DNA from: SAR86 cluster bacterium
GTDB taxonomy: Bacteria; Pseudomonadota; Gammaproteobacteria; Magnimaribacterales; D2472
Assembly (NCBI GenBank): GCA_003331545.1
Contig: QOPC01000001.1
Coordinates: 297-64,296, forward strand
Direction of reading: 5' to 3'
DNA: 64,000 bases
Shown one piece after another: positions 1 through 64,000 of this stretch. How positions within the stretch are numbered: position 1 is the first letter of the stretch; each line of letters opens with the position of its first letter. The position numbers and the translations under genes were made by a program. The notes under the pieces were generated by a model, which was not told where the DNA came from, did not search any database, and saw nothing but the letters and a program-made list of their open reading frames with translations.

Positions 1-1539
1 GAACTGCATGCAATTTTCAATTCATTGGATGGTCATGCAGCTTTATCAAAAGCTGAGCAATTGATGATCGGTTTAGGTTTTGCTCAAGAAGATTTAAAAA
101 AAACGGTAAAAGATTTCTCAGGTGGCTGGCGTGTTCGTTTAAATCTTGCTAGAACCTTAATGCAGCCATCAGATTTATTGTTGCTCGATGAGCCAACCAA
201 TCACTTAGATCTAGATGCGATTGTGTGGCTGGCCGATTGGATTAAATCTTTCAAAGGAGCTCTTATCTTAATATCCCATGATCGAGAATTTCTAGATGAA
301 TGCGTTAACACCATAGCCCACATTTACCGCCAAGCCATAGAGCTCTACACGGGTAACTATTCACAATTTGAAGAGGTTAAAGCTTTGCGATTGGCAGAGC
401 AAGCTGCCACCTTTAAAAAGCAACAGCGTGAAATTGCCCACATGCAAGATTTTGTCAGACGATTTAAAGCCAAGGCCACCAAAGCAAGGCAAGCACAAAG
501 CAGAGTGAAAGCATTGGAAAGGATGGAGGTCATAGCCCCAGCTCACGTTGACTCACCATTTCATTTCAGCATTCCTCAAGCAGATAAAATTTCTGATCCC
601 TTATTAACATTGGATGATGCAACTCTCGGTTACTCAGAGCCGGTGCTCCAAAAAATAAATTTAAGTTTACATCCTGGAGATAGAATAGGGTTGCTGGGAC
701 CAAACGGAGCCGGAAAATCTACTTTAATGAAAAGTTTGGTTGGCAGCATCAAGCTGCTTGATGGTTACAGATTTGAGGGCGGCAATTTAAAAGTAGGTTA
801 TTTTTCTCAACATCAAGTCGATGATTTAGATTTATCAAAAACAGCCTACCAATGCATTCAACAACTTGATCCTGAAAAAACTGAGCAACAAGTAAGAACT
901 TACCTTGGGGGTTATGACTTTAAGAACGATAAGGTCAAAGATCCAATTAAACTTTTTTCTGGAGGCGAAAAAGCTAGACTTGCCTTGGCCATTATTGCTT
1001 ACCAGAAACCAAACTTACTTTTGATGGATGAGCCAACCAATCACCTCGACATGGAAATGAGACAAGCCCTTACTATGGCATTACAATCCTTTGGCGGGGC
1101 CATCTTGTTAATTTCGCATGACAGACATTTGCTAGCCAACAATGTTGATCAATTTTTATTGGTTGAAGAGGGAAGTCTTAGTGAATTTGACGGCGATCTG
1201 CATGATTACAGCTTAAGAATCTTAAAAAATTTAAACAAAACTCAATCTCGAAAATCAGTTAAATCAGATGCGCAAACACCAGGTGCCAAAAGACAAATCG
1301 ATCAAAAAATAATTAAGCAACTCAAGGCCGATATTTTATCTGCAGAAAAAAGACTCAAACGATTGCAAGAAAAAATTGCAGAGGCTGAGGCCATTTTGCA
1401 GTCACCCGATACTTATGAAGGTGATTTTCAAGATGATTTACATGATTTAATTAGAAATCAAACAGAGCTTAAGACTGAAATAGAAGAAGTAGAAAAGTTG
1501 TGGTTGAGTTTAAATGAGCAATTAGACGCTTGCAGCTAA
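1..1539 (+). CDS. yheS: ABC-F family ATPase (YheS-like), 5' end cut by window edge
   Basis: Frame 1 is open from nt 1 (ELHAIFNSL...), so the gene starts upstream. First signature/Walker B is FSGGWRVRLNLA / LLLLDEPTNHLD. Second Walker A is GPNGAGKST, with second signature FSGGEKARLALA / LLLMDEPTNHLD. The inter-domain linker AKATKARQAQSRVKALERME and the C-terminal coiled coil are typical of ABC-F/YheS. No TM segments. Confidence 0.9.
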   Translation, partial: ELHAIFNSLDGHAALSKAEQLMIGLGFAQEDLKKTVKDFSGGWRVRLNLARTLMQPSDLLLLDEPTNHLDLDAIVWLADWIKSFKGALILISHDREFLDECVNTIAHIYRQAIELYTGNYSQFEEVKALRLAEQAATFKKQQREIAHMQDFVRRFKAKATKARQAQSRVKALERMEVIAPAHVDSPFHFSIPQADKISDPLLTLDDATLGYSEPVLQKINLSLHPGDRIGLLGPNGAGKSTLMKSLVGSIKLLDGYRFEGGNLKVGYFSQHQVDDLDLSKTAYQCIQQLDPEKTEQQVRTYLGGYDFKNDKVKDPIKLFSGGEKARLALAIIAYQKPNLLLMDEPTNHLDMEMRQALTMALQSFGGAILLISHDRHLLANNVDQFLLVEEGSLSEFDGDLHDYSLRILKNLNKTQSRKSVKSDAQTPGAKRQIDQKIIKQLKADILSAEKRLKRLQEKIAEAEAILQSPDTYEGDFQDDLHDLIRNQTELKTEIEEVEKLWLSLNEQLDACS

Positions 1540-1540
1540 T

Positions 1541-2893
1541 TTAAAATTTAACAGGCATCTCTTGAATCGCATGCACAAAATTGTTCGGTGCAACCTTCCA
1601 ATCACCGCTCATATGAATGTCCGGAAAACGAGCTAAAATTTGTTTGTAGGACTCTTCTAATTGCATCAAGGCCACTGGCTTACCAATGCAGGTATGTCTG
1701 CCAATGCCAAAAGCTAAATGTTTATCAGCATTTGCTCTTTCAATATCAAATTTGTCAGGATTTAAAAATATATCTGGATCTCTATTTGCTGCTCCATACC
1801 ACATCACCAGCTTTTCTCCTGGACCCATTAATTGACCACCAACTTCGGTTTTGCAAGTTGTAGTTCTTCGCATGTGCATTACCGGTGAAATCATTCGTAT
1901 GCATTCTTGAAGAAAATTAGGCATTAATTCAGGATTGTCTATGAGTTTTTGTTTTTGATCGGGGTTCTCAGTCAAAAGTTTAATTGCCCCACTTAATGTA
2001 TTTCTGGTGGTGTCATTGCCCGCAAAAATAATTAACAACCATGACCCATCAAGAAATTCAGGGCTTAATTGCTGACCTTCCAATTCAGCATTGGCAATTG
2101 CTGAAAGCAAATCATCGGACGGATTTTTTCTTTTTGCATTCATGATATCTCTGCCATATTCAAACATCTCATCAATCATGTTATTGAACATCTCTAGCAT
2201 GTTGGTGTCGACTGGCTCATTTGTTTTTTGGCCTTCTAATTCCTTTTTCATTTGTTCCACTTGAATGTATTGGGCTAGTTCTAAAAATTCCATCCAGGTT
2301 ACAAGTTTTTGTCTGTCTGTCTCAGGAATGCCTAAAATTTCTGACAGAGTGAAGATTGGTAATTGTTGAGAAAAAGCAGTGACAAAATTACATGGCTCAC
2401 TGGTATTAATGTCATCAAGCAATGCTTGAACTTTTGCTGAAACTTTTATCCGCAAATCTGCAACATAATTTGGTTTGAAAAAAGGCATGTGCTCTCGTCT
2501 GAGGTTGATGTGCAAGTCGCCATCAAGATTTAGCATGTGATCTACGGCTGAACGCCATAACTTTGGATGCCTTCTGTCTTCGCTGCCAAGGGTAATCATG
2601 GTTCCTGTTCCAGCTTGCGATGAAAAGGTCTTTGGATCTGATGAAACCTTTAAGATGTCTTCGTGACGAGTAAGAGACCAAAATCCCGGCTCTGGATCAT
2701 TAAAAAAAGGGGCATGGAGATAGACCGGTGCTTTTTCACGCATTTTTTTGAACTCATCAAATGGTTGCCCATTAGTAAATAGATCAAGGTCTGTTAAATT
2801 AACATCAGATTCAAATTCATGAATTGGTAAATGTGCATTTGAGCTAAAAGTTTTTTTAGCTATAGCGTTGCTAATTGATACTGGTTCAGCCAT
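1541..2893 (-). CDS. cytochrome P450 monooxygenase
   Basis: 450 aa. Heme-thiolate loop FGIGRHTCIG, I-helix FAGNDTTRN, ExxR (ECIR). No ferredoxin or reductase adjacent. Confidence 0.9.
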   Translation of the reverse strand: MAEPVSISNAIAKKTFSSNAHLPIHEFESDVNLTDLDLFTNGQPFDEFKKMREKAPVYLHAPFFNDPEPGFWSLTRHEDILKVSSDPKTFSSQAGTGTMITLGSEDRRHPKLWRSAVDHMLNLDGDLHINLRREHMPFFKPNYVADLRIKVSAKVQALLDDINTSEPCNFVTAFSQQLPIFTLSEILGIPETDRQKLVTWMEFLELAQYIQVEQMKKELEGQKTNEPVDTNMLEMFNNMIDEMFEYGRDIMNAKRKNPSDDLLSAIANAELEGQQLSPEFLDGSWLLIIFAGNDTTRNTLSGAIKLLTENPDQKQKLIDNPELMPNFLQECIRMISPVMHMRRTTTCKTEVGGQLMGPGEKLVMWYGAANRDPDIFLNPDKFDIERANADKHLAFGIGRHTCIGKPVALMQLEESYKQILARFPDIHMSGDWKVAPNNFVHAIQEMPVKF

Positions 2894-5613
2894 TAATCAA
2901 TCACCGAAACTGTGCCTAGACCCAATTGTCTAATTGATGCTTCAATTTTACTTAAATCACCAACAATCAACCACGTCCATTGATCGGGCTTTATGTACTT
3001 TTGTGCCATGGCTTGAACGTCTTGAAGGGTTGGCTCGTCCAGCAGATCTGGAAGCTGATTGAGATAGTCCAAATCCCTGTTGTAAGTGACGATGCCAGAA
3101 ACACCACTTTTAAGGGCACTAATGGTTTCAAATTGACCCGGCAATCGAAGTGTTTTTGAGGCCTTGCTTTTGCTCAACTCATCTTCTGTCGTAGGAGAGG
3201 TGGTTAAATAAGCAGCATACTCATTGATTATTTCGGTTATGGATTCAGAGGTTTTATCCGTTTGCACAGGAGCTGTTACCAGCATGGCTCTTTGACCTTT
3301 GGCATTACCCAAACGAGTTCTAGCTCCGTAGGACCAACTTTTATCCTCTCTTAAATTCATGTTAAGTCTAGAAGTGAAGCTACCACCGATTGCATAATTC
3401 ATGTAATTAATTTTAATTTCCTCGGCTGTGGCAGTAGGTGGAAGCAGTTGACCTGCAACAATGTATGATTGCTCTGCATTTGGTTTGTTAATTAAGTAAA
3501 CCATTCTTTTTTCAGGCAGAGGCATTTTTGGAAGATCTCTTAAACTGCTCCCAGATTCACTTTTCCAGTTTCCAAATTTTGATTCAAGTAAATCAACTAT
3601 CTCATCAATAGAAATATCACCGGCAACTGTAAATGTTAAGTTTTGAGGGTTTAATGCTCTTTTATGCAGGTCAGATAATTTCTCCGCATCTATGTTTTGG
3701 ATTGTTTCTGATACCCCAGCTCCTATTAACAGTTTCCCATATGGGTGATCTTCACCATACAAAAGTTTACCGATATTTCTAAATGCAATAGAAGAGGCTC
3801 TAAATTCGTCCCTCTTAAAAGCTGCCAAAGTTTGTTTTTTAATTCGAGCAATCTCATTGCTTGGAAACGTAGGAAACATTACGGCTTCTTTGGCAAGATC
3901 TAAAGTTTGATCTAAATTAGATTTTAAAGAGGAGACAGATACAAAAGATGTATCTAGATCAGAACCAAAGCCAATATTAGAACCAAGCGAACCCAAGATA
4001 CTATCAAATTCTAAGGACGAATATTTTTTCGTACCTTCATTAAGCATGTCCATCATAAAATTTGTATATCCAAGTTCATCATTATTTTCTTGCGCGTATC
4101 CAAAATTAAATTGAAAATTCATTTCAACCAGAGGAATACCTTGGCGCTGAGCCAACACAACTTTCGCACCATTAGAAAGGGTTGCAGTTTGCAGCTTTGG
4201 AAATTTAAATGAAACTTTTTCTGTTGGATAGGGGATGCCTTGAGTTCGATCAACCGAACTTTCATTAACTCCTAATTTTTCATTGGGTAAGATTGTAAGG
4301 ACGTATGGAGTCCCATCAATCCATTTAGCCAGTGTTGCCTTCATTTTTGCTGGGGTTGCCGCATCAAGGTATTCGATGCTTTTTTTATAACAACCTGGAT
4401 TGCCTGTATAGGTTTGACATGTAGCCAAGAGATCTGATTTACCACCAAATCCACCGATGCGCTGAATGCCTCTGACAAATCCAGCAAGTGTTTTGGTCTT
4501 TTCTATTTTTAATTGTTTTGTATCTGGACCTCTTTTGATGAACTTATTCATAACATCATCCATGGCTTGCTCAACCATGGCTGGGTCTTCGCCTGTGACT
4601 ACGTCAGCAATAAGAAAGAACATTCCTGCAATCTCTCTGTCGTAATAAAACGCAGACACACTGGTTGCGATTTGCTTTTCATAGACTAATTCTTTGTAGA
4701 GAGGAGAATCTTTTCCGCCCACCAACACACTGGATGCTAAATCAAAGTGAGCAGCAGCCTCTGTATCTCTTGGTGGGACATTCCAAGTTTTATAAATCCT
4801 AGCTTGAGGAACGTTGTCATACATGATGTCACGTTTTTCTTGGTTTCTTTTAGCAATCCATATATCTGGTTTAACCAATGGCGGTCCTGCAGGAATATCT
4901 CCAAAATATTTGGTAACCTTTTCTTTTGCTGTTTCCAGATCAATATCTCCAGCCAACGCTAATACAGCATTGTTCGGACCATAATAGGTTTTAAACCATT
5001 CTTGAACGTCTTCCAATGAGGCAGCATCTAAGTCTTCCATAGACCCAATGGTTGACCAGGAATAGGGGTGACCTTCAGGAAATGCAGATTCAGCTATTCT
5101 TGTAAAAGCTTTTCCATACGGTTGATTTTCGCCTTGACGTTTTTCGTTCTGAACAACGCCTCTTTGTTCATCAAGCTTGTCTTGATCAACAACCCCAAGC
5201 AAGTGACCCATTCTGTCGGATTCCATCCATAATGCTAAATCTAAAGCGTTGGTTGGCACATTTTGAAAGTAATTTGTTCTATCAGAATTGGTGGTACCGT
5301 TTTGATCAGTAGATCCAATTTTTTCAAATGGTTCAAAATACTCGCTATTGTAATTTTCAGTTCCATTAAACATTAAATGTTCGAACAGGTGAGCAAATCC
5401 AGTTTTACCAGCCTTCTCATTTTTTGATCCCACGTGATACCAAACATTAACTGCCACCATCGGAACTTTCTTATCTTGATGAACAATAACTGTAAGACCG
5501 TTTTCGAGTTTAAAGGTCTCATAGTTAATTTCAGGCAAATCTTCCGACAAAGAAGCATGCAATGAAAACGAAAATGCTAAGTTTATAATGAAAGCTTGAA
5601 AAAATATTTTCAT
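2893..5613 (-). CDS. secreted M16 (pitrilysin/insulinase family) zinc peptidase, double M16 unit
   Basis: HxxEH zinc motif HLFEHLMFNG. ~900 aa, i.e. two M16 halves. Signal peptide MKIFFQAFIINLAFSFSLHA favours the ATG at 5613 over the track start at 5628. The stop overlaps the P450 start (TAATG). Confidence 0.88.
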   Translation of the reverse strand: MKIFFQAFIINLAFSFSLHASLSEDLPEINYETFKLENGLTVIVHQDKKVPMVAVNVWYHVGSKNEKAGKTGFAHLFEHLMFNGTENYNSEYFEPFEKIGSTDQNGTTNSDRTNYFQNVPTNALDLALWMESDRMGHLLGVVDQDKLDEQRGVVQNEKRQGENQPYGKAFTRIAESAFPEGHPYSWSTIGSMEDLDAASLEDVQEWFKTYYGPNNAVLALAGDIDLETAKEKVTKYFGDIPAGPPLVKPDIWIAKRNQEKRDIMYDNVPQARIYKTWNVPPRDTEAAAHFDLASSVLVGGKDSPLYKELVYEKQIATSVSAFYYDREIAGMFFLIADVVTGEDPAMVEQAMDDVMNKFIKRGPDTKQLKIEKTKTLAGFVRGIQRIGGFGGKSDLLATCQTYTGNPGCYKKSIEYLDAATPAKMKATLAKWIDGTPYVLTILPNEKLGVNESSVDRTQGIPYPTEKVSFKFPKLQTATLSNGAKVVLAQRQGIPLVEMNFQFNFGYAQENNDELGYTNFMMDMLNEGTKKYSSLEFDSILGSLGSNIGFGSDLDTSFVSVSSLKSNLDQTLDLAKEAVMFPTFPSNEIARIKKQTLAAFKRDEFRASSIAFRNIGKLLYGEDHPYGKLLIGAGVSETIQNIDAEKLSDLHKRALNPQNLTFTVAGDISIDEIVDLLESKFGNWKSESGSSLRDLPKMPLPEKRMVYLINKPNAEQSYIVAGQLLPPTATAEEIKINYMNYAIGGSFTSRLNMNLREDKSWSYGARTRLGNAKGQRAMLVTAPVQTDKTSESITEIINEYAAYLTTSPTTEDELSKSKASKTLRLPGQFETISALKSGVSGIVTYNRDLDYLNQLPDLLDEPTLQDVQAMAQKYIKPDQWTWLIVGDLSKIEASIRQLGLGTVSVID

Positions 5614-5672
5614 GAATCTGTACCCCATTGATTTGGAAATCTATTTTATACTTTACTTACCTGAATATACAC

Positions 5673-7316
5673 ATGGACATGAAAATAAATAAGACTCAAT
5701 TTTTGCTTACCATTCTATCTGTTTCAATTATTTTAATGAGTTGTTCAGATTCCTTAAGCGACACAACCGATGGAAGATTAAGATATTGGATCTCAACACT
5801 TGCATCTGACGAGTTTGAAGGCAGGGCACCTGGAACCGAAGGAGGCCAATTAACTAAAAATTTTATTTCTAGGACTTTTCAAGATCTTGATCTTGAGCCC
5901 GTAGATGGAAATTATTTATTAGATGTTCCTGCATCTGAAATTACCTTAAAAGATTCTTCTTACTTAACCATGTCTTTTAGGGGCAACGATAGAAAAATGA
6001 TTGCTGGTGAGGAGGTAGTCTTTTGGACCAAACAGGCAAGAGAGTATAGAAAAATTAGAGATAGCGAAGTTGTATTTGTTGGTTATGGAATAGTTGCTCC
6101 AGAATATAATTGGAATGATTATGAGGGCATTGATGTTAAAGGTAAAACAGTAATAATTTTAATTAATGATCCAGGTTTTGCTACTGGAAAATTAAGATTA
6201 TTTAATGGTAGATCAATGACTTACTATGGAAGGTGGACTTACAAATTTGAAGAAGCTGCGCGTCAAGGTGCTGCCGCTGCAATTATTGTTCACGAGGAAG
6301 AGCCTGCAGCATATCCATGGTCTGTTGTTGAAAATAGTTGGCAAGGACCACAGCTTGATCTTCAGCGAGACGATTTAGGTGCGGATAGAGTAATTTTAGA
6401 GGGCTGGATCAGAGATAACTCTTTAGACGATATCTTAAGTTTTACTGGCTTTAATTATGAGTCTCTGAAAGAGATTGCGTTGGAGGCAACATTTTCCCCT
6501 TTCTTGCTGCGTGGGTTAACTCTTAGCTCTGAAATTCACAATAAAGTTAGATATCTTCTATCGCATAATGTTGCTGCCATAAAAAAAGGAACTGATAGAG
6601 CTGACGAATACATTTTATTTATGGCTCATTGGGATCATCTTGGGATTATGGATGCGACAGAACCTGGCGAGGATTCTATTGCAAATGGTGCTGTGGATAA
6701 TGCTACCGGCATTGCTGCTGTATTAGAGTTCGCCAAGAGATTTTCTGAAATTGATACTGAAAGATCTATTATGTTCTTGGCGTTGACGCTGGAAGAATCT
6801 GGACTATTGGGGTCTGAGTATTTTGCGAAATACCCGCCAATCAACCTTGATAACATTGTTGCGGGTTTTAATTACGATGCTATTTTGCCAACAGGATTAA
6901 CAAATGACATGGTAGTTGTTGGCTATGGGGCATCTGAACTGGAAGATTTACTGGAAGATGAATTAGTGAAATCAGGCAGATACATTAACCCTGATCCAAA
7001 TCCAGAAAAAGGCTATTTTTATAGATCTGATCATATAAGTTTTGCAAAAAGAGGTGTGCCAGTTCTTTATGCTGATGGAGGCTTTGATCTTGTTGATGGT
7101 GGCAGGGAGATAGGTTTTATTATAGAAGAGCAATATAGATTAGATGCTTATCATGGTGTTGATGATGAATATGATGAAAACTGGAATTTAGATGGTCTCA
7201 ATCAGTCTATAGATGTAATTTTTAATATTAGCAATGAGCTTGCAAATAGTCCACAATGGCCAAATTGGTATGAAGGTAATGAATTTAAAGCAATCAGAGA
7301 CTTGTCTCGGCCATGA
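5673..7316 (+). CDS. M28 family aminopeptidase, probable lipoprotein
   Basis: M28 metal-ligand motifs MAHWDHLG, NGAVDNATG, EESGLLGS, SDHISF, plus a PA-like insert. The lipobox-like ILMSCSD after a hydrophobic N-terminus favours a start at ATG 5673 or 5679 rather than the TTG at 5628. Confidence 0.85.
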   Translation: MDMKINKTQFLLTILSVSIILMSCSDSLSDTTDGRLRYWISTLASDEFEGRAPGTEGGQLTKNFISRTFQDLDLEPVDGNYLLDVPASEITLKDSSYLTMSFRGNDRKMIAGEEVVFWTKQAREYRKIRDSEVVFVGYGIVAPEYNWNDYEGIDVKGKTVIILINDPGFATGKLRLFNGRSMTYYGRWTYKFEEAARQGAAAAIIVHEEEPAAYPWSVVENSWQGPQLDLQRDDLGADRVILEGWIRDNSLDDILSFTGFNYESLKEIALEATFSPFLLRGLTLSSEIHNKVRYLLSHNVAAIKKGTDRADEYILFMAHWDHLGIMDATEPGEDSIANGAVDNATGIAAVLEFAKRFSEIDTERSIMFLALTLEESGLLGSEYFAKYPPINLDNIVAGFNYDAILPTGLTNDMVVVGYGASELEDLLEDELVKSGRYINPDPNPEKGYFYRSDHISFAKRGVPVLYADGGFDLVDGGREIGFIIEEQYRLDAYHGVDDEYDENWNLDGLNQSIDVIFNISNELANSPQWPNWYEGNEFKAIRDLSRP

Positions 7317-7331
7317 CACTCAGGGGCTTTA

Positions 7332-8777
7332 ATGCATAAAGACGTCGTAGTGGTTGGAGCGGGAATTTCTGGTATTGCAGCTGGTTATAACCTTCAAAAA
7401 AGCTGTCAAAATAAATCTTTTGTGATTCTTGAGGGAAGAGAGTCTCTTGGAGGTACATGGGATTTATTTAAGTATCCAGGTGTTCGCTCTGATTCTGACA
7501 TGCATACGCTTGGTTTTCGTTTTAAACCTTGGATCCATAAAAAATCAATTGCCGATGGCTCCTCTATTCTTGAATATTTGAATGAAACGGTCGATGAATA
7601 CAACCTAAGAGAACAAATAATGTTTAATCATAAGGTTGTTTCATCAAATTGGATGTCTGAAAAATCTCAATGGGAATTAACTATCAAAAGTGGTGGACAA
7701 GAATTTACCATGACGTGCAACTTCCTGTTTTTATGTGGAGGTTATTATAGCTATGACAAACCCTTCATGCCTAAATTTCCTAATCAAGATGAATTCCAGG
7801 GTAGGTTTATCCATCCTCAATTCTGGGATGAGGCTATTGATTACTCAAACAAAAAGGTAATTGTTATTGGCAGCGGGGCAACAGCTGTAACCTTGGTTCC
7901 TGCAATTGCCAAAAAAGCTTCGCATGTAACCATGCTGCAAAGGTCTCCTAGCTATGTTGTATCTGCTCCCGGAGAAGATTCATGGAATAAAGTATTAAAT
8001 AAAATATTTCCTACTCGATTAACTTATTTTCTAATTAGATGGAAAAATATTTTGAGAACAAGCCTGGGATTTTACCTATCAAGAAAATACCCTGCAAAAA
8101 TAAAAGAAAGGCTGATCAATTTAGTTCGCGAAGAGCTTGGACAAGATTTTGATGTTGATAAACATTTTGTGCCTAAATATAACCCCTGGGATCAGCGCAT
8201 GTGTCTTGTACCCGATGGCGATCTATTTATGGCAATCAGAGATGGCAAAGCATCTGTGGTTACTGAAGTCATCGAAAATTTTAATGAGAAGGGAATTTTA
8301 GTAGAGTCAGGTGAGTTTATTGAAGCTGACATCATTGTTTCTGCTACAGGAATAGAAATTAATGTTCTAAATGACATAGATGTAACTGTTGATCAAAAAA
8401 AAGTAGAACCTCATAAAAAATTCTCCTACAAAGGAATGATGTTGAGCGGCGTGCCTAACCTGGCTTTTACATTTGGCTACGTCAATGCCTCTTGGACTCT
8501 TAGAGCAGATTTAACATGTGAATATGTATGTAGACTTTTAAATCAAATGGACAAAGAGGGAGTCTCAGCCTGTATCCCTGAAGCGGATTCAAATGCAATC
8601 GGCGATGATGATTACATTGATTTTACCTCGGGCTATGTTCAAAGAGCATTGAATAAACTACCTAAGCAAGGTCAAAAATCTCCATGGCGACAATATCAAA
8701 ATTATTTAAAAGATATTTTTTTAGTAAGATTTTTTTCACTTAAGGATTCAACACTAAAATTCTATAACTCCAAATAA
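7332..8777 (+). CDS. EthA-like type I Baeyer-Villiger (flavin) monooxygenase
   Basis: FAD motif GAGISG, BVMO fingerprint FQGRFIHPQFWD (FxGxxxHxxxWD), NADP motif GSGATA. Long collinear resemblance to mycobacterial EthA as I remember it (GGTWDLF.YPG.RSDSDM.TLGFRF.PW, NASWTL.ADL). Confidence 0.9.
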   Translation: MHKDVVVVGAGISGIAAGYNLQKSCQNKSFVILEGRESLGGTWDLFKYPGVRSDSDMHTLGFRFKPWIHKKSIADGSSILEYLNETVDEYNLREQIMFNHKVVSSNWMSEKSQWELTIKSGGQEFTMTCNFLFLCGGYYSYDKPFMPKFPNQDEFQGRFIHPQFWDEAIDYSNKKVIVIGSGATAVTLVPAIAKKASHVTMLQRSPSYVVSAPGEDSWNKVLNKIFPTRLTYFLIRWKNILRTSLGFYLSRKYPAKIKERLINLVREELGQDFDVDKHFVPKYNPWDQRMCLVPDGDLFMAIRDGKASVVTEVIENFNEKGILVESGEFIEADIIVSATGIEINVLNDIDVTVDQKKVEPHKKFSYKGMMLSGVPNLAFTFGYVNASWTLRADLTCEYVCRLLNQMDKEGVSACIPEADSNAIGDDDYIDFTSGYVQRALNKLPKQGQKSPWRQYQNYLKDIFLVRFFSLKDSTLKFYNSK

Positions 8778-8781
8778 GAAG

Positions 8782-8858
8782 TGGCGCACCCGGAGAGATT
8801 CGAACTCCCGACCCCTTGGTTCGTAGCCAAGTACTCTATCCAGCTGAGCTACGGGCGC
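8782..8858 (-). tRNA. tRNA-Arg (anticodon ACG), CCA encoded
   Basis: The reverse complement reads GCGCCCGTAGCTCAGCTGGATAGAGTACTTGGCTACGAACCAAGGGGTCGGGAGTTCGAATCTCTCCGGGTGCGCCA. It is 77 nt and folds as a cloverleaf: 7-bp acceptor stem, anticodon stem CTTGG/CCAAG with loop CTACGAA, and T-loop TTCGAAT. It is close to E. coli tRNA-Arg(ACG). Confidence 0.95.
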
Positions 8859-8965
8859 ACGCGATTATTATACGTTAGAAATATTTTTTTATATCCTCAA
8901 GTTTCTTTACCGACTTGTAAAAAAACCTTATATTAAAGTTATAAAAAAACACATATAAACCTCAA

Positions 8966-9433
8966 GTGAATTTTGAAACAATTATATTAATTCTTCAAAC
9001 TGTTGGACCTTTTACAGTTCTGGTAACCGTTTATTTCTTGGTTACAGAACTGAGAGAACAAAACAGAGTTGCGCGAGCTAATGCAAGGCAAAATATTGCT
9101 GATTCTCATCAGAAGGTTGCTCTTGCAGGCATGAAGCCTATCCTTGTAAATACTAAGATTAAACTTAGAAATAATGAAGAGTTAACGAAAGAAGAAAATG
9201 CTGTTTATTTAACATATTTTAGCGTGATGCTAAGAGCTAGGGAAAATCAGTTCTATCAATTTAAAATAGGAATGCTGGATGAAGAAGAGTGGAATGCAAT
9301 GCTTGTTTCATTCAAAACGTTGTTTAAAGAACCAAAGCATCTTGAGATATGGGAGTTTATTAAAATTACTTTTGCCGAAGATTTTGTTGAGCTGGTTGAT
9401 GAACAAATTAAACAGAGCAAGCTATATGGATAA
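8966..9433 (+). CDS. hypothetical N-terminally membrane-anchored helical protein
   Basis: 155 aa with a GTG start. One N-terminal TM helix (IILILQTVGPFTVLVTVYFLV) followed by a charged helical domain. It ends 5 bp before the EAL gene. No family recognised. Confidence 0.5.
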   Translation: MNFETIILILQTVGPFTVLVTVYFLVTELREQNRVARANARQNIADSHQKVALAGMKPILVNTKIKLRNNEELTKEENAVYLTYFSVMLRARENQFYQFKIGMLDEEEWNAMLVSFKTLFKEPKHLEIWEFIKITFAEDFVELVDEQIKQSKLYG

Positions 9434-9438
9434 GAATA

Positions 9439-10533
9439 ATGCATTCTGACAAAGAATTAAGCTACTTAACTAAATCTCTATTGCATCATCCAAGTCCATA
9501 CATTATCTATGAGCTTGATGGGTCTATTGCTTGGGCAAATCTCGCTGCAAATTATATTTTCAACTTATCAGGCTTGGATGAAATATCAGTTATTAAAATT
9601 GATGATCAGGTCAAAAACAATTTTGGTGATCTAGAATCCATTGCTCTTTATTACGATACTCCAATTGAAATTTCCTTAAGAGAGATAAATTTTTTAATGA
9701 GAACAAGAGTCCACATGATACCGGTTGATGAGTCGAAGGGCATCATGTTGATAGAGTTGTTATGCTCTTCTAGGTCTGGATTAGATGCCTTAAGAAAGGC
9801 AATAGATTGCATAGAGCATAAAAGGATAGAATTGGCATATCAAAAACAAGTAGATCTTGAGACCAATGAAGTTACTGGCATCGAAGCTCTATTAAGACTT
9901 CAAGATGGCGAGGGTGGGTATTTACCAAATGATGAGATTATTCCCCAGATTGAAGGTGAGAGCTTATTTTCTTTGGTCGTTTTAGAATCATTGGTCCAGT
10001 TAGAAAAATTTTTTGCAATAAAAGATGAGATAGGTTTCAAAGATGCAACTTTGTATTTAAATGTTTCAGCTCACACAATAATGCATCCTGATTTTTGCTC
10101 AATTTTTACTGATTTTGTCGACAAGCACAATCTCTCACCAAATCAATTTGGTTTAGAGGTAACCGAAACTGCTGAGCTATCAGATATAAGCATTGCGTCT
10201 AAGTCTTTAAGTTTGTTAAAAGCAAAGGGCATAAAAATTGCTCTAGATGATTTTGGTGCTGGGTACGCCTCATTAAAATATGTAAGAGATCTTCCAATTG
10301 ATGTGGTGAAATTAGATAAGCACTTTACGTTTAATGTTTCAGATCCCTCTACGGCTAGGCTTATCAGCTTTGTTTCAGAGGTTTGCGAGGATCTTGACTT
10401 GGAGATGATTGGAGAGGGCATTGAGACAGAAGAAGATAAGAAAATGATGTTAGATCTTGGATGCAAAATTGGTCAAGGGTATTTAATGCATCGCCCTGAT
10501 TTTTTGGACTCATTTCAAGTTAAGGAAACATAG
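9439..10533 (+). CDS. EAL-domain c-di-GMP phosphodiesterase with N-terminal PAS-like region
   Basis: EAL signature residues are present: GIEALLRL, YLNVS, EVTET, DDFGAGYASL, KLDK, EGIETEE, GQGY. The protein looks catalytically competent. Confidence 0.88.
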   Translation: MHSDKELSYLTKSLLHHPSPYIIYELDGSIAWANLAANYIFNLSGLDEISVIKIDDQVKNNFGDLESIALYYDTPIEISLREINFLMRTRVHMIPVDESKGIMLIELLCSSRSGLDALRKAIDCIEHKRIELAYQKQVDLETNEVTGIEALLRLQDGEGGYLPNDEIIPQIEGESLFSLVVLESLVQLEKFFAIKDEIGFKDATLYLNVSAHTIMHPDFCSIFTDFVDKHNLSPNQFGLEVTETAELSDISIASKSLSLLKAKGIKIALDDFGAGYASLKYVRDLPIDVVKLDKHFTFNVSDPSTARLISFVSEVCEDLDLEMIGEGIETEEDKKMMLDLGCKIGQGYLMHRPDFLDSFQVKET

Positions 10534-10536
10534 ATT

Positions 10537-12021
10537 ATGGATAAGCTTACTCCAAAAGATACCTCTAAGGGCGCAGAAGAAATTGTACTAACTCAAATTA
10601 AACAAGATTTTATTACGCCTGCAAATGCCATTTTTGATTATGTCGATATAGTTGAAAAATTTCTTAATGATGCCGAGTTAGTATCTGATGATGAAATAGC
10701 TCAGATAAAATCATCATGCACTCATTTAATTGAACAATATGAGGTAGCATTTGTACAAAATACTGGAGCTAATGCTGAAGACGCAAAAAAATCTCCCGAA
10801 GAATACTCTGAGCTTCGTCACAATTTAAGAACTCCACTCAATGCCATTATCGGCTACAGTGAAATATTAATGGAAGATTATGAAGATGACTTAGATGAAT
10901 CTGCCATTAAAGATTTTCAACAAATCATCAATTTGGCAAGGGAGACGGAAAAAGCTATTGAGGTCTTTGTTGATTACATTAGAGGCGAAGCCATAGATCC
11001 AAATAATAATAATGCTTCTAATCAACTTGAATCTGCAGAATCATTATTTAAATCTCTTGGAGACATAGAGTATTCAATCTCACTTGATGATGATATCAAG
11101 GAATCAGATATTTTGATCGTTGACGACAATGTAACTAACTGTGAAGTTCTGCAAAGACGTTTATCAATGCAAGGCCTTACTTGTAGAACTTCATATGATG
11201 GGAAAACCGCGTTAGAAGAAGTCTTTAAAAAGACCCCCGATCTTATTCTTTTGGATGTAATTTTGCCAGACATCAATGGTCTAGAGCTCTTAAAAACTTT
11301 TAGGAAGGAACATAACGCTGAATCACTTCCAGTGATAATGGTTTCAGCTTTTAATGACGTTGATAGTATTTCTAAGTGTATTCAACTCGGGGCTCAAGAT
11401 TATTTACCAAAACCTATTAATGGCACAATTCTATTGGCAAAGGTTGTAGCTGCTTTAGAAAGAAAGTTTTGGAGAGAGCGAGAAAAAGAGCTTGTCAATG
11501 AGTTACATATTCAAGCAACTACTGATCAACTTACAGGAATCTTTAATCGCCGAGTTGTCTTTGAGGCTCTAGATGAAGCAATGGATAAAGCTAATGAATC
11601 TCAGGAAAGACAATTTACTACGATTATGTTTGATATTGATTTTTTCAAACAAGTTAATGACAACTATGGTCATGCAGGCGGCGATGCAGTGCTAATTGAA
11701 TTTGCTAAATTGTTACAAACAGAAATTACATCGCCAAATATTGTTGGTAGGATAGGTGGCGAAGAGTTTTTAGCAATTTTATATTTGAATGAAGATCAAG
11801 CAGCTGAATTTTGTAAAAAATTAATTATAAAAATCAATAATAATACTGTTCACTTTGACGGTATTGATATTAAAATTACTTCAAGCGGCGGCGTTGCATT
11901 TTCAACAGAAACTGAAACCTCTGCTGACCTTACGAACAAAGCTGATGAGCGCCTATACGAGGCAAAGAAATCAGGCAGAAATAGATTTAAATTGATAGAC
12001 ACCGAATTAGTAGGAGACTAA
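10537..12021 (+). CDS. response-regulator diguanylate cyclase (H-box/HisKA-like - REC - GGDEF)
   Basis: N-terminal H-box LRHNLRTPLNAIIGYSEIL with no ATPase domain. REC domain (ILIVDDN...DLILLDVILPDINGLE...KP). GGDEF domain with an intact GGEEF site and upstream RxxD-like context. Confidence 0.9.
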   Translation: MDKLTPKDTSKGAEEIVLTQIKQDFITPANAIFDYVDIVEKFLNDAELVSDDEIAQIKSSCTHLIEQYEVAFVQNTGANAEDAKKSPEEYSELRHNLRTPLNAIIGYSEILMEDYEDDLDESAIKDFQQIINLARETEKAIEVFVDYIRGEAIDPNNNNASNQLESAESLFKSLGDIEYSISLDDDIKESDILIVDDNVTNCEVLQRRLSMQGLTCRTSYDGKTALEEVFKKTPDLILLDVILPDINGLELLKTFRKEHNAESLPVIMVSAFNDVDSISKCIQLGAQDYLPKPINGTILLAKVVAALERKFWREREKELVNELHIQATTDQLTGIFNRRVVFEALDEAMDKANESQERQFTTIMFDIDFFKQVNDNYGHAGGDAVLIEFAKLLQTEITSPNIVGRIGGEEFLAILYLNEDQAAEFCKKLIIKINNNTVHFDGIDIKITSSGGVAFSTETETSADLTNKADERLYEAKKSGRNRFKLIDTELVGD

Positions 12022-12023
12022 TA

Positions 12024-12386
12024 ATGGCAAAGATACTATATGTTGAAGATAACGAAATGAATCGTGACATGCTTTCAAGGCGTCTAACTAGAAGGGGCTA
12101 TGACATCATTATGGCATTTGATGGTCAGGCTGGTTTGGATATGATGAGAAATGATTCACCTGATATTGTCTTGATGGATATGGGATTGCCAATTCTTGAT
12201 GGTTGGGAAGCAACAATTCAAGCCAAGGCCGATGATTCCATTAACTCTATTCCTATAATAGCTTTGACAGCTCACGCATTAGAGTCAGACAAGCAGAAGG
12301 CTTTGGAATGTGGTGCTGATGATTTTGATACAAAACCAGTTGATTTCAAAAGATTGCTTGAAAAAATAGAAGCGCTGCTTAGTTAA
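12024..12386 (+). CDS. single-domain (CheY-like) response regulator
   Basis: 120 aa consisting of a REC domain only: ILYVEDNEMN, DIVLMDMGLPILDG, ALTAHA, TKP. Confidence 0.9.
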   Translation: MAKILYVEDNEMNRDMLSRRLTRRGYDIIMAFDGQAGLDMMRNDSPDIVLMDMGLPILDGWEATIQAKADDSINSIPIIALTAHALESDKQKALECGADDFDTKPVDFKRLLEKIEALLS

Positions 12387-12389
12387 TAA

Positions 12390-15368
12390 TTATTTTTTTA
12401 CAATCCCTTGTATCATTTTAGATAGATTATCCATTGATACGTCATCCTTTTTAACTAAGCCTACAACCCTTTCTTTTAAGAGATCTTCTTGAACGTCTGT
12501 TAAATCTTTTCCAGAGAAAACCAATACTGGGGCTCTTTTGTCCTCAGGAACATCTTTGATGTAGTTATCAAGAAATTCAAACCCATCCATGCGAGGCATT
12601 TCAAGATCGAGGATAATTAAAGCTGGCTCATCTTTCGTTCGCTCTAGGCCTTCCTTCCCATCTCTTGCATCAATTGGTCTGTAGCCTGCATCTTTAAGAA
12701 GTCTAGAAAGCAACTCTCTTACATCCTTATCATCATCAATGACAAGAACCTTTTGATCTTTTCCACCGGTACCAAGAAGTCTCTGAATGGTATTTACAAA
12801 ATGTGTTCTATCGATAGGTTTTGTTAAATAATCATTTGCACCAAGTGAGGCTGCAAGATTAGATTGATTTAATTGACTAATCATAATAACTGGAATGTCC
12901 TTAAGTTCTGAGTCAGTCTTACATTCTTTAAGCAATGACCATCCATCTCTTCCAGGCATCAAGACATCCAGCAGAATTAATTTCGGCTTTACTTCCCGGA
13001 TTAATTCCATACCTTTTTCACTATTTGTTGCCCCAATCAGAGTTAAATTAAGTTTGGATATTGTTCTTTTTATTAGGTCATGCATTGCGACATCATCATC
13101 AACGAGAACCACAAGATTATCGTCAGCATCTAAATTAATAACATTGCTATCGACTTCATCTTCATTATATTCAGGGCATTCTCTAGGAACTGAAAGGGTA
13201 AAAACTGAGCCTTTCCCTTCTTCACTGGTTACAACAACATCACCGCCCATCATTTCTGCAAATTTTTTGGAAATAGGTAATCCCAATCCAGTACCACCAT
13301 AATTGGCAGATGTTGATCGTTCAGCTTGAGTGTATTCCTCAAAAACTTTTGCAACACCTTCTGCACTCATTCCTGCTCCGGTATCAATAACAGCAAAGTC
13401 TATAAACTCAATCTTTCCATCTAGTCGGGACTTAACATCAAGAGTCACAGTCCCATTTTTTGTAAATTTAAATCCATTGCTTAAAAAATTTGTAAGACAT
13501 TGCCTTAGTTTTGTTTCATCTTGGGACATTGACCCCATAGCACCATCTAAGTTAATAACGAAACCATTGTCATTTTTAGCAGCCAATGGTTCTGACACAT
13601 CTTTGATGGTTTGAATCATATGTTCAATTTCAAAACTGGTAATAAATAATTCCATTTTTCCAGCTTCGATTTTAGATAAATCTAGAATATTGTTGATCAG
13701 TGATAATAGATGAGATCCAGAGGATGTAATTTTCTTTAAATCTGGCAGTAGGTCATCGTACCCAAGATCTTCACAATCTTCATAGAGCATTTCTCCGTAT
13801 CCCAAAATGGCGTTAAGCGGTGTTCTAAGTTCGTGACTCATGTTTGCAAAGAATTTAGTTTTTTGATCACTCGCATCTCTTGCTTCATCTCGAGCTGTTT
13901 CCATTTCACCAGTTCTTGCATCGATTAAACCATTCACTTCATCTGACATTCGAGAAAAAGCTACTAACATTAGTTCCACTGAAGCTTCTTCGCTTGAGTT
14001 TCTGTCAGAGTTATCCGCAAGATCTTTCATTTTCTTAATGTCATTAAGAATTAGTGTTCTTGCACTTCCATCTAATTGATCAGCTAATGCTGACATTTTT
14101 TCAATAATAACTTCGTCTCTTTCATGCCTTCTTTCTGCTTGCTCAGCTCGGATTGATTCCATTTCAACAAGATGAGATTTATATGACTTTAAGGCAGTAG
14201 AGAGTTGTCCAACTTCATCGCGCTCTGAGGCCAGTAGGCCTTTTCTGATAGGCATTTCTTGTGTGTGATCACCTTTGGTCAATCCTTCAAGAACTTCAAT
14301 GGCCTTGGTGATTCCTCCGAATGTCCTTGTGGTAATAAAAGCAATTAAAGAAATAATGAAAATAACAAAAGAAATTGCAGCAATATAAGTGAGGTTTAAG
14401 ACATTCGCTGCTCTAAGAATATTCTCTCTTTCATCTTTAAAAACATAGAGCTGAGCCTCATCAGCAGATAGAGATGAGCTTAGTTGAAGCAGGGTAACCG
14501 AGGTTCCTAGTTCAGTATCTTTTTGTGAATATCTTGACCCATTAGTCTCTTTATAAGAAGCGGCTTTGTCGGTTAATTTATTAAAGTTTTCTAAATCAAA
14601 TAAATTATCTTCTGTATCACCAAATTGCTGATAATAATCATTTAGAGAAATTAAACCAGATTCTGTATTAATCGCAGTTCTTACTTCAAACTCATCCTCG
14701 AAAACTTCAAGACCTTTTCTTATATCAACACCCAAGCTAACAATTGCTAATGTCTCGCCCTCTACTTTTACAGGAAATGAAAGAGCCTGATTTAGCGTAG
14801 CTGCTTGCTCATCATTGCTATCTCTAATTTTTACAATCGATTGCCTGGGTCTTGTTGAGGCATCTTTTAAATAAGAGTCAAGATAACTAAAGAAATCTGG
14901 TCTTGCAGCCGGTGAGCAGGGATCAACTCCTAATAGATCTAAAGCACCTCCACAGTAAATTCTCTCCCCGGATGGAAAATAAGCCATTACATAACTTAGG
15001 TTTCCATAATCCAGATCCTCTTCAAAGAAAAGTTCAATTAAATATTGTGCATCTCCAATTCTGTCTGCGCTGATAGTATCAAGCAAAGGATTTGTAAAGA
15101 TATTACTTGAAGCAACTTCGTCAAGAAAAATTTCTGAATCAGGATCCCAGAATGATGCATTCTCTCCTGTTACCGGCAGCCATTTTGACATTACGTCAAA
15201 AGATTTATTGTAAGTTTGATACCAAGCAGATTCGTATAATGTTAAAAGCGATTCATTGGATGAATCTTCCTGAATATTTTCTCTGTAACCAAATGAGAAT
15301 ATAAAGATTGCAGCAACAAGAACATTGCCAATAACCCCAAACAAGAGTAACTGGAGTCTTATCGGCAT
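12390..15368 (-). CDS. hybrid sensor histidine kinase (TM - ~300 aa extracytoplasmic domain - TM - HAMP - HisKA - HATPase - REC - REC)
   Basis: H-box SHELRTPLNAILGYGEML, N/G boxes (NFLSNGFKFT, DTGAGM, GGTGLGL), and two receiver domains (VLVDDD...LLDVLMPGRDG and VLVIDDD...ILDLEMPRMDG). Two TM helices flank a large sensor domain. Confidence 0.92.
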   Translation of the reverse strand: MPIRLQLLLFGVIGNVLVAAIFIFSFGYRENIQEDSSNESLLTLYESAWYQTYNKSFDVMSKWLPVTGENASFWDPDSEIFLDEVASSNIFTNPLLDTISADRIGDAQYLIELFFEEDLDYGNLSYVMAYFPSGERIYCGGALDLLGVDPCSPAARPDFFSYLDSYLKDASTRPRQSIVKIRDSNDEQAATLNQALSFPVKVEGETLAIVSLGVDIRKGLEVFEDEFEVRTAINTESGLISLNDYYQQFGDTEDNLFDLENFNKLTDKAASYKETNGSRYSQKDTELGTSVTLLQLSSSLSADEAQLYVFKDERENILRAANVLNLTYIAAISFVIFIISLIAFITTRTFGGITKAIEVLEGLTKGDHTQEMPIRKGLLASERDEVGQLSTALKSYKSHLVEMESIRAEQAERRHERDEVIIEKMSALADQLDGSARTLILNDIKKMKDLADNSDRNSSEEASVELMLVAFSRMSDEVNGLIDARTGEMETARDEARDASDQKTKFFANMSHELRTPLNAILGYGEMLYEDCEDLGYDDLLPDLKKITSSGSHLLSLINNILDLSKIEAGKMELFITSFEIEHMIQTIKDVSEPLAAKNDNGFVINLDGAMGSMSQDETKLRQCLTNFLSNGFKFTKNGTVTLDVKSRLDGKIEFIDFAVIDTGAGMSAEGVAKVFEEYTQAERSTSANYGGTGLGLPISKKFAEMMGGDVVVTSEEGKGSVFTLSVPRECPEYNEDEVDSNVINLDADDNLVVLVDDDVAMHDLIKRTISKLNLTLIGATNSEKGMELIREVKPKLILLDVLMPGRDGWSLLKECKTDSELKDIPVIMISQLNQSNLAASLGANDYLTKPIDRTHFVNTIQRLLGTGGKDQKVLVIDDDKDVRELLSRLLKDAGYRPIDARDGKEGLERTKDEPALIILDLEMPRMDGFEFLDNYIKDVPEDKRAPVLVFSGKDLTDVQEDLLKERVVGLVKKDDVSMDNLSKMIQGIVKK

Positions 15369-15397
15369 ATTTTACCTGAGTCTATTCGAGCTAGAAC

Positions 15398-15772
15398 TCA
15401 GTCAGCAAGTTTAAAAGTAAGGTCAATCTGAACGTTGTTGACCTTAACTGAAGTTCCATTGTAAGTTGGTGGTTGATATAAAAATTTTCTTACAGCTTTA
15501 ATCGCAGCGCGGTCAAAGACACCAGCAGGGCTACTTTCAACAACATATGGATCAAGGACTGAACCATCAGTATCAACATCAAACTCGAGTCGAACAGATC
15601 CCTCAACTCCAAGTCTGATAGCTCTTCTTGGATATTCAGGTGCAGGATTGGATACTCTGGTTACTTCAATTTCAGTGCCTTCCTCTCCAACATAACCTTT
15701 ATCACCAGCAAACGCAGGTAGAGTAAGTAAAAATGCAAAAAGAAAAAATATAAGAGAATTTAATGGTTTCAT
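15398..15772 (-). CDS. secreted TonB C-terminal-domain-only protein
   Basis: 124 aa. Signal peptide MKPLNSLIFFLFAFLLTLPAFA, then a TonB_C signature (PEYPRRAIRLGVEGSVRLEFDVDTDGSV...FDRAAIKAVRKFLYQP). No TM anchor and no Pro-rich spacer. It lies 29 bp upstream of the hybrid kinase on the same strand. Confidence 0.75.
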   Translation of the reverse strand: MKPLNSLIFFLFAFLLTLPAFAGDKGYVGEEGTEIEVTRVSNPAPEYPRRAIRLGVEGSVRLEFDVDTDGSVLDPYVVESSPAGVFDRAAIKAVRKFLYQPPTYNGTSVKVNNVQIDLTFKLAD

Positions 15773-15914
15773 ATTGATCAGTAGTTAAAAATGTTATAAA
15801 TAGTAATTACTAGTTATACGTAGTAATAATTTACGCATATGATACCAAGAAATTAGATTGGGTGTTAATATCTTTTAAATATTATTATTAGGCTACCGCT
15901 ATCCATCAAAATTC

Positions 15915-16316
15915 ATGAAAAAAGTAAAAGATCATTTAAATGAACAAAAATTTTGGGACATTTTTACTATTTCCGAGAATTCAAGCTTATTTGAAGCCGC
16001 ATCATTGATGAACAAAAATAAAATTGGTGCTTTAATGATTTGCAGGAGTGGGACCGAGAGCCATTTATCAAAATCTTCTATATTAGGAATTTTAACAGAA
16101 AGAGACCTTGTTTATGCATTATCTGGAGGTCCTAAAACTTTTGAAGCAAAAACTGTGAATGATGTCATGACCAGAAAACTGATCCATACATGTCCCGAAA
16201 CTACTAATTCGGAAGCAAAAGAGCTCATGCTTAGTAATCAAATTAGGCATTTACCTGTTTTTTCAGATGAACATCTTGTTGGAATTATCTCCATGCGAGA
16301 TGTTTTTAAAGCCTAG
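15915..16316 (+). CDS. stand-alone CBS-pair domain protein
   Basis: 133 aa with two CBS repeats (GALMIC...GILTERDL and VMTRKLIHT...RHLPVF...GIISMRDV). Confidence 0.8.
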   Translation: MKKVKDHLNEQKFWDIFTISENSSLFEAASLMNKNKIGALMICRSGTESHLSKSSILGILTERDLVYALSGGPKTFEAKTVNDVMTRKLIHTCPETTNSEAKELMLSNQIRHLPVFSDEHLVGIISMRDVFKA

Positions 16317-16333
16317 ATCGTAATTTTTTAATT

Positions 16334-17683
16334 ATGAATTTATTTCAGCGGCTCTCATATACGTCATTAAATTTTTCAACTTCTGCAGCAGGCATGCCAA
16401 TCTTTATATTTGTATTGCCATTTTATGCTGATGATTTGGGACTTGGCTTATCTTTGGTAGGAGTTATATTTTTCCTTGGAAGGTTTACTGACATCTTAAC
16501 CGATCCAGTCATGGGCCTCTTGATTGATAAATATCCATCTAGGTGGGGAAAGCACAAGCATTGGATTTTTCTTTCAGCGCCTATTTTCATGTTGGCGACA
16601 TACTTAATTTTCTTGCCTCCAGTCTTATCTCCATCGATGGTATATTTTTTTGGAGGATTATTTCTGCTTTATTCTGCTTTTACTTTAAGTACCATCACTC
16701 AACTTTCATGGGCTAGCTTTTTAGCCCCTGATTATGATGATCGAACAAAATTATTAACACTCAGAGAGTTAATGGCCCTTTTGGGTATGTTTTCTGTAAT
16801 TGCAATTCCTGCAGTTGTTGAGATTTATGATCCGTCTTTGAAAGCAAAAGTAAATGCTATTGGAATTTTTGTTTTGTTTTGTATTCCAGTTTTAACTTTT
16901 AATGCGCTTAAGCAAACTCCTGATTCAATTGAATTTAAGCAATCAACGAACGCTGATAACTCTTTTAAGAATTTTAGAACTTTATTTTCAAATAAAATGT
17001 TAATAAGAATAGTAACTGCAGCAGTTCTAATAGCTTTTTGTATGAGTTTGAACGGCGCTCTTTATTTAATTTGGATGGAGGTAGTAATGGAACTACCAGA
17101 ATACTCGTCAAGATTAATGCTGATTTATTATATTGTCAGTGTTTTTGGTTTAGCTGTGTGGAGATTCTTAAGCCTAAAAACTTCAAAACATTATGCCGCT
17201 GGGATCTCTTGTATATATGCAATTTTTATTTTAATCATTGGCTTTATTGGTTATTGGTATATAAAAGATCTGGATACAGGTCCCAAGTTAATGGCTGTTG
17301 GAACTTTCATAGTCTTTTATGGATTTTCGTTCTCAGGACCACTTCCACTAATAAATGCAATGACAGCTGATATCTCAGATAAGTTAACAGTTGACGTAGG
17401 AGAGAATATTTCTGGCACTGTTTTTTCTTTTCTCACAACCCTTACAAAAATAGGTTTTGCTCTTGCAGCTGTTGTTCCTTATTTAGTTTTAGAATTATAT
17501 TGGGGATTTGATATCAGTCTTGGCACGGCAAACAGTGAGTCATCAAAAATGGCAATTTATTATATATATACATTCGTTCCGATAATTAGCTATTCTATAG
17601 CAGCTTATCTTTTATTTACTCATTCGTTAGGCAGAGAGGATCATGAAAAAATTAAATCAAAACTAGACAATCATGCAGTATAA
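16334..17683 (+). CDS. MFS-type transporter, GPH (glycoside-pentoside-hexuronide:cation symporter)-like
   Basis: 449 aa, about 12 TM segments. GPH-type loop motif [29 protein letters not shown]. Confidence 0.8.
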
Positions 17684-17843
17684 AAAGTATGAGTGTGTAA
17701 TCTGCGGTTACATATATGACGAAGAACTCGGAGATCCAGATGACGGTTTAGCTCCAGGCACCAGATGGGAAGATATTCCAGATGAGTGGGTATGTCCAGA
17801 TTGTGGTGTCAGCAAATTCGATTTTGAATTGATCGAAGATTAA
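17673..17843 (+). CDS. rubredoxin (56 aa, absent from ORF track because under 60 aa)
   Basis: My own translation is [56 protein letters not shown]. It has the two rubredoxin knuckles CxxCG and CPxCG with canonical spacing. The ATG at 17673 overlaps the MFS stop (17681-17683) by 11 nt, and the TAA stop is at 17841-17843. Confidence 0.9.
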
Positions 17844-17849
17844 TAAAGT

Positions 17850-18848
17850 TTACTTATTAATATTTAAAGCCTCTATAGACTCGGACTCATTATAATCATC
17901 TGCATAAAACGTTGAAAAATGTTTTCTAAATTTAGCAATTGGACCATCTGAATCGCATAGCACTGGCTTAGCCGCATACTTTTTATTCTCCCAAACTGGG
18001 ATATCTTCCTTAACCTGTTTATTAATATCTGCAATAATTGCGGCCCCAACACCACCAGTTGGAACTTCACCATTAACCTTTTTTTGTAGAAATGAAAATC
18101 TTGTAATAACTTCTTCTCTTTCGGTTGGAGTTGTTGAGCCGAGCAACAAGGTATCGCATATACCCTCAAATTTTGTAAAATTATCACCTGGCCCATTTGA
18201 AGCACCAGATATTTTACCTTTTACTGTTCCCCTAGGCGTGACCATATCTGCTTTTTGATAAAAAAATCTTTTTTGGTTTTCATAAGTAACTTCAAATTCT
18301 GGATATGAAACAACGCCATGAACATACATAAAATGTGCTGCATCGACTGCATTTTCTGCCATGTCTTGAATATGAGACTTAATATGATATTCAAATTTTT
18401 CAAAATCATCTCCCCATTCAGGATCATCAATTTCAGGATAAATTTCTACCTCATAATGAGGCTCTTCGCCGTGAGGGTGATACCAAGCATAAATTAGTTT
18501 ATTTCGCTCAACGGTTGGGTATTTAAATATTTTAGTTTCCTTTGCCTTTGGAGGGATATTTTTAGCATAGGGTATCTCACCAATTTTACCGTCTGTTTTC
18601 CATCTCCATGCATGAAAAGGGCACTCAATGCATTCACCATTAATAATCCCACCATGTCCAAGATGAGCACCTAAATGTGGGCAATATGCATCCAACATGC
18701 TTACTTCACCAGATTCTGTTCTGAATAAAACTTGATCTTCACCGAAATAGCGAACTGCCTTTACATCCCCAATTTTCAAGTCATCAGCATAGTCAACTAC
18801 GTACCAACCAAATGGAACTGGCATAGGGTATCTTTTATTATCAATCAT
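17850..18848 (-). CDS. Rieske [2Fe-2S] non-heme-iron oxygenase, KshA-like
   Basis: Rieske motif CPHLGAHLGHGG...CPFHAWRW. Catalytic-domain motif AENAVDAAHFMYVHG resembles the mononuclear iron site of the 3-ketosteroid 9-alpha-hydroxylase (KshA) group. 332 aa. Confidence 0.85.
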   Translation of the reverse strand: MIDNKRYPMPVPFGWYVVDYADDLKIGDVKAVRYFGEDQVLFRTESGEVSMLDAYCPHLGAHLGHGGIINGECIECPFHAWRWKTDGKIGEIPYAKNIPPKAKETKIFKYPTVERNKLIYAWYHPHGEEPHYEVEIYPEIDDPEWGDDFEKFEYHIKSHIQDMAENAVDAAHFMYVHGVVSYPEFEVTYENQKRFFYQKADMVTPRGTVKGKISGASNGPGDNFTKFEGICDTLLLGSTTPTEREEVITRFSFLQKKVNGEVPTGGVGAAIIADINKQVKEDIPVWENKKYAAKPVLCDSDGPIAKFRKHFSTFYADDYNESESIEALNINK

Positions 18849-18880
18849 AGTTTGTGGTATTTTAAATGTTTATATTATAT

Positions 18881-19747
18881 CTAAATCTTAAGAATTTTTT
18901 TAGCATTCTCTCCTAAAAATAATGGCCATACATCATCGTTAAATGGCACATTATCCATTTCACTGAAAATTTTATCCAAAGAAAGACCCATCGGAAAATA
19001 ACCTGCATACATAATTTTATTTTTTCCACGCGTATTAGCAAAATTAATTATATCTTTTGGGTAATGTTTTGGTGAAAATGCACTGGTAGAGTAATAAAGA
19101 TTTGGATACTTAAGCATTAGTTTACATGCAAGGGCAGTCCAAGGCTCAGCTCCATGTCTCATGACAAACTTTAATTCTGGAAAATACCAACAAACTTCAT
19201 CTATTAACTCAACTTTTTGCGGAGCCATTGGAATTCTTGGTCCAGGCACACCAACGCAACAAAAAAAAGGAATATCTAGCTCAACGCACATTTCATAGAT
19301 GGGATGCCATTTGGGATCATTGATTGCAACTTGAGGATGCATCCCCGATGGAAATGCACTTACTGCTTTTATGCCATAGGTCTCAAAGTATCTTTTAATG
19401 TTTTCAGCTTCATCTTTAATATTTGGATTCACAGGAAGATCAAAGAAAAATCTATCTGAGTGATTTTTTGCTGCTTCAATTTTTACTTCAGATTTCTCAT
19501 GAAAACCTACCATTGCTTGGTTGATAAAATGTTTATCCATTTGATCAATTGTGTATTTTATAAAGTCATCATGAGATCCAGTCTCAGGGATATCTTTGAA
19601 CATGTATTGGGCTGGCATTTTGAACATTGACTTTGATTCCTCATCACGCAAGAGAGGCTCCATGAATGAATACCAGTCGGATCGATCCTCTTGCTCAGGA
19701 ATGCCAAGCATCAGATCAACGGTATGAATTTCTTTATTGATTGCCAT
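18881..19747 (-). CDS. amidohydrolase_2 (ACMSD/LigI-type TIM-barrel hydrolase/decarboxylase) family protein
   Basis: 288 aa. The C-terminal ...FLGENAKKILKI and the central HP...D pattern are typical of the family. The N-terminal metal motif is atypical (IHTVDLML instead of DxHxH). Confidence 0.7.
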   Translation of the reverse strand: MAINKEIHTVDLMLGIPEQEDRSDWYSFMEPLLRDEESKSMFKMPAQYMFKDIPETGSHDDFIKYTIDQMDKHFINQAMVGFHEKSEVKIEAAKNHSDRFFFDLPVNPNIKDEAENIKRYFETYGIKAVSAFPSGMHPQVAINDPKWHPIYEMCVELDIPFFCCVGVPGPRIPMAPQKVELIDEVCWYFPELKFVMRHGAEPWTALACKLMLKYPNLYYSTSAFSPKHYPKDIINFANTRGKNKIMYAGYFPMGLSLDKIFSEMDNVPFNDDVWPLFLGENAKKILKI

Positions 19748-19845
19748 GATTGATTTTAAACAATTATTTTAAAAAAATTACCTATTTAAAAAAAAACGAA
19801 GAATAGTTGTATTTTCCTTGACGAAAAAAAATTACTTGATACTCA

Positions 19846-20622
19846 TCAGGACATAAATTCTCCACCATTTACATCCAAGTTTGCTCCGGTAATAACTTTT
19901 GCAAGATCTGATATTAGAAATAATGCTGCATTGGCACAGTCACTATCATCTGGAATTATTCCAAGTGGAATATCTTTTGTTACTCCGCTGATCACATCAC
20001 TAGGTTCCACGCCCATGGAATCAGCAGTAAAGTTTACGTACATTTCGACAGGAGGCCCCCACATCCATCCCATATAAACTGAATTCACCCTGATACCTTT
20101 AGGGCCAAGTTCTTTTGCAAGGATTTTTGTTGCAGTGGATAGTGCGCCTTTTGAGGCCGCATATCCTCCTTGAGTGGGCAGAGGTTTTTTTGTAATCAAA
20201 CTATTTATCATTACAATTGCACCATTTTTATTAGGAGTCATTTCTTTTACTGCAGCCATTGTTAAGTTCATGGTGCCGAAAAAATTTGTATTCATTGTTT
20301 CATGCCAATCATTAAAATCAGAATCTTCAATCTCTTTGAAGTCACCTGCTCGGTAGGCACTATTGATTAATCCATCCAACTTTCCATATTGTTTGATTGT
20401 TTCGTCAACTAAATTCTTACAATCATCTGGATTTGTGATGTCACAGGGTATTGCAATCACATCTGATTTTTTACCAATTTCATCTTTAAGTTTATTGAGT
20501 AATTCTGTTGACCTAGCAGCAATGGCTATTTTTGCACCTTCTCTTGCTGCACCATATGCCAATTCTTGACCCAGGCCTGGACCAATGCCAGAAACTATAA
20601 CAACCTTATCTTTTAGTAACAT
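19846..20622 (-). CDS. short-chain dehydrogenase/reductase (SDR)
   Basis: Cofactor motif VSGIGPGLG, NSAY, catalytic YAASK. Confidence 0.9.
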   Translation of the reverse strand: MLLKDKVVIVSGIGPGLGQELAYGAAREGAKIAIAARSTELLNKLKDEIGKKSDVIAIPCDITNPDDCKNLVDETIKQYGKLDGLINSAYRAGDFKEIEDSDFNDWHETMNTNFFGTMNLTMAAVKEMTPNKNGAIVMINSLITKKPLPTQGGYAASKGALSTATKILAKELGPKGIRVNSVYMGWMWGPPVEMYVNFTADSMGVEPSDVISGVTKDIPLGIIPDDSDCANAALFLISDLAKVITGANLDVNGGEFMS

Positions 20623-20631
20623 TTTTAATTC

Positions 20632-21771
20632 CTATTTAATGTATTGATTAATGTATTCATTGAAATTATCTTCAATGAAAGATTTTGCTAGCCCAAATTC
20701 TTCAAGTGAGTATTGATGAGCACCCATTTCATGTTGATTTTCCTCTTTCCAAGCATTCATTGCATTTTCAGCCTGATCGGTAAAATCTTCTCCAATAAAT
20801 TCATAAACCTCAGTCATTTCAAGGATTGGATCTTTTATCATCTTATTAAACTCTAAGTTAAGAAAATTCTCTTTATTTGCATTACTTACATTCATACAAT
20901 GATTCAGCACCTTTGCTAGTTTATGCGCCCAGTGATGACCAATTTCATTTTTATCATAAGAATTTGAAATGGGTTCAAATAAGTTTGCACACATTGAACA
21001 AAAAGATGGAACGGTTTTATGAGGATCTCTATGTGTTTGAATGACTTTTGAATCGGGGAATATAAGCAATAACTTATCTATGAAACCAAGGTGGTGAGGT
21101 GATTTTAAAACCCATCTCTTGTTCTCTCTTCCAGGATTTTGCCATTGAAGATATTGAAGCATTCTTTTTAGTTGAGAATATGCATGAATATGGTCTTGTG
21201 ATTCAACCCATTTAGAATAAGTTGGTAATCTCATGAAGGATTCTGGAACAGTGCTAAAGAATGTATGTTCAAGCAGCAGAATTTCTTCATCGGCTCCTTT
21301 GTAATCCCATGGATGTATAGTCAGTGCATCTGGAGATGCTTGCATTACAGCCTCAACTTCAGCTTTGCCCATCTCCATTCTATCTATTGGATTGCCTCTT
21401 GATTCACCCTCAAGCATTGCAGGATATCTCCCTTCCCACCAGAGCATCGCTGTATGATTTGGATCAGAAGCAAGCAATCTATGAGTCATGGTGCTGCCTG
21501 TTCTTGGAAGCCCTACAATTACAACCGGAGACTCAATCTCCTCTGATAGTATTTCTGGATTTTTATCAAAAGCTTCTTCTATTCTTAGTAGGTTAATTAA
21601 TATGCCCGTTAGTCTTTGCTGCTGAGCTCCCAGACCAATTTCATTGAGATCTGCCTCTTGATTAATCGATTTTATAAGTACCTCAAAACCCTCTAAAAAA
21701 AGAGGATTGCCAAAATTACTTAAACCGGTTTGATTTTTTGCTTCCTTAATTATTTCTAGTGAATCAAGCAT
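20632..21771 (-). CDS. cytosolic PAPS-dependent sulfotransferase family protein
   Basis: 5'-PSB loop GLPRTGSTMTHRLL and 3'-PB region VLKSPHHLGF...IQTHRDPHKTVPS. 379 aa with no signal peptide. The start overlaps the upstream gene's stop (TGATG). Confidence 0.8.
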   Translation of the reverse strand: MLDSLEIIKEAKNQTGLSNFGNPLFLEGFEVLIKSINQEADLNEIGLGAQQQRLTGILINLLRIEEAFDKNPEILSEEIESPVVIVGLPRTGSTMTHRLLASDPNHTAMLWWEGRYPAMLEGESRGNPIDRMEMGKAEVEAVMQASPDALTIHPWDYKGADEEILLLEHTFFSTVPESFMRLPTYSKWVESQDHIHAYSQLKRMLQYLQWQNPGRENKRWVLKSPHHLGFIDKLLLIFPDSKVIQTHRDPHKTVPSFCSMCANLFEPISNSYDKNEIGHHWAHKLAKVLNHCMNVSNANKENFLNLEFNKMIKDPILEMTEVYEFIGEDFTDQAENAMNAWKEENQHEMGAHQYSLEEFGLAKSFIEDNFNEYINQYIK

Positions 21772-22853
21772 CAGTTCATCTCAATTGAATCAATCTTTTT
21801 AATTTTTACTTCTGGTATTGGATTATTTTTTGCATCAATCCACCTAAGAAGCATTGCGCCATTATTTCGACCCTCAGTAATCAGATTATTCTCAATGTTA
21901 ATTGGAAAATGACTCACAGTAATAGTAATCGATTTGTCTTTCTTAACAATAGCAGAAGAATCATTGATATGAATTGGATAATGGCGGTAGTCTAGTGATT
22001 CCATCCAGAAATTTTCTAATTGAAAATTCCAATATTCGCAATCAGGAATATATGTCGTAATCTGCATGCATTCATCTTTATTAAAATCGTAATAACCATG
22101 AAGGTAGCAGATTTTTGGATCCCCTCCGGCAGCTTGAAAAAAACTTTGATCACCAAGTGGCAAAGCATTTTTATGATTTTTTTTGAAATCCTTTACCCAT
22201 ATCAAGAATGTCGATGCAGTTCCCCTCACAAAAGCTAATGATTGATTGAGTTGATTTTCTAGCTTATCCGAGCTTAAAAGCTCAGGACTTGCTTTTGTGC
22301 TGACAGTTTTGATATTAATTTTTGCATGTGTTTGATTAATTCTATCTTTATAAGTTTGACGAACTATGAGCATATTTGTATTTTTAGGCATAGCTAAAAA
22401 GTTTTTAGATTCTTTGGTTCCGCCTAAATATAAAACAAAATCACCTGAATCTTCTATAAACATGTCTTTCATATCTATTTCACCCAAAGAGATCATAGTT
22501 CCGTCTATGCTGTACCGATTTTCTTTCAAACCAAAACTTAAATAATTCAGTTCTCCTATATTTCCAGATACTTTGTATTCTTGCTTGCCATCAATGTTTG
22601 CATTTAAATAAATATTATCTGGGTTATCAGCACCTATTTTTGCGGTTTCATGAGAAAGGCTATAAAAAGAAGGTGTTGAAGAGTTGGAATGCTCTAAATT
22701 CATCTCTAGGGATAGTCGCAATAATCTTAACAGATATCGGTAACCCTCAGCTTGATCAGTTTCACTCAAGGAAGATTCTGATTCGATTAAAGAACCTATG
22801 TCTTTTAAGTTTTCACAAAAAGAATCCCACTTTTCTTTAAATAAATCTGCCAT
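21771..22853 (-). CDS. conserved hypothetical protein (possibly DUF1214-like beta-rich fold)
   Basis: 360 aa ORF with no competing frame. The N-terminal AEGYRYLLRLLRLSLE...GADNPDNIY pattern recalls DUF1214-type proteins from memory only. Translationally coupled to the sulfotransferase. Confidence 0.55.
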   Translation of the reverse strand: MADLFKEKWDSFCENLKDIGSLIESESSLSETDQAEGYRYLLRLLRLSLEMNLEHSNSSTPSFYSLSHETAKIGADNPDNIYLNANIDGKQEYKVSGNIGELNYLSFGLKENRYSIDGTMISLGEIDMKDMFIEDSGDFVLYLGGTKESKNFLAMPKNTNMLIVRQTYKDRINQTHAKINIKTVSTKASPELLSSDKLENQLNQSLAFVRGTASTFLIWVKDFKKNHKNALPLGDQSFFQAAGGDPKICYLHGYYDFNKDECMQITTYIPDCEYWNFQLENFWMESLDYRHYPIHINDSSAIVKKDKSITITVSHFPINIENNLITEGRNNGAMLLRWIDAKNNPIPEVKIKKIDSIEMN

Positions 22854-22919
22854 ATTATTTCTTTTTAATTGCTTAAATTTATATTATGGTTGATGTTTAA
22901 TCAATGAGTAAAAAATAGA

Positions 22920-23990
22920 ATGCCTAAGCCACAAGAAAGAGATTTAGAACAAACAAAGGTTACTTTTGCCAATTGGCTAGAGTTAAAGCTAGAAAATATT
23001 AACAACTTAAATGTTGAATTGTTAGGGGGTCCTGAGAACACTGGTTTTTCAAACGAAACTCTCAGCTTCAATGTTTCATATAACTTAGATGGCGATGATG
23101 TAAAAAAAGGAATGGTCCTTAGATTTTATCCAGAAGGCTTTTTTGTTTTTCCTGATTATGATATTCACAAACAATATCTGATAATGCAAAAGTTAGCTGA
23201 TCATGAGATCAAAGTTCCTAATGTTCTTTGGTATGAACCAAGCGATGAGGTTTTTGGAACTTCCTTTTATGTTATGGAAATGGCGAGTGGTGATGCTCCT
23301 TCAGATAATCCACCATTTCATCAAGAGGGCTGGGTTGCCGATTCATCTGAAGAAGTGAGAGAAAATATTTGGTGGGGTTGGGTTGAACAAATGGCAAAAA
23401 TTCATCAGGTAGATATTTCTACTGGCGATTTTGAATTTCTTAATAGACCAAAACTTTCTGAAGACTATCTTGAGCAGGAATTAAATTATTATTTCAATTT
23501 CCATGACTGGGCCATGGAGGGTGAAGCTCATCCAGTTGCTGATAAGGCACGAGAATGGTTGAAAACAAACAAGCCGAGTCCTAAGCAAGCATCTATTCTT
23601 TGGGGTGATTGTCGCTGTGCAAATATTATGTATACATCAGATGGCATGGTTTCAGCAGTGCTAGATTGGGAAATGGCTGCATTGGGTGACCCTTGTATAG
23701 ATCTTGCATGGGGTATCGCAATAGACGACTGCAACTCAAAAGGAGTTCATGTTGATCGACTTAGTGGCTTTCCAGGGCCTGTTGCTACAATAGCTAAATG
23801 GGAGGCTTTAACTGGCTTCAGTGCAGAAGATTTTGATTATTATTATATTTTGGCTTTATATAAATTTACTGTAATTATGGTTAAAGTGGTAAGAAAATTA
23901 GAGCACTATGAGATCATGCCTATGGGCATGAATGCTCACATAAATAATCATGTAACGCCGATGCTAGAGGCAAAACTTAAGGAATTATAA
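22920..23990 (+). CDS. APH-fold phosphotransferase (aminoglycoside/choline kinase-like small-molecule kinase)
   Basis: Catalytic loop ILWGDCRCANIMY (HGD..N variant) and Mg-binding VLDWEMAALGDPCIDLAW. 356 aa. Confidence 0.85.
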   Translation: MPKPQERDLEQTKVTFANWLELKLENINNLNVELLGGPENTGFSNETLSFNVSYNLDGDDVKKGMVLRFYPEGFFVFPDYDIHKQYLIMQKLADHEIKVPNVLWYEPSDEVFGTSFYVMEMASGDAPSDNPPFHQEGWVADSSEEVRENIWWGWVEQMAKIHQVDISTGDFEFLNRPKLSEDYLEQELNYYFNFHDWAMEGEAHPVADKAREWLKTNKPSPKQASILWGDCRCANIMYTSDGMVSAVLDWEMAALGDPCIDLAWGIAIDDCNSKGVHVDRLSGFPGPVATIAKWEALTGFSAEDFDYYYILALYKFTVIMVKVVRKLEHYEIMPMGMNAHINNHVTPMLEAKLKEL

Positions 23991-23991
23991 A

Positions 23992-25518
23992 ATGGCAATT
24001 TTCTCTATTTCGCGTTCTGAAGAAGGTAAAAAGCTTCTCAGTTTAAAAAGTCCTGTAGATCTTTCACATATTGATACTTACGAATGTACTTCATCTTCAG
24101 AAATCTCATCAATAATGACACAAGCAAAAGTTGCGCAAACTGAATGGAAAAAAACGTCTCTTAAAGAACGAGTTGAATTAATGCATAGAGTTGCAGATGT
24201 TGTAATACAACAACAAGATCGAATCATGGAAGTTGTTATGAGAGAGACAGGCAAGCCAGAGCAAGAAGCCATGGCAATGGAAGTATTTTCAGCAGTCGAT
24301 TCATTGGTTTTTTACGCTAAGAGAGCTGAAAAATGGCTATCAGATAAAAAAATCAAGATGCATGGTCCCATGCAGTTTCTTAAGAAAACAATAATCACTT
24401 ATAAACCAAGAGGTGTGGTAGCAGTAATTACTCCTTGGAATGGTCCATTTATATTGTCCATTAATCCAGTCATTCAAGCTGTTCTTTGTGGAAACAGTGT
24501 GGTGGTTAAGCCATCTGAAGTTACTCCTATGTCTGGAGCATTGGTGCAGGAGATTTTTGCGCTAGCAGAAGCTCCTCAAAATTTAGTGCAGACAGTTATC
24601 GGTGATGGCGAAACAGGCGCTGAATTAATCGATCAGGGTCCCGACAAAATATCCTTCACTGGAAGTGTCGCTACTGGCAAAAAAATCGCTTCCAAGTGTG
24701 GAGAAATGCTTATTCCATTTAGTCTTGAGTTAGGCGGTAAAGATGCCATGATTGTCTGCTCTGACGCTAATATCAAAGATGCAGCAAGTGGAGCAGTTGT
24801 AGGTTCATGCATGAATGCAGGCCAATACTGTTGTGGCACCGAAAGAATTTATGTTATGGATGATGTGTATGATGAGTTCGTTGCCGAAGCTGTTTCTATA
24901 ACTCAATCACTTATCCAATCAAATGATTGTAAGGGTGATGTTGGCCCTACCTTTTGGGATAAGCAAGTCAACATTATTGAAGATCATGTTAATGATGCCG
25001 TTGCTAAAGGTGCCAAGGTATTGGTTGGAGGAAAAAGAAATCCAAATTTTGAAGGCCTATATTTTGAACCAACTGTTCTTGTAGAAGTTACCCATGAGAT
25101 GAAAATAATGAAAGATGAAACTTTTGGACCAATTATATCTATCATGAAGGTGCAATCAGAAGAGGAGGCATTAATGTTAGCCAATCAATCTCACTATGGC
25201 TTAAATGGAAATGTTTGGACCAAGGATTTAAAAAAAGGTCAGAGATTAGCTAAATCAATTGAAACAGGAGCCTGTTCTGTAAATGATATGGCAATGAGCT
25301 ATGGTGTTAATGAAGTTCCATTTGGCGGTGTTAAAGAAAGTGGGTTAGGTGTGGTTAATGGAAAAGAGGGCCTATTAGCATATGCCCATCCAATGCCAAT
25401 TATCATAGGTAAGAAATCCGCATCTGCTTACCCCTATACAGATAAATCATTCGAGCAACTAAAAGGAGCATTAAAAATATTTTGGGGTAATAGGCTGGTC
25501 AGAAAACTATTCGGCTAA
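23992..25518 (+). CDS. NAD(P)+-dependent aldehyde dehydrogenase
   Basis: ELGGKDA, catalytic Cys region GQYCCGTERIYV, FGPI, EVPFGGVKESG. The start is 1 bp after the kinase stop. Confidence 0.92.
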   Translation: MAIFSISRSEEGKKLLSLKSPVDLSHIDTYECTSSSEISSIMTQAKVAQTEWKKTSLKERVELMHRVADVVIQQQDRIMEVVMRETGKPEQEAMAMEVFSAVDSLVFYAKRAEKWLSDKKIKMHGPMQFLKKTIITYKPRGVVAVITPWNGPFILSINPVIQAVLCGNSVVVKPSEVTPMSGALVQEIFALAEAPQNLVQTVIGDGETGAELIDQGPDKISFTGSVATGKKIASKCGEMLIPFSLELGGKDAMIVCSDANIKDAASGAVVGSCMNAGQYCCGTERIYVMDDVYDEFVAEAVSITQSLIQSNDCKGDVGPTFWDKQVNIIEDHVNDAVAKGAKVLVGGKRNPNFEGLYFEPTVLVEVTHEMKIMKDETFGPIISIMKVQSEEEALMLANQSHYGLNGNVWTKDLKKGQRLAKSIETGACSVNDMAMSYGVNEVPFGGVKESGLGVVNGKEGLLAYAHPMPIIIGKKSASAYPYTDKSFEQLKGALKIFWGNRLVRKLFG

Positions 25519-25520
25519 TC

Positions 25521-26285
25521 TTATTGAGGTTTAGCTACGTCTAAATAACTCGGCTTTTCTCCACCACCGTGAACCTCAAGAGCAGCACCTGTAATCCAGC
25601 CCGCCAAATCGGAAGAGAAAAATATGCATGCATTAGCTATGTCTTTAGGCTTACCCATTCTTTGCATTGGAATAGTTTTGGCTACTTTATTGATTTCCTT
25701 CGTGCTCCCGTAATGAAGTATTGAATTTTCTGTTTCTATATATCCTACAATTATAGAATTAACCTTAATTTTTGGGGCCCATTCAACGGCTAAGGTTTTT
25801 GTAAGATTTACTAGGCCACCTTTAGCTGCTCCATAAGCAGCGCTCCCTGGTGTTGGTCTAGTGGCTGTTACACTTGAAATATTAATAATGTTCGAAACTG
25901 TTTTTTGCTTCATCATCATTTTGGCAAATCTTTGGCTTACATTCAGTGGGGCAGATAAATTAAGATCAATGATAGCTTCGTGGAATTTATTCGAAGCTTT
26001 TAACGCATTAGCCATTGGAGCTCCACCAGCGTTATTTATTAAAACATCAATTGATTTTGTAAGTACTTTTATTCTCTTTACAGCATTATCTAAAGATTCA
26101 ATGCTCCTAATGTCACATTCGATAAATACAGCTTTATTACCTTTCGCTTGAATAGATCTTTTTGGTTTATCACGCGCAAGGATAAAAACTTTTGCATCCT
26201 GTTTTAGGAAAGTTTTTGTAATTTCAGCACCAATACCTTTAGTACCTCCGGTAACCACTACTGATTTATTCTTAAGGTTTATCAT
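25521..26285 (-). CDS. short-chain dehydrogenase/reductase (SDR)
   Basis: TGGTKGIG, NNAG, catalytic YGAAK. Confidence 0.9.
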   Translation of the reverse strand: MINLKNKSVVVTGGTKGIGAEITKTFLKQDAKVFILARDKPKRSIQAKGNKAVFIECDIRSIESLDNAVKRIKVLTKSIDVLINNAGGAPMANALKASNKFHEAIIDLNLSAPLNVSQRFAKMMMKQKTVSNIINISSVTATRPTPGSAAYGAAKGGLVNLTKTLAVEWAPKIKVNSIIVGYIETENSILHYGSTKEINKVAKTIPMQRMGKPKDIANACIFFSSDLAGWITGAALEVHGGGEKPSYLDVAKPQ

Positions 26286-26397
26286 TTTTTCATGTTATTT
26301 AAATAATTCTATTTAAAAAAACTAATTATAAGGCATCTAATCATCAAAAAAATTCATAAATTTTTTAAATCTTTGATCATTGGTGGACTAATTAATT

Positions 26398-26405
26398 TGT
26401 ATAAT
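26398..26405 (+). promoter_or_regulatory. candidate extended -10 promoter element (TGTATAAT) for the F420 operon; SD AGGAG at 26424-26428
   Basis: TGnTATAAT lies 31 bp upstream of the npdG ATG in a 150-bp divergent intergenic region. A strong Shine-Dalgarno AGGAG lies 7 nt before the ATG at 26436. The AT-rich background makes chance matches likely. Confidence 0.35.
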
Positions 26406-26435
26406 GTGAAATAAATTTTAATCAGGAGAATTTTA

Positions 26436-27068
26436 ATGAAAATAGCTATTCTGGGAGGAACAGGTTCTTTGGGTAAAGGGTTGTCATCTCGGTGGATCAA
26501 AGCTGGTCATGATCTAATCATCGGAAGTCGAGACTTATCAAAAGCTCAAGAGGTTGCAGTCGAGCTGGGGCTAGATGCATCGGCAGGAATGTTGAATATA
26601 GATGCAGCTTCACATTGTGAACTTGCTTGCTTAACAGTTCCCTTTGCTCATCAAGAAGCAACTTTATTGAGCATTGAAGGTGCCTTAGCTGACAAAATAA
26701 TGATTGATGCAACTGTCCCATTAATGCCTCCTAAAGTTATGAGAGTTCAATTGCCTATTGAGGGCTCAGCTGCTCTTAAAGCTCAATCACTATTGGGTGA
26801 AAGCACTACAGTAATTTCTGCTTTTCAAAATATCTCAGCCGAACTGTTACAAACAGATGCTGATATAGATTGCGATGTATTGGTTGCTGGTGATTTTATT
26901 GAAGCAAGAAATACGGTAATTTCATTGGCCAAAGACGCTGGTTTGACAGCTTGGCATGCTGGTCCATTGTGCAATTCTGCTGCTGCAGAAGCTTTGACTT
27001 CGATATTGATTGCAATCAATAAAAAACATTCACTTGCTCATTCTGGAATTAGAATTACTGGGCATTAA
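26436..27068 (+). CDS. npdG: NADPH-dependent F420 reductase (Fno/NpdG family)
   Basis: 210 aa. N-terminal Rossmann motif MKIAILGGTGSLGKGLSSRW..GH.LIIGSRD is typical of NpdG/Fno. First gene of the cof/fbi operon. Confidence 0.85.
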   Translation: MKIAILGGTGSLGKGLSSRWIKAGHDLIIGSRDLSKAQEVAVELGLDASAGMLNIDAASHCELACLTVPFAHQEATLLSIEGALADKIMIDATVPLMPPKVMRVQLPIEGSAALKAQSLLGESTTVISAFQNISAELLQTDADIDCDVLVAGDFIEARNTVISLAKDAGLTAWHAGPLCNSAAAEALTSILIAINKKHSLAHSGIRITGH

Positions 27069-27117
27069 ATAAAAGAGAAATATCATTAATTCAGTTAATC
27101 TCATAGCACTAGAGACA

Positions 27118-27846
27118 TTGCCTTTGATTGAGCCTGGTGATGATCTGGCTAGCCTCATCATCAAAGCTATTAATGATGAATCGATTCTAATTGATGATGG
27201 AGATGTTTTTGCAATTGCGCAAAAGATAGTATCAAAATCTGAAAATAGGTATTTGGATTTATCCTCTGTTAACCCCTCAAAAGAGGCAATAGATCTATCA
27301 AAAAAAATCTTTAAAGAGCCAAATTTTATTCAAGCAATTCTAAATGAATCAAAGAAAGTTGTTAAATTTAGAATGGGAGTATTAATTGTTGAGCATAAAT
27401 TAGGCTTTATTCATGCAAATGCTGGAATTGACAGATCTAACATTGACCAACAAAAAGATACTGTATTACTTTTACCAAAAAGTCCGGATAAATCTGCAAA
27501 ATATTTATCAGAATCCTTATCTCGATATTTCAATAAAGAAATTTCAGTCATCATCACCGATACCATGGGTCGACCATTTAGAAATGGAATAGTGGGCTTT
27601 ACTATTGGCAGTCATAATATTGAATGCATATTAGATGAGAGAGGAAATAACGATCTTTATGGCAATGAGCTTAAAGTTACTCAGATTGCAATTGCTGATG
27701 AGTTGGCGGCAGCTTCCTCTCTATTGATGGGACAAGCAGCTCAAAAAAAACCAGTCGTAATTATTAAAAATTACAAATATAAAAAAAATAAATTCAGTGA
27801 TGCGCAGTCATTAATTCGTTCTGAGGATGAGGATTTGTTTAGATGA
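27118..27846 (+). CDS. cofE: F420-0:gamma-glutamyl ligase (stand-alone CofE, no FbiB C-terminal domain)
   Basis: LPLIEPGDDLASLI, AQKIVSKSE, HANAGIDRSN, IITDTMGRPFRNG, DELAAASSLLMGQ and RSEDEDLF match CofE. The true start is probably upstream at ATC 27082 or ATT 27085 (see finding). The coordinate given is the first canonical start (TTG). Confidence 0.88.
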   Translation: MPLIEPGDDLASLIIKAINDESILIDDGDVFAIAQKIVSKSENRYLDLSSVNPSKEAIDLSKKIFKEPNFIQAILNESKKVVKFRMGVLIVEHKLGFIHANAGIDRSNIDQQKDTVLLLPKSPDKSAKYLSESLSRYFNKEISVIITDTMGRPFRNGIVGFTIGSHNIECILDERGNNDLYGNELKVTQIAIADELAAASSLLMGQAAQKKPVVIIKNYKYKKNKFSDAQSLIRSEDEDLFR

Positions 27847-28772
27847 AAAAATACCTATTACTTTGCGGCGGTGTTGGTGGAGCTAAACTTGCATTGGGTT
27901 TTAAAAATACAGTGAATGCAGAAAATTTAGGTATTGCAGTTAATACAGGCGATGATTTTACTCACCTTAATCTTAAGATTTGCCCCGACCTAGATACAGT
28001 AATGTATACCCTTGCTGGCGAGTCAGATGTTTCTAAGGGTTGGGGAAGAAAAAATGAATCATGGAACATGCTTACAAACTTAGAAAATTTGAGCGGAGAA
28101 ACATGGTTTCAACTTGGTGATAAAGACTTAGCTACTCATATAAGAAGAACAGAACTGATTAATTTAGGTAATTCACTTTCAGAAGCCACTTATAAAATTT
28201 GTCAATCGTTTGGTTTGCCTAAATTTATATTCCCAATGAGTGATGAATCGGTTGAAACATATATTCAAACAAAAAATAGATTGCTTTCTTTTCAAGAGTA
28301 TTTTGTTAAATTAAAATGTGAACCGCCTGTGACTGATTTTGTTTTTAAAGGTTTAGACAAAGCAAAATTTAATAAGGATATTGATTTAAATTCTTATGAT
28401 GAAATTATAATTTGTCCATCAAATCCTTACGTTAGCATCAATCCAATTTTGCAACTCTCTGGTCTTCAAGATCATCTGATAGATTTTTCTAATAAAGTTT
28501 CAATAATCAGCCCGATAGTTAATGCGAAATCCTTAAAGGGACCAACCGCAAAAATGATGCAAGAGCTTGGCCACGAAATAAGTGTTAAAACTATCGCAGA
28601 ATTTTATAAAAAATATGCTAAACGAATCTTTGTTGATACCTCAGATAATGATAGTGCTAGCCATTTATCTTCATTGGGGTATGAGGTTTTTCCAACTAAT
28701 TTAATTATGAACAATACTCAATCTAAAAATAAACTTGCCCAAGAAATAATTAAGGTTTTAGAGTCCAACTAA
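27843..28772 (+). CDS. cofD: 2-phospho-L-lactate (or EPPG) transferase CofD/FbiA
   Basis: N-terminal LCGGVGGAKLALG, NTGDD..H, GWG.. and WFQLGDKDLATHIRR are typical of CofD. ATGA overlap with cofE. Confidence 0.9.
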   Translation: MKKYLLLCGGVGGAKLALGFKNTVNAENLGIAVNTGDDFTHLNLKICPDLDTVMYTLAGESDVSKGWGRKNESWNMLTNLENLSGETWFQLGDKDLATHIRRTELINLGNSLSEATYKICQSFGLPKFIFPMSDESVETYIQTKNRLLSFQEYFVKLKCEPPVTDFVFKGLDKAKFNKDIDLNSYDEIIICPSNPYVSINPILQLSGLQDHLIDFSNKVSIISPIVNAKSLKGPTAKMMQELGHEISVKTIAEFYKKYAKRIFVDTSDNDSASHLSSLGYEVFPTNLIMNNTQSKNKLAQEIIKVLESN

Positions 28773-29348
28773 ATGACAGTTTCAGCATTTGTTCCTATTA
28801 AAAAATTTTCTAGTTCTAAAGAAAGGCTATCAAATGTTCTTGATTCAATTGATCGTTCAAAGCTTGCCGAACAAATGGCAAAACATACTATAAAAACTCT
28901 TTTTGATTCTAATATTTGTGATTCTATTACCATTGTTACAAATGATAAGGATTTAAGATTTATCAATACTGTTTCATATTTTACAGAATTACCTTTAAAT
29001 CAAGCCTTACATGAAGCTATTGCATCAAAACCTGACCATGACATTACTTTGGTTATGCATGCTGATCTTCCAAGAATCAATGAAAAAGATCTTCAGAAAT
29101 TTAAAGATTCGTTTACAAAAACTAAGATCAGTATAATTTCTGATCTTCACAAGATTGGAACAAACTGTTTAATGTATGACTCATCATTGAATTTTAATCT
29201 TAAGTTTGGCGAAGATAGCTATGCTCTATTTATTAAAGAGTTTGAAAGTAATGAATTAATGCATCAAGAGATATGCTTACCAAGTCTTCAAGATGACCTT
29301 GACTCCGAGGAAGATTACTTCAAACTAAATCAATACATTAATGGATAG
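28773..29348 (+). CDS. cofC: phospholactate/phosphoenolpyruvate guanylyltransferase CofC/FbiD
   Basis: 191 aa. N-terminal FVPIKKFSSSKERLS (the iPvK...K.RL motif of the CofC/MobA-like fold). The ATG directly follows the cofD TAA. Confidence 0.78.
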   Translation: MTVSAFVPIKKFSSSKERLSNVLDSIDRSKLAEQMAKHTIKTLFDSNICDSITIVTNDKDLRFINTVSYFTELPLNQALHEAIASKPDHDITLVMHADLPRINEKDLQKFKDSFTKTKISIISDLHKIGTNCLMYDSSLNFNLKFGEDSYALFIKEFESNELMHQEICLPSLQDDLDSEEDYFKLNQYING

Positions 29349-31767
29349 CAAGTTGAACATTCAAGAACAATCTAATCTTTCGCTCAGGCAGTTAATTTTG
29401 CACGACAGTATATCCTCTTCTGAATTAGTAAGTCTTTCCAATATATGTTTATCAGATAGCTTGATTAAAGCCTCATTTGATAAAAAAAGGCTATATTTTA
29501 ATGATGAACTTACCTATTCACCAAAAGTATTTATCCCATTAACATTTTTATGCAGAGATGTTTGTCACTATTGTACTTTTGCTAAAACTCCAAAGAAGGT
29601 TGAATCTCCTTATTTATCAATAGAGCAGGTTGTTGCAATTGCAAAAGAGGGACAAATCAATGGATGTCACGAAGCTCTGTTTACTTTGGGTGATAAACCA
29701 GAATTACGTTATAAGGCAGCTCGAGAATGGTTAAAATCTAATGGTTTTAAAACAACCAATGAGTATCTTGGTGCCTGTGCAGAAGCAGTTTTAAAAGAAA
29801 CATCACTTATTCCTCACCTTAATTCAGGATGCTTAACAGCTGAAGAAATTTCTAAACTAAAGCCATTAAGCGGTTCGATGGGTTTAATGGTTGAGTCACT
29901 ATCGACAAAACTTACAGAAAAGGGTCAACCTCATTATGGATCTCCTGATAAAGATCCATTATTCAGAATGCAAACACTTGAAGAGGCAGGAAAACAAAAA
30001 GTACCTTTTACAACTGGAATTCTAATTGGTATAGGGGAAACAAGGTTGGAAAGACTTGAATCTATATACGAAATTCGAGAATTACATAAAAAATATAATC
30101 ATATTCAAGAAGTAATAGTTCAAAATTTTAAAGCTAAGCCTAATACACTGATGGCCAATTCAGCTGAACCTTCATTCGATGAGTTAATGTGGACTATTGC
30201 AATGGCCAGATTGATATTGCCAGCTGAAGTGAGTTTGCAAGTTCCTCCTAATTTAAATGCTGAACACATAAAAAAATTAACAGTTTCTGGAATTAATGAT
30301 TTCGGAGGAATTTCTCCAGTCACAAAAGATTACGTAAATCCTGAGGCGCCATGGCCTGAGATAGAGAAGCTTGATCAAATAGCTTTCTTATCGAATCAAG
30401 TCTTAAAACCAAGAGCAACACTTTACCCTAGATATTTTTCAAAGCTTGAATCGTTCTCAACACCACTAATTACCTCAAGGCTTCTTGATATTACTGATGC
30501 ACAATCATTAATAAGATCTGATAAGTGGAAATCTGGTGTAAGCAATAATGTCCCATCTTATTCTAGCGGCACTTCTAATTCTAATATTAAAAAAACCATA
30601 GATGATGTAGAAAGAAATCCAACGTTAAAAAATATTCAAGAACTTTTAGAATCTTCCAATCGAGACTTTCAGTACATTATTGATTATGCAAATAGTAAAA
30701 AGTTAGATATTTTTGGTTCGGATGTTAGTTTCGTTGTAAACAGAAATATTAATTACACCAATATATGCTCCTTTAAATGCAATTTCTGTGCTTTCTCTAA
30801 GGGCAGAGGACATGATGATCTTAGAGGTAAGCCTTACAACATTTCTCATGAAGAAATAGTCAGAAGAACTAAGGAAGCAATAAACAGAGGCGCAACCGAG
30901 GTTTGCTTGCAGGGTGGAATTCATCCAAAATATTCAGGTGATACATACTTAGACATAGTTAAATCAATAAGGTCCGCATCAAGTTCTATTCATATTCATG
31001 CTTTTTCTCCTCTTGAGATAGATCATGGCAGAAAGACTCTTAATATTTCAGCGCAAGAATTTCTTCAAGAATTAAAAAGTGCAGGGCTTAACTCCCTACC
31101 AGGAACAGCTGCTGAAATTTTACACGATGACGTTAGAGCAATTATTTGCCCAGATAAATTATCTACCGATCAATGGATAAATATTATAAAAACAGCTCAT
31201 AATGTTGGCCTTCCAACCACCTCAACCATGATGTTCGGTCATGTTGAAAATATGACGCATATCGCACATCATTTGCTAAAGCTTTATTATCTTCAATTAG
31301 AAACTAATGGCATCACTGAGTTTGTACCATTACCTTTTGTTGCTGAAGAGGCTCCCATTTATAGAAAAGGATTGGCAAGACCTGGCCCTACATTTAAGGA
31401 AACAATATTAATCCACTCCGTTGCAAGGATTCTCTTTCATGGAACGATAAACAATATCCAAGGTTCATGGGTAAAAATGGGCTTGCCAGGATTAAAATTT
31501 CTTTTAACTGCTGGAATTAATGATATTGGTGGGGTATTAATGAATGAGTCAATTACCAGATCTGCTGGCGCTTCCTTTGGTCAAGAATTACATCTCAACG
31601 ACGTTAGAAACATTACCGATGAATTAGGTCTATCATTAACTCAAAGGAATACACTCTATAAACCTCTACAAAATAACATTGAGGATTTAATGATCGCTCA
31701 GTCAATTCCATTGCTTCCAATAAATAATGAGTACCATCAACCAAAAAAAATAGTTAACAATTTATGA
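29341..31767 (+). CDS. fbiC: FO synthase, fused CofG-CofH (FbiC)
   Basis: 808 aa with two radical-SAM CxxxCxxC clusters, CRDVCHYCTF (N half) and CSFKCNFCAF (C half). Both halves are of TIM-barrel radical-SAM length. Confidence 0.93.
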   Translation: MDSKLNIQEQSNLSLRQLILHDSISSSELVSLSNICLSDSLIKASFDKKRLYFNDELTYSPKVFIPLTFLCRDVCHYCTFAKTPKKVESPYLSIEQVVAIAKEGQINGCHEALFTLGDKPELRYKAAREWLKSNGFKTTNEYLGACAEAVLKETSLIPHLNSGCLTAEEISKLKPLSGSMGLMVESLSTKLTEKGQPHYGSPDKDPLFRMQTLEEAGKQKVPFTTGILIGIGETRLERLESIYEIRELHKKYNHIQEVIVQNFKAKPNTLMANSAEPSFDELMWTIAMARLILPAEVSLQVPPNLNAEHIKKLTVSGINDFGGISPVTKDYVNPEAPWPEIEKLDQIAFLSNQVLKPRATLYPRYFSKLESFSTPLITSRLLDITDAQSLIRSDKWKSGVSNNVPSYSSGTSNSNIKKTIDDVERNPTLKNIQELLESSNRDFQYIIDYANSKKLDIFGSDVSFVVNRNINYTNICSFKCNFCAFSKGRGHDDLRGKPYNISHEEIVRRTKEAINRGATEVCLQGGIHPKYSGDTYLDIVKSIRSASSSIHIHAFSPLEIDHGRKTLNISAQEFLQELKSAGLNSLPGTAAEILHDDVRAIICPDKLSTDQWINIIKTAHNVGLPTTSTMMFGHVENMTHIAHHLLKLYYLQLETNGITEFVPLPFVAEEAPIYRKGLARPGPTFKETILIHSVARILFHGTINNIQGSWVKMGLPGLKFLLTAGINDIGGVLMNESITRSAGASFGQELHLNDVRNITDELGLSLTQRNTLYKPLQNNIEDLMIAQSIPLLPINNEYHQPKKIVNNL

Positions 31768-32642
31768 AAACAAAACTCACACACCTATCTATCATTCTTG
31801 CTGGCTATATAGCCTGCATCTACTCTATGCAATTTACTTGGAGCCTTTTATCAGACTTCTCCTTAGTATCTAAAGTATTCATATGCCACGTTGAAGCCAC
31901 AATCTTTATTTATATTTTAAGTGTTCTATTTAATAATTCGAGCTGGTATGACGCCTTTTGGTCCGTCATTCCAGTTGCATTAACTATTATGTGCTGGTCT
32001 GATATCTCGGCAGCTGGGGATGTCCAAAGAGCGTTTTTAATGCATGCCTGCCTTCTTTTTTGGGCAATCAGACTTACCTACAACTGGATTAGATCATGGG
32101 AGGGTTTTTCTCATGAAGATTGGCGCTATGTAATGATGAAAGGAAAGACAGAAAATAAATTTCAATATTTTATGGTTGATTTTGGCTCCATTCACCTTAT
32201 CCCTACAATATGTGTCTACATGGCATTACTTCCAATGATTTATGCTCTTGCTTATCCAGGAGATGGCTTGAATTTGCTTGATGCAGTTGCAACATTACTA
32301 GCTGTAATTGCTGTTATTATTCAAATTATCTCAGATCAGCAAATGTATAATTTTAGAAAAAATATTTCTGAACCCCAAACTATGCAGTCAGGATTATGGT
32401 TTTATTCCAGGCATCCAAATTATTTTGGTGAAATTCTTTTCTGGTTTAGTTTATTTGTTTTTGCAATAGCTGCAGATATTGGTTTTGCTTGGCTTTTAAT
32501 AGGCTGTGTAATTATGTACGCTTTAATAGCAATTGCCTCGGTTGCTATGATGGATAAAAGATCTTTGTTAAGGCGTCCAGACTTTAAGGAATACATGGAT
32601 TCAACACCTCCGATTTTTATAAATTTTTTTAAGAAAGGTTAA
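31764..32642 (+). CDS. DUF1295 / steroid 5-alpha-reductase-superfamily polytopic membrane protein
   Basis: 292 aa with about 7-8 TM segments. C-terminal signature GLWFYSRHPNYFGEILFW. ATGA overlap with the fbiC stop. Confidence 0.85.
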   Translation: MKTKLTHLSIILAGYIACIYSMQFTWSLLSDFSLVSKVFICHVEATIFIYILSVLFNNSSWYDAFWSVIPVALTIMCWSDISAAGDVQRAFLMHACLLFWAIRLTYNWIRSWEGFSHEDWRYVMMKGKTENKFQYFMVDFGSIHLIPTICVYMALLPMIYALAYPGDGLNLLDAVATLLAVIAVIIQIISDQQMYNFRKNISEPQTMQSGLWFYSRHPNYFGEILFWFSLFVFAIAADIGFAWLLIGCVIMYALIAIASVAMMDKRSLLRRPDFKEYMDSTPPIFINFFKKG

Positions 32643-32645
32643 AAA

Positions 32646-33947
32646 ATGAAAAAATTTTTAATCCTAAACCTGATGTTACTTCTAGCCATTTCTAATGCTG
32701 CAGAAGAATTAAGGTTGCAGTTAGATCAAGATTTAGATGGTGTTATGACAAAGGTTACAAATTGGAGACATTATTTCCATCAGTATCCAGAGCTATCAAA
32801 CAGAGAATTCAAAACTCAGAAGTCTATTGCTGATGCCTTAATTGAAATGGGCCTCGAGCCAGATCTAAGTTTTGGAAAAACTGGTGTAGTAGCATTCATT
32901 AGAGGACAAAAGCCTGGACCTTTAATAGCCTTAAGAGCAGACATAGATGGTCTGCCTGTGACTGAAAAATTGAATTTACCTTTTTCTTCAAAAGAAAAAA
33001 CAATGTATCAAGGAAATGAAGTTGGTGTTATGCATGCATGTGGTCATGATGCCCACATAGCTGTTCTTTTGGGAGTTGCAAGTTTTCTATCTCAAAATAC
33101 AGACAAGTTAAGTGGTGATATATTTCTAATTTTTCAGCCCGCGGAAGAGGGTGCTCCTGAAGGAGAGGAGGGCGGTGCCGAACTAATGCTTAAAGAGGGT
33201 TTGTTTGATGCTGAAAAACCCGATGCTATTTTTGGGCTTCACGTATCAAATGGATTGCATGGAGGAATTATGCTTAAACCTGGACCTGCAATGGCATCAG
33301 CAGAGGCATTCAGAATTACAATTGAGGGTGAGCAAACCCATGGGTCTAGACCTTGGTCAGGAATTGATCCGATAGTAACTGCATCAGATATAGTCTCAAC
33401 TCTTCAAACAATAGTGAGCAGAAGATTAAACTTACTTGAAAGCCAGGCAGTTGTTACCGTCGGAATTATGAAGGCGGGGACAAGAAATAATATAATTCCA
33501 TCGTCTGCTATGTTAGAAGGCACAATAAGAACATTTGAAGACTCATATACTGATCAAATTCGGGCTGAAATAAAATTGATTTCTGAAAATGTAGCAGAAG
33601 CTCATGGAGCAAAAGCAAATGTCGAGTTTAAAGTTTATGGAGGCTATCCAGTTACTTTTAATGATTTAGAGTTATCTGAAAAGTATGCTTCATCACTTTC
33701 AGAGGCCGCCGATGGAAAGTATTATGAGGCAAGAGTTCCTCGAACTGGGGCTGAAGATTTTTCTTTCTATGCTCAACAAGTTCCAGGACTTTTCTTTTTT
33801 CTTGGAGTGAATGCGCCTGGAATAGAAGATAGTCCAACAAATCATTCTCCTTATTTTTATGTTGATGATAATGCTTTATCAAGTGGGGTAAAAGCATTTA
33901 TAAATCTAGTAGAAGATTACTCTTCAGATTTTAATGCTGGTAGTTAA
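32646..33947 (+). CDS. exported M20D-family amidohydrolase (aminoacylase / hippurate hydrolase / AbgAB-like)
   Basis: Signal peptide MKKFLILNLMLLLAISNA. Metal-site motifs MHACGHDAH and QPAEEG, and HSPYF near the C-terminus. The start is 3 bp after the DUF1295 stop. Confidence 0.88.
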   Translation: MKKFLILNLMLLLAISNAAEELRLQLDQDLDGVMTKVTNWRHYFHQYPELSNREFKTQKSIADALIEMGLEPDLSFGKTGVVAFIRGQKPGPLIALRADIDGLPVTEKLNLPFSSKEKTMYQGNEVGVMHACGHDAHIAVLLGVASFLSQNTDKLSGDIFLIFQPAEEGAPEGEEGGAELMLKEGLFDAEKPDAIFGLHVSNGLHGGIMLKPGPAMASAEAFRITIEGEQTHGSRPWSGIDPIVTASDIVSTLQTIVSRRLNLLESQAVVTVGIMKAGTRNNIIPSSAMLEGTIRTFEDSYTDQIRAEIKLISENVAEAHGAKANVEFKVYGGYPVTFNDLELSEKYASSLSEAADGKYYEARVPRTGAEDFSFYAQQVPGLFFFLGVNAPGIEDSPTNHSPYFYVDDNALSSGVKAFINLVEDYSSDFNAGS

Positions 33948-34135
33948 AATAAATTAAAAATCTTCAGCAATATCAATAGAATAGATATAAACATTAGCAC
34001 CAAAATTATTGGATACTGACCAAGCTTTAATGAAATCTTTTTTGGCAATAACAACAAACAAAGAATCGCAAAAGAGGTAATCCCAACTCCCCAGAGTAAA
34101 GTAGTTAACTCCTCAAACAGGCTTCCAAGAATCAA
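33944..34135 (-). CDS. possible small two-TM membrane protein
   Basis: 63-aa ORF with two hydrophobic stretches, 5 bp downstream of the NMO gene on the same strand. No homology recognised, and it could be a chance ORF in AT-rich spacer. Confidence 0.3.
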   Translation of the reverse strand: MILGSLFEELTTLLWGVGITSFAILCLLLLPKKISLKLGQYPIILVLMFISILLILLKIFNLF

Positions 34136-34140
34136 TTATT

Positions 34141-35271
34141 TTAATCTTCAGGAAGCAGGGAATTTAATCGATCAATTGAATCAAGATATTCATTTACCAT
34201 TCTATAAATGACATCTTTCACGGATTCTACTTGCTTAACTTGACCAATCACCTGTCCTGCCGCATTAAATGAAACTTCCTGAGTATTCCCTGATGCTGCA
34301 TACATTGATGTTCTTCTCATTGCATCAAAAGTTATCATTCCTTGAAGAGGCATGGGTAATGGATCAGGATTTTCTGGATTTTCCCATGCTTCAGTCCATT
34401 TATTCTTAAGCATTCTTGCCGGTTTACCAGTCCATGCTTTACTTCTTATAGTGTCTTCACTTGTGGCATTCAAGTAGGAATCTTTTTCAGCTGGTTGGGC
34501 GGCAGCCTCTTCAACTGCAAGCCATAAAGAACCACACCAGATCCCTTGAACCCCGGTAGACATTGCAGCTGCCATTTGTCTTCCACTACCAATTCCACCT
34601 GCGGCCAGAACAGGCAAACCATCAACTGCATCAACAATTTGGGGCCACAACACAATACTGCCAATTTCTCCAGTATGACCACCACCTTCACCTCCCTGGG
34701 CAATAATAAAATCCAAACCAGCTTCTTTGTGAGCAACTGCCTGTTTTATTTTTCCACATAAAGCACCTATTAGAACACCTTTATCCTGAATCTTTTCTAT
34801 CATGTCTGCAGGGGGTGTTCCTAATGCATTAGCAATAAGCTTTACATTGGGATGCTTTAAAGCTTCATCAATTTGAGGTTCAGCTGTTGCCTCAGTCCAT
34901 CCAAGTAATCCTCCTTTTGGACCATTTGTTTCAGGAGCTTCGGGAACGCCATGAGTTGTTAAGAGATTATCTACGAACTCTCTGTGAGCATCCGGTATCA
35001 TTTTTTGCAATGATTCCAATAATTCTTCAGGATCTTTCTGATCCATACCCTCATATTTTTGAGGTATTACAGTATCTACACCATACGGATAATCACCAAT
35101 ATGTTCATCAATCCAATCAAGCTCTTCTTTTAATTGCTCAGGCGAATAACCAACAGCTCCAAGAACCCCAATACCACCAGCTTTACTAACTGCAACAACC
35201 ACATCGCGACAATGCGTGAAAGCAAAAATTGGATATTCAATACCTAGTTTTTTACATATATCAGTTTTCAT
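34141..35271 (-). CDS. nitronate monooxygenase (NMO)/FMN-dependent enoyl-reductase-like TIM-barrel protein
   Basis: YPIFAF...GGIGVLG, AQGGEGGGHTG, AAGGIGSG. 376 aa. Confidence 0.88.
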   Translation of the reverse strand: MKTDICKKLGIEYPIFAFTHCRDVVVAVSKAGGIGVLGAVGYSPEQLKEELDWIDEHIGDYPYGVDTVIPQKYEGMDQKDPEELLESLQKMIPDAHREFVDNLLTTHGVPEAPETNGPKGGLLGWTEATAEPQIDEALKHPNVKLIANALGTPPADMIEKIQDKGVLIGALCGKIKQAVAHKEAGLDFIIAQGGEGGGHTGEIGSIVLWPQIVDAVDGLPVLAAGGIGSGRQMAAAMSTGVQGIWCGSLWLAVEEAAAQPAEKDSYLNATSEDTIRSKAWTGKPARMLKNKWTEAWENPENPDPLPMPLQGMITFDAMRRTSMYAASGNTQEVSFNAAGQVIGQVKQVESVKDVIYRMVNEYLDSIDRLNSLLPED

Positions 35272-35425
35272 TTAAGCCTCATTTACAAATAAAGTTAAAT
35301 TATAGACATTTATAAAATATTTGTGACCAAGAATAGATTAATTTTTTTAAATAATATTATTTTAAAAAATGTTCTAAGTTATTATGAATTAGTTACAATC
35401 TATTAAAAAAACTTATTAATTAATT

Positions 35426-37135
35426 ATGAAATGGGATTACGAATTTGATGTTGTTGTTGTAGGTTCTGGAAATGGGGCTCTTACATCTGCTATATGTAGT
35501 CATGATGGTGGTGCAAAGACATTAGTTATTGAAAAAAGCGATCAGTATGGAGGAACCTCCGCAACCTCAGGGGGTGGCGTTTGGATTCCTAATAATAGGT
35601 ACGCTAAAGCAGAAAAAGTCGATGATTCTGATCAAGATGCGAGAGATTATATTAATAGCGTATCACCAGAAGGAAAAATTAAAGATGAGTTAGTTGAAAC
35701 CTATATTGCTGAAGGACCTAAAATGATCGACTATCTGCACGAGAATTCACAAGTAAAATATAGAAATTTGGCTCACTATCCAGATTATTTTCCAGATAAT
35801 CCGGGCGGAAAAGCTGGAAATAGATCAATGGAACCAGAGCCTATAAAAGGCACCGAGCTCGGTGATGATCTCGGCAGATTAAGAGGTCAACATCCTCAAA
35901 CAGCTTTTACAATGGGCCCAATTAATATGAACTTCACGCAAGTAGAGGGCCAGCTACTTTTGGGTGCCTTGCCAGGCTGGAAATCTCAATTTGCAAAATT
36001 GTTTACAAAATATATTTTAGATATTCCCATGAGAATAAAGTGGGGCTGGAAAGATAGAAGATTGACGATGGGTAATGCAGGTGTAGCCAGACTAATCTTG
36101 TCATTAAAAGATAGAAATGTAGATATGTGGACAATGACCTCAATGACAGATCTTATTGATCAAAATGGTTCCGTTATAGGTATAAAAGCTATGCAAGATA
36201 ATAAAGAAATTAATATCAAAGCAAACAAAGGAGTAATTCTTGCTGCTGGTGGGTTTGAGAAAGATCAAAGTTTAAGAGATCAATACCTACCTAAGCCTTC
36301 GAAGGCTGAGTGGAGTGCTGCGAATACCTTTAATACAGGAGACGCATTAAAAGCTGCTTTAAGATTAGGAGCAGACACTCATCAAATGGATACCGGTTGG
36401 TGGTCGACTGTTATGAAAGTTCCAGGTCAAGATAAAGGCTGGTTATCTATGGTTGATAAATCAATGCCTGGAAATTTTACCGTTAATAAAAAGGGAGAAA
36501 GGTTTTCAAATGAATCACAAAATTATGTAAGTTTTGTAAATGATATGTTTGATAAATATGCGGAAGGTAATCCATGTGCTCCCTGTTATATGGTTTTTGA
36601 TAGTACCTTTAGAAAAAATCGACCTTGCGGTCCACTTCTTCAAGCTTCAATGCAACCAGATTCTGCTGTACCTAAGGAATGGTGGACGCCTACCTTTTTG
36701 TCTAAAGGAGATACATTAGAGGAGCTTGCTGAAATTGCAGGTATCGATATCGATGGCTTATTAGCGACTCAAGCTAAAGTAAACGAATATTCTAAGTCTG
36801 GCAAAGATCTTGATCTTCAAAGAGGAGATAGTGTTTATGATAGGTACTATGGCGATCCATCAGTTACTCCAAATCCGTGCTTAGCGCCATTAGAGAAAGG
36901 TCCATTTTATTGCATGGTTTTATATCCTGGGGAAATGGGTACCGCCGGAGGACTAGTAATTGATACACATGCTAGAGTGCTAAATAAAGAGGGACAAGTT
37001 ATAAACGGACTATATGCATGTGGAAATTGTTCAACAGCCTTACTTCCAACATATCCAGGTCCTGGTTCTACCCTTGGACCAGCAATGACTTTTGGTTATT
37101 TAGCAGCTAAAGATATTACTGGCTCAAATTTTTGA
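35426..37135 (+). CDS. FAD-dependent 3-ketosteroid delta-1-dehydrogenase (KstD)-like oxidoreductase
   Basis: DVVVVGSGNGALTSA...VIEKSDQYGGTSATSGGGVWIPNN. The C-terminal GLYACGNCS...YPGPGSTLGPAMTFGY is typical of the KstD/fumarate-reductase flavoprotein family. 569 aa. Confidence 0.82.
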   Translation: MKWDYEFDVVVVGSGNGALTSAICSHDGGAKTLVIEKSDQYGGTSATSGGGVWIPNNRYAKAEKVDDSDQDARDYINSVSPEGKIKDELVETYIAEGPKMIDYLHENSQVKYRNLAHYPDYFPDNPGGKAGNRSMEPEPIKGTELGDDLGRLRGQHPQTAFTMGPINMNFTQVEGQLLLGALPGWKSQFAKLFTKYILDIPMRIKWGWKDRRLTMGNAGVARLILSLKDRNVDMWTMTSMTDLIDQNGSVIGIKAMQDNKEINIKANKGVILAAGGFEKDQSLRDQYLPKPSKAEWSAANTFNTGDALKAALRLGADTHQMDTGWWSTVMKVPGQDKGWLSMVDKSMPGNFTVNKKGERFSNESQNYVSFVNDMFDKYAEGNPCAPCYMVFDSTFRKNRPCGPLLQASMQPDSAVPKEWWTPTFLSKGDTLEELAEIAGIDIDGLLATQAKVNEYSKSGKDLDLQRGDSVYDRYYGDPSVTPNPCLAPLEKGPFYCMVLYPGEMGTAGGLVIDTHARVLNKEGQVINGLYACGNCSTALLPTYPGPGSTLGPAMTFGYLAAKDITGSNF

Positions 37136-37890
37136 GAATGAATTTCTCTGGTAAAACCGCCCTAATTACAGGCTCTGGTCAAGGAGTCGGAGAGGGTATA
37201 GCCAGGGCTCTTGCTTCATATGGTGCAAATGTAAGCCTGGCTGGAAGAACTTTATCAAAAGTACAATTAGTGGCTGATGAAATTAATAGTTCGGGTGGAT
37301 CAGCAATTGCGATCGAATGCGATGTTAAAGATCTCGGTTCAATAAACAATTCAATTACACTAACTCTTTCTAAATTTGAGTCCCTAAATATTTTAATAAA
37401 TAATGCGCAAGAGGTTCCCTTAGGAAATTTGCTAGATGTAACAGATGAATCATTTTTAAATGGATGGAATTCAGGACCTTTGGCTACATTTAGATTTATG
37501 AAATCCTGCTATCCCCACCTTAAAGGAGATGGAAAGGTAATTAACCTCGCTAGCTCATCTGCTTTAAGGCCTGATTCAAGCTCATATGGGGCATATGCTG
37601 CCGTAAAAGAATCTATCAGATCAATATCAAGAGCAGCTGCTGTTGAATGGGGACCAGACAATATTATGGTGAATTGTATTATGCCCCTTGCAAAATCTGC
37701 TGGAATGGATTGGTGGATGAATGAAAATCCAGATGAGGCAAATGAATTTTTGAAAACTATTCCTTTAGGAAAAGTTGGCGATTGCAAGGATGATATAGGT
37801 GAAGCTGTATGTCATCTTCTATCAGACGGTATGAATTATATTACTGGATCCACGATTATGCTTGATGGGGGACAAGCTTTTTTAAGGTAA
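37132..37890 (+). CDS. short-chain dehydrogenase/reductase (SDR)
   Basis: TGSGQGVG, NNAQ, catalytic YAAVK. ATGA overlap with the upstream gene. Confidence 0.88.
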   Translation: MRMNFSGKTALITGSGQGVGEGIARALASYGANVSLAGRTLSKVQLVADEINSSGGSAIAIECDVKDLGSINNSITLTLSKFESLNILINNAQEVPLGNLLDVTDESFLNGWNSGPLATFRFMKSCYPHLKGDGKVINLASSSALRPDSSSYGAYAAVKESIRSISRAAAVEWGPDNIMVNCIMPLAKSAGMDWWMNENPDEANEFLKTIPLGKVGDCKDDIGEAVCHLLSDGMNYITGSTIMLDGGQAFLR

Positions 37891-37897
37891 ATACCAT

Positions 37898-38389
37898 ATG
37901 GATAAATTACAAATGTTATTAGATATCGAAGAGATTAAAAATCTAAAACATAGATATTTTAGAGCCATTGATATGGCAGATTTTGATCTGCTTGATGGAG
38001 TCTTTGCAGAAAATATTACAATTGATTATCGTGGAGGTACTTATAGGTGGGAGTCAGAGGGCAAAAATACAATTAAGGAAAGTCTAAGGCATGCATTTCA
38101 CAACCAATCAGCCGCAATGCATACAGCCCATCATCCTGAAATTGATATTCTTTCAGAAACTGAGGCAACAGGAAAATGGTATCTTCAAGATATATTTTAC
38201 AATTTTGATTTAGATAGTGTCACTCAGGGTACTGCGTTGTATGAAGATAAATACATCAAGGTAAATGAGAGTTGGCTAATTTTACATTCTGAGTATGATC
38301 GTATTTGGGAACAAGTCTCACCGATCAATCCAAAGGATAAATTTACAAAAATTCTTTTAAAAGAAAAAGGAATAAAAAAAAAGGAATAA
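37898..38389 (+). CDS. NTF2-fold SnoaL_4-like protein
   Basis: 163 aa. The N-terminal LLDIEEIKNLKHRYFRAIDMADFDLL pattern is typical of SnoaL-like/BaiE-like NTF2 proteins. Confidence 0.65.
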   Translation: MDKLQMLLDIEEIKNLKHRYFRAIDMADFDLLDGVFAENITIDYRGGTYRWESEGKNTIKESLRHAFHNQSAAMHTAHHPEIDILSETEATGKWYLQDIFYNFDLDSVTQGTALYEDKYIKVNESWLILHSEYDRIWEQVSPINPKDKFTKILLKEKGIKKKE

Positions 38390-38391
38390 AC

Positions 38392-38820
38392 ATGAAAGAA
38401 AAAGTTCAATCTGCCTTGGATAATTACGTTTTAGCTTATAGGAATAATGATAAATCTCTTTTTAGAAGTCTATGGGATGACGAAGCAGTATTTGAGGATC
38501 CTGTGGGAGCCGATCCATGTAATGGAATAGAAGCTATATGTGCATTTTGGGACTTTGGTCATGCAGATGGCATGGAAATTAAACCTACAAACGTTGAGAC
38601 AGTAGTTTGTGCTAATGAAGGCATATTAAAAGCTACAATGGAGGTAAGAAATACAAGTGATAATTCAGGAATGGATATTTCAATTGTTGACCATTTTGTT
38701 GTGAATACGGACGGCAAGATTTTAAGTGGGAGAGCTTTTTGGGATGAATCATCAATTTCAAGCCCAAGTAATATCAAGTCAATTGATGTAAATATCGATG
38801 ATTTTAAAGATAGGAATTAA
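38392..38820 (+). CDS. NTF2-fold ketosteroid-isomerase-like protein
   Basis: 142 aa. The pattern ALDNYVLAYRNNDKSLFRSLWDDEAVFEDPVG resembles the ketosteroid isomerase/limonene-epoxide-hydrolase-like family. Confidence 0.65.
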   Translation: MKEKVQSALDNYVLAYRNNDKSLFRSLWDDEAVFEDPVGADPCNGIEAICAFWDFGHADGMEIKPTNVETVVCANEGILKATMEVRNTSDNSGMDISIVDHFVVNTDGKILSGRAFWDESSISSPSNIKSIDVNIDDFKDRN

Positions 38821-38834
38821 GTTCTTCGTCATAT

Positions 38835-39590
38835 ATGCAACTGAGTGTTAATTTAAATAAAATTGCTCTATTAAGAAATTCTCGTGGCAATGATAGCCCA
38901 TCATTAATTGATTACGCTTTGCTTTGTATTGAATTAGGCGTTGATGGATTAACCCTTCATCCCAGACCAGATCATCGCCATGCAACATCTGAAGATGCTA
39001 TAGCTATCGCAAAAATATGCAAAGACAACAATATTGAATTCAATTTAGAAGGAAATCCATTTTCATTACCCATGGGAGCTTTTCAAGGCTTTCAAAATAT
39101 TTGCAATTTATCTACTCCGAATCAAATTACATTAGTTCCCGATTCACTCGATCAAATTACCTCAGATCATGGTTGGCAGCCTGATTATCTTGCAACTGAG
39201 CTAAAGGATTTTCTTTTAAACATTAAGGATTCGTCTTCGCGTTGTAGCTTATTTATTGATATAAATATTAGAGCTGTTGAGTATGCTGCTGATTTAGGCT
39301 TTCAAAGAGTTGAATTTTATACAGGACCATTTGCTCATTACATTGAAAGAAATGATATCGAAAAAACTAATAAAATAAAAAAGGAATTAACTCTCTGTAT
39401 TGATAAGGCAAAAGAACTAAACCTTGGTATTAATGCGGGACATGATTTAAATCTTGGTAACCTCTCTCATTTAAAAGAGTGCGGCGTAATAGATGAAGTT
39501 TCTATTGGGCATGCAATTATGACTGACGCATTGAAATTTGGCTTTCGCAACACCATAATAAAATATCTAGAATTAATAAGGAATGATTGA
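38835..39590 (+). CDS. pdxJ: pyridoxine 5'-phosphate synthase
   Basis: LSVNLNKIALLRNSRG, LHPRPDHRH, EGNP, EFYTGPFA, NAGHDLN, SIGHAI. Confidence 0.9.
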   Translation: MQLSVNLNKIALLRNSRGNDSPSLIDYALLCIELGVDGLTLHPRPDHRHATSEDAIAIAKICKDNNIEFNLEGNPFSLPMGAFQGFQNICNLSTPNQITLVPDSLDQITSDHGWQPDYLATELKDFLLNIKDSSSRCSLFIDINIRAVEYAADLGFQRVEFYTGPFAHYIERNDIEKTNKIKKELTLCIDKAKELNLGINAGHDLNLGNLSHLKECGVIDEVSIGHAIMTDALKFGFRNTIIKYLELIRND

Positions 39591-39907
39591 TGTCAATTGA
39601 AGAAAAAATTAAAGAGCAAATTAAAAATAATAGTATTTTGCTTTATATGAAGGGATCTCCCTATGAACCAAAATGCGGATTTTCTGCTAAAACAGTTCAA
39701 GCCTTAATAGATTGTGGAGCTGAGTTCTCATACGTTGATATTTTAGATAATCAAGAAATTAGGCAAACCTTACCAAACATTTCTGATTGGCCTACCTTCC
39801 CGCAACTTTTTGTAAGCGGCGAGTTAATAGGGGGGTGTGATATTATCACCGAGATGCATGAGGCTGGGGAACTTCAGACTATTATTGAAGAAGTTTCGTC
39901 TGAATAA
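39587..39907 (+). CDS. grxD: monothiol glutaredoxin (Grx4 family)
   Basis: CGFS active site (PKCGFS), WPTFPQLFVSGELIGGCDI. 106 aa. Confidence 0.92.
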   Translation: MMSIEEKIKEQIKNNSILLYMKGSPYEPKCGFSAKTVQALIDCGAEFSYVDILDNQEIRQTLPNISDWPTFPQLFVSGELIGGCDIITEMHEAGELQTIIEEVSSE

Positions 39908-40342
39908 CTAGCCAAAGTCTTTAAGCATCGCTTTTAATTCAAGCGAATGTTGTTCCTCTTCGCTTATCATGCTTCTAGCATATTCCTCAAGGTAGATTGA
40001 TGAGTCTTCTACGATAGATAACAGTTTTTTATATAAGCTCAGCGCGTGCAACTCATGTTCCATTCCTTCTTCTAGGATATCTTTCAAGGAATGTCTATGA
40101 GTTTCAATAATTTTTGCAATCTTCAGACTTGGATGTCCATCCAAACCTACAAGGAGTTCACCAGCTTGTTGAGCGTGCAACATTGACTCAGTTGCTTGCT
40201 CCTTTAAAAAAGTTACTATTGGAATTCTGTAAGGGCCAGTGACCATTAAAGATGAATGAGTATATCTAACAACTCCAGCTAATTCATACTCAATTATTTC
40301 ATTTAGAGTATCGCAAACTTCTTTAGTATTTAATGTTTTCAT
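39908..40342 (-). CDS. ferritin-like four-helix-bundle protein (bacterioferritin/Dps-related)
   Basis: 144 aa with helix-paired acidic/His motifs (EYELAG, ESMLHAQ, MEHELHAL, EEEQHSLE). A Fur box lies upstream. Confidence 0.7.
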   Translation of the reverse strand: MKTLNTKEVCDTLNEIIEYELAGVVRYTHSSLMVTGPYRIPIVTFLKEQATESMLHAQQAGELLVGLDGHPSLKIAKIIETHRHSLKDILEEGMEHELHALSLYKKLLSIVEDSSIYLEEYARSMISEEEQHSLELKAMLKDFG

Positions 40343-40429
40343 ATTACAGATATTTTTTTAATATTAGATTAATATTAAAGAATATATTTCTTTTTTTCTA
40401 CTTTGTAAAGTACTGATATTAGGTATTTT

Positions 40430-40448
40430 TTTAATGATAATCATTCTT
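40430..40448. promoter_or_regulatory. Fur box
   Basis: TTTAATGATAATCATTCTT matches the 19-bp consensus GATAATGATAATCATTATC at 15/19 positions. The central 13 bp, AATGATAATCATT, form a perfect palindrome. It lies in the divergent region between the ferritin-like gene (start 40342) and the MBL-fold gene (start 40487). Confidence 0.6.
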
Positions 40449-40486
40449 ACTATGGTATTTATTCTCATTTATGAAACCATATATGG

Positions 40487-41212
40487 ATGCAAATAATTAG
40501 GGGCGATGATTATCAATCGTGGGTTTATGCCAATCGTGACGATTTAGTGGTAGTAGACCCTTGGTTAACCAAGCGGCAGGTCTTTCCAGGCTTGAATTTT
40601 CTTTTGCATCGACGTGCACTTGAAGAGTCCTACTTAATTAAGAATAATCTTGTCAATAAAGTTACACATATCATTATCACAGCTCATTTTTCTGATCATT
40701 TGGATTTAGATTCATTAAATTTATTTAAAAAAGATATTCCTATATTTACTTCGCATGAAGCATCTAAAGTTCTTATTAAAAATGGATTTACGAATGTAAC
40801 TGTTGTTGAAATTAATAAATCTTATAAAGTTGGATCGTTGAAATTAGATATTTATCAAGCTGGAAAACCATATCATACAACAACATTTGCATATACTTTG
40901 GATGACTCTAAATCAAAGGTTTTCCATGAATCTCACATGTTTAATAAAAATCTTAATATTGAAAATGTCGATGCTTGTATCATGACTGTTGATATGGTCA
41001 AGGTTTTTGGTCTAGTACAAGTATCAATGAATCAAGAACAAGCTAGGTCTTCTCAATCTATTCTAAATGCAAAATATTTTATCCCAACAGGAATAGCTCC
41101 AAGTCAAACTAAGGGATTAATTAGTTACTTACTAAGCATAAAAGAGTTTTATCAAGAAAATGAATTTCTGCCATCAGTATGCAGAAAGGTTGGCGATTCT
41201 CTTAGCATTTAA
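40487..41212 (+). CDS. metallo-beta-lactamase-fold protein (degenerate motif)
   Basis: 241 aa. IIITAHFSDHLD sits at the position of the HxHxDH motif. Assignment is weak. Confidence 0.55.
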   Translation: MQIIRGDDYQSWVYANRDDLVVVDPWLTKRQVFPGLNFLLHRRALEESYLIKNNLVNKVTHIIITAHFSDHLDLDSLNLFKKDIPIFTSHEASKVLIKNGFTNVTVVEINKSYKVGSLKLDIYQAGKPYHTTTFAYTLDDSKSKVFHESHMFNKNLNIENVDACIMTVDMVKVFGLVQVSMNQEQARSSQSILNAKYFIPTGIAPSQTKGLISYLLSIKEFYQENEFLPSVCRKVGDSLSI

Positions 41213-41807
41213 TTGATGAATTAATGTCATCAAAGTCATTGATGATTTTACAAAAAACTTGAGCTGTTACCATTGCATCATATGCAGCGCTGTGAGCCTC
41301 ATCATTGTCATAATCTATGTCTAATTCTTTGCATATTTTTGCAAGCACAGTTTGTTTTGTAGCTAATACCCCTAGACTAACCGTATCAATCATTGAGAAA
41401 GAATGAAAGGGTGATTTTTTTATATTATTTCTTATGCAGGCTTCCAGCATAAAACTATGATCAAAGAATGCGTTATGGCCAACTAAAATTGCTCTAGAGC
41501 ACTCATATTTTGATTTATACTTATTTATAATTTTAAAACTCTCCTGAAGCGCATATTCTTCCTCAACTGCATTTCTTAAAGGGTGATTTAGATCCAATTT
41601 GAGAAATTCTAATGCTTCTTTATCAACCTTAAGACCATCAAAGGGTTTAATGTGGTATCTATGAGACTCTCCAAGAATTAATTTAGATTTTTCTTGCTCT
41701 ATAAGCTGAATCGCTATTTCTAAGATTGCATTTTTTTGAGGATCGAAACCACCAGTTTCAAGGTCTACAATCACTGGAAGAAATTTTCTGAATCTATCTT
41801 TTAACAT
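41202..41807 (-). CDS. rnt: ribonuclease T
   Basis: DEDDh exonuclease motifs: RFRKFLPVIVDLETGGF, GHNAFFDHSFM, HSAAYDA. 201 aa. Confidence 0.88.
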   Translation of the reverse strand: MLKDRFRKFLPVIVDLETGGFDPQKNAILEIAIQLIEQEKSKLILGESHRYHIKPFDGLKVDKEALEFLKLDLNHPLRNAVEEEYALQESFKIINKYKSKYECSRAILVGHNAFFDHSFMLEACIRNNIKKSPFHSFSMIDTVSLGVLATKQTVLAKICKELDIDYDNDEAHSAAYDAMVTAQVFCKIINDFDDINSSIKC

Positions 41808-41857
41808 TTAAGCCCCTTATCATGCACATATAATATAAACGAAAAGTTGCTATAAAG

Positions 41858-42871
41858 ATGATTTTCAAAGATATAACAGATACTTATTTTGAAGGCATAC
41901 AAATATCCTCGCATAATGAATTTGAGCATGAGAAAGTTTATTATTATGAAGACCATAAATCTGGTTTAAAATCTCTAATAGCAATTCATGATTCAACAGA
42001 AGGACCAGCCATTGGAGGCTGTCGTTTCAAAACATATGATTCATTTGAGTCAGGTTTAAATGATGTATTGCGCTTGTCTAAGGGCATGACACACAAAAAT
42101 AACATTGCTCAAGTTCCATTTGGTGGTGGCAAAGGCATTATTTTTAAGGAGGGCAAGAAGTCAAATGAAATGATGAAGTCTTATGCTGATTTCTTAAATC
42201 TGCTTGAAGGTAAATATATCTCTGCTGAGGATATTGGCATTTCTTTAAAGGATATTAGATTTATAAAACAATATACTGAATATGTTTTTGATAATGTTGA
42301 TCCAGGCCCTTACACAGCTAAAGGAATTTTTTATGCAATTAAAAGGGCGATTAGTTTTACATTTTCTGAATCACTGGTTGGCAAAAAAATAGCAATCCAA
42401 GGAGCTGGCAGCGTAGGATCTAAATTAGCAGATCATCTCTCCAAAGCTGGTGCAATTGTTTATATCTCAGATATTGATAATTCAAAATTGAAAATTATTT
42501 CAGACCCAAATATTACAATCGTAGACAATGCTTTTGAAATGCAATGTGATGTTTTTTCTCCATGTGCTGTTGGTGCGATATTTTCAAGATCTTCAATTGA
42601 AAATCTTAATTGTAAAATTATAGCTGGAGGAGCTAATAATCAACTTTTAAATGAGTCTGTCGCAGACGATTTGGATGCAAAAGGGATCACATATATCCCC
42701 GATATTTTAATTAATTCTGGAGGGGTTATTGGCTTAACCAAAGATATAATGGGCAGGAATGAAGAGCAAGCAGAATCAGAATTAATGAATATCGCAATAA
42801 GAGTTGAAGAGGCTATGGCAATAGCAAAAGATCAATCTATGAGCATTCAAGCAGCTCTAAAGTTAAATTAG
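41858..42871 (+). CDS. Leu/Phe/Val (amino-acid) dehydrogenase
   Basis: GPAIGGCRF, the catalytic-Lys region KNNIAQVPFGGGKG, and the Rossmann motif GAGSVGSKLA. Confidence 0.88.
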   Translation: MIFKDITDTYFEGIQISSHNEFEHEKVYYYEDHKSGLKSLIAIHDSTEGPAIGGCRFKTYDSFESGLNDVLRLSKGMTHKNNIAQVPFGGGKGIIFKEGKKSNEMMKSYADFLNLLEGKYISAEDIGISLKDIRFIKQYTEYVFDNVDPGPYTAKGIFYAIKRAISFTFSESLVGKKIAIQGAGSVGSKLADHLSKAGAIVYISDIDNSKLKIISDPNITIVDNAFEMQCDVFSPCAVGAIFSRSSIENLNCKIIAGGANNQLLNESVADDLDAKGITYIPDILINSGGVIGLTKDIMGRNEEQAESELMNIAIRVEEAMAIAKDQSMSIQAALKLN

Positions 42872-42884
42872 ACAAGTCTATGAT

Positions 42885-43928
42885 TTATTCTGCTACGCCT
42901 AGTTTTTTTTGCAGTTTAGTATTTGATGTTGTGTATCCAAAAGGAACTCTTTCACCAGGAAAAATTCTTTGATAAGCCTTTTGAACTGCCAGAGTAGTTT
43001 CATGAAAACCACATAAGATTAAGTCTAACTTACCAGGATAATTATTAATGTCACCAACAGCAAAAATTCCATCTCTATTTGTCTGAAAGTCCTCAGTATT
43101 AACAGAAATCTTTTTTGCTTCTAGTTCAAGTTCCCATTCGAGAATAGGACCTAATTTTTTATTTAGGCCGAATAAAAATAACAACTCATCTGCTTCATAG
43201 TCACTTGATTCTTTTGTATCAAAGTTTTTAAGAGTAACTCCATCAACTTTATCAATGCCATTAATTTTTTCTATTTGAAATGGTGTCAGCAAATTTACTG
43301 CTCCTGATTTTACTAACTCTCTCATTTGAGCTTCAGTATGTTGAGCGCCTCTAAACTCATCTCTTCGATGAACTAAATTTACTGATTTAGCTACCTTAGC
43401 AAGCTCAACTGTCCAATCTAAAGCCGAATCGCCTCCTCCAAAAATAAATAAGTTTTTATCTTTATAATCATTTATAGATTTAACTGCATAACTTACTCCT
43501 TTTGCTATAAATTGATCTGGATCTTCTATATTAGGAGGTCTTCTTGGCTCAAATGAACCAGCTCCAGCTGCAATAAAAATATTTTTTGTAATGCATTCAA
43601 TACCTTCATTAGTTTTTACACACCATGTCGTAATATCTTCTGAAGAAGATAATGATTCTATTGACTCAACTCTTTGAGAAAGATGAAGATTATAATCAAA
43701 AGGCTTAATTTGTTCTATCAAAGCATCAACGTGCTCTTGTGCAGTTTGAGAGGGCACACCTGGAATATCATAGATAGGTTTTTCTGGATATAATTCAGAA
43801 CATTGCCCACCAACTTTATCTAAATTATCTATTAGTGTGCACTTAAGACCTAAAAGACCGGCTTCGAAAACTGTAAACAAGCCTACGGGTCCCGCGCCAA
43901 TAACTAGTATATCTGTTTCTATTTTCAT
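42885..43928 (-). CDS. thioredoxin-reductase-type ferredoxin-NADP+ reductase
   Basis: DILVIGAGPVGLF, GGQCSELYPEKPIYDIPG, GGGDSALDW, HRRDEFR, GDI. ATGA overlap with metG. Confidence 0.88.
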   Translation of the reverse strand: MKIETDILVIGAGPVGLFTVFEAGLLGLKCTLIDNLDKVGGQCSELYPEKPIYDIPGVPSQTAQEHVDALIEQIKPFDYNLHLSQRVESIESLSSSEDITTWCVKTNEGIECITKNIFIAAGAGSFEPRRPPNIEDPDQFIAKGVSYAVKSINDYKDKNLFIFGGGDSALDWTVELAKVAKSVNLVHRRDEFRGAQHTEAQMRELVKSGAVNLLTPFQIEKINGIDKVDGVTLKNFDTKESSDYEADELLFLFGLNKKLGPILEWELELEAKKISVNTEDFQTNRDGIFAVGDINNYPGKLDLILCGFHETTLAVQKAYQRIFPGERVPFGYTTSNTKLQKKLGVAE

Positions 43929-45892
43929 TTAATTTTTTGTCCTGGTTGAGCTCCTGAATCTGGAGAGATAATAAATATTCCTCCTTCCTCATCGCTTGCT
44001 GCCAATATCATTCCCTCAGAAACTCCAAATTTCATTTTTCTAGGAGCTAAGTTATAAACCATCACCACTAATTTATCCTTTAATTGAGATGGATTATATG
44101 CAGATTTTATTCCAGCAAACACATTTTTGGTACCCAGATCTCCAAGATCTAATTGAATTGACAATAATTTATCTGCACCTTCAACAAAAGATGCATCTTC
44201 AACTCTAGCAACCCTTAGATCTACCTTCATGAAATCATCAACTTGAATTATATTTTTTTCTGATTCAATCATTTTATCTTCCTCAACGTAAAAATCTTTA
44301 ATATCTAATGGGTCAATCCTCTCAAGGATTGGTTTAAATTGCCCAATCTCACAATCTAACAGTTCCTGAGTCAAATCGTTATGATCAAATTTATCAATTT
44401 TAAGCATTTTCAGCATTTTCATACATAAATTTGGCGTAATAGGTGCTAATAATATGCATAAATTTTTGAAAATATTTAATGCAGTTGTTGCAATAATCGC
44501 TGCCTTTTCATTATCCAGTTTCCAAGGAGTATTTTCATTGATATATCTATTAGTATCATCAGCAATTTCCATAATCAATTTAACTGCTTTTGAGAATTCT
44601 TTGGCTTCGTAATGAAGGAATATCATATCCAAACTATGCAAACTTTTAGTAAAAATCTGTTTATCAATCTCCCCACTAAGCCGATTATTATTTTTACTAA
44701 TAAATGGAGCAGATCTACTGAATATATTCGAAAACTTTCCAATTAAATCTGAATTAATTTTTTGAGCAAGATCTTCAAGATTAAGATCAAGATCTTCAAT
44801 TTTAGAATTAAGCTTACTTGCAAAATAATATCTTAATAACTCTGGATCGCAAGCGTCAGCAAATTGATCTGCAGTAATAAATGTACCTTTAGATTTAGAC
44901 ATTTTTTCACCATTTACAGTTACAAAACCGTGAACATGAATACTATCGGGAAGTTTGTATTTAGAGTGATTTAATAGTGCAGGCCAAAATAATCCATGAA
45001 AATATATGATATCTTTTCCAATGAAATGATGGATTTCATATTCAGAATTTTTACTCCATAAAATTTCAAGGCTTGTATTATTTCTATCTGCCCAATGTTT
45101 AGCTGATGCCATATATCCAATTGGTGCATCGACCCACACATAAAAGTACTTTTCATTTTCTTCAGGAATTTGAAAACCGAAGTAGGGCGAATCGCGTGAA
45201 ATATCCCATCCCCTAAGATCATCATTAAGCCACTCAGAGAGCTTACTTACTATTGTTGATTGAATTGAAGAGTTCTTTAAAAAATTAGTAAGATCTTTTT
45301 TTTCTTTTTCAAGATCAAAAAATACATGTTCAGATATTTTCTCAATAGGGGCGGTTCCAGATAAAGCAGATTTTGGATTAACAAGTTCTGTTGCAGAGTA
45401 TGTTGCCCCACATACATCACATCCATCGCCATATTGATTTGTTGCACCACATTTTGGACAATCTCCAATAACGTATCTATCTGCAAGGAACATTTGCTTT
45501 TCTTCATCGAAACATTGCTCAATATCAGTCTTGTAAATATTGCCTGCAGATTTTGCAGCCAAATAAATTTCTGACACTAGAGATTCGTTTTCTTCAGAAT
45601 GAGTTGAGTGATAATTTGTATAGCTAATACCAAACCTCTCTAACGATTCTTCATGTGATTTTTTTACTTGATCAATAAAATTATCAGGTTTGATACCCAA
45701 TTCGTCTGCTTTCATCATAATTGGAGCGCCATGAGCATCGTCCGCACAAAAGCTTAGAACTTCATGATTAGCACTTCTCATAAATCTAGTCCAGATATCT
45801 GTTTGTATGTGTTCAAGAATATGACCTACATGAATTTCACCATTTGCATATGGAAGAGCATTTGTTACGATTATTTTTCTTGGTTTATTTAT
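43925..45892 (-). CDS. metG: methionyl-tRNA synthetase (start codon non-canonical/uncertain)
   Basis: KMSKS motif (GEKMSKSKG), zinc knuckle CPKCGATNQYGDGCDVCG, C-terminal tRNA-binding domain. The HIGH region (NALPYANGEIHVGH) is encoded in-frame upstream of the first ATG (45781). The in-frame stop is at 45902-45904 and there is no ATG/GTG/TTG in between. The 5' end given is the ATA at 45890-45892. Confidence 0.9.
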   Translation of the reverse strand: MNKPRKIIVTNALPYANGEIHVGHILEHIQTDIWTRFMRSANHEVLSFCADDAHGAPIMMKADELGIKPDNFIDQVKKSHEESLERFGISYTNYHSTHSEENESLVSEIYLAAKSAGNIYKTDIEQCFDEEKQMFLADRYVIGDCPKCGATNQYGDGCDVCGATYSATELVNPKSALSGTAPIEKISEHVFFDLEKEKKDLTNFLKNSSIQSTIVSKLSEWLNDDLRGWDISRDSPYFGFQIPEENEKYFYVWVDAPIGYMASAKHWADRNNTSLEILWSKNSEYEIHHFIGKDIIYFHGLFWPALLNHSKYKLPDSIHVHGFVTVNGEKMSKSKGTFITADQFADACDPELLRYYFASKLNSKIEDLDLNLEDLAQKINSDLIGKFSNIFSRSAPFISKNNNRLSGEIDKQIFTKSLHSLDMIFLHYEAKEFSKAVKLIMEIADDTNRYINENTPWKLDNEKAAIIATTALNIFKNLCILLAPITPNLCMKMLKMLKIDKFDHNDLTQELLDCEIGQFKPILERIDPLDIKDFYVEEDKMIESEKNIIQVDDFMKVDLRVARVEDASFVEGADKLLSIQLDLGDLGTKNVFAGIKSAYNPSQLKDKLVVMVYNLAPRKMKFGVSEGMILAASDEEGGIFIISPDSGAQPGQKIK

Positions 45893-45947
45893 TGTTGAGA
45901 CCTAATTTAGCTTTTATTCGAGTATTATAAGTCAAAACATTATATCA

Positions 45948-46664
45948 ATGGGCATCAAACAAATAATTGCTATTGCATCTGCTAAAGGTGGGGTTGGTAA
46001 ATCTACTGTATGTGCAAATCTAGCTTTGCATTTTTCTAAAAGCTTTAACGTTGGAATTCTTGATGCTGATATTTATGGGCCAAATCAACACATATTGTTT
46101 GATTTGTTAAATGAAAAGCCTGAGGTTCAGATGCTTGACGGCAAGAAAACTTTTATACCTGTAAAAATTGGAAATATTTCAATTAACAGCATGGGTTTTA
46201 TACTTGATTCAGATAAAGCTGCTATGTGGAGAGGGCCAATGCTAAGTGGCGCCATCAAGCAATTGAAAGATTTAACTCAATGGGGAGACCTTGATTACTT
46301 ATTTATTGATATGCCACCAGGTACTGGTGATGCTTATCTAACTATTGCAAAAGATATCAAACCAAATTTTGCAATATTGGTTACATCAATGAGTATTCTT
46401 GCAGTTAACGATACAATTAAATCAAAAGTGATGTTCGATCGACTAAAAATTCCTTTACTCGGCCTTATCGACAATATGTCATATTCTATTTGCCCTCATA
46501 CAGATGAACGTATTAATGAATTCGATCTTATAAATCTGCAACAAGAAATAGGATTAGATGTTCTTGGATCTATACCGAGAGATAAAGATTTAACAAATTT
46601 CAATTCAAAAAAAATACATCCTTCATTTCAATCAATTTATAATAATGTTCTTAATTTATTATGA
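45948..46664 (+). CDS. apbC: Mrp/ApbC-type Fe-S cluster carrier ATPase
   Basis: Deviant Walker A ASAKGGVGKST, DADIYGPN, DMPPGTGD. Short form without the N-terminal domain. Confidence 0.9.
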   Translation: MGIKQIIAIASAKGGVGKSTVCANLALHFSKSFNVGILDADIYGPNQHILFDLLNEKPEVQMLDGKKTFIPVKIGNISINSMGFILDSDKAAMWRGPMLSGAIKQLKDLTQWGDLDYLFIDMPPGTGDAYLTIAKDIKPNFAILVTSMSILAVNDTIKSKVMFDRLKIPLLGLIDNMSYSICPHTDERINEFDLINLQQEIGLDVLGSIPRDKDLTNFNSKKIHPSFQSIYNNVLNLL

Positions 46665-47368
46665 ATAAAATAAAAAATTTAATAGGATTAAACCTAATTT
46701 TTTTTCTTAGCTTAAATCTTATAGCCAATGATGATCCCTTTGAGGATTTTAATAGAAAGATTTGGACGTTTAATGAGTTTCTTGACGATAACTTTGCTAA
46801 ACCTGCAGCTGAAATATATACATCTGTTACACCTAATTTTATTGAAATTGGAATGACAAATTTTTTTAGAAATATAAATGAGCTAGATAATACTGCTAAT
46901 CAATTACTGCAAGGCAAACCTGGATTTGCTGCCAATGATTTTGGACGTTTTTTAATCAATACATCTATTGGCTTGCTTGGCTTTATTGATGTGGCTTCAA
47001 AAATGGGCTTAGAAAGGCATGATGAGGATTTTGGACAAACTTTGGGTTACTGGGGTGTTAGCAAGGGTCCTTTTTTGATGATACCTCTTTACGGCCCCTC
47101 AACTCCAAGAAGTTTGGCTGGTAGGAGTGTCAGTTCAGTTTTAACAGGAACTTTTGCAATTGAAGAAACAGATGTGAGGATTGGTATTACAGCGTTAGAC
47201 GCTTTAGAGACAAGAGCCAGATATCTTGAGGTAGAAACACTGATTGTCGGCGATAGATATTCATTTATTAGAGATTCCTATATGCAGTACCTAGATTTTG
47301 AATCTAGCAATGGAGAAGATCAAGTCGATGATTTTGTTGATGACATGGATGACTTTCTATTAGACTAA
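46661..47368 (+). CDS. mlaA: MlaA/VacJ family outer-membrane lipid-asymmetry protein
   Basis: DPFEDFNRKIWTFNEFLD, NFFRNINE, NQLLQGK. N-terminal signal sequence (no obvious lipobox Cys). Confidence 0.85.
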   Translation: MNKIKNLIGLNLIFFLSLNLIANDDPFEDFNRKIWTFNEFLDDNFAKPAAEIYTSVTPNFIEIGMTNFFRNINELDNTANQLLQGKPGFAANDFGRFLINTSIGLLGFIDVASKMGLERHDEDFGQTLGYWGVSKGPFLMIPLYGPSTPRSLAGRSVSSVLTGTFAIEETDVRIGITALDALETRARYLEVETLIVGDRYSFIRDSYMQYLDFESSNGEDQVDDFVDDMDDFLLD

Positions 47369-47370
47369 AT

Positions 47371-48333
47371 TTAGACTAGAGAAACTAAATCACTTTGCGT
47401 GACTTCTAAGTTATTTTTCTGCATGGTTTCTAGAATAAGAGATCGAAACGCTTTAGCATTTTTTAGGCCTCTATTAAGTCCAAATACATGTTTCAGCGTT
47501 CTTGAGTAGGGCTCTCCATGATTATTTTGATCTCTGCAATAATCAAGATATTCTTTCAGTATAGTTTTTCTATCAGAGCCAATATCGACTTCATTGAACA
47601 ATCTTGAATCAATATCGCTAACAATCATCGGATTGTCATATGGTGTTCGGCCAAGCATTACCCCATCAACTTTTTCTAAATGTATTAATGATTCCTCAAT
47701 ATTTTTAATACCTCCATTTATAACAATTTCTAACTCAGGAAATTCCTTTTTGAGCTGATATACGTTTTCATACTTTAATGGCGGAATCTGTCGATTTTGT
47801 CTTGGTGTTAAACCTTTAAGAATAGCAACCCTTGCATGAACAATTAATGTTTTAAATTTTGAATTAAATATTTTTCTCACAAAATTATTCAAAAAATCTT
47901 GATCATCTCTTTTATTTACTCCAATTCTGCACTTTACAGTGATAGGAATTGAGGTGACCTCTTGCATGGCTTGAATACATTCGTTTACTAAATATGGATC
48001 TTCCATCAAACATGCTCCAAACGACCCTTTTTGAACTCTCTCAGATGGACATCCAACGTTTAGATTTATTTCATCGTAACCAAGAGAGGAGCAAATCTTT
48101 GCGCACTCAGCTAAATCATCTGGCTCCGAACCTCCAAGCTGAACTGCAACAGGATGTTCAATTTTATTATTAAATTTTAATTGATTCAGACATTTGCCAT
48201 GAATAATTGCATTGGTTGTTACCATTTCTGTATACAAAAAAGCTTTTTTGGTAATAAGACGAAATAAAAACCGATCATGTACATCAGTGCATTGCATCAT
48301 TGGAGCAATGCAAAACCTATGACTTAAAGACAT
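47371..48333 (-). CDS. dusA: tRNA-dihydrouridine synthase A
   Basis: FCIAPMMQCTDVHDRFLFRL, NLNVGCPS, VKCRIG, HARVAILKGLTPRQNRQIPPL. Confidence 0.9.
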   Translation of the reverse strand: MSLSHRFCIAPMMQCTDVHDRFLFRLITKKAFLYTEMVTTNAIIHGKCLNQLKFNNKIEHPVAVQLGGSEPDDLAECAKICSSLGYDEINLNVGCPSERVQKGSFGACLMEDPYLVNECIQAMQEVTSIPITVKCRIGVNKRDDQDFLNNFVRKIFNSKFKTLIVHARVAILKGLTPRQNRQIPPLKYENVYQLKKEFPELEIVINGGIKNIEESLIHLEKVDGVMLGRTPYDNPMIVSDIDSRLFNEVDIGSDRKTILKEYLDYCRDQNNHGEPYSRTLKHVFGLNRGLKNAKAFRSLILETMQKNNLEVTQSDLVSLV

Positions 48334-48337
48334 AGTT

Positions 48338-49849
48338 TTATAAGAAAGTAACCACTGCTATAAACCCAACGATACTTAAAACAAAAGTGTAGGGCAAAGC
48401 CATTACCACCATTCTCATATATGAAAGATTTATCAGCGGTGCCAATGATGATGTTAATAGAAATAGAAATGCGGCCTGTCCATTTGGTGTTGCTATGCTT
48501 GGTATATTTGTACCTGTATTAATTGCAATTGCTAACTTGTCAAATTGAGATCGAGAAATAACATTTGTATCAAGCGCATCTTTTATTTCATTAATATAAA
48601 TGGTAGCTACAAATACGTTATCGCTTATTGCGGACAAGACTCCGTTTGCTACAAAGAAAATCGGTGCTTGGCTATTAATATCCTGTGCTAAAACATAAGT
48701 AATTATGGGTGTGAATAATTGCTGATCAGCAATTACGCTTACCACTCCAAAAAATACAACCAATAATGCAGTAAAAGGGAGTGCTTCTTTAAATGCATCA
48801 CCTAGATCATGTTCATGAGTAACTCCCTTAAAAGATGTCAAAAGAATAATTACACCTAAGCCGATAATTCCAACTGCTGCTAAGTGTAAGGCTAATGCTA
48901 TGATTAGAAAAATACCTACAAGCATCTCCACATATAATTCTAATTTATCCTGTTCAGTTCTTTTTGATTCTTCGTACGTATTATATTCATGAAAGATATT
49001 TTTGATTCTTGCAGGTAATTGATTACCAAATCCGCAAATTTGAAGCTTTTCAATCGTAAAGCAAGTGATCATCCCCGCAATGAATACTGGAACAGTTATG
49101 GGCGCCATTTTTATCATGAATTCAATAAACTCCCAGCCAGCAACATTTGCAATTAACAGATTTTGTGGCTCTCCAACAATAGTGCATACACCTCCTAGTG
49201 CTGTTCCAACAACGCCATGCATAATTAAATCTCTTAAAAAGGCTTTAAAATTTTCTAAATCTTCCAATCCTGACTCAGTCAATGATGTGTCATCTTGATA
49301 ATTGTGGCTAGTTTCAGAGAACTCTTGGCCAGAATTAGCCAAATGAAAAATGCGATAAAAGCCAACTGCAACTGCGATCAATACTGCTGTAACAGTTAAA
49401 GCATCCAAAAAAGCAGAAAGGAAGGCTGAAACAAAGCAGAACATTAGAGATAACTTTGTTTTTGAATGTATAGTAAGAAGTAACTTTGTAAAAATTGTAA
49501 GCATTAGATTTTTCATAAAGTAGATTCCAGCAACCATAAAAACTAAGAGCAAAATAACTTCTAGATTGTGTTCTATTTCATAAAGAAGAGTGTAGGGTGT
49601 TGTGAGTCCCAGGAATAACGCTTGAATAGCAATTAAACCTCCAGGTTGAAGGGGATAACATTTAAGAGCCAAGGCAAGAGTAAAAATAAATTCTAATAAG
49701 ATCATCCAACCAACAATAAATGTACCATTAAGACCAATATTATTAAAAATTAATAAAGCGATGGGGTTAATCAATAAGAAGGCTATGATGGTATTCTTAT
49801 ACCATGAGGGCGAATCACCTAAGAACATTTTGTATAAGTTATTTGTCAT
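48338..49849 (-). CDS. nhaB: Na+/H+ antiporter NhaB
   Basis: 503 aa, collinear with E. coli NhaB as I remember it (SP.WYK...[31 protein letters not shown]). Confidence 0.92.
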
Positions 49850-49867
49850 ATTAAAATTCCCATCCTT

Positions 49868-50695
49868 ATGAAATTAACAAGAGAGCTTCACGAAAAGTTA
49901 AATGAAGATTCAAAGCTAATTATATTTTGTGATAACAAGATTTTATACGATCACAAAGAAAATACTTATAGTTTTGAGAGAAAAGATTTAAATCCTATTC
50001 AGCAATCAGGGCCATATTTGTGCATAGCTGAGGCAAGTGGTCATTTCATATACGCATTAGAAATTGATCCACAAGATCAAATCTTAGGTATTTTTATGGA
50101 TCCCAAGTCTATTGATTTTGTTGATCTTCGAAACATTTTGGGGTTTTTAGATAAAGAGAGCTTTTTACTTCTATCTCGTGCCTCTATTTTAAATCTTTGG
50201 AGGAATCAAAATATTTTTTGCAGTATATGTGGAACTAAGAATACATTTAATTTAGCAGAGGGCGCATTTGAATGTTCTTGCAATCAATTACCAAAATATC
50301 CAACTATATCTCCTTGCATCATCACACTTATTCATGATGATGATAAAATTTTACTTGGTAGAAATAAGTATTTTCCTCAAGACATGTACAGTACCCTGGC
50401 CGGATTTATTGAGGCTGGAGAGAATGCAGAAGAAGCTCTGGTTAGAGAAGTTAAAGAGGAAGTCAATGTAGCTGTATCAAACATTACATATCATTCATCA
50501 CAATCTTGGCCATTTCCCTCTCAGCTGATGCTTGGTTATATGTGCAAATATGATACAGGAGAGATAGTTTTAAATGATGCAGAGCTAGAGGATGCTAAAT
50601 GGTTCAGCATTACTGATTTGCCTGATATTCCTCCAGATGCATCAATATCAGGTCAGCTCATTCGCTCTTATATCGAGGATCATTTAAAGCTCTAG
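49868..50695 (+). CDS. nudC: NADH pyrophosphatase (Nudix)
   Basis: Zinc ribbon [21 protein letters not shown] followed by the Nudix box [23 protein letters not shown] and the [11 protein letters not shown] motif. Confidence 0.88.
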
Positions 50696-52751
50696 TCGGT
50701 TTTGGTGCTGGACTTGGAGCTGGAGTTGGCACTGGGGCAGCAGATGGAATAGGTGTAGGGGCTGGAGCCGGAGTTGTTTCAGGAGATGAAGATTTTTGTA
50801 ACTGTGAATCACCCTTGGCAGCATCTGTTTTCTCTATTTTATTTCCATCGAGATTCACATTAGGTTTTTTAGCTTTTTTTGGCTCTATTAAATTGCCATC
50901 TGATTCTTTTGGTTTTTTTGGAGGTATGACAACTGGTTTAGAAGTTTTATTATTTGGATTCCTTTTGTTAGTGTTATTTTTATTTCTATTGTTTGGTCTG
51001 GCATTTTTATTATTTTGACTTCTTTCAGATTTATTATTTTTATTAAATCTTGATTGATTTTTTTTATAATTCCTAGATTTTTTATTTCTTGTATTTTTCT
51101 TTTTCTTATTAGATTTTAAAAATGAAAGTGTAAAAATAGATTTTATAAATGCAAATAGCCTGTTAGCACTTTTTCTTTTTGGCATTCTGGGAGGAACAGA
51201 AACTTTTACCAATGGTTTCAATGTCTTTTTATTTGAATTCACATCACGCCATTCCATAGATGGCTCTGGACTGCTGGGAGTCATATCATATGAAAATGGT
51301 TTTTTCCCTGCTACTGCTTTTACTCTTGCAACTTTGTAATAGGGCCTTGCCTTGTATGGATCTGCAATCACAAGAATATTAACCTGATATGTGTTTTCAA
51401 TAGCAATAATGTCTCTTCTTTTCTCATTTAATAAATAACTGGAAACATCGGCAGGTACATAGACATGAATTTCACCAGTATTTTCTTTTGCTGCATCTTC
51501 CCCAATTATTCTTAAGATTGATTGCCCCAAAGACCTTGCACCCCTTACTTGAACATGCTGTATATCATAAGTTTCCTCTAACGAGGGTCGAAGTCTTTGT
51601 CTTGAAAGTTCAAGTAAACCGAAGCGAGAAATTCCAGCAATTTGAATTCTAGCTCTATCGGATTGCACGGATGATCTAAAAGTATTTTCTACTTTTTGTT
51701 GATGTTTTTCATCCTGCATATCTATAAAGTCTATAACAATCAATCCACCCAAATCACGCAATCTAAGTTGCCTAGCGATTTCTTTAGCTGCTTCAATGTT
51801 TGTTGCAAAAGCAGTTGATTCAATATCTTTTCCCTTAGTTGATCGAGCTGAGTTGACATCTATAGACACCATCGCTTCGGTAGGATCTATTACAATTGAC
51901 CCACCTGATGGCAAAGATATTTCTCTTTGGAAGGCAAGCTCTATCTGACTTTCTATTTGGTACCTGTTAAATAGCGCTATGTCTTCGTTATAAAAGATTA
52001 CTTTATCTGCATGATCGGGAATAACTGATTTAGCAAAATCTAATGCTTCAGCATGAACAGACTCATCATCAATAAGTATTTCTTCTATATCGTCTCTAAA
52101 GTAATCTCTAAATACCCTTAAAATTAATTTATCATCCTTGTATATCAGACTTGGACTTGGAGCGTCCTCAATTGATGAATTTATTTGATTCCATAGATTC
52201 ATTAAGTAATCTAAATCCCATTTTAATTCATCAGTTGATCTTCCTAGCCCAGCAGTTCTTACTATAACGCTCATTCCGTCAGGGATTTGTAGAGCATTTA
52301 ATGCATTTTTAATGTCATCCCTTTCTTCTCCTGAAATTCTTCTAGAAACACCACCAGATTTTTCAGAATTAGGGATCAAAACTATAAACCTTCCTGCTAA
52401 TGATATTTGATTAGAGAGGGCAGCTCCTTTTGTACCTCTTTCCTCTTTTAAGACTTGAATGAGGATTTCATCACCTTCTTTGAGATTGCATTTTCTTTTA
52501 CCATCTGAATCTTTGGTGAAATATTTATTCGATAGCTCTTTTAATGGTAAAAATCCGTGTCTTTCACTCCCAAAATTAATAAATGCTGCATCCAAGCTAG
52601 TTTCTACTCTAGATACTGTCGCTTTGAAAATACTTCCTTTAAGAAGAGATTGAGCATTAAATTCATTGTCCAAATCAAACAATTTAGCTCCATCAACTAA
52701 AGCAACACGAAGCTCATCAGAATATGAGCAATTGATTAAAATTCTTTTCAT
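50658..52751 (-). CDS. rne: ribonuclease E (short form, K/N-rich and P/A-rich tail)
   Basis: MKRILINCSYSDELRVALVDG marks the true start (ATG at 52751, with GGAG 7 nt upstream). S1 domain (IFKATVSRVETSLDAAFINFGSERHGFLP), catalytic core (IVIDFIDM). The C-terminal ~200 aa are low complexity. Confidence 0.92.
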   Translation of the reverse strand: MKRILINCSYSDELRVALVDGAKLFDLDNEFNAQSLLKGSIFKATVSRVETSLDAAFINFGSERHGFLPLKELSNKYFTKDSDGKRKCNLKEGDEILIQVLKEERGTKGAALSNQISLAGRFIVLIPNSEKSGGVSRRISGEERDDIKNALNALQIPDGMSVIVRTAGLGRSTDELKWDLDYLMNLWNQINSSIEDAPSPSLIYKDDKLILRVFRDYFRDDIEEILIDDESVHAEALDFAKSVIPDHADKVIFYNEDIALFNRYQIESQIELAFQREISLPSGGSIVIDPTEAMVSIDVNSARSTKGKDIESTAFATNIEAAKEIARQLRLRDLGGLIVIDFIDMQDEKHQQKVENTFRSSVQSDRARIQIAGISRFGLLELSRQRLRPSLEETYDIQHVQVRGARSLGQSILRIIGEDAAKENTGEIHVYVPADVSSYLLNEKRRDIIAIENTYQVNILVIADPYKARPYYKVARVKAVAGKKPFSYDMTPSSPEPSMEWRDVNSNKKTLKPLVKVSVPPRMPKRKSANRLFAFIKSIFTLSFLKSNKKKKNTRNKKSRNYKKNQSRFNKNNKSERSQNNKNARPNNRNKNNTNKRNPNNKTSKPVVIPPKKPKESDGNLIEPKKAKKPNVNLDGNKIEKTDAAKGDSQLQKSSSPETTPAPAPTPIPSAAPVPTPAPSPAPKPTRALNDPRYKSE

Positions 52752-52800
52752 TTTTTTCTCCGATACAGAGAAAGTGAATAGCACTAGGGCTTCTTGAGTA

Positions 52801-52853
52801 AGTAAAGTCTTATCCTGAGGTGCTTTACTAACAGACTTCGCAAATTGCGAAGT
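52801..52853 (-). promoter_or_regulatory. two stem-loops in the putative rne 5' leader
   Basis: The first is an 8-bp perfect stem ACTTCGCA/TGCGAAGT with a 3-nt loop (52835-52853). The second is a 7-bp stem AGTAAAG/CTTTACT with a 15-nt loop (52801-52829). They lie 50-100 nt upstream of the rne ATG within a 267-bp intergenic region. Confidence 0.35.
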
Positions 52854-53018
52854 TTTTTAAAACTTGTTTTATTCTTTAAGCAAACTTTTGCTTTGGTAAC
52901 TTTCTCTTTATATATTTTTTATTATAAATTCTTATTTAAGGCTTAATAAATATCTATTCTAAGCTTTTCAATTGCATTTTTTTATTCATAAACTAGCAAT
53001 TTCACGTATTCTACATCA

Positions 53019-53960
53019 ATGAGCAATAAAAACCTAAAAATAGACATTCATCATGCTGAAAGACGCATTGATAACTATTTATTCAACGTTTATAAAACTC
53101 TTCCAAAATCAAAAATATATAGCATGATTAGAAAAGGTGAGATAAGGGTTAATTCGGGAAGAATTAAGCCTACATACAAATTAAAAATTGCAGATGAGAT
53201 AAGAATACCGCCATATTTAATTGATTTTAAAAATGAAACTTTTATTCCAAAGATCCCATCAAAAAGATTAAATGAGTTTTTATCCTCTATTATTTATCAA
53301 GATGAAGATTATTTAGTTGTAAATAAGGAGCCCGAATTAAGTGTTCACTCTGGAACTAACAATCAATTTGGATTGATTGATATAGCCAGAGCTCAATACC
53401 CATCCAAAGAAATAGACCTTTGCCATCGCATAGACAAATCTACATCTGGTTGCGTTTTGCTCTCTAAAAATAAAATTTTTTTAAGACATTTTCATAACCA
53501 GTTAAAAGAAAATGAGGTTATTAAAAAATATGAGGCAATCTTGTTTGGAGTACTTCAAAAAAATATAAAAATAGAAACAAAAATCGATATTTCATCAAAG
53601 GAGTTCTTGCACAAAGTTCAAGAGTCAAAAGAGGGCAAAAAAGCTATATCAAATTTTAAACTCATCAAGAAATATAAATCATTTACTCATGCTGAAATTA
53701 CTATAAGTACTGGAAGGATGCATCAAATAAGGATTCAAAGTGCAAATATTGGCCATCCAATAGTAAATGATAAAAAATATGGTTTGTTTGACTTAAATAA
53801 AGAAATATTAAAAAAAACATCAATTTCACGCCTGGCATTACATGCCTCATCCATAGATTTTTCTAGGCTTAACGGTACTTCAGTAGCATACAAAGCGCCG
53901 AAAAATAATGATTTTGATATACTTCTATCACAGCTAAGCAAATTAACTGTTAAATCTTAA
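53019..53960 (+). CDS. rluC: 23S rRNA pseudouridine synthase RluC (RluA family)
   Basis: S4-like N-terminus (RIDNYLFNV...IRKGEIRVN), catalytic HRIDKSTSGCVLL, GRMHQIRIQ. Divergent from rne as in enterobacteria. Confidence 0.85.
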   Translation: MSNKNLKIDIHHAERRIDNYLFNVYKTLPKSKIYSMIRKGEIRVNSGRIKPTYKLKIADEIRIPPYLIDFKNETFIPKIPSKRLNEFLSSIIYQDEDYLVVNKEPELSVHSGTNNQFGLIDIARAQYPSKEIDLCHRIDKSTSGCVLLSKNKIFLRHFHNQLKENEVIKKYEAILFGVLQKNIKIETKIDISSKEFLHKVQESKEGKKAISNFKLIKKYKSFTHAEITISTGRMHQIRIQSANIGHPIVNDKKYGLFDLNKEILKKTSISRLALHASSIDFSRLNGTSVAYKAPKNNDFDILLSQLSKLTVKS

Positions 53961-53995
53961 TTTAATCTGATAGTATGCTTTTTTTTTAAAATATT

Positions 53996-54202
53996 ATGGC
54001 AGTACAAAAAAGTAAAAAAACAAGGTCAAAACGTGGAATGATTCGTTCACACGATCATTTGTCTGATTTAACGTTATCAACAGATCCAGTTTCTGGTGAA
54101 CGTCACCTTCGTCATCAGATGACTGCAGATGGTTTTTACAAAGGTCGTCTTATTAAAGACCTTAGAAAGCCTATTAAAGAAGCAGAGGAAAACGAAACTT
54201 AA
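53996..54202 (+). CDS. rpmF: 50S ribosomal protein L32
   Basis: [20 protein letters not shown]...SGE.HLRH. 68 aa. Confidence 0.95.
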
Positions 54203-54210
54203 GACTAACC

Positions 54211-55149
54211 ATGTCTTTTTCAGCTTTCTTAGCGTTTCCAGGACAAGGTTCCCAACATTTATCCATGCTTTCAAAAGGGGGCATAGAAGACATTGCACAT
54301 TCCAGTTCTTACTCGCACATAGTCGAATGCTGTAGTGATTTAATTTCAATTGATGTATATAAACTTATTGAGGAAGGCCCAGAAGATCTTATTAATCAAA
54401 CCTCGATAACACAGCCGCTACTAGTTCTTTGTTCATATCTTCATTACGAAAAATTAATAAATTCTATTGATATAAATCCTAAGTACTTGGCTGGACATTC
54501 ATTGGGCGAATATTCTGCCTTAGTTGCAGCTGATAGTATCCACGTAACAGATGCTTTGATGCTTGTTAGAAAAAGAGGTGAGTTAATGGAGAATGCACCT
54601 AGTGGATCTATGTCAGCAATCATCGGTCTTGATCAAGAAATAATCGTCAAAATATGCTCAAACATTTCAGGCAAAGATAATCTTCATGTTCAATGTGCAA
54701 ATTTAAATTCTCAAAATCAAACTGTAATTTCTGGTGATATTGTTGCCATAGATCAAGCGCAGAAATTATGTATTGAACACGGCGCAAAACGAGCAATAAA
54801 ACTTAATGTAAGCATTGCTTCTCACAGTGAACTAATGATTGACGCTGCAAAAGATTTTGAAAAGATTTTAAAAGCAGTAGATATCAAGATGCCAGCTAAA
54901 GAAATTTTTCATAATGTATCTGTTGGATGTGCGCATTCTATTGAAGAGCTTTATGAGCTCCTTGTCTCTCAACTATATAAACCCGTTCGGTGGGTCGAAA
55001 TTTGTGATCAAGCAAAACTTTTAAATTTACCTATTATTGAGTGTGGCCCAGGAAAAGTGTTATCTGGCTTATTTAAAAATAATGGCCTTGAAAATTATTT
55101 TTATACATCAGATGAAGAATTTTATGAGAAGATAATTACCAATGGATAA
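54211..55149 (+). CDS. fabD: malonyl-CoA:ACP transacylase
   Basis: FPGQGSQ, active site GHSLGEYSAL, and a later ASHS motif. Confidence 0.93.
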   Translation: MSFSAFLAFPGQGSQHLSMLSKGGIEDIAHSSSYSHIVECCSDLISIDVYKLIEEGPEDLINQTSITQPLLVLCSYLHYEKLINSIDINPKYLAGHSLGEYSALVAADSIHVTDALMLVRKRGELMENAPSGSMSAIIGLDQEIIVKICSNISGKDNLHVQCANLNSQNQTVISGDIVAIDQAQKLCIEHGAKRAIKLNVSIASHSELMIDAAKDFEKILKAVDIKMPAKEIFHNVSVGCAHSIEELYELLVSQLYKPVRWVEICDQAKLLNLPIIECGPGKVLSGLFKNNGLENYFYTSDEEFYEKIITNG

Positions 55150-55864
55150 CAAGATTGTATTTATAACTGGTATCTCAAGAGGTATTGGTCTAGAAATTGC
55201 AAAACAATTTATTAACAATGGGTACTTTGTTATTGGTACCTCTAGGTCTAAATTAGATCTTAATACTATGCTTGAATCAGATGACTGCCTTCATTTTCCT
55301 CTAGATATAACCGATAGAGCATCAGTTTCTAAATGTCTTGATCAGCTAAAAAAGATAGACAAATTACCCAATGTATTAATTAATAATGCGGGTATAACAA
55401 AAGACCAATTATTCTTGCGAATGAAAGATGATGAATGGGATGATGTTATAAACTCAAATCTTACTAGTGCATTTAATATAACTAAATTATTTATTAAATT
55501 TATGGTAAAAAAAAGATTCGGTAGAATTATCAATATATCGAGTGTTGCTGGCTTGATGGGCAATCCAGGTCAAGTCAATTACTCAGCAAGTAAAGCAGGT
55601 CTTGGAGGATTTACTAGAGCATTAGCAAAGGAGGTTGCTGTTAGAAATATCACAGTAAACTGCATTGCTCCTGGTTTCATAGAAACTGATATGACAAATA
55701 ACTTTAGTGAAGATGAATTAAAAAATATTTTTAATCAAATTCCAGCAAATAAAATGGGAAACTCTAGAGATGTTGCTGATCTGGCCCTATTTTTAGCATC
55801 TCCCAAGGGTAATTATATTACTGGTCAAACCATTTCTGTTGATGGTGGTTTGTATATGAGTTAA
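55142..55864 (+). CDS. fabG: 3-oxoacyl-ACP reductase
   Basis: TGISRGIG, NNAGIT, YSASKAG, PGFIETDMT. Positioned between fabD and acpP. Confidence 0.93.
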   Translation: MDNKIVFITGISRGIGLEIAKQFINNGYFVIGTSRSKLDLNTMLESDDCLHFPLDITDRASVSKCLDQLKKIDKLPNVLINNAGITKDQLFLRMKDDEWDDVINSNLTSAFNITKLFIKFMVKKRFGRIINISSVAGLMGNPGQVNYSASKAGLGGFTRALAKEVAVRNITVNCIAPGFIETDMTNNFSEDELKNIFNQIPANKMGNSRDVADLALFLASPKGNYITGQTISVDGGLYMS

Positions 55865-55925
55865 GAATTTAGTTGTTTTTGGTTGAAATGCTGTAAAATG
55901 TATTTTTTTAAATGGAGGATGCCTT

Positions 55926-56156
55926 GTGAGTATCGAAGAAAGAGTAAGAAAAATTGTTTGTGAGCAACTTGGTGTTGGAGATGAGGAAGTCAATAACGAC
56001 TCTTCATTTGTTGATGATCTGGGTGCTGATTCGCTTGATACAGTAGAATTAGTGATGGCTCTCGAAGAAGAGTTTGAACTTGAAATTGCCGACGAAGAGG
56101 CAGAAAAAATTTCTACCGTCCAAGAAGCTGTAAATTATATAAATTCTAATAGCTAA
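55926..56156 (+). CDS. acpP: acyl carrier protein
   Basis: GTG start. Phosphopantetheine site [20 protein letters not shown]. Confidence 0.95.
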
Positions 56157-56166
56157 AATTACTTAA

Positions 56167-57399
56167 ATGAAGCAACTACACAGAAGAGTTGTAGTTACTG
56201 GCTTGGGTATCCTATCACCGATAGGTAATAATTTAAGAGACGCATGGCATTCATGTATTGAGGGTAATTCAGGTATTACTAGGGTTGATATTGGTCTTCC
56301 TAATAATCCTGTCACAGTTGGCGGTCGTTTAAAAAATTTTGATCCTGGAGAGTTTCTAGATCCAAAAGAAGTAAGAAGAATTGATCCATTTATTCAATAT
56401 GGCGTCATAGCGGCTAATCAATCAATTGAACATTCTGGTATCCTTGATTCCAATATAGATTTAACTAGAGTCGGAGTAAATTTCGGCGCTGGAATTGGTG
56501 GAATTGAAACCATTGAAAAAAATAAAACCTTATTAGAAGAAAAAGGGTTTAAAAAAGTCTCTCCATTCTTTGTGCCAGGATCAATTGTTAATATGATATC
56601 TGGACTTGTTTCAATGAAACATGGTTTTATGGGTCCAAATACTTCAGTTGTGACTGCTTGTTCAACTGGCAATCATTGTATTGGAACAGCTGCCAGATCT
56701 ATTGCGTGTGGTGAAGCAGATATCATGATTGCAGGGGGAGCTGAAATGGCTTCAACTCCTTTATCAATAGCTGGATTCATTTCTTCACGAGCACTATCAC
56801 TTAATCCAGATCCTAAAACTGCAAGTAGACCATGGGATCTCGAAAGAGATGGCTTTGTTCTTGCTGATGGCGCTGGATCATTAGTTATTGAAGAGTATGA
56901 ACATGCAAAAAAAAGGGGAGCAGATATTTTTGCTGAAATCATTGGTTTTGGAACAAGCTCAGATGCATATCATATGACCGCACCGCCTGAGGATGGAAAG
57001 GGTGCAGCATTATCAATGTTAAATGCTATAAGTGATGCTGAGATTAATTTATCCGAAATTAATTATATTAATGCACATGGAACATCAACACCTTTGGGTG
57101 ATGCCGCTGAAACCGTTGCCTTAAAGAGTGTATTTGGTAAAAATGTTCCCCAAATCAGTTCTACCAAATCAATGACGGGTCATACACTTGGAGCAGCTGG
57201 TGCAATTGAATCAATTTTTTGCATAAAATCAATCAATGAAGGAATTATCCCTCCTACTATTAACTTAATAAATACAGATCCGAGTTGCGATTTAAATTAC
57301 ACACCATTGATTGCTGAAGAAAAAGAGGTAACTATCGCAATGAATAATTCTTTTGGATTTGGAGGAACTAACTCAACACTTGTCTTCCAAAAAATCTAA
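56167..57399 (+). CDS. fabF: 3-oxoacyl-ACP synthase II
   Basis: Active-site Cys ACSTGNHCIG, HGTSTPLGD, GHTLGAAG, NSFGFGGTN. Confidence 0.93.
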   Translation: MKQLHRRVVVTGLGILSPIGNNLRDAWHSCIEGNSGITRVDIGLPNNPVTVGGRLKNFDPGEFLDPKEVRRIDPFIQYGVIAANQSIEHSGILDSNIDLTRVGVNFGAGIGGIETIEKNKTLLEEKGFKKVSPFFVPGSIVNMISGLVSMKHGFMGPNTSVVTACSTGNHCIGTAARSIACGEADIMIAGGAEMASTPLSIAGFISSRALSLNPDPKTASRPWDLERDGFVLADGAGSLVIEEYEHAKKRGADIFAEIIGFGTSSDAYHMTAPPEDGKGAALSMLNAISDAEINLSEINYINAHGTSTPLGDAAETVALKSVFGKNVPQISSTKSMTGHTLGAAGAIESIFCIKSINEGIIPPTINLINTDPSCDLNYTPLIAEEKEVTIAMNNSFGFGGTNSTLVFQKI

Positions 57400-58345
57400 A
57401 TTTTTAATATTTTCACTAGGATTATTTGTCTTCGGAATAGCACTGCTTGGATCTTCTGAATCATTTACTCACTCTAAAGTAAGTAATAACCTTAGCAACT
57501 ACACAGTAACATCAGGTAAATCCTTCAATTCGATTTTAAATGAGTTTTCACTAAATCCAATTCAAATAGCTCTATTAAAAATATTCTTAAAAAGAAATAG
57601 TTTAAGCATAGCTCAAGCGGGTCATTATGATCTGACAAATAAATCCTGGAGAGATTTCTTATTATCAATCGCTAATGGAGATGTCGTTATATTTAAATTA
57701 AATATTCCAGCAGGAAAAAACTTATACGAAATTAAAAAAATTATTTCAGATTCTAGGCTCAATAACGATTGTGATGATTTTGAATGTTTAGATGATAGAT
57801 TTAAATTTCTAGAAGGTACCTTGAAACCAGATACATACTTTTATAAGGATCTATCATCAGCAGCAAATATTTTAAAAAAATCGCAAGATGAATTCTTCAA
57901 ACTAGCATCTACTCTATGGTCTAACAAAAATACAGTGTTGCCCTTAAAAAATTTAAGCGAAGCTATTATTCTTGCTTCAATAGTCGAAAAAGAAGCAGGA
58001 AATGATTCAGAGAAGCCAATTATTGCCGGAGTTTTTTTGCATAGAATTTCTATTGGCATGAGATTGCAAGCTGACCCAACAATTATTTATGGTTTATTGC
58101 CTGACTTTAATGGCAATATTACAAAGGCAAATCTGAAAGATAAGAATAATCCTTACAATACATATCAAATTTCTGGATTACCACCATCACCTATTTCAAC
58201 AATTAGTAAATCATCTTTGGAAGCAGTAATATTGGGTATGAGAAATGATTATCTTTATTTTGTAGCTAAGGGGGATGGAACTCACAAGTTTTCAAAAACG
58301 TATAATGAGCATCTTGAGGCTGTAAAAAAATATCAATTAAAGTAA
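57380..58345 (+). CDS. mltG: endolytic murein transglycosylase MltG (YceG)
   Basis: N-terminal TM helix (FLIFSLGLFVFGIALLG) and YceG motifs (ASIVEKEA, LQADPTIIYG, NPYNTYQISGLPPSPI). Only TTG starts are available (57380 or 57353), both inside the fabF 3' end. Confidence 0.85.
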   Translation: MSSKKSKFLIFSLGLFVFGIALLGSSESFTHSKVSNNLSNYTVTSGKSFNSILNEFSLNPIQIALLKIFLKRNSLSIAQAGHYDLTNKSWRDFLLSIANGDVVIFKLNIPAGKNLYEIKKIISDSRLNNDCDDFECLDDRFKFLEGTLKPDTYFYKDLSSAANILKKSQDEFFKLASTLWSNKNTVLPLKNLSEAIILASIVEKEAGNDSEKPIIAGVFLHRISIGMRLQADPTIIYGLLPDFNGNITKANLKDKNNPYNTYQISGLPPSPISTISKSSLEAVILGMRNDYLYFVAKGDGTHKFSKTYNEHLEAVKKYQLK

Positions 58346-58348
58346 CTT

Positions 58349-58942
58349 ATGAAATTAATAACTTTTGAGGGAATAGAAGGTGTTGGTAAATCTACTCAAA
58401 TTAATCTTATTATGGACTGGCTTTCAGAAAAAGGTTTTTCTGTAAAACTTCTCAGAGAGCCAGGCTCTACTGATTTCGGAGAAAAAATTAGAGAAATACT
58501 ATTATCTAAAGAATCAAATATATCTGCACATACAGAATTACTTCTTATGTTTGCAGCAAGATCAGAGATGGTTAGTTCATATATGTTTGATTCTAAGCAT
58601 GACTTTATTCTTTGTGATAGATATTTTCATGCCTCAATTGCATACCAAGGCTATGGCAGGAAGCTGTCACTAAATTTTATAAATCATTTAATTGATGGAA
58701 TAGATTGTCCCATTCCAGATTTAACAATTATCTATGATTTGGATGTAACTGCTGGATTTAAAAGAAAGAAGGATGATGTAATTGATCGAATTGAGTCTTC
58801 AGGAATTGAATTCTTTGAGGATGTAAGAAAAGGGTATCAACAATTAGCAATAGAGAGAAAAGAAGTTGAGCTAATAGATGCTTCACAAGAAATCGAATTG
58901 ATTGGAGAGCAAACAAAAAATCTTGTTGCGCGGTTGCTATAA
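58349..58942 (+). CDS. tmk: thymidylate kinase
   Basis: P-loop FEGIEGVGKSTQ, DRY motif (CDRYFHAS). Confidence 0.92.
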   Translation: MKLITFEGIEGVGKSTQINLIMDWLSEKGFSVKLLREPGSTDFGEKIREILLSKESNISAHTELLLMFAARSEMVSSYMFDSKHDFILCDRYFHASIAYQGYGRKLSLNFINHLIDGIDCPIPDLTIIYDLDVTAGFKRKKDDVIDRIESSGIEFFEDVRKGYQQLAIERKEVELIDASQEIELIGEQTKNLVARLL

Positions 58943-58943
58943 A

Positions 58944-59936
58944 ATGATCTTAGAACGTTTTCCTTGGCTATCTAATTCAATTGATTCATACAAAGATATA
59001 ACCTTCCCAGCCGCTATAATCATTGAAGGTGAGAGAGGCTTGGCCAAGTCAAAACTTGGTAAATATTTTGCTCAAAAATTAATATGTTCAAACAATCAAT
59101 CTCCTTGCAGCAATTGTAATTCTTGTAATTATTTCTTGGCAAATTCTCATCCAGATTTTTGTTTTCTTTCAGCCGAATCATGCTCCAGCGTTTTGCATTC
59201 TTATACAAAGGCAAAAAAGGATTCATTGGTGTCTAATAAAATTGAAGGTATAAGAGCTCTTAATGAATTTATGGCTTTAACAAATTCTGTCTCTGATAGA
59301 AGGGTAGCCATAATATATGATGCTCACCTAATGAATATTAGTGCTCAAAACGCTCTTCTTAAGACATTAGAGGAATTGCCTGAAAATAAGCATATTTTTA
59401 TAATTTCTAATAAGCGTAAATATTTTTTACCAACAATATATTCTCGCTCACACTCAATTTCAATTAAAAATCCGGATGATGATGATTTAAATAAATGGAT
59501 TTTGGATCAGGGTTACATTGATTTCTCAACTCTAAATTTTGCACCAGACACAACTCCGTTAGAAATTGAGAGATTAATTGAGAGCAATATGGCCGGTCAA
59601 TATCTTGAAATTTCTCAAAATCTTAACTCCTTTTGTTTAGGTGAAATCACAACGCCTGATTTGATTAAGTTTTATAAAGAGATCAATATTACATTTGATG
59701 AAAAAATTAATTCCATAGTTCTTTTTCTTAAGACATATATGGGAATAAATAAAAATTTTTATAAATCACATCCCTCAATTACCTTAAATAATAAAGTGCA
59801 TTTAGATACTAGGCTTGTGTCTGATTTAATTGAGGAATTAATTGAATATAAATTTCAACTAAGTAAAGTCCCATCGCTGAATGAACAAATAGGACTAAAT
59901 AATTTTTTTTATAAAATCAAGAATCTATTTATATAG
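58944..59936 (+). CDS. holB: DNA polymerase III delta' subunit
   Basis: FPWL...AIIIEGERGLAKS and the zinc module CSNCNSCNYFLANSHPDF. The ATG at 58944, directly after the tmk stop, is preferred over the track start at 58902. Confidence 0.85.
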   Translation: MILERFPWLSNSIDSYKDITFPAAIIIEGERGLAKSKLGKYFAQKLICSNNQSPCSNCNSCNYFLANSHPDFCFLSAESCSSVLHSYTKAKKDSLVSNKIEGIRALNEFMALTNSVSDRRVAIIYDAHLMNISAQNALLKTLEELPENKHIFIISNKRKYFLPTIYSRSHSISIKNPDDDDLNKWILDQGYIDFSTLNFAPDTTPLEIERLIESNMAGQYLEISQNLNSFCLGEITTPDLIKFYKEINITFDEKINSIVLFLKTYMGINKNFYKSHPSITLNNKVHLDTRLVSDLIEELIEYKFQLSKVPSLNEQIGLNNFFYKIKNLFI

Positions 59937-60693
59937 TTGCGCCGCCGTCTACAACAATGGTTTGACCATTTATATATTTCCCTGCATCAGAAGCAAGCAT
60001 TATTGCTGTACCTGCAACTTCATCGGGCTCACCAATTCGTCTCATTGGATGTGTGCTGGTGTAATGATCATGAAGTGTAGGATTTTCCCATAATCCTTTT
60101 GCGAAATCAGTGCGGATGAGTCCTGGGGCTATGCTGTTAGCCCTAATATTGTGATGTCCATATTCAACAGCTATATTTTTAACCATCTGAATATCTGCTG
60201 CTTTGCTTATATTGTAAGTACCGAGTAGATTACTGCCCCTGATTCCTCCAATACTTGAAATAACTATTATTACGCCATCCTTTCGTTCAATCATCTGCGG
60301 GGTAACTAAATTTGTTAAAATATGATTTGCTTTAATATTGTTATTTAAAACTTTATCAAATGCATCAGACGGAATATCAGCCATTGATCCCATGAATGGG
60401 TTGGTTGCAGCATTGCAAATTAATACGTCAATCTTTCCAAGTAATTTGTTTGTTTCGTTAACTAAATTTTCAAGTTCTGCCTGATGAGCAATATTCCCTT
60501 CAATTGGAAATGCAACCTCAGATCCAATATGATCGTTTATTTCATTAGCCGTGTTTATGCAAGCATCTAATTTTCTGCTAGATATAATAACTTTGGCTCC
60601 ATGAGCTGCAGCATGAAATGCAATTGATTTGCCAATTCCTTTGGATGAACCAGTTATTAAAAATGATTTATTTTTTAAATTAAATAATGACAT
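59929..60693 (-). CDS. short-chain dehydrogenase/reductase (SDR)
   Basis: TGSSKGIG, CNAA, catalytic YNISK. Confidence 0.88.
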   Translation of the reverse strand: MSLFNLKNKSFLITGSSKGIGKSIAFHAAAHGAKVIISSRKLDACINTANEINDHIGSEVAFPIEGNIAHQAELENLVNETNKLLGKIDVLICNAATNPFMGSMADIPSDAFDKVLNNNIKANHILTNLVTPQMIERKDGVIIVISSIGGIRGSNLLGTYNISKAADIQMVKNIAVEYGHHNIRANSIAPGLIRTDFAKGLWENPTLHDHYTSTHPMRRIGEPDEVAGTAIMLASDAGKYINGQTIVVDGGATI

Positions 60694-60711
60694 TTAGCTT
60701 ATAATCCCAAG

Positions 60712-60942
60712 ATGTTTAAAAACGTAGAAATATATTCTAAATCAAATTGTAGCTTTTGTGATAAAGCAAAGTATTACTTCGATCAAAACGATATTACCTA
60801 CCAAGAACACAACGTTGAAATTCCTGAGACTTTTAAAATTCTTATGGAGCGAAATCCAAATGCCAGAACAATGCCCCAAATCTTTATAGACGATAAGCTA
60901 ATTGGTGGCTACACAGACTTAATGGAATTTGTAAACGAGTAA
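60712..60942 (+). CDS. glutaredoxin (dithiol, CSFC)
   Basis: 76 aa. Active site CSFC, TMPQIFIDDKLIGGYTDL. Confidence 0.85.
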   Translation: MFKNVEIYSKSNCSFCDKAKYYFDQNDITYQEHNVEIPETFKILMERNPNARTMPQIFIDDKLIGGYTDLMEFVNE

Positions 60943-60947
60943 TTTTT

Positions 60948-62618
60948 ATGGACGCCTTTAATAATTTTCTTATACTTTTAGATGGCAATTTAAGTGGCTC
61001 CTGGTGGTTTCCAGCTCTATTAATAGGTACAGGTATATTTTTTACGTTTTATCTTGGTTTCCCACAATTTAGATTTTTTGGAAATGGATGGAGGATAGTC
61101 TCCGGCAAGTACGACAAAAGTGAGTCAAAAGGAGAAACTACACCTTTCGAAGCACTTACAACTGCAATGTCTGGTGCAGTAGGAACCGGAAATATTGGTG
61201 GTGTTGCATTGGCAATTTGGACTGGCGGTCCAGCAGCTATATTTTGGATGTGGATCACAGCAATTTTTGGAATGACAACAAAATTTGTTGAGGTAACGCT
61301 GGCACATAAATACAGAACAACTTTGTCAGACGGATCAATATCTGGCGGGCCAATGTACTACATTGAGCAGGGCCTCAATATGAAATGGGTTGCCATATTA
61401 TTTTCACTGCTCATGATGATTACTGCTATAGGTTCAGGCAACATGCCTCAAATTAATAACATTGCATTGGTTATGAATACAGAATTTGCTGTGCCAAAAT
61501 TATTCACTGGATTATTCTTGGGAGCACTTTTGTGGATAATTATCATTGGTGGCATTCAAAGAATTGCATCTGTTGCCAGCAAAATAATACCAATTATGGG
61601 GATAATATATTTTGGTGGTGCTTTAATAGTTCTTGCTGAAAATTATCAAAATATTATTCCTTCATTTAATGCAATATTTGCTCAAGTTTTCACTGGCTCT
61701 GCTGCAGTAGGAGGATTCCTGGGTGCTAGTTTTGCGATGAGTTTAAAATATGGTGTTGCAAGAGGCTTGTATTCAAACGAGGCCGGTCAGGGGTCTTCTC
61801 CAATCGCTCACGCATCTTCCAAAACAGAGAAATCTGTTGAGCAAGGAATGGTTTCAATACTTGAGCCTTTTATAGATACCATTGTTGTCTGTAGTATTAC
61901 TGCACTGGTTATCCTATCAAGCGGTGTTTGGACACAGAAATTTGATACAACATTCTCTAAGACAGATATGGTCATACTTGAGGGGGTCTATAGTGATGAA
62001 AAAAATGTTGATGGGAGCTATGTTTATCCTGATCATATTAACGAATTAACTAAGTACGTTCAGTCCATGGACTCTGATGTTAATGAATTTTCTGGCTCCT
62101 TAAGCGTTCAAGATGGAAAATTAATTTCTAATGAAATGACGGTCATTCATTCAAGATCAATTGCCGAAGACATTGTTATTTCATCAGCTGATGCAGAATT
62201 ATTTTCTGGAATCCTGAATGTCAAAAATGGCAAGATTAGTGAACAAGTCATTATTGAAGGCAAGTCTTTAGTTAGTTCTGCTGAATTAACAGCGAAAGCA
62301 TTTTCGCAAGGTATTCTTGGTGATTTTGGTGGTAAATTGGTTGCAGTCGCATTACTGTTATTTGCCTTTTCCACTGCAATAGCTTGGTGTTATTACGGTG
62401 ATAGATCGACAGCTTACATATTTGGCGAAAGAGGGGTGATTTGGTATCGGAACTTCTATGTATTATGTTTCATTGCAGCAGCCGTTATTGATACAACAGT
62501 TGTATGGAACATTGCTTATGTTGTTGTTGCCCTAGTTAGCATACCGAATCTTATTGCCTTGTTTGTTTTGCGCAAAGAAATGAGAGAACAAGTTCTTAAC
62601 TATGTAGACGAAAAGTAG
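60948..62618 (+). CDS. alanine/glycine:cation symporter (AGCS family) with ~110-aa hydrophilic insertion
   Basis: Family motifs TPFEALTTAMSGAVGTGNIGGVALAI, GLYSNEAGQGSSPIAHA, LFAFSTAIAWCYYG. 556 aa. Confidence 0.9.
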   Translation: MDAFNNFLILLDGNLSGSWWFPALLIGTGIFFTFYLGFPQFRFFGNGWRIVSGKYDKSESKGETTPFEALTTAMSGAVGTGNIGGVALAIWTGGPAAIFWMWITAIFGMTTKFVEVTLAHKYRTTLSDGSISGGPMYYIEQGLNMKWVAILFSLLMMITAIGSGNMPQINNIALVMNTEFAVPKLFTGLFLGALLWIIIIGGIQRIASVASKIIPIMGIIYFGGALIVLAENYQNIIPSFNAIFAQVFTGSAAVGGFLGASFAMSLKYGVARGLYSNEAGQGSSPIAHASSKTEKSVEQGMVSILEPFIDTIVVCSITALVILSSGVWTQKFDTTFSKTDMVILEGVYSDEKNVDGSYVYPDHINELTKYVQSMDSDVNEFSGSLSVQDGKLISNEMTVIHSRSIAEDIVISSADAELFSGILNVKNGKISEQVIIEGKSLVSSAELTAKAFSQGILGDFGGKLVAVALLLFAFSTAIAWCYYGDRSTAYIFGERGVIWYRNFYVLCFIAAAVIDTTVVWNIAYVVVALVSIPNLIALFVLRKEMREQVLNYVDEK

Positions 62619-62620
62619 CT

Positions 62621-63211
62621 CTACTTTGATCTCGCATTTAGTTCATCCAAAACATCAGAAAAGCTAAGATTTAATTTTCTTAGAGTTACCAGCAGGTGAT
62701 AAATCAAATCAGCTGTTTCATCTATTACTCGCCCGTCATTTGTAACAGCTGCAATAGAAACTTCACCAGCCTCTTCAGTAACTTTTTTGGCCATCTCTTT
62801 AATACCATCCTTAAATAACTGGTATGTGTAAGAGGATAAATCAGCCTCCTTAAATCTTAAATCGATCATTTCTTCTAATTTGCTAATTTCATTAAATGAG
62901 GAGGGAGAATCTTCAAAGCAAGAGTTTCGACCAAGATGACATGTAGGACCATTATTCTCAGCAAGAACAAGTAATGTGTCATTATCACAATCATGCATTA
63001 TTTTTTTAATTTTAAGATTATTGCCTGAGGTTTCACCTTTGGTCCATAATTTTTGTCTAGTTCTACTAAAAAATGTTGCCATTCCTGTTGATTGGCTTAT
63101 TTCAAGAGCTTCTTTGTTCATATATCCCAGCATTAAAACCTGCAGAGTTTGATGGTCCTGAATAATTGCTGGTATCAAACCATTAACCTTTTCCCAATCG
63201 AGTTTTATCAT
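62621..63211 (-). CDS. hisI: bifunctional phosphoribosyl-AMP cyclohydrolase / phosphoribosyl-ATP pyrophosphatase
   Basis: LIPAIIQD, FFSRTRQKLWTKGETSGN, DCDNDTLL, CHLGRNSCF, then the HisE helical part (EEAGEV...DLIYHLLV). Confidence 0.92.
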   Translation of the reverse strand: MIKLDWEKVNGLIPAIIQDHQTLQVLMLGYMNKEALEISQSTGMATFFSRTRQKLWTKGETSGNNLKIKKIMHDCDNDTLLVLAENNGPTCHLGRNSCFEDSPSSFNEISKLEEMIDLRFKEADLSSYTYQLFKDGIKEMAKKVTEEAGEVSIAAVTNDGRVIDETADLIYHLLVTLRKLNLSFSDVLDELNARSK

Positions 63212-63981
63212 AACGATGTCCTTATATTAATTTTATTTGATTGCAATGAAGTTTTGATGTCTTGAATTGAATACTCATTATTATGAAATATACTTGCAGC
63301 CAGAGCGCCATCCACATTCGTATTTGCAAATACATTTATAAAATGATCATCACTACCAGCCCCACCAGAGGCAATCATAGGCAAAGTACAGACTTTGCTT
63401 AATTCATTTAAAAGAGAAATGTCATATCCATTTTTCATGCCATCTTGATTCATGGAATTTATTACCACTTCGCCTGCACCAAGTTTTTGTACCTTTCTTA
63501 TCCAGTCTAAAGCTAAAATTTCCGTTGAATGCGCTGTTAATTCATTACCAGTTTTTGCAAAAAGAAAACTTTTTCCATCTATTGTTTTAATATCCATACC
63601 AATTACGACACATTGTGATCCGAATTCCAAACTCAATTCCCTAATTAAATTTGGGTTCTCTAAAGCAGGGGTATTGATTGATACCTTATCAGCTCCAAGA
63701 TTTAGTATTGATCTCGCATCATTTACTGATTTGATGCCGCCGGCAACACAAAACGGTATATTGATAACATCGGATATTTTTGAAACCCATTCTTTACTGA
63801 CAGTTGAGCCATCTGTGCTAGCAGTAATATCATAAAAAACAAGCTCATCGGCACCTTCTTCTGAGTACTTTTGTGCTAGATCTACTATAGATCCAACAAT
63901 TTTATGATTTTTAAACTGAATACCTTTGACTACATGATCATTTCTGACATCTAAACATGGAATTATTCTTTTAGTAATCAT
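63208..63981 (-). CDS. hisF: imidazole glycerol phosphate synthase cyclase subunit
   Basis: RIIPCLDV, GADELVFYDITAS, GGI, GADKVSINT, ASGGAG, AASIFH. ATGA overlap with hisIE. Confidence 0.95.
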   Translation of the reverse strand: MITKRIIPCLDVRNDHVVKGIQFKNHKIVGSIVDLAQKYSEEGADELVFYDITASTDGSTVSKEWVSKISDVINIPFCVAGGIKSVNDARSILNLGADKVSINTPALENPNLIRELSLEFGSQCVVIGMDIKTIDGKSFLFAKTGNELTAHSTEILALDWIRKVQKLGAGEVVINSMNQDGMKNGYDISLLNELSKVCTLPMIASGGAGSDDHFINVFANTNVDGALAASIFHNNEYSIQDIKTSLQSNKINIRTSL

Positions 63982-64000
63982 TACTTAAATCAGATAAAGA

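Follow-up and report, generated by a model that had tools for sequence, protein, structure and literature searches.

Tandem DHp hairpins without an ATPase domain in a SAR86 diguanylate cyclase: a candidate single-chain phosphotransfer module

The N-terminal part of a 494-aa diguanylate cyclase, encoded in DNA of a SAR86 cluster bacterium (the window, i.e., the whole stretch of 64,000 nucleotides that was analysed), very probably consists of two DHp hairpins lacking an ATPase domain, which most likely form a four-helix bundle within one chain ("single-chain DHp"), with a Gln23 face opposed to a His95 face, and which are tethered to REC-GGDEF. It is proposed that this module is a single-chain phosphotransfer station, similar to Spo0B or to an HPt domain, which feeds the enzyme's own REC; we give this proposal about an even chance of being correct.

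Domain organization of the cyclase

The coordinates of the features are collected in Table 1. Pfam analysis of the cyclase gave matches to HisKA (residues 93-148), Response_reg (192-303), and GGDEF (327-483), and the second hairpin (unit 2) matches HisKA (PF00512) above the gathering cut-off (31.1 bits vs 26.9). Neither HATPase_c nor Hpt (PF01627) was matched in this protein at E<=0.1, and no CA-like domain was found by Pfam; REC begins 40 residues past the DHp, and the residues around His95 read HNLRTP, with no HxxKG motif. The full tandem module covers residues 11-150 (10567-10986). The original prediction of tandem H-box helices without an ATPase on a diguanylate cyclase, spanning 10591-10986 (correctly, residues 19-150), with the CAC codon at 10819-10821 encoding His95 and with REC as the next domain and no ATP-binding domain between, agrees with these results, unit 2 being identified by Pfam HisKA and unit 1 by BLASTP and hhalign. 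Downstream, the REC pocket is complete (D196, D240, S270, and K292, all invariant in 77 sequences) and the active site of the GGDEF domain is intact as GGEEF (residues 407-411); direct reading of the sequence upstream of GGEEF revealed no RxxD I-site. Judged by these motifs, residues 190-485 make up a canonical phospho-activated REC-GGDEF enzyme. The matches of the cyclase to the family models of PleD (229.7, cut-off 474) and DgcR (172, cut-off 500) are partial and below the cut-offs.

Table 1. Features of the cyclase gene and of its neighbourhood (positions in the window)
Feature	Position	Strand	Evidence and remarks
Conserved 155-aa protein, hydrophobic N-terminus, first gene of the syntenic block	8966..9433	+	No Pfam match; in nearly all SAR86 loci
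EAL phosphodiesterase, 364 aa, directly upstream of the cyclase	9439..10533	+	Pfam EAL 1.1e-51; syntenic in SAR86 loci with a flank reaching it
Tandem-DHp (without ATPase)-REC-GGDEF response regulator, 494 aa	10537..12021	+	ORF; Pfam HisKA, Response_reg, GGDEF; 76 full-length SAR86 orthologues
DHp-like hairpin unit 1, residues 11-76, helices 11-45 and 51-75 (AF2), pseudo-H-box QIKQDFITPANAIFDY	10567..10764	+	AF2; BLASTP and hhalign vs unit 2; weak ChpT-model match; conservation
Gln23 codon CAA, phospho-His position of unit 1	10603..10605	+	Sequence; invariant in 77/77; distant representative clusters with Gln at this position: 27
DHp hairpin unit 2, residues 87-150, helices 87-114 and 121-149 (predicted), H-box LRHNLRTPLNAIIGY	10795..10986	+	Pfam HisKA; PDB profile matches; conservation
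His95 codon CAC, candidate phospho-accepting His	10819..10821	+	Sequence; aligned with kinase His512; invariant in 77/77
Flexible tether, ~40 residues (151-189), bundle to REC	10987..11103	+	pLDDT <50 at 152-181 (AF2 1-313 model); low conservation
REC, residues 190-307	11104..11457	+	Pfam Response_reg 1.6e-27; D196, D240, S270, K292 invariant
Acceptor Asp240 of this REC	11254-11256	+	
GGDEF diguanylate cyclase domain, residues 325-485	11509..11991	+	Pfam GGDEF 5.8e-39
GGEEF, residues 407-411	11755-11769	+	Conserved
Stand-alone REC, 120 aa	12024..12386	+	Pfam Response_reg; syntenic in all SAR86 loci; in distant bacteria, orthologues adjoin tandem-DHp genes
Hybrid sensor kinase, 992 aa, TM-sensor-TM-HAMP-like region, then DHp-CA-REC1-REC2	12390..15368	-	Pfam HisKA, HATPase_c, two Response_reg
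Kinase REC2 (Asp921)	12393-12752	-	Pfam
Kinase REC1 (Asp801)	12774-13118	-	Pfam
Kinase CA	13173-13532	-	Pfam
Kinase DHp	13653-13874	-	Pfam
Kinase His512	13833-13835	-	

Homology and conservation of the two hairpins

His95 lies in SELRHNLRTPLNAIIGYSEIL; the box of unit 2 reads RHNLRTP, in which the acidic residue after His is replaced by Asn96. As was originally noted, the helix containing His95 resembles the H-box of the neighbouring hybrid kinase (46% identity over 41 residues, BLASTP E=2e-9), and in this alignment His95 is paired with His512 of the kinase. At positions +7, +8, +11, and +12 after His, which usually set partner specificity in DHp alpha1, the kinase DHp and unit 2 both have N, A, G, and Y. 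For unit 2, the profile search of the PDB gave matches to the DHp of HK853 and EnvZ. Unit 1 is below Pfam reporting and has Gln23 at the phospho-His position, so it contains no phospho-His. Its H-box region (residues ~16-39, IVLTQIKQDFITPANAIFDYVDIV) matches unit 2 in BLASTP with E=8e-5 and the kinase H-box with E=0.028, and the SAR86 profiles of the two units are aligned by hhalign with E=1.9e-4 over 21 columns. A weak match to the ChpT NCBIfam model (15.7 bits vs a cut-off of 225) covers unit 1 only (residues 18-91), and ChpT was matched in the PDB profile search at E=0.3. The homology of unit 1 has grounds beyond the weak internal match, since in distant relatives the first unit is an ordinary His-containing HisKA.

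Conservation was analysed in an alignment of 77 sequences, i.e., 76 orthologues from SAR86 species genomes and the window copy. The H-box LRHNLRTPLNAIIGY and Gln23 are invariant in 77/77. In unit 2, 34 of the 64 positions do not vary, including H95, N96, R98, T99, and P100; the invariant positions of unit 1 are Q20, I21, K22, Q23, F25, P28, A31, and Y35, and the Thr at +4 of this unit is variable (T in 54, A in 23). Unit 2 (mean conservation 0.84) is conserved about as strongly as REC (0.87) and more strongly than GGDEF (0.67), and the tether is the least conserved segment beyond residue 86. Such tight conservation argues that the module is not a mere spacer or remnant. The first copy had been described as degenerate, with its His replaced; the replacement stands, as Gln23, but "degenerate" is too simple a term for a copy whose Gln never varies in SAR86 and is met again in 27 distant clusters.

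Predicted fold

The AF2 prediction for residues 1-185 as a monomer, a check suggested in the original prediction, yielded four helices with pLDDT of 95-97 and pTM of 0.72, in which the hairpins pack together as a one-chain four-helix bundle. When this model was compared with the PDB by Foldseek, the best matches were monomeric four-helix bundles (Dps, Csp, the McpS sensor, and de novo proteins), none of them at E<=0.001; the comparison supports the fold class and provides no functional lead. In the model of residues 1-313 (pTM 0.50) the tether is disordered, and no phosphotransfer-competent docking of REC on His95 was predicted, a result that is uninformative on transfer in cis. No solved PDB chain with a tandem DHp turned up in sequence searches that used the SAR86 profile or a distant tandem protein of the H/H type (P0120) as the query. 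Monomer AF2 is prone to intra-chain packing of amphipathic helices, and therefore a homodimer with two stacked bundles is still a candidate. The predicted intramolecular bundle, together with the pair being an evolutionary repeat unit (see below), suggests that the module is probably a single-chain pseudo-dimer which in its logic resembles a monomeric HPt more than it does a "dimerisation domain" of the Spo0B/ChpT type. The original proposal of a HisKA-only dimerisation domain like those of ChpT and Spo0B is thus retained as far as a DHp/HisKA relative without ATPase is concerned, but probably not in its dimeric aspect. RetS-like heterodimerisation with the kinase DHp was also considered and ranked low, since both hairpins are already taken up when the bundle closes within one chain; this ranking depends on the single-chain fold.

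Gene neighbourhood

The cyclase gene belongs to a seven-gene block which, among the 80 species genomes scanned, is found in every SAR86 locus recovered, wherever the flanks reach. The EAL phosphodiesterase encoded next to it is likely the c-di-GMP counter-enzyme. The SAR86 orthologues of the hybrid kinase are 992-999 aa long, with invariant His and both Asp motifs. Six additional loci, which belong to unrelated bacteria, have a tandem-DHp gene next to genes for a DHp-CA-REC-REC hybrid kinase and a single REC of ~121 aa. Pfam gave no Hpt match at E<=0.1 in the hybrid kinase of the window or in the partner kinases of SAR86 and these six loci, and none was found in the gene cluster and the ten small ORFs of the window, to which this search applies. 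The parts list of a multistep phosphorelay (a REC-bearing hybrid kinase, another His carrier, and a REC at the end of the chain) is encoded together in SAR86 and in six other loci. A relay had been outlined in the original prediction, with HPt as its missing part, and the neighbouring kinase indeed has two phospho-competent RECs and no HPt; the outline left out the stand-alone REC (12024-12386).

The single RECs of ~121 aa from distant taxa are 58-66% identical to the stand-alone REC of the window, and it is the most conserved partner of the cassette; it probably belongs in the relay. No named model-organism orthologue was present among its best 120 homologues, all of which are SAR86-like. The alpha1 helix of REC, which is the usual DHp-docking helix, carries the motif D/E-D-N-x-x-N-R-D-x-L-s-R-R-L in nearly the same form in the internal and the stand-alone REC across the family, which fits docking of both RECs on the same kind of helical bundle. 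One locus (L004) contains a split gene, with HisKA and REC-GGDEF in separate ORFs. It was considered as a natural two-protein version and rejected, because the EAL and kinase genes are broken on the same long-read contig; broken genes likewise occur in loci L006 and L077, and the breaks in all three are assembly frameshifts.

The family outside SAR86

The database survey of the architecture, proposed in the original prediction, covered 142 representative protein clusters from bacteria other than SAR86; 116 of them have the tandem DHp pair, with a spacing of 64-76 aa (mode 73). The element following the pair is REC in 71 of these clusters and a CA domain in 0, and as output the proteins carry a class III cyclase, GGDEF, PP2C, or a kinase core. 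Nearly all of the 116 pairs keep His in one unit or in both: 53 are H/H, 27 are Q/H, and others combine H with a non-His residue, as is expected if one functional His per bundle would suffice. Some members have no His in either unit, for example P0140 (N/Q) and P0146 (L/M). Most non-SAR86 members keep the full kinase-type box H-E/D-L-R-T-P, and in P0111, P0112, and P0116 a full kinase core is present in the same polypeptide. One protein, P0107, contains three whole pairs in series, which indicates that the pair is the repeat unit.

The tandem-DHp-REC architecture is widespread and not peculiar to the SAR86 gene, in which respect the original view of it has to be widened; the accompanying statement that it is uncharacterised holds for the literature covered. 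A search for tandem, dual, or duplicated HisKA or DHp, for HisKA-REC(-GGDEF), and for HisKA without HATPase (most subscription journals lay outside it) found no description of the module, and the database labels of these proteins are just "response regulator" or "adenylate cyclase". Proteins with HisKA and without HATPase have been remarked on as unstudied (PMC5847659), and in P2CS the HisKA-only proteins are classed with the phosphotransfer proteins (PMC2716373).

Proposed relay and alternative explanations

In the relay that we infer, the membrane hybrid kinase (DHp-CA-REC-REC, without HPt) would autophosphorylate at His512, and the phosphoryl group would pass to Asp of the kinase's own RECs or of the stand-alone REC; which receiver would come before which is part of the proposal. 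From Asp~P it would be transferred to His95 of the single-chain bundle and then to Asp240 of the tethered REC, and REC~P would make the enzyme dimerise and produce c-di-GMP, as happens in PleD, WspR, and DgcR, with the adjacent EAL enzyme removing the signal. Such a His-Asp-His-Asp relay fits the invariance of His95, the DHp without an ATPase, the HPt-less kinase with two RECs, and the recurrence of this pairing in unrelated bacteria. As precedents, Spo0B and ChpT and, putatively, HmrB (PMC11481889) use a bundle of four helices built from hairpins for phosphotransfer. Against the relay stands the chance that the kinase phosphorylates the terminal RECs itself, in which case a second His would be needless. 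The invariant Thr99, needed for the phosphatase activity of HisKA, fits equally well a different activity of the bundle, which has to be considered in more detail.

According to this explanation, which is rather unlikely though well worth weighing, the ATPase-less bundle acts as a RedE-like phosphatase on the tethered REC, on the stand-alone REC, or on the two together, and so resets the cyclase, while the kinase phosphorylates the RECs directly. Phosphorylation of His95 by a kinase REC may serve as a gate, a mechanism that has been proposed for RedE. Thr99 is the T/N of the HisKA E/DxxT/N motif, the acidic residue of autokinases is replaced in SAR86 by the invariant Asn96, and the residue at the His position of unit 1, Gln23, is both invariant and recurrent. 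Catalytic amides serve as phosphatase residues in CheZ, CheX, and the HisKA_3 phosphatases, and NtrB with His changed to Asn reportedly keeps phosphatase activity. A phosphatase activity was proposed by Galperin and colleagues for HisKA proteins without HATPase (PMC5847659), and the RedCDEF system, as described, offers a precedent with the same cast of domains, in which RedE, a non-autophosphorylating HK-like protein, is phosphorylated by a REC and removes the phosphate of a single REC (PMC2755868). However, phosphatase chemistry does not need strict invariance of His95, most members outside SAR86 retain the full box, and the constant absence of HPt from the partner kinase is better explained by the relay; the case for a phosphatase site on the Gln23 face, which would rely on the unit 1 Thr at +4, is weakened by the occurrence of Ala at this position in 23/77 sequences.

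The similarity of the unit 2 H-box to that of the kinase could also mean that the module is an extra substrate helix, in which the CA domain of the adjacent kinase phosphorylates His95 in trans and His95 then donates to the tethered REC, in the manner of CheA4/CheA3-P1 or EnvZ domain B/domain A. The acidic residue beside His, used in autophosphorylation, is kept in most relatives, and P0111, P0112, and P0116 combine the pair with a full kinase core, but SAR86 has the invariant Asn in its place, a closed single-chain bundle is unable to heterodimerise with the kinase DHp, which would position CA, and two kinase RECs and a conserved stand-alone REC would be left unexplained. This makes the explanation very improbable. 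That the module is a non-catalytic scaffold, which just dimerises the cyclase or docks or auto-inhibits the RECs with no chemistry at His95, is also quite improbable. Dimerisation is obligatory for GGDEF enzymes, helical bundles often serve for dimerisation and signal transmission, a homodimeric arrangement is compatible with the AF2 results, and some members, such as P0140 and P0146, do without His. However, enzymes of the PleD, WspR, and DgcR type dimerise via REC and a stalk without such a module, and residue-for-residue invariance of the H-box in 77 sequences, including His, Arg, Thr, and Pro, together with the retention of His in nearly all pairs, is the signature of an active site and not of a coiled-coil interface. 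It is hardly credible that the module is a decayed, drifting remnant of a histidine kinase that lost its ATPase, as the missing His of unit 1 and the missing CA domain might suggest: the conservation of unit 2 effectively refutes it, and the same architecture with constant spacing occurs in >100 diverged clusters. The phosphotransfer station is the reading that we prefer.

Implications

The His carriers of two-component signalling are usually of two kinds, the dimeric DHp of kinases (with its derivatives Spo0B and ChpT) and the monomeric HPt. If the relay reading is true, a DHp pair contained in a single chain and joined to receivers would add a third kind, in which an obligate homodimer became an asymmetric monomer whose former active sites diverge (His vs Gln, or His vs Tyr/Phe/Leu). 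It would explain how a large group of "orphan" HPt-less hybrid kinases reach their targets and would allow the annotation of "response regulator" and "adenylate cyclase" entries to be corrected. SAR86 is among the most abundant marine bacterial groups, and the seven-gene block is probably a main route in it from extracellular signal to c-di-GMP. A broader generalization can be offered tentatively, as a possibility that we hold with less than even confidence: tandem DHp may represent an unrecognised class of asymmetric single-chain HPt-like domains which arose independently from the kinase dimerisation domain, and may define a widespread cassette (a two-REC HPt-less kinase, a conserved single REC, and at least one [tandem-DHp]-REC-output protein) controlling c-di-GMP, cAMP/cGMP, PP2C, or kinases. 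The His face would then carry out transfer and the Gln face would act as a phosphatase or docking site, in a push-pull manner.

Comparison with known systems

Among the closest known parallels are Spo0B of Bacillus and ChpT of Caulobacter, in which, as is proposed for the SAR86 module, a DHp-type hairpin presents phospho-His in a four-helix bundle. Both shuttle phosphate from REC to REC with no autophosphorylation, the role proposed here for the module. The cassette parallels the KinA-Spo0F-Spo0B-Spo0A pathway (kinase, single REC, His bundle, and REC-output), with the Spo0B-like step placed in a single chain and fused to the terminal regulator. However, Spo0B and ChpT are separate homodimeric proteins with one hairpin and a degenerate CA-like alpha/beta domain, whereas the SAR86 module has two hairpins in one chain, no CA-like domain, distinct Gln and His faces, and a fusion to the regulator. 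The HPt domains (ArcB-C, Ypd1, LuxU; PF01627) share with the module the monomeric four-helix bundle, predicted here, and the position between two REC steps, proposed here; the SAR86 bundle has a single candidate phosphorylatable His and would fill the role that an HPt-less hybrid kinase needs. There is no sequence relationship to HPt, and the helices go back instead to a HisKA hairpin which was duplicated and which has the H-E/D/N-L-R-T-P box, so that, if this reading is right, the module is an HPt-like device of independent origin. The isolated DHp of EnvZ (domain A), studied in the Inouye laboratory, is reported to accept phosphate without an ATPase, to transfer it to REC, and to dephosphorylate REC~P, but it is an engineered homodimeric fragment and not a natural single chain.

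HmrB of Caulobacter, a putative atypical HPT whose His residues are functionally required, resembles the SAR86 system in its predicted hairpin-based four-helix bundle, in the adjoining hybrid kinase gene, and in the c-di-GMP pathway that it serves; unlike the module, it is a free-standing single hairpin of 108 aa, predicted as a homodimer, with no HisKA H-box and no fusion to REC-GGDEF (PMC11481889). In the Myxococcus "four-component" system RedCDEF, RedE is phosphorylated by a dual-REC partner and has a single-domain REC as its target, and the cast of the cassette (kinase, two RECs, His protein, and single REC) is the same as in the published description; unlike the module, RedE is described there as a separate HK-like protein and a proposed phosphatase, and a tandem pair fused to an output is not part of the description on which this comparison is based (PMC2755868). 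Finally, PleD, WspR, and DgcR, whose REC-GGDEF parts correspond to that of the SAR86 cyclase, have no N-terminal tandem DHp module, PleD having a second REC instead.

Domain organization of the cyclase and its gene block

The cyclase (494 aa) carries His95, encoded by the CAC codon at 10819-10821, within SELRHNLRTPLNAIIGYSEIL. The original prediction described an H-box helix resembling that of the neighboring hybrid kinase, preceded by a degenerate copy that had lost the His and followed by a receiver (REC) with the ATPase domain missing, and these features were all found in place and are no chance resemblance. The Pfam HisKA model matches residues 93-148 (31.1 bits vs. the gathering score of 26.9), and the His95 helix shares 46% identity over 41 residues (E=2e-9) with the H-box of the hybrid kinase, a divergently transcribed neighbor. 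Residues ~16-39 (IVLTQIKQDFITPANAIFDYVDIV) match the second H-box (BLASTP, E=8e-5), with Gln23 at the His position, and SAR86 profiles of this first DHp-like hairpin (unit 1) and the His95 hairpin (unit 2) align with E=1.9e-4 (hhalign). Pfam places Response_reg on residues 192-303 and GGDEF on 327-483, and finds no HATPase_c in the cyclase at E<=0.1. The REC retains all phospho-acceptor residues; the GGDEF domain contains GGEEF, and direct reading of its sequence revealed no RxxD inhibitory site. By sequence, the module belongs to the HisKA family, but it is not a kinase.

Genes of the seven-gene block containing the cyclase
Feature	Position	Strand	Basis
155-aa protein without family match	8966-9433	+	ORF, Pfam
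EAL phosphodiesterase	9439-10533	+	Pfam
Tandem-DHp-REC-GGDEF cyclase	10537-12021	+	ORF, Pfam
Stand-alone receiver, 120 aa	12024-12386	+	Pfam
Membrane hybrid kinase, 992 aa (HisKA, HATPase_c, two receivers)	12390-15368	- (opposite to cyclase)	Pfam
Short TonB_C-only protein, signal-peptide-like N-terminus	15398-15772	-	
CBS-pair protein	15915-16316	+	

Pfam detected no Hpt domain in the window's hybrid kinase (E<=0.1). A genome scan gave 80 loci, one per species-level genome and nearly all labeled SAR86, and the block is syntenic in SAR86 loci wherever the flanks reach. In the N-terminal domain, the window shows 97% identity to the SAR86 single-cell genome AG-313-D11. The partner kinase is 992-999 aa long in all SAR86 loci, with no variation in its His or in the Asp motifs of its two receivers, and an added HPt was never found in these kinases. 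All 77 full-length cyclase sequences (76 orthologues and that of the window) share Q20, I21, K22, Q23, F25, P28, A31, and Y35 in unit 1 and the complete LRHNLRTPLNAIIGY box in unit 2. The broken EAL, cyclase, and kinase genes in three long-read MAG contigs (L004, L006, and L077) are probably assembly frameshift errors, not real splits.

The 155-aa protein, which has a hydrophobic N-terminus, opens the syntenic block in nearly all SAR86 species. Residues 1-116 of the EAL protein (9439-9786) have no Pfam match yet contain conserved motifs, and could be a divergent PAS-like sensor. In most SAR86 loci, the TonB_C and CBS-pair proteins show synteny with the kinase, and they might be part of the sensory input of the system. 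Elsewhere in the window, ORFs at 26436-27068 and 28773-29348 match F420-dependent NADP oxidoreductase and CofC-like guanylyltransferase families, which hints at coenzyme F420-related metabolism.

Predicted structure of the tandem module

The AlphaFold2 model of residues 1-185, built with 24 homologues, contains four helices (11-45, 51-75, 87-114, and 121-149; pLDDT 95-97). They appear to form one rigid body, because a pTM of 0.72 was reached although ~45 residues are disordered. The 11-residue connector (76-86) would bridge helices 2 and 3 where the one ends and the other begins, both at one end of the bundle, which is the geometry required of a DHp dimer converted to a single chain. The DHp pair is thus predicted to be single-chain, with the invariant His on one face and the invariant Gln on the other; a homodimer pairing like units would also be compatible with these monomer models. 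A Foldseek search of the PDB with the 1-185 model gave no significant match, the best hits all being monomeric four-helix bundles, and no tandem DHp was found in PDB chains. The AlphaFold2 model of residues 1-313 shows the same helices and a disordered tether at 152-181 (pLDDT <50; pTM 0.50), and predicts no fixed arrangement of REC and bundle.

Distribution of the module and its cassette

Searching 1.84 billion representative proteins with a profile of the N-terminal module yielded 492 matches at E<=1e-10, and the 142 best matches outside the first set were surveyed. Two H-box units spaced 64-76 residues apart (mode 73) occur in 116 of them, and in 61 of the 67 that reach 300 aa. What comes after the pair is a receiver in 71 cases and the fragment end in 45, but never an ATPase domain. 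Beyond the receiver, the output is a class III nucleotidyl cyclase in 26, a complete kinase core in 14, and GGDEF in 2, with none detected in 13; a PP2C phosphatase was found at one locus. The His positions are H/H in 53 pairs and Q/H, as in the window, in 27, while others combine a first-position H with Y, F, L, A, or some other non-His residue at the second. Such a pattern would suit a pseudo-dimeric bundle able to lose or repurpose one of its two former active sites. The pair is the duplicating unit, since the 906-aa protein P0107 has three whole pairs in series (27-160, 198-320, and 388-520) ahead of the receiver. P0107, like P0109 and P0110, is a cyclase with three tandem-DHp pairs and His in the second unit of each. 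Database names are only "response regulator" or "adenylate cyclase", and no description of tandem DHp modules was found in the literature searched. The C-terminal ends of P0024, P0026, P0033, P0048, and P0088 (SLIHI or TVSYTHL) look like translated sequencing adapter at contig ends, i.e., artefacts.

For nine distant members, the surrounding genes were examined. Wherever the flank sufficed (P0216, P0218, P0247, P0119, P0194, and P0112), a hybrid kinase adjoins the gene, organized as DHp-CA-REC-REC, as in the window; the four scanned in full have no Hpt at E<=0.1 (Pfam). In eight of the nine, two of them short contigs, a single receiver of ~121 aa lies next to the gene; the ninth (P0165, a 3.6-kb contig) shows only an adjacent EAL gene. 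At eight distant loci (L085, L086, L088, L090, L091, L093, L094, and L095) the small receiver is 58-66% identical to the window copy (phmmer, E=1e-36 to 1e-55). No other component of the cassette comes close to this degree of conservation between distant bacteria, and the helical modules are far more diverged. Its matches at E<=1e-30 number at least 7937 database clusters, and this receiver may constitute an orthologous group of its own, as yet unnamed, among relay receivers. Helix alpha1 has nearly the same motif, (D/E)DNxxNRDxLsRRL, in the small receiver as in the module-fused receiver, and the residues after the His at the usual partner-choice positions are the same in unit 2 and the kinase DHp. 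One metagenome contig (L093, 9916-13271, minus strand) encodes three tandem-DHp-REC output proteins (GAF-PAS-cyclase, cyclase, and SpoIIE/PP2C) adjoining a lone dual-REC hybrid kinase and a lone orthologous small receiver, an arrangement suggestive of a branched relay.

Proposed relay and alternative explanations

It is proposed, at roughly even odds, that the module supplies the second His of a His-Asp-His-Asp relay. The His95 module would accept phosphate from the small receiver, the kinase receivers, or both, and hand it on to Asp240 of the phospho-competent REC-GGDEF, to which the bundle is linked by the flexible tether; c-di-GMP synthesis would then be switched on, as in PleD, WspR, and DgcR, and the EAL enzyme would counteract this output. 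The phosphotransfer role originally predicted is partly supported, being consistent with a DHp pair without an ATPase and a kinase without an HPt, and three points sharpen it: the two hairpins are predicted to form a single-chain module, the relay probably includes the small receiver, and this architecture occurs widely.

The strongest rival, which we consider rather unlikely, is that the module acts as a phosphatase, possibly gated by His95 phosphorylation, as has been proposed for RedE of Myxococcus (PMC2755868). The invariant phosphatase-motif Thr99, the replacement of the autokinase acidic residue by Asn in SAR86, and the invariant amide Gln23 at the other His position argue for it; against it, unit 1 does not conserve the Thr at +4. 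Other explanations are less likely. A purely structural module is improbable, and a model in which the kinase ATPase phosphorylates His95 directly is slightly more so. A decayed remnant is scarcely credible: in the 77 sequences, conservation averages 0.84 in unit 2 and 0.73 in unit 1, compared with 0.87 in REC and 0.67 in GGDEF, so the helical module is under selection as strong as that of the receiver, which rules out ongoing decay. The relay reading is easily testable, and the finding should interest specialists in two-component systems.

Comparison with known systems

HisKA proteins without HATPase are described in reviews as unstudied, possibly phosphotransfer proteins or phosphatases (PMC5847659; PMC2716373). 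Functionally, the module would be most like Spo0B, ChpT, and HPt domains, and it belongs to neither group: it fails the ChpT model (15.7 vs. 225 bits), lacks the CA-like domain of Spo0B and ChpT, and has no Hpt profile match (Pfam). HmrB of Caulobacter, a recently described putative hairpin-dimer HPT that belongs to a c-di-GMP pathway and adjoins a hybrid kinase (PMC11481889), would have in the cyclase module a fused, single-chain counterpart. The closest analogy to the proposed relay is KinA-Spo0F-Spo0B-Spo0A, except that in the cyclase the Spo0B step would be fused to the terminal regulator.

Follow-up and report, generated by a model that had tools for sequence, protein, structure and literature searches.

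A predicted coenzyme F420 gene module in SAR86 marine gammaproteobacteria and its conserved neighbours

Among the systems described so far, those close to the locus reported here include the F420 clusters of Paracoccus denitrificans and Oligotropha carboxidovorans (Ney et al. 2017; reviewed in PMC8498797). They have a fused FbiC, separate CofC, CofD and CofE without a nitroreductase domain, Fno as the F420 reducer and a CofC of the 2-phospholactate (2-PL)/PEP type, all of which are also found here. The present locus differs in its host, which is an AT-rich marine gammaproteobacterium (SAR86), and in its gene order (fno-cofE-cofD-cofC-fbiC), to which a divergent short-chain dehydrogenase/reductase (SDR), a DUF1295 gene and an exported M20D gene are added; moreover, neither Fgd nor another known F420 enzyme is found in the 64-kb window (i.e., the whole stretch of 64,000 nucleotides that was analysed). 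The 3PG-F420 cluster of Mycetohabitans (Paraburkholderia) rhizoxinica (Braga 2019; Hasan 2022, PMC8764529) likewise has a Gram-negative host, a stand-alone CofE, Fno as the sole known F420 reducer with no dehydro-F420 reductase, and no recognisable F420-dependent enzyme nearby. However, the CofC of the window has Gly instead of Ser at the diagnostic site and lacks the helper His, so 3PG-F420 is not predicted here. The PEP route of mycobacteria and Thermomicrobia (FbiD-FbiA-FbiB or FbiE; PMC6450877, PMC8498797) agrees with the present locus in the FbiC fusion and in the conserved CofC active-site residues that bind PEP/2-PL, whereas the window and about 95 related loci have neither the C-terminal nitroreductase domain of FbiB nor FbiE. 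As for the DUF1295 protein, its reference is the steroid 5-alpha-reductase/ICMT superfamily (Pfam clan PF02544, PF04140 and PF06966), to which a PF02544 score and an all-helical polytopic model would link it, although its Foldseek matches are weak and there is none by sequence to solved structures.

SAR86 bacteria are among the most abundant in the ocean, and the literature searched does not describe the clade as an F420 producer. Taken as a whole, the locus is very probably the SAR86 version of a gammaproteobacterial F420 module, which has been inherited vertically and would direct F420 production. SAR86 carries the complete gene set to make and recharge this redox cofactor.

Genes, junctions and predicted product

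The ORF listing gives seven tightly packed genes on the forward strand at 26436–33947, in the order fno-cofE-cofD-cofC-fbiC-DUF1295-M20. Together with the neighbours discussed below, the features are as follows:

22920–23990, + strand: APH-family kinase, conserved upstream neighbour in SAR86
23992–25518, + strand: aldehyde dehydrogenase (Aldh), conserved upstream neighbour in SAR86
25521–26285, − strand: SDR, classical NADP-type, divergent from fno (NF005893 (PRK07856) equivalog)
26396–26405, + strand: candidate extended −10 element TTTGTATAAT for the fno operon (by conservation)
26424–26428, + strand: AGGAG ribosome-binding site ahead of fno
26436–27068, + strand: fno/npdG, NADPH-dependent F420 reductase, first operon gene (TIGR01915 equivalog, PF03807)
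27118–27846 (TTG start), + strand: cofE, F420-0:gamma-glutamyl ligase, stand-alone (TIGR01916, PF01996)
27843–28772, + strand: cofD (fbiA), transferase joining the activated C3 acid to FO (TIGR01819 equivalog)
28773–29348, + strand: cofC (fbiD), guanylyltransferase of the 2-phospholactate/PEP type (TIGR03552)
29341–31767, + strand: fbiC, fused CofG-CofH FO synthase (TIGR03550 + TIGR03551)
31764–32642, + strand: DUF1295 membrane protein, polytopic, putative member of the steroid-5-alpha-reductase/ICMT superfamily, coupled to fbiC (PF06966)
32646–33947, + strand: M20D amidohydrolase, predicted to be exported, last gene of the block (TIGR01891, PF01546, PF07687)

The core genes were assigned by NCBIfam equivalog cut-offs, which all five of them reach. 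Fno scores 183 bits against the npdG model TIGR01915 (cut-off 150) and is full-length, with residues 1–207 of 210 covered; CofE, a protein of 242 aa with PF01996 as its sole domain and no nitroreductase domain, scores 262 bits against TIGR01916 (cut-off 181); CofD scores 273 bits against TIGR01819 (cut-off 257), and CofC passes TIGR03552 narrowly (108 bits, cut-off 105). In FbiC, the CofG domain reaches 482 bits with TIGR03550 (cut-off 213) and the CofH domain 503 bits with TIGR03551 (cut-off 374), and the two radical-SAM CxxxCxxC sites lie at residues 71 (CRDVCHYC) and 476 (CSFKCNFC). In the metagenome collection, 304 blocks index this exact FbiC protein.

The DUF1295 protein, which corresponds to UniRef A0A368BSG9 (deposited as SAR86), reaches 144 bits with PF06966 and, over residues 176–251, 25.9 with Steroid_dh PF02544 (cut-off 22.6); the conserved SRHPNYFGE motif region is present. 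Its AlphaFold model is all-helical with a pLDDT of 94; Foldseek gives weak matches to SRD5A2 and ICMT (E 0.13–0.27, TM 0.32–0.41). M20 scores 323 bits against TIGR01891 (cut-off 154), matches PF01546 and PF07687 (dimerisation domain), and falls below the cut-off of the CpsA equivalog (353, cut-off 500); among solved structures it comes nearest to YxeP (1ysj), an N-acyl-glutamine aminoacylase (6slf) and ILR1-like hydrolases, and its N-terminus, MKKFLILNLMLLLAISNA|AEE, resembles a Sec signal peptide. The SDR scores 333 bits against NF005893 (PRK07856; cut-off 255), with the motifs TGGTKGIG, NNAG and YGAAK visible in the sequence. For the Aldh, the nearest model is succinic-semialdehyde dehydrogenase (456 bits, below the cut-off of 521), and the archaeal lactaldehyde dehydrogenase model gives 297 bits (cut-off 650).

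The junctions, read directly, are an ATGA overlap between cofE and cofD, a cofC ATG directly 3′ of the cofD TAA, an 8-nt overlap of cofC and fbiC, an ATGA overlap between fbiC and DUF1295, and a 3-nt spacer before M20. The initial annotation had placed seven same-strand genes here and named each of them, and it is borne out on both points, with the ORFs found exactly at these positions and the family models in agreement; the operon limits it drew hold for the seven genes but left out the conserved divergent SDR. No ATG start exists for cofE, in which the first start in frame is TTG. Upstream of this TTG, the CofE-like stretch NLIALETLPLI is kept in all main-clade SAR86 loci, and in relatives cofE has an ATG start about 12 residues ahead of PLVEPGDDL; translation therefore probably begins ahead of the TTG, from a non-canonical ATC/ATT near 27082–27087.

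In the alignment of the SDR–fno intergenic region from 10 SAR86 species, the mean column identity is only 62%, while TTTGTATAAT and AGGAG are invariant. This conservation makes TTTGTATAAT a probable extended −10 promoter element of the fno operon; a generic scan for promoters gave no hit there. Transcription would probably start about 30 nt ahead of fno, at the conserved TGTATAAT element, and the transcript would probably cover the translationally coupled genes as far as M20. In the proposed pathway, FbiC would turn tyrosine and a riboflavin precursor into the deazaflavin FO; CofC would use GTP to activate a C3 acid, which CofD would transfer onto FO; the stand-alone CofE would then add the gamma-glutamyl tail, and Fno would keep the cofactor reduced using NADPH. 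With cofC, cofD, cofE and fno all present and above cut-off, F420 rather than FO alone is the predicted product, as had been read at first from the gene content.

Distribution and descent

The best species-representative matches of the operon are SAR86 SAGs and MAGs. The order fno-cofE-cofD-cofC-fbiC is found in 13 SAR86 species representatives (L014–L026) and in about 40 other marine gammaproteobacterial ones, belonging to Halieaceae, Spongiibacteraceae, Porticoccaceae, K189A, Azotimanducaceae and others, and fno stands first in every gammaproteobacterial locus with the full operon. The pathway had been regarded as sporadic and unexpected in this context, a view that this distribution does not support: as judged from the 13 representatives, the predicted F420 gene set is a lineage-wide SAR86 trait common to many marine relatives, with the exception of a MAG labelled SAR86 (L033) that has a lone fbiC.

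A phylogeny of fbiC had also been proposed as a test for horizontal origin. In the neighbour-joining (NJ) tree of FbiC, the loci group by operon type and lineage, the GC content of the operon (0.32–0.365) is the same as that of the whole window, and the tetranucleotide signature is native. Since the composition is native and the FbiC tree groups the loci by operon type, the operon looks vertically inherited in SAR86, and a recent horizontal origin is unlikely. It has been reported that the F420 genes of Gram-negative bacteria come ultimately from Actinobacteria (PMC8764529), and many marine relatives have a lone fbiC without cof genes, so that a recently acquired island, or a cluster supplying only FO for a photolyase antenna, could be imagined. 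Either is highly improbable: the native composition, the synteny across SAR86 species at 52–100% protein identity and FbiC clades that match operon type speak against an island, while cofC, cofD, cofE and fno, which are unneeded for FO supply, are intact and conserved, and the window holds no photolyase gene.

CofC type and the side chain

The single CofC sequence from the window is very divergent from the solved CofC/FbiD structures. The gammaproteobacterial CofC profile, built from 39 orthologues, matches 7P97 (4e-40), 2I5E (1e-31) and 6BWG (3e-27). D98, D175, D177 and S149 are invariant in the 39 orthologues and align with D116, D191, D193 and S165 of 7P97; the Mg-binding Asp triad and the carboxylate-binding Ser are present, and the G129-T130-N131 motif is conserved. 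The use of 3-PG by CofC is diagnosed by Ser/Thr at S162 of the Mycetohabitans enzyme, together with the helper His H145 (PMC8764529). The window CofC has G146 at the S162-equivalent site and I128 at the helper-His site, and the 39 orthologues have Gly (26) or Asp (13) at the former and never Ser or Thr. Because Gly rather than Ser/Thr occupies the 3-PG diagnostic site, we predict classical lactyl-linked F420, with 2-phospho-L-lactate or PEP as the starting acid.

The lactyl prediction leaves one step to be accounted for, since if PEP is the substrate of CofC, the dehydro-F420 reductase here would be of an unfamiliar type: the scanned window ORFs, about 95 related loci and the conserved neighbour clusters gave no nitroreductase-type enzyme (FbiB C-terminal/FbiE), and no source of 2-phospholactate was found at the locus. 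Glyceryl-linked 3PG-F420, as in Mycetohabitans, would need neither, and a stand-alone CofE with Fno as sole F420 reducer and no reductase is just the Mycetohabitans situation (review PMC8498797), with the CofC profile scoring best against the 3-PG enzyme 7P97; given the residues at the diagnostic and helper sites (criteria of PMC8764529), such a product is nevertheless very unlikely. It is unlikely too that DUF1295 or the SDR supplies the step by reducing the C=C of PEP-derived dehydro-F420-0 with NADPH, in place of the nitroreductase of FbiB-C/FbiE, although the 2-PL/PEP type of CofC, the stand-alone CofE and the lack of a nitroreductase-type gene would suit such a role. For DUF1295, the ATGA coupling to fbiC, a linkage that outlasts changes of flanking genes, and a Pfam gathering score for the C-terminal domain of steroid 5-alpha-reductases (NADPH-dependent C=C reductases) are in favour; but most non-SAR86 families, with the same step missing, lack it in their operon, it is a polytopic membrane protein facing a hydrophilic substrate, its superfamily also contains methyltransferases, and structural comparison gives only weak matches. 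In at least four families with differing outer flanking genes, the SDR and fno occur as a pair, but the SDR's YxxxK signature is that of a classical ketoreductase, not an enoyl-reductase. Besides, alphaproteobacterial F420 producers exist whose CofC enzymes prefer 2-PL in vitro (PMC8764529).

A broader proposal is that the module itself encodes the lactyl side-chain chemistry, with the SDR or DUF1295 as a new dehydro-F420-0 reductase, or DUF1295 as the first membrane-bound F420H2-dependent ene-reductase, or the APH kinase and Aldh giving 2-phospho-L-lactate. We consider this doubtful. If the reductase version were true, a new kind of reductase would replace the nitroreductase-type FbiB-C/FbiE; if the kinase version were true, the APH-family kinase would be CofB, the lactate kinase that acts beside a CofA-type lactaldehyde dehydrogenase in the archaeal 2-phospho-L-lactate route and that to our knowledge has not yet been identified. 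Only in the main SAR86 clade and in L088 is the APH kinase and Aldh pair found in synteny with the operon, and its tie to F420 is weak.

Linked genes and candidate clients

A homologue of the divergent SDR (about 50% identity) lies beside fno, again divergently, in SAR86, Halieaceae, Spongiibacteraceae, Litorivivens and Neomelitea, and the gene on its far side varies among them. The NADP-type SDR is an F420-module member common to several families, and linkage suggests a biochemical role in it. Every main-clade SAR86 locus that covers the position has DUF1295 directly behind fbiC, except the low-quality L024, in which the ORF was not called; the same holds for a sister clade, even with other flanking genes. 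No published link between DUF1295 and F420 appeared in the literature searched. DUF1295 would be a long-standing accessory partner of fbiC that is confined to the SAR86 order, and M20, linked only in the main SAR86 clade, would be a later addition; for both, it is linkage that points to a role.

Part of this adjacency could be inherited gene order and not functional coupling, because the wider neighbourhood of the main clade is syntenic. Both genes may even be passengers unrelated to F420, which we regard as a serious possibility while leaning against it; like many neighbours, they might serve lipid or steroid-like catabolism, or periplasmic scavenging of peptides or acyl-amino acids. The synteny of the main clade extends over the entire 20-kb neighbourhood, and the window is rich in KshA-like, KstD-like, SnoaL, P450 and BVMO genes; the apparent signal peptide would place M20 outside the cytoplasm, in which F420 would be made; M20 is missing after DUF1295 in L069, L088 and L094; and DUF1295 homologues of about 40% identity occur in unrelated contexts without linkage to F420 genes. 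Against this, co-translation and co-transcription are implied by the ATGA that DUF1295 shares with fbiC and by the spacer of just 3 nt ahead of M20, the fbiC-DUF1295 adjacency is kept in L069, L088 and L094 despite unrelated downstream genes, and L009 and L023 retain both DUF1295 and M20 though the NMO/KstD block has been swapped out.

Enzymes that would use the cofactor were sought in every window ORF of at least 110 aa, by Pfam or by precomputed Pfam hits on identical loci, and no luciferase-like, FDOR/PPOX, Fgd, nitroreductase or photolyase member was found in the 64-kb window, in agreement with the initial annotation. That annotation had taken the surrounding oxidoreductases as the obvious client candidates, a proposal that finds little favour here: they (NMO, KstD-like, SDRs, SnoaL) are weak candidates because their families use FMN, FAD or NAD(P) and because L009, L023 and L094 have other genes in their place but keep the operon. 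It had also left the purpose of the cofactor open, which holds for the window itself but has to be qualified by the sister lineages. In 13 of their loci (L046, L050, L057, L063, L066, L074, L075, L087, L088, L092, L093, L094 and L095), an F420-dependent luciferase-like oxidoreductase (LLM) of TIGR03619 lies beside or inside the operon. An orphan TIGR03619 homologue, P0241 (177 bits, cut-off 166.9), sits away from the operon at an aceEF/pheST locus, whose tetranucleotide signature correlates at 0.965–0.982 with main-clade SAR86 loci and whose PheS has SAR86 as its closest taxon-specific label (78% identity); as judged from composition and this single label, its genome probably belongs to the SAR86 group. 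F420H2 would most likely be used by luciferase-like oxidoreductases of the TIGR03619 type, which in the SAR86 lineage are probably encoded elsewhere in the genome.

Gene content and junctions of the F420 operon

The seven ORFs proposed by the initial annotation are located exactly where it had put them, and the block that they form is, as predicted from its genes, a genuine biosynthesis-plus-recycling operon for F420. The features concerned are as follows:

8785-8858, minus strand: tRNA gene, the sole Rfam match in the window
25521-26285, minus strand: classical NADP-type SDR, divergent from fno (NF005893 equivalog, 333 bits against 255)
26396-26405, in the 150-nt SDR-fno intergenic region: probable extended -10 promoter TTTGTATAAT, invariant in ten SAR86 species
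26424-26428, in the same intergenic region: AGGAG, invariant in ten SAR86 species
26436-27068, plus strand: fno (npdG)
27118-27846, plus strand: cofE (TTG)
27843-28772, plus strand: cofD
28773-29348, plus strand: cofC
29341-31767, plus strand: fbiC
31764-32642, plus strand: DUF1295 gene
32646-33947, plus strand: M20 gene

All five core genes score at or above the curated NCBIfam cut-offs, which bears out their Cof/Fbi assignments: npdG reaches 183 bits (cut-off 150), cofE 262 bits in TIGR01916 (181), cofD 273 bits (257) and cofC 108 bits (105), and FbiC is an 808-aa fusion whose CofG domain scores 482 bits (213) and whose CofH domain scores 503 (374), with the two expected CxxxCxxC motifs, one at residue 71 and the other at residue 476. 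CofE is a stand-alone protein of 242 aa with one domain. The product of the sixth gene falls in PF06966 (DUF1295) and, in addition, passes the gathering threshold for the C-terminal domain of steroid 5-alpha-reductases. The seventh gene encodes an M20D amidohydrolase (TIGR01891) whose N-terminus resembles a signal peptide. Read directly in the sequence, the junctions are as had been described, that is, ATGA overlaps for cofE/cofD and fbiC/DUF1295, a cofC ATG immediately after the cofD TAA, and a three-base spacer between DUF1295 and M20; cofC and fbiC additionally overlap by 8 nt.

In the alignment of ten SAR86 species, the SDR-fno spacers are otherwise 62% conserved, and it is from conservation that TTTGTATAAT is read as a probable extended -10 promoter. 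The conserved TGTATAAT element was found through cross-species alignment only; a generic promoter/terminator scan of 22700-35500 gave counts at chance level, and no riboswitch was found near the operon in an Rfam search over the entire window.

The cofE gene has no ATG, and its reading frame is open from 27073 (window 27070-27124). The peptide NLIALETLPLI, upstream of the first cofE TTG, is kept in all main-clade SAR86 loci, and this region aligns with the N-terminus of CofE in relatives, which have ATG starts. Since a purine-rich AAGAGA precedes ATC/ATT at 27082-27087, a non-canonical cofE start codon is suggested.

Distribution, inheritance and accessory genes

The initial annotation had regarded the pathway as sporadic and unexpected in this host, and for the present radiation this view fails. 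The survey by tblastn and ORF clustering covered 80 species-representative loci, picked up through an FbiC alignment; their number is a lower bound. Among the matches listed, the order fno-cofE-cofD-cofC-fbiC is found in every main-clade SAR86 representative (13 of 13) within the reach of its contigs, and also in at least about 40 representatives of other marine gammaproteobacterial groups, namely Halieaceae (Halioglobus, Seongchinamella), Spongiibacteraceae (Zhongshania, Spongiibacter), Litorivivens, Neomelitea, Porticoccaceae, K189A, Azotimanducaceae and unnamed Pseudomonadales. A horizontal origin had been raised as a point to check by phylogeny; in the neighbour-joining tree of FbiC the loci cluster by operon type, and the operon, with a GC of 0.32-0.365, does not differ in this respect from the remaining window. 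Gene-order distribution, tree and native composition together argue for vertical inheritance of the operon, with accessory genes gained or lost by lineage, and argue against recent transfer into SAR86.

Among species-representative genomes, the best matches belong to SAR86 (single-cell genomes and MAGs), and the window DUF1295 protein is deposited under "SAR86 cluster bacterium" (UniRef A0A368BSG9). The identical FbiC protein is indexed in 304 metagenome-collection blocks, and those contigs with it that were examined belong to marine assemblies, TARA among them, and to MAG GCA_045563995.1.

A homologue of the divergent SDR (about 50% identity) likewise stands beside fno in SAR86, Halieaceae, Spongiibacteraceae, Litorivivens and Neomelitea, while the gene on its far side varies by group (an aldehyde dehydrogenase, a 747-aa protein or a pyruvate kinase). 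This is the pattern expected of functional coupling, and on this ground the SDR is counted as a member of the F420 module.

The homologues of DUF1295 form a graded series: those down to 52% identity lie directly after fbiC, and those at about 40% identity have unrelated gene contexts. In the SAR86 sister clade (L069, L088 and L094, the last from a SAR86-labelled MAG), DUF1295 still trails fbiC despite unrelated downstream genes, which in L094 are a methyltransferase and a glycosyltransferase; the fbiC-DUF1295 linkage is therefore judged from gene context to be more than clade synteny. M20 is absent from the sister clade, so that it is taken to be a more recent and weaker partner than DUF1295. 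In the loci L009 and L023 both DUF1295 and M20 are kept, and the NMO/KstD block is swapped for other genes. The DUF1295 structure model is confident (pLDDT 94) and gives weak fold matches to SRD5A2 and ICMT; the sequence itself has no match among solved structures. The nearest relatives of M20 are YxeP, N-acyl-glutamine aminoacylase and ILR1-like hydrolases.

Two variants of the locus were also met. In the sister clade, additional genes, including a dienelactone-hydrolase-like alpha/beta hydrolase, are located between cofC and fbiC (insert regions L088:8117-9943, L094:10001-10876, L095:1122-2941, L069:9052-9999, L056:4078-5007 and L082:1506-2435). In other genomes fbiC is found without cof genes (L027:10001-17182; L030, L031, L033, L037, L039, L041, L042, L047, L049, L052, L058, L062, L064, L065 and L076), followed by a conserved trio of an NAD(P)-binding epimerase-like protein, a family-less protein of 334 aa and a CDP-alcohol phosphatidyltransferase, and often by a different M20 peptidase. 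A common F420 link of the two M20 types was rejected, the window protein and that of the lone-fbiC loci being only 22% identical. The FbiC of these loci falls into two neighbouring tree groups beside the Halieaceae clade, and such loci could either just supply FO or serve an as yet undescribed product derived from it. Two of the labels look unreliable: the contig named "MAG: Klebsiella pneumoniae" (L065, CAMCRC010000031.1) carries this marine lone-fbiC cluster, and the MAG labelled SAR86 (NORP66) at L033 (NVVJ01000023.1) carries the lone-fbiC type in place of the SAR86 operon.

Side-chain chemistry

Three routes to the F420 side chain are known, starting from 2-phospho-L-lactate in archaea, from PEP, or from 3-phosphoglycerate (3-PG) in Mycetohabitans; in the PEP route, dehydro-F420 is then reduced by the FbiB C-terminal domain or by FbiE (PMC8498797). 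Use of 3-PG is diagnosed by a Ser or Thr where CofC has its S162 position, as Hasan et al. showed (PMC8764529). A single CofC sequence compared with the PDB was too weak for specificity residues, and this was overcome by a profile of 39 gammaproteobacterial orthologues, which aligned cleanly to 7P97, 2I5E and 6BWG. All 39 sequences keep the catalytic Asp triad and the carboxylate-binding Ser. The window protein has G146 at the diagnostic position, which across the profile is Gly in 26 and Asp in 13 of the 39, and never Ser or Thr. Since Gly stands where the 3-PG enzymes have Ser/Thr, the product is predicted to be lactyl-type F420.

A nitroreductase-type reductase was found neither in the window nor in the related loci or conserved neighbour clusters. 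That one of the accessory genes (SDR, DUF1295 or M20) supplies the missing side-chain chemistry is considered rather improbable. For the supply of 2-phospholactate, there is no organism to date in which the lactate kinase CofB has been identified (PMC6450877). Upstream of the SDR, the genes for a kinase of the APH family and for an aldehyde dehydrogenase lie 1 bp apart (window 22920-25518). Every main-clade SAR86 locus has this pair, as does L088 of the sister clade; the two are speculative candidates for this supply. A role of the dehydrogenase as a CofA-type lactaldehyde dehydrogenase is unsupported, as it scores 297 bits in the archaeal model, whose cut-off is 650.

The SDR-fno pair of Spongiibacteraceae and Litorivivens is adjoined by a canonical pyruvate kinase (L028:4293-5723; L029, L035, L036, L044, L072). 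According to Ash et al., as cited in PMC6450877, pyruvate kinase is able to phosphorylate alpha-substituted carboxylic acids, so the neighbouring enzyme could make 2-phospholactate, and it may equally be a housekeeping gene. As a special partner in Spongiibacteraceae it was set aside, a canonical pyruvate kinase being probably a housekeeping neighbour; the same was concluded for the "UDG" after fbiC in Halieaceae, which is an ordinary Ung.

Client enzymes and marine setting

That the window holds no known client of the cofactor was borne out, with zero luciferase-like, FDOR/PPOX, nitroreductase or photolyase genes. In relatives, a luciferase-like gene of 290-300 aa lies upstream of fno and divergent from it in ten loci, and in L088, L094 and L095 it lies between cofC and fbiC on the opposite strand. 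It exceeds the cut-off of TIGR03619, "F420-dependent LLM class oxidoreductase" (171.6 against 166.9), and the NCBI name agrees. A second luciferase-like (LLM) gene is often close by and stays below the F420-LLM subfamily cut-offs (best scores TIGR03854 154 against 296, TIGR03619 144 against 167).

A very abundant orphan LLM homologue, P0241 (3,275-member cluster, 177 bits), lies at an aceEF/pheST locus of a low-GC marine genome. The tetranucleotide correlation of this locus with main-clade SAR86 loci is 0.965-0.982, which is the within-clade range, against 0.94-0.95 with the equally AT-rich sister clade and 0.90 with an unrelated AT-rich locus. Among its PheS relatives the closest taxon-specific label is SAR86 (78% identity), and the names of the housekeeping clusters give "Gammaproteobacteria" only. 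Signature and PheS relatives give moderate support for placing the locus in the SAR86 group, so that genomes of the group probably encode a known F420 client type elsewhere, as the window's own species may too. Another PheS relative is labelled Marinimicrobia, a label that looks unreliable.

SAR86 counts among the surface ocean's most abundant heterotrophic bacteria. F420 biosynthesis genes are reported to be abundant in marine metagenomes (PMC8498797), and a conserved, apparently unit-expressed module in SAR86 and in many further marine Gammaproteobacteria, if true, would name the source of part of them; low-potential hydride chemistry would then take part in marine organic matter turnover, with luciferase-like F420-dependent oxidoreductases as its most likely agents. 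In the literature searched, no paper connects F420 or deazaflavin with SAR86 or Halieaceae. The interest lies in a dominant ocean bacterium as an F420 producer not discussed in that literature, in the breadth of the trait across marine Gammaproteobacteria, and in the accessory SDR, DUF1295 and M20 set against the missing reductase or 2-phospho-L-lactate source. The operon variants (SDR, DUF1295, M20, LLM and the dienelactone-hydrolase-like gene) form a natural comparative data set that bears on the lactyl linker source in bacteria without an FbiB reductase domain and on the purpose of F420 in Proteobacteria. Should every accessory gene turn out irrelevant, what is left is just a cofactor operon, well annotated, of an important organism.

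The window is also rich in genes typical of steroid-like/alicyclic compound catabolism (1541-2893, 7332-8777, 17850-18848, 35426-38820): a cytochrome P450, a flavin (BVMO-like) monooxygenase, a KshA-like Rieske oxygenase, an SDR, two SnoaL-like proteins and a KstD-like FAD dehydrogenase (526 bits, where the cut-off is 788). Across SAR86 loci, a sulfotransferase (20632-21771) is conserved beside the APH-aldehyde dehydrogenase pair, together with its neighbour, a protein of 360 aa (21771-22853) that matches nothing in Pfam or NCBIfam. A 155-aa ORF with no family match (8966-9433) is followed by a signalling cluster (9439-15368) of an EAL protein, a HisKA-receiver-GGDEF protein, a single-domain response regulator and a 992-aa hybrid histidine kinase.
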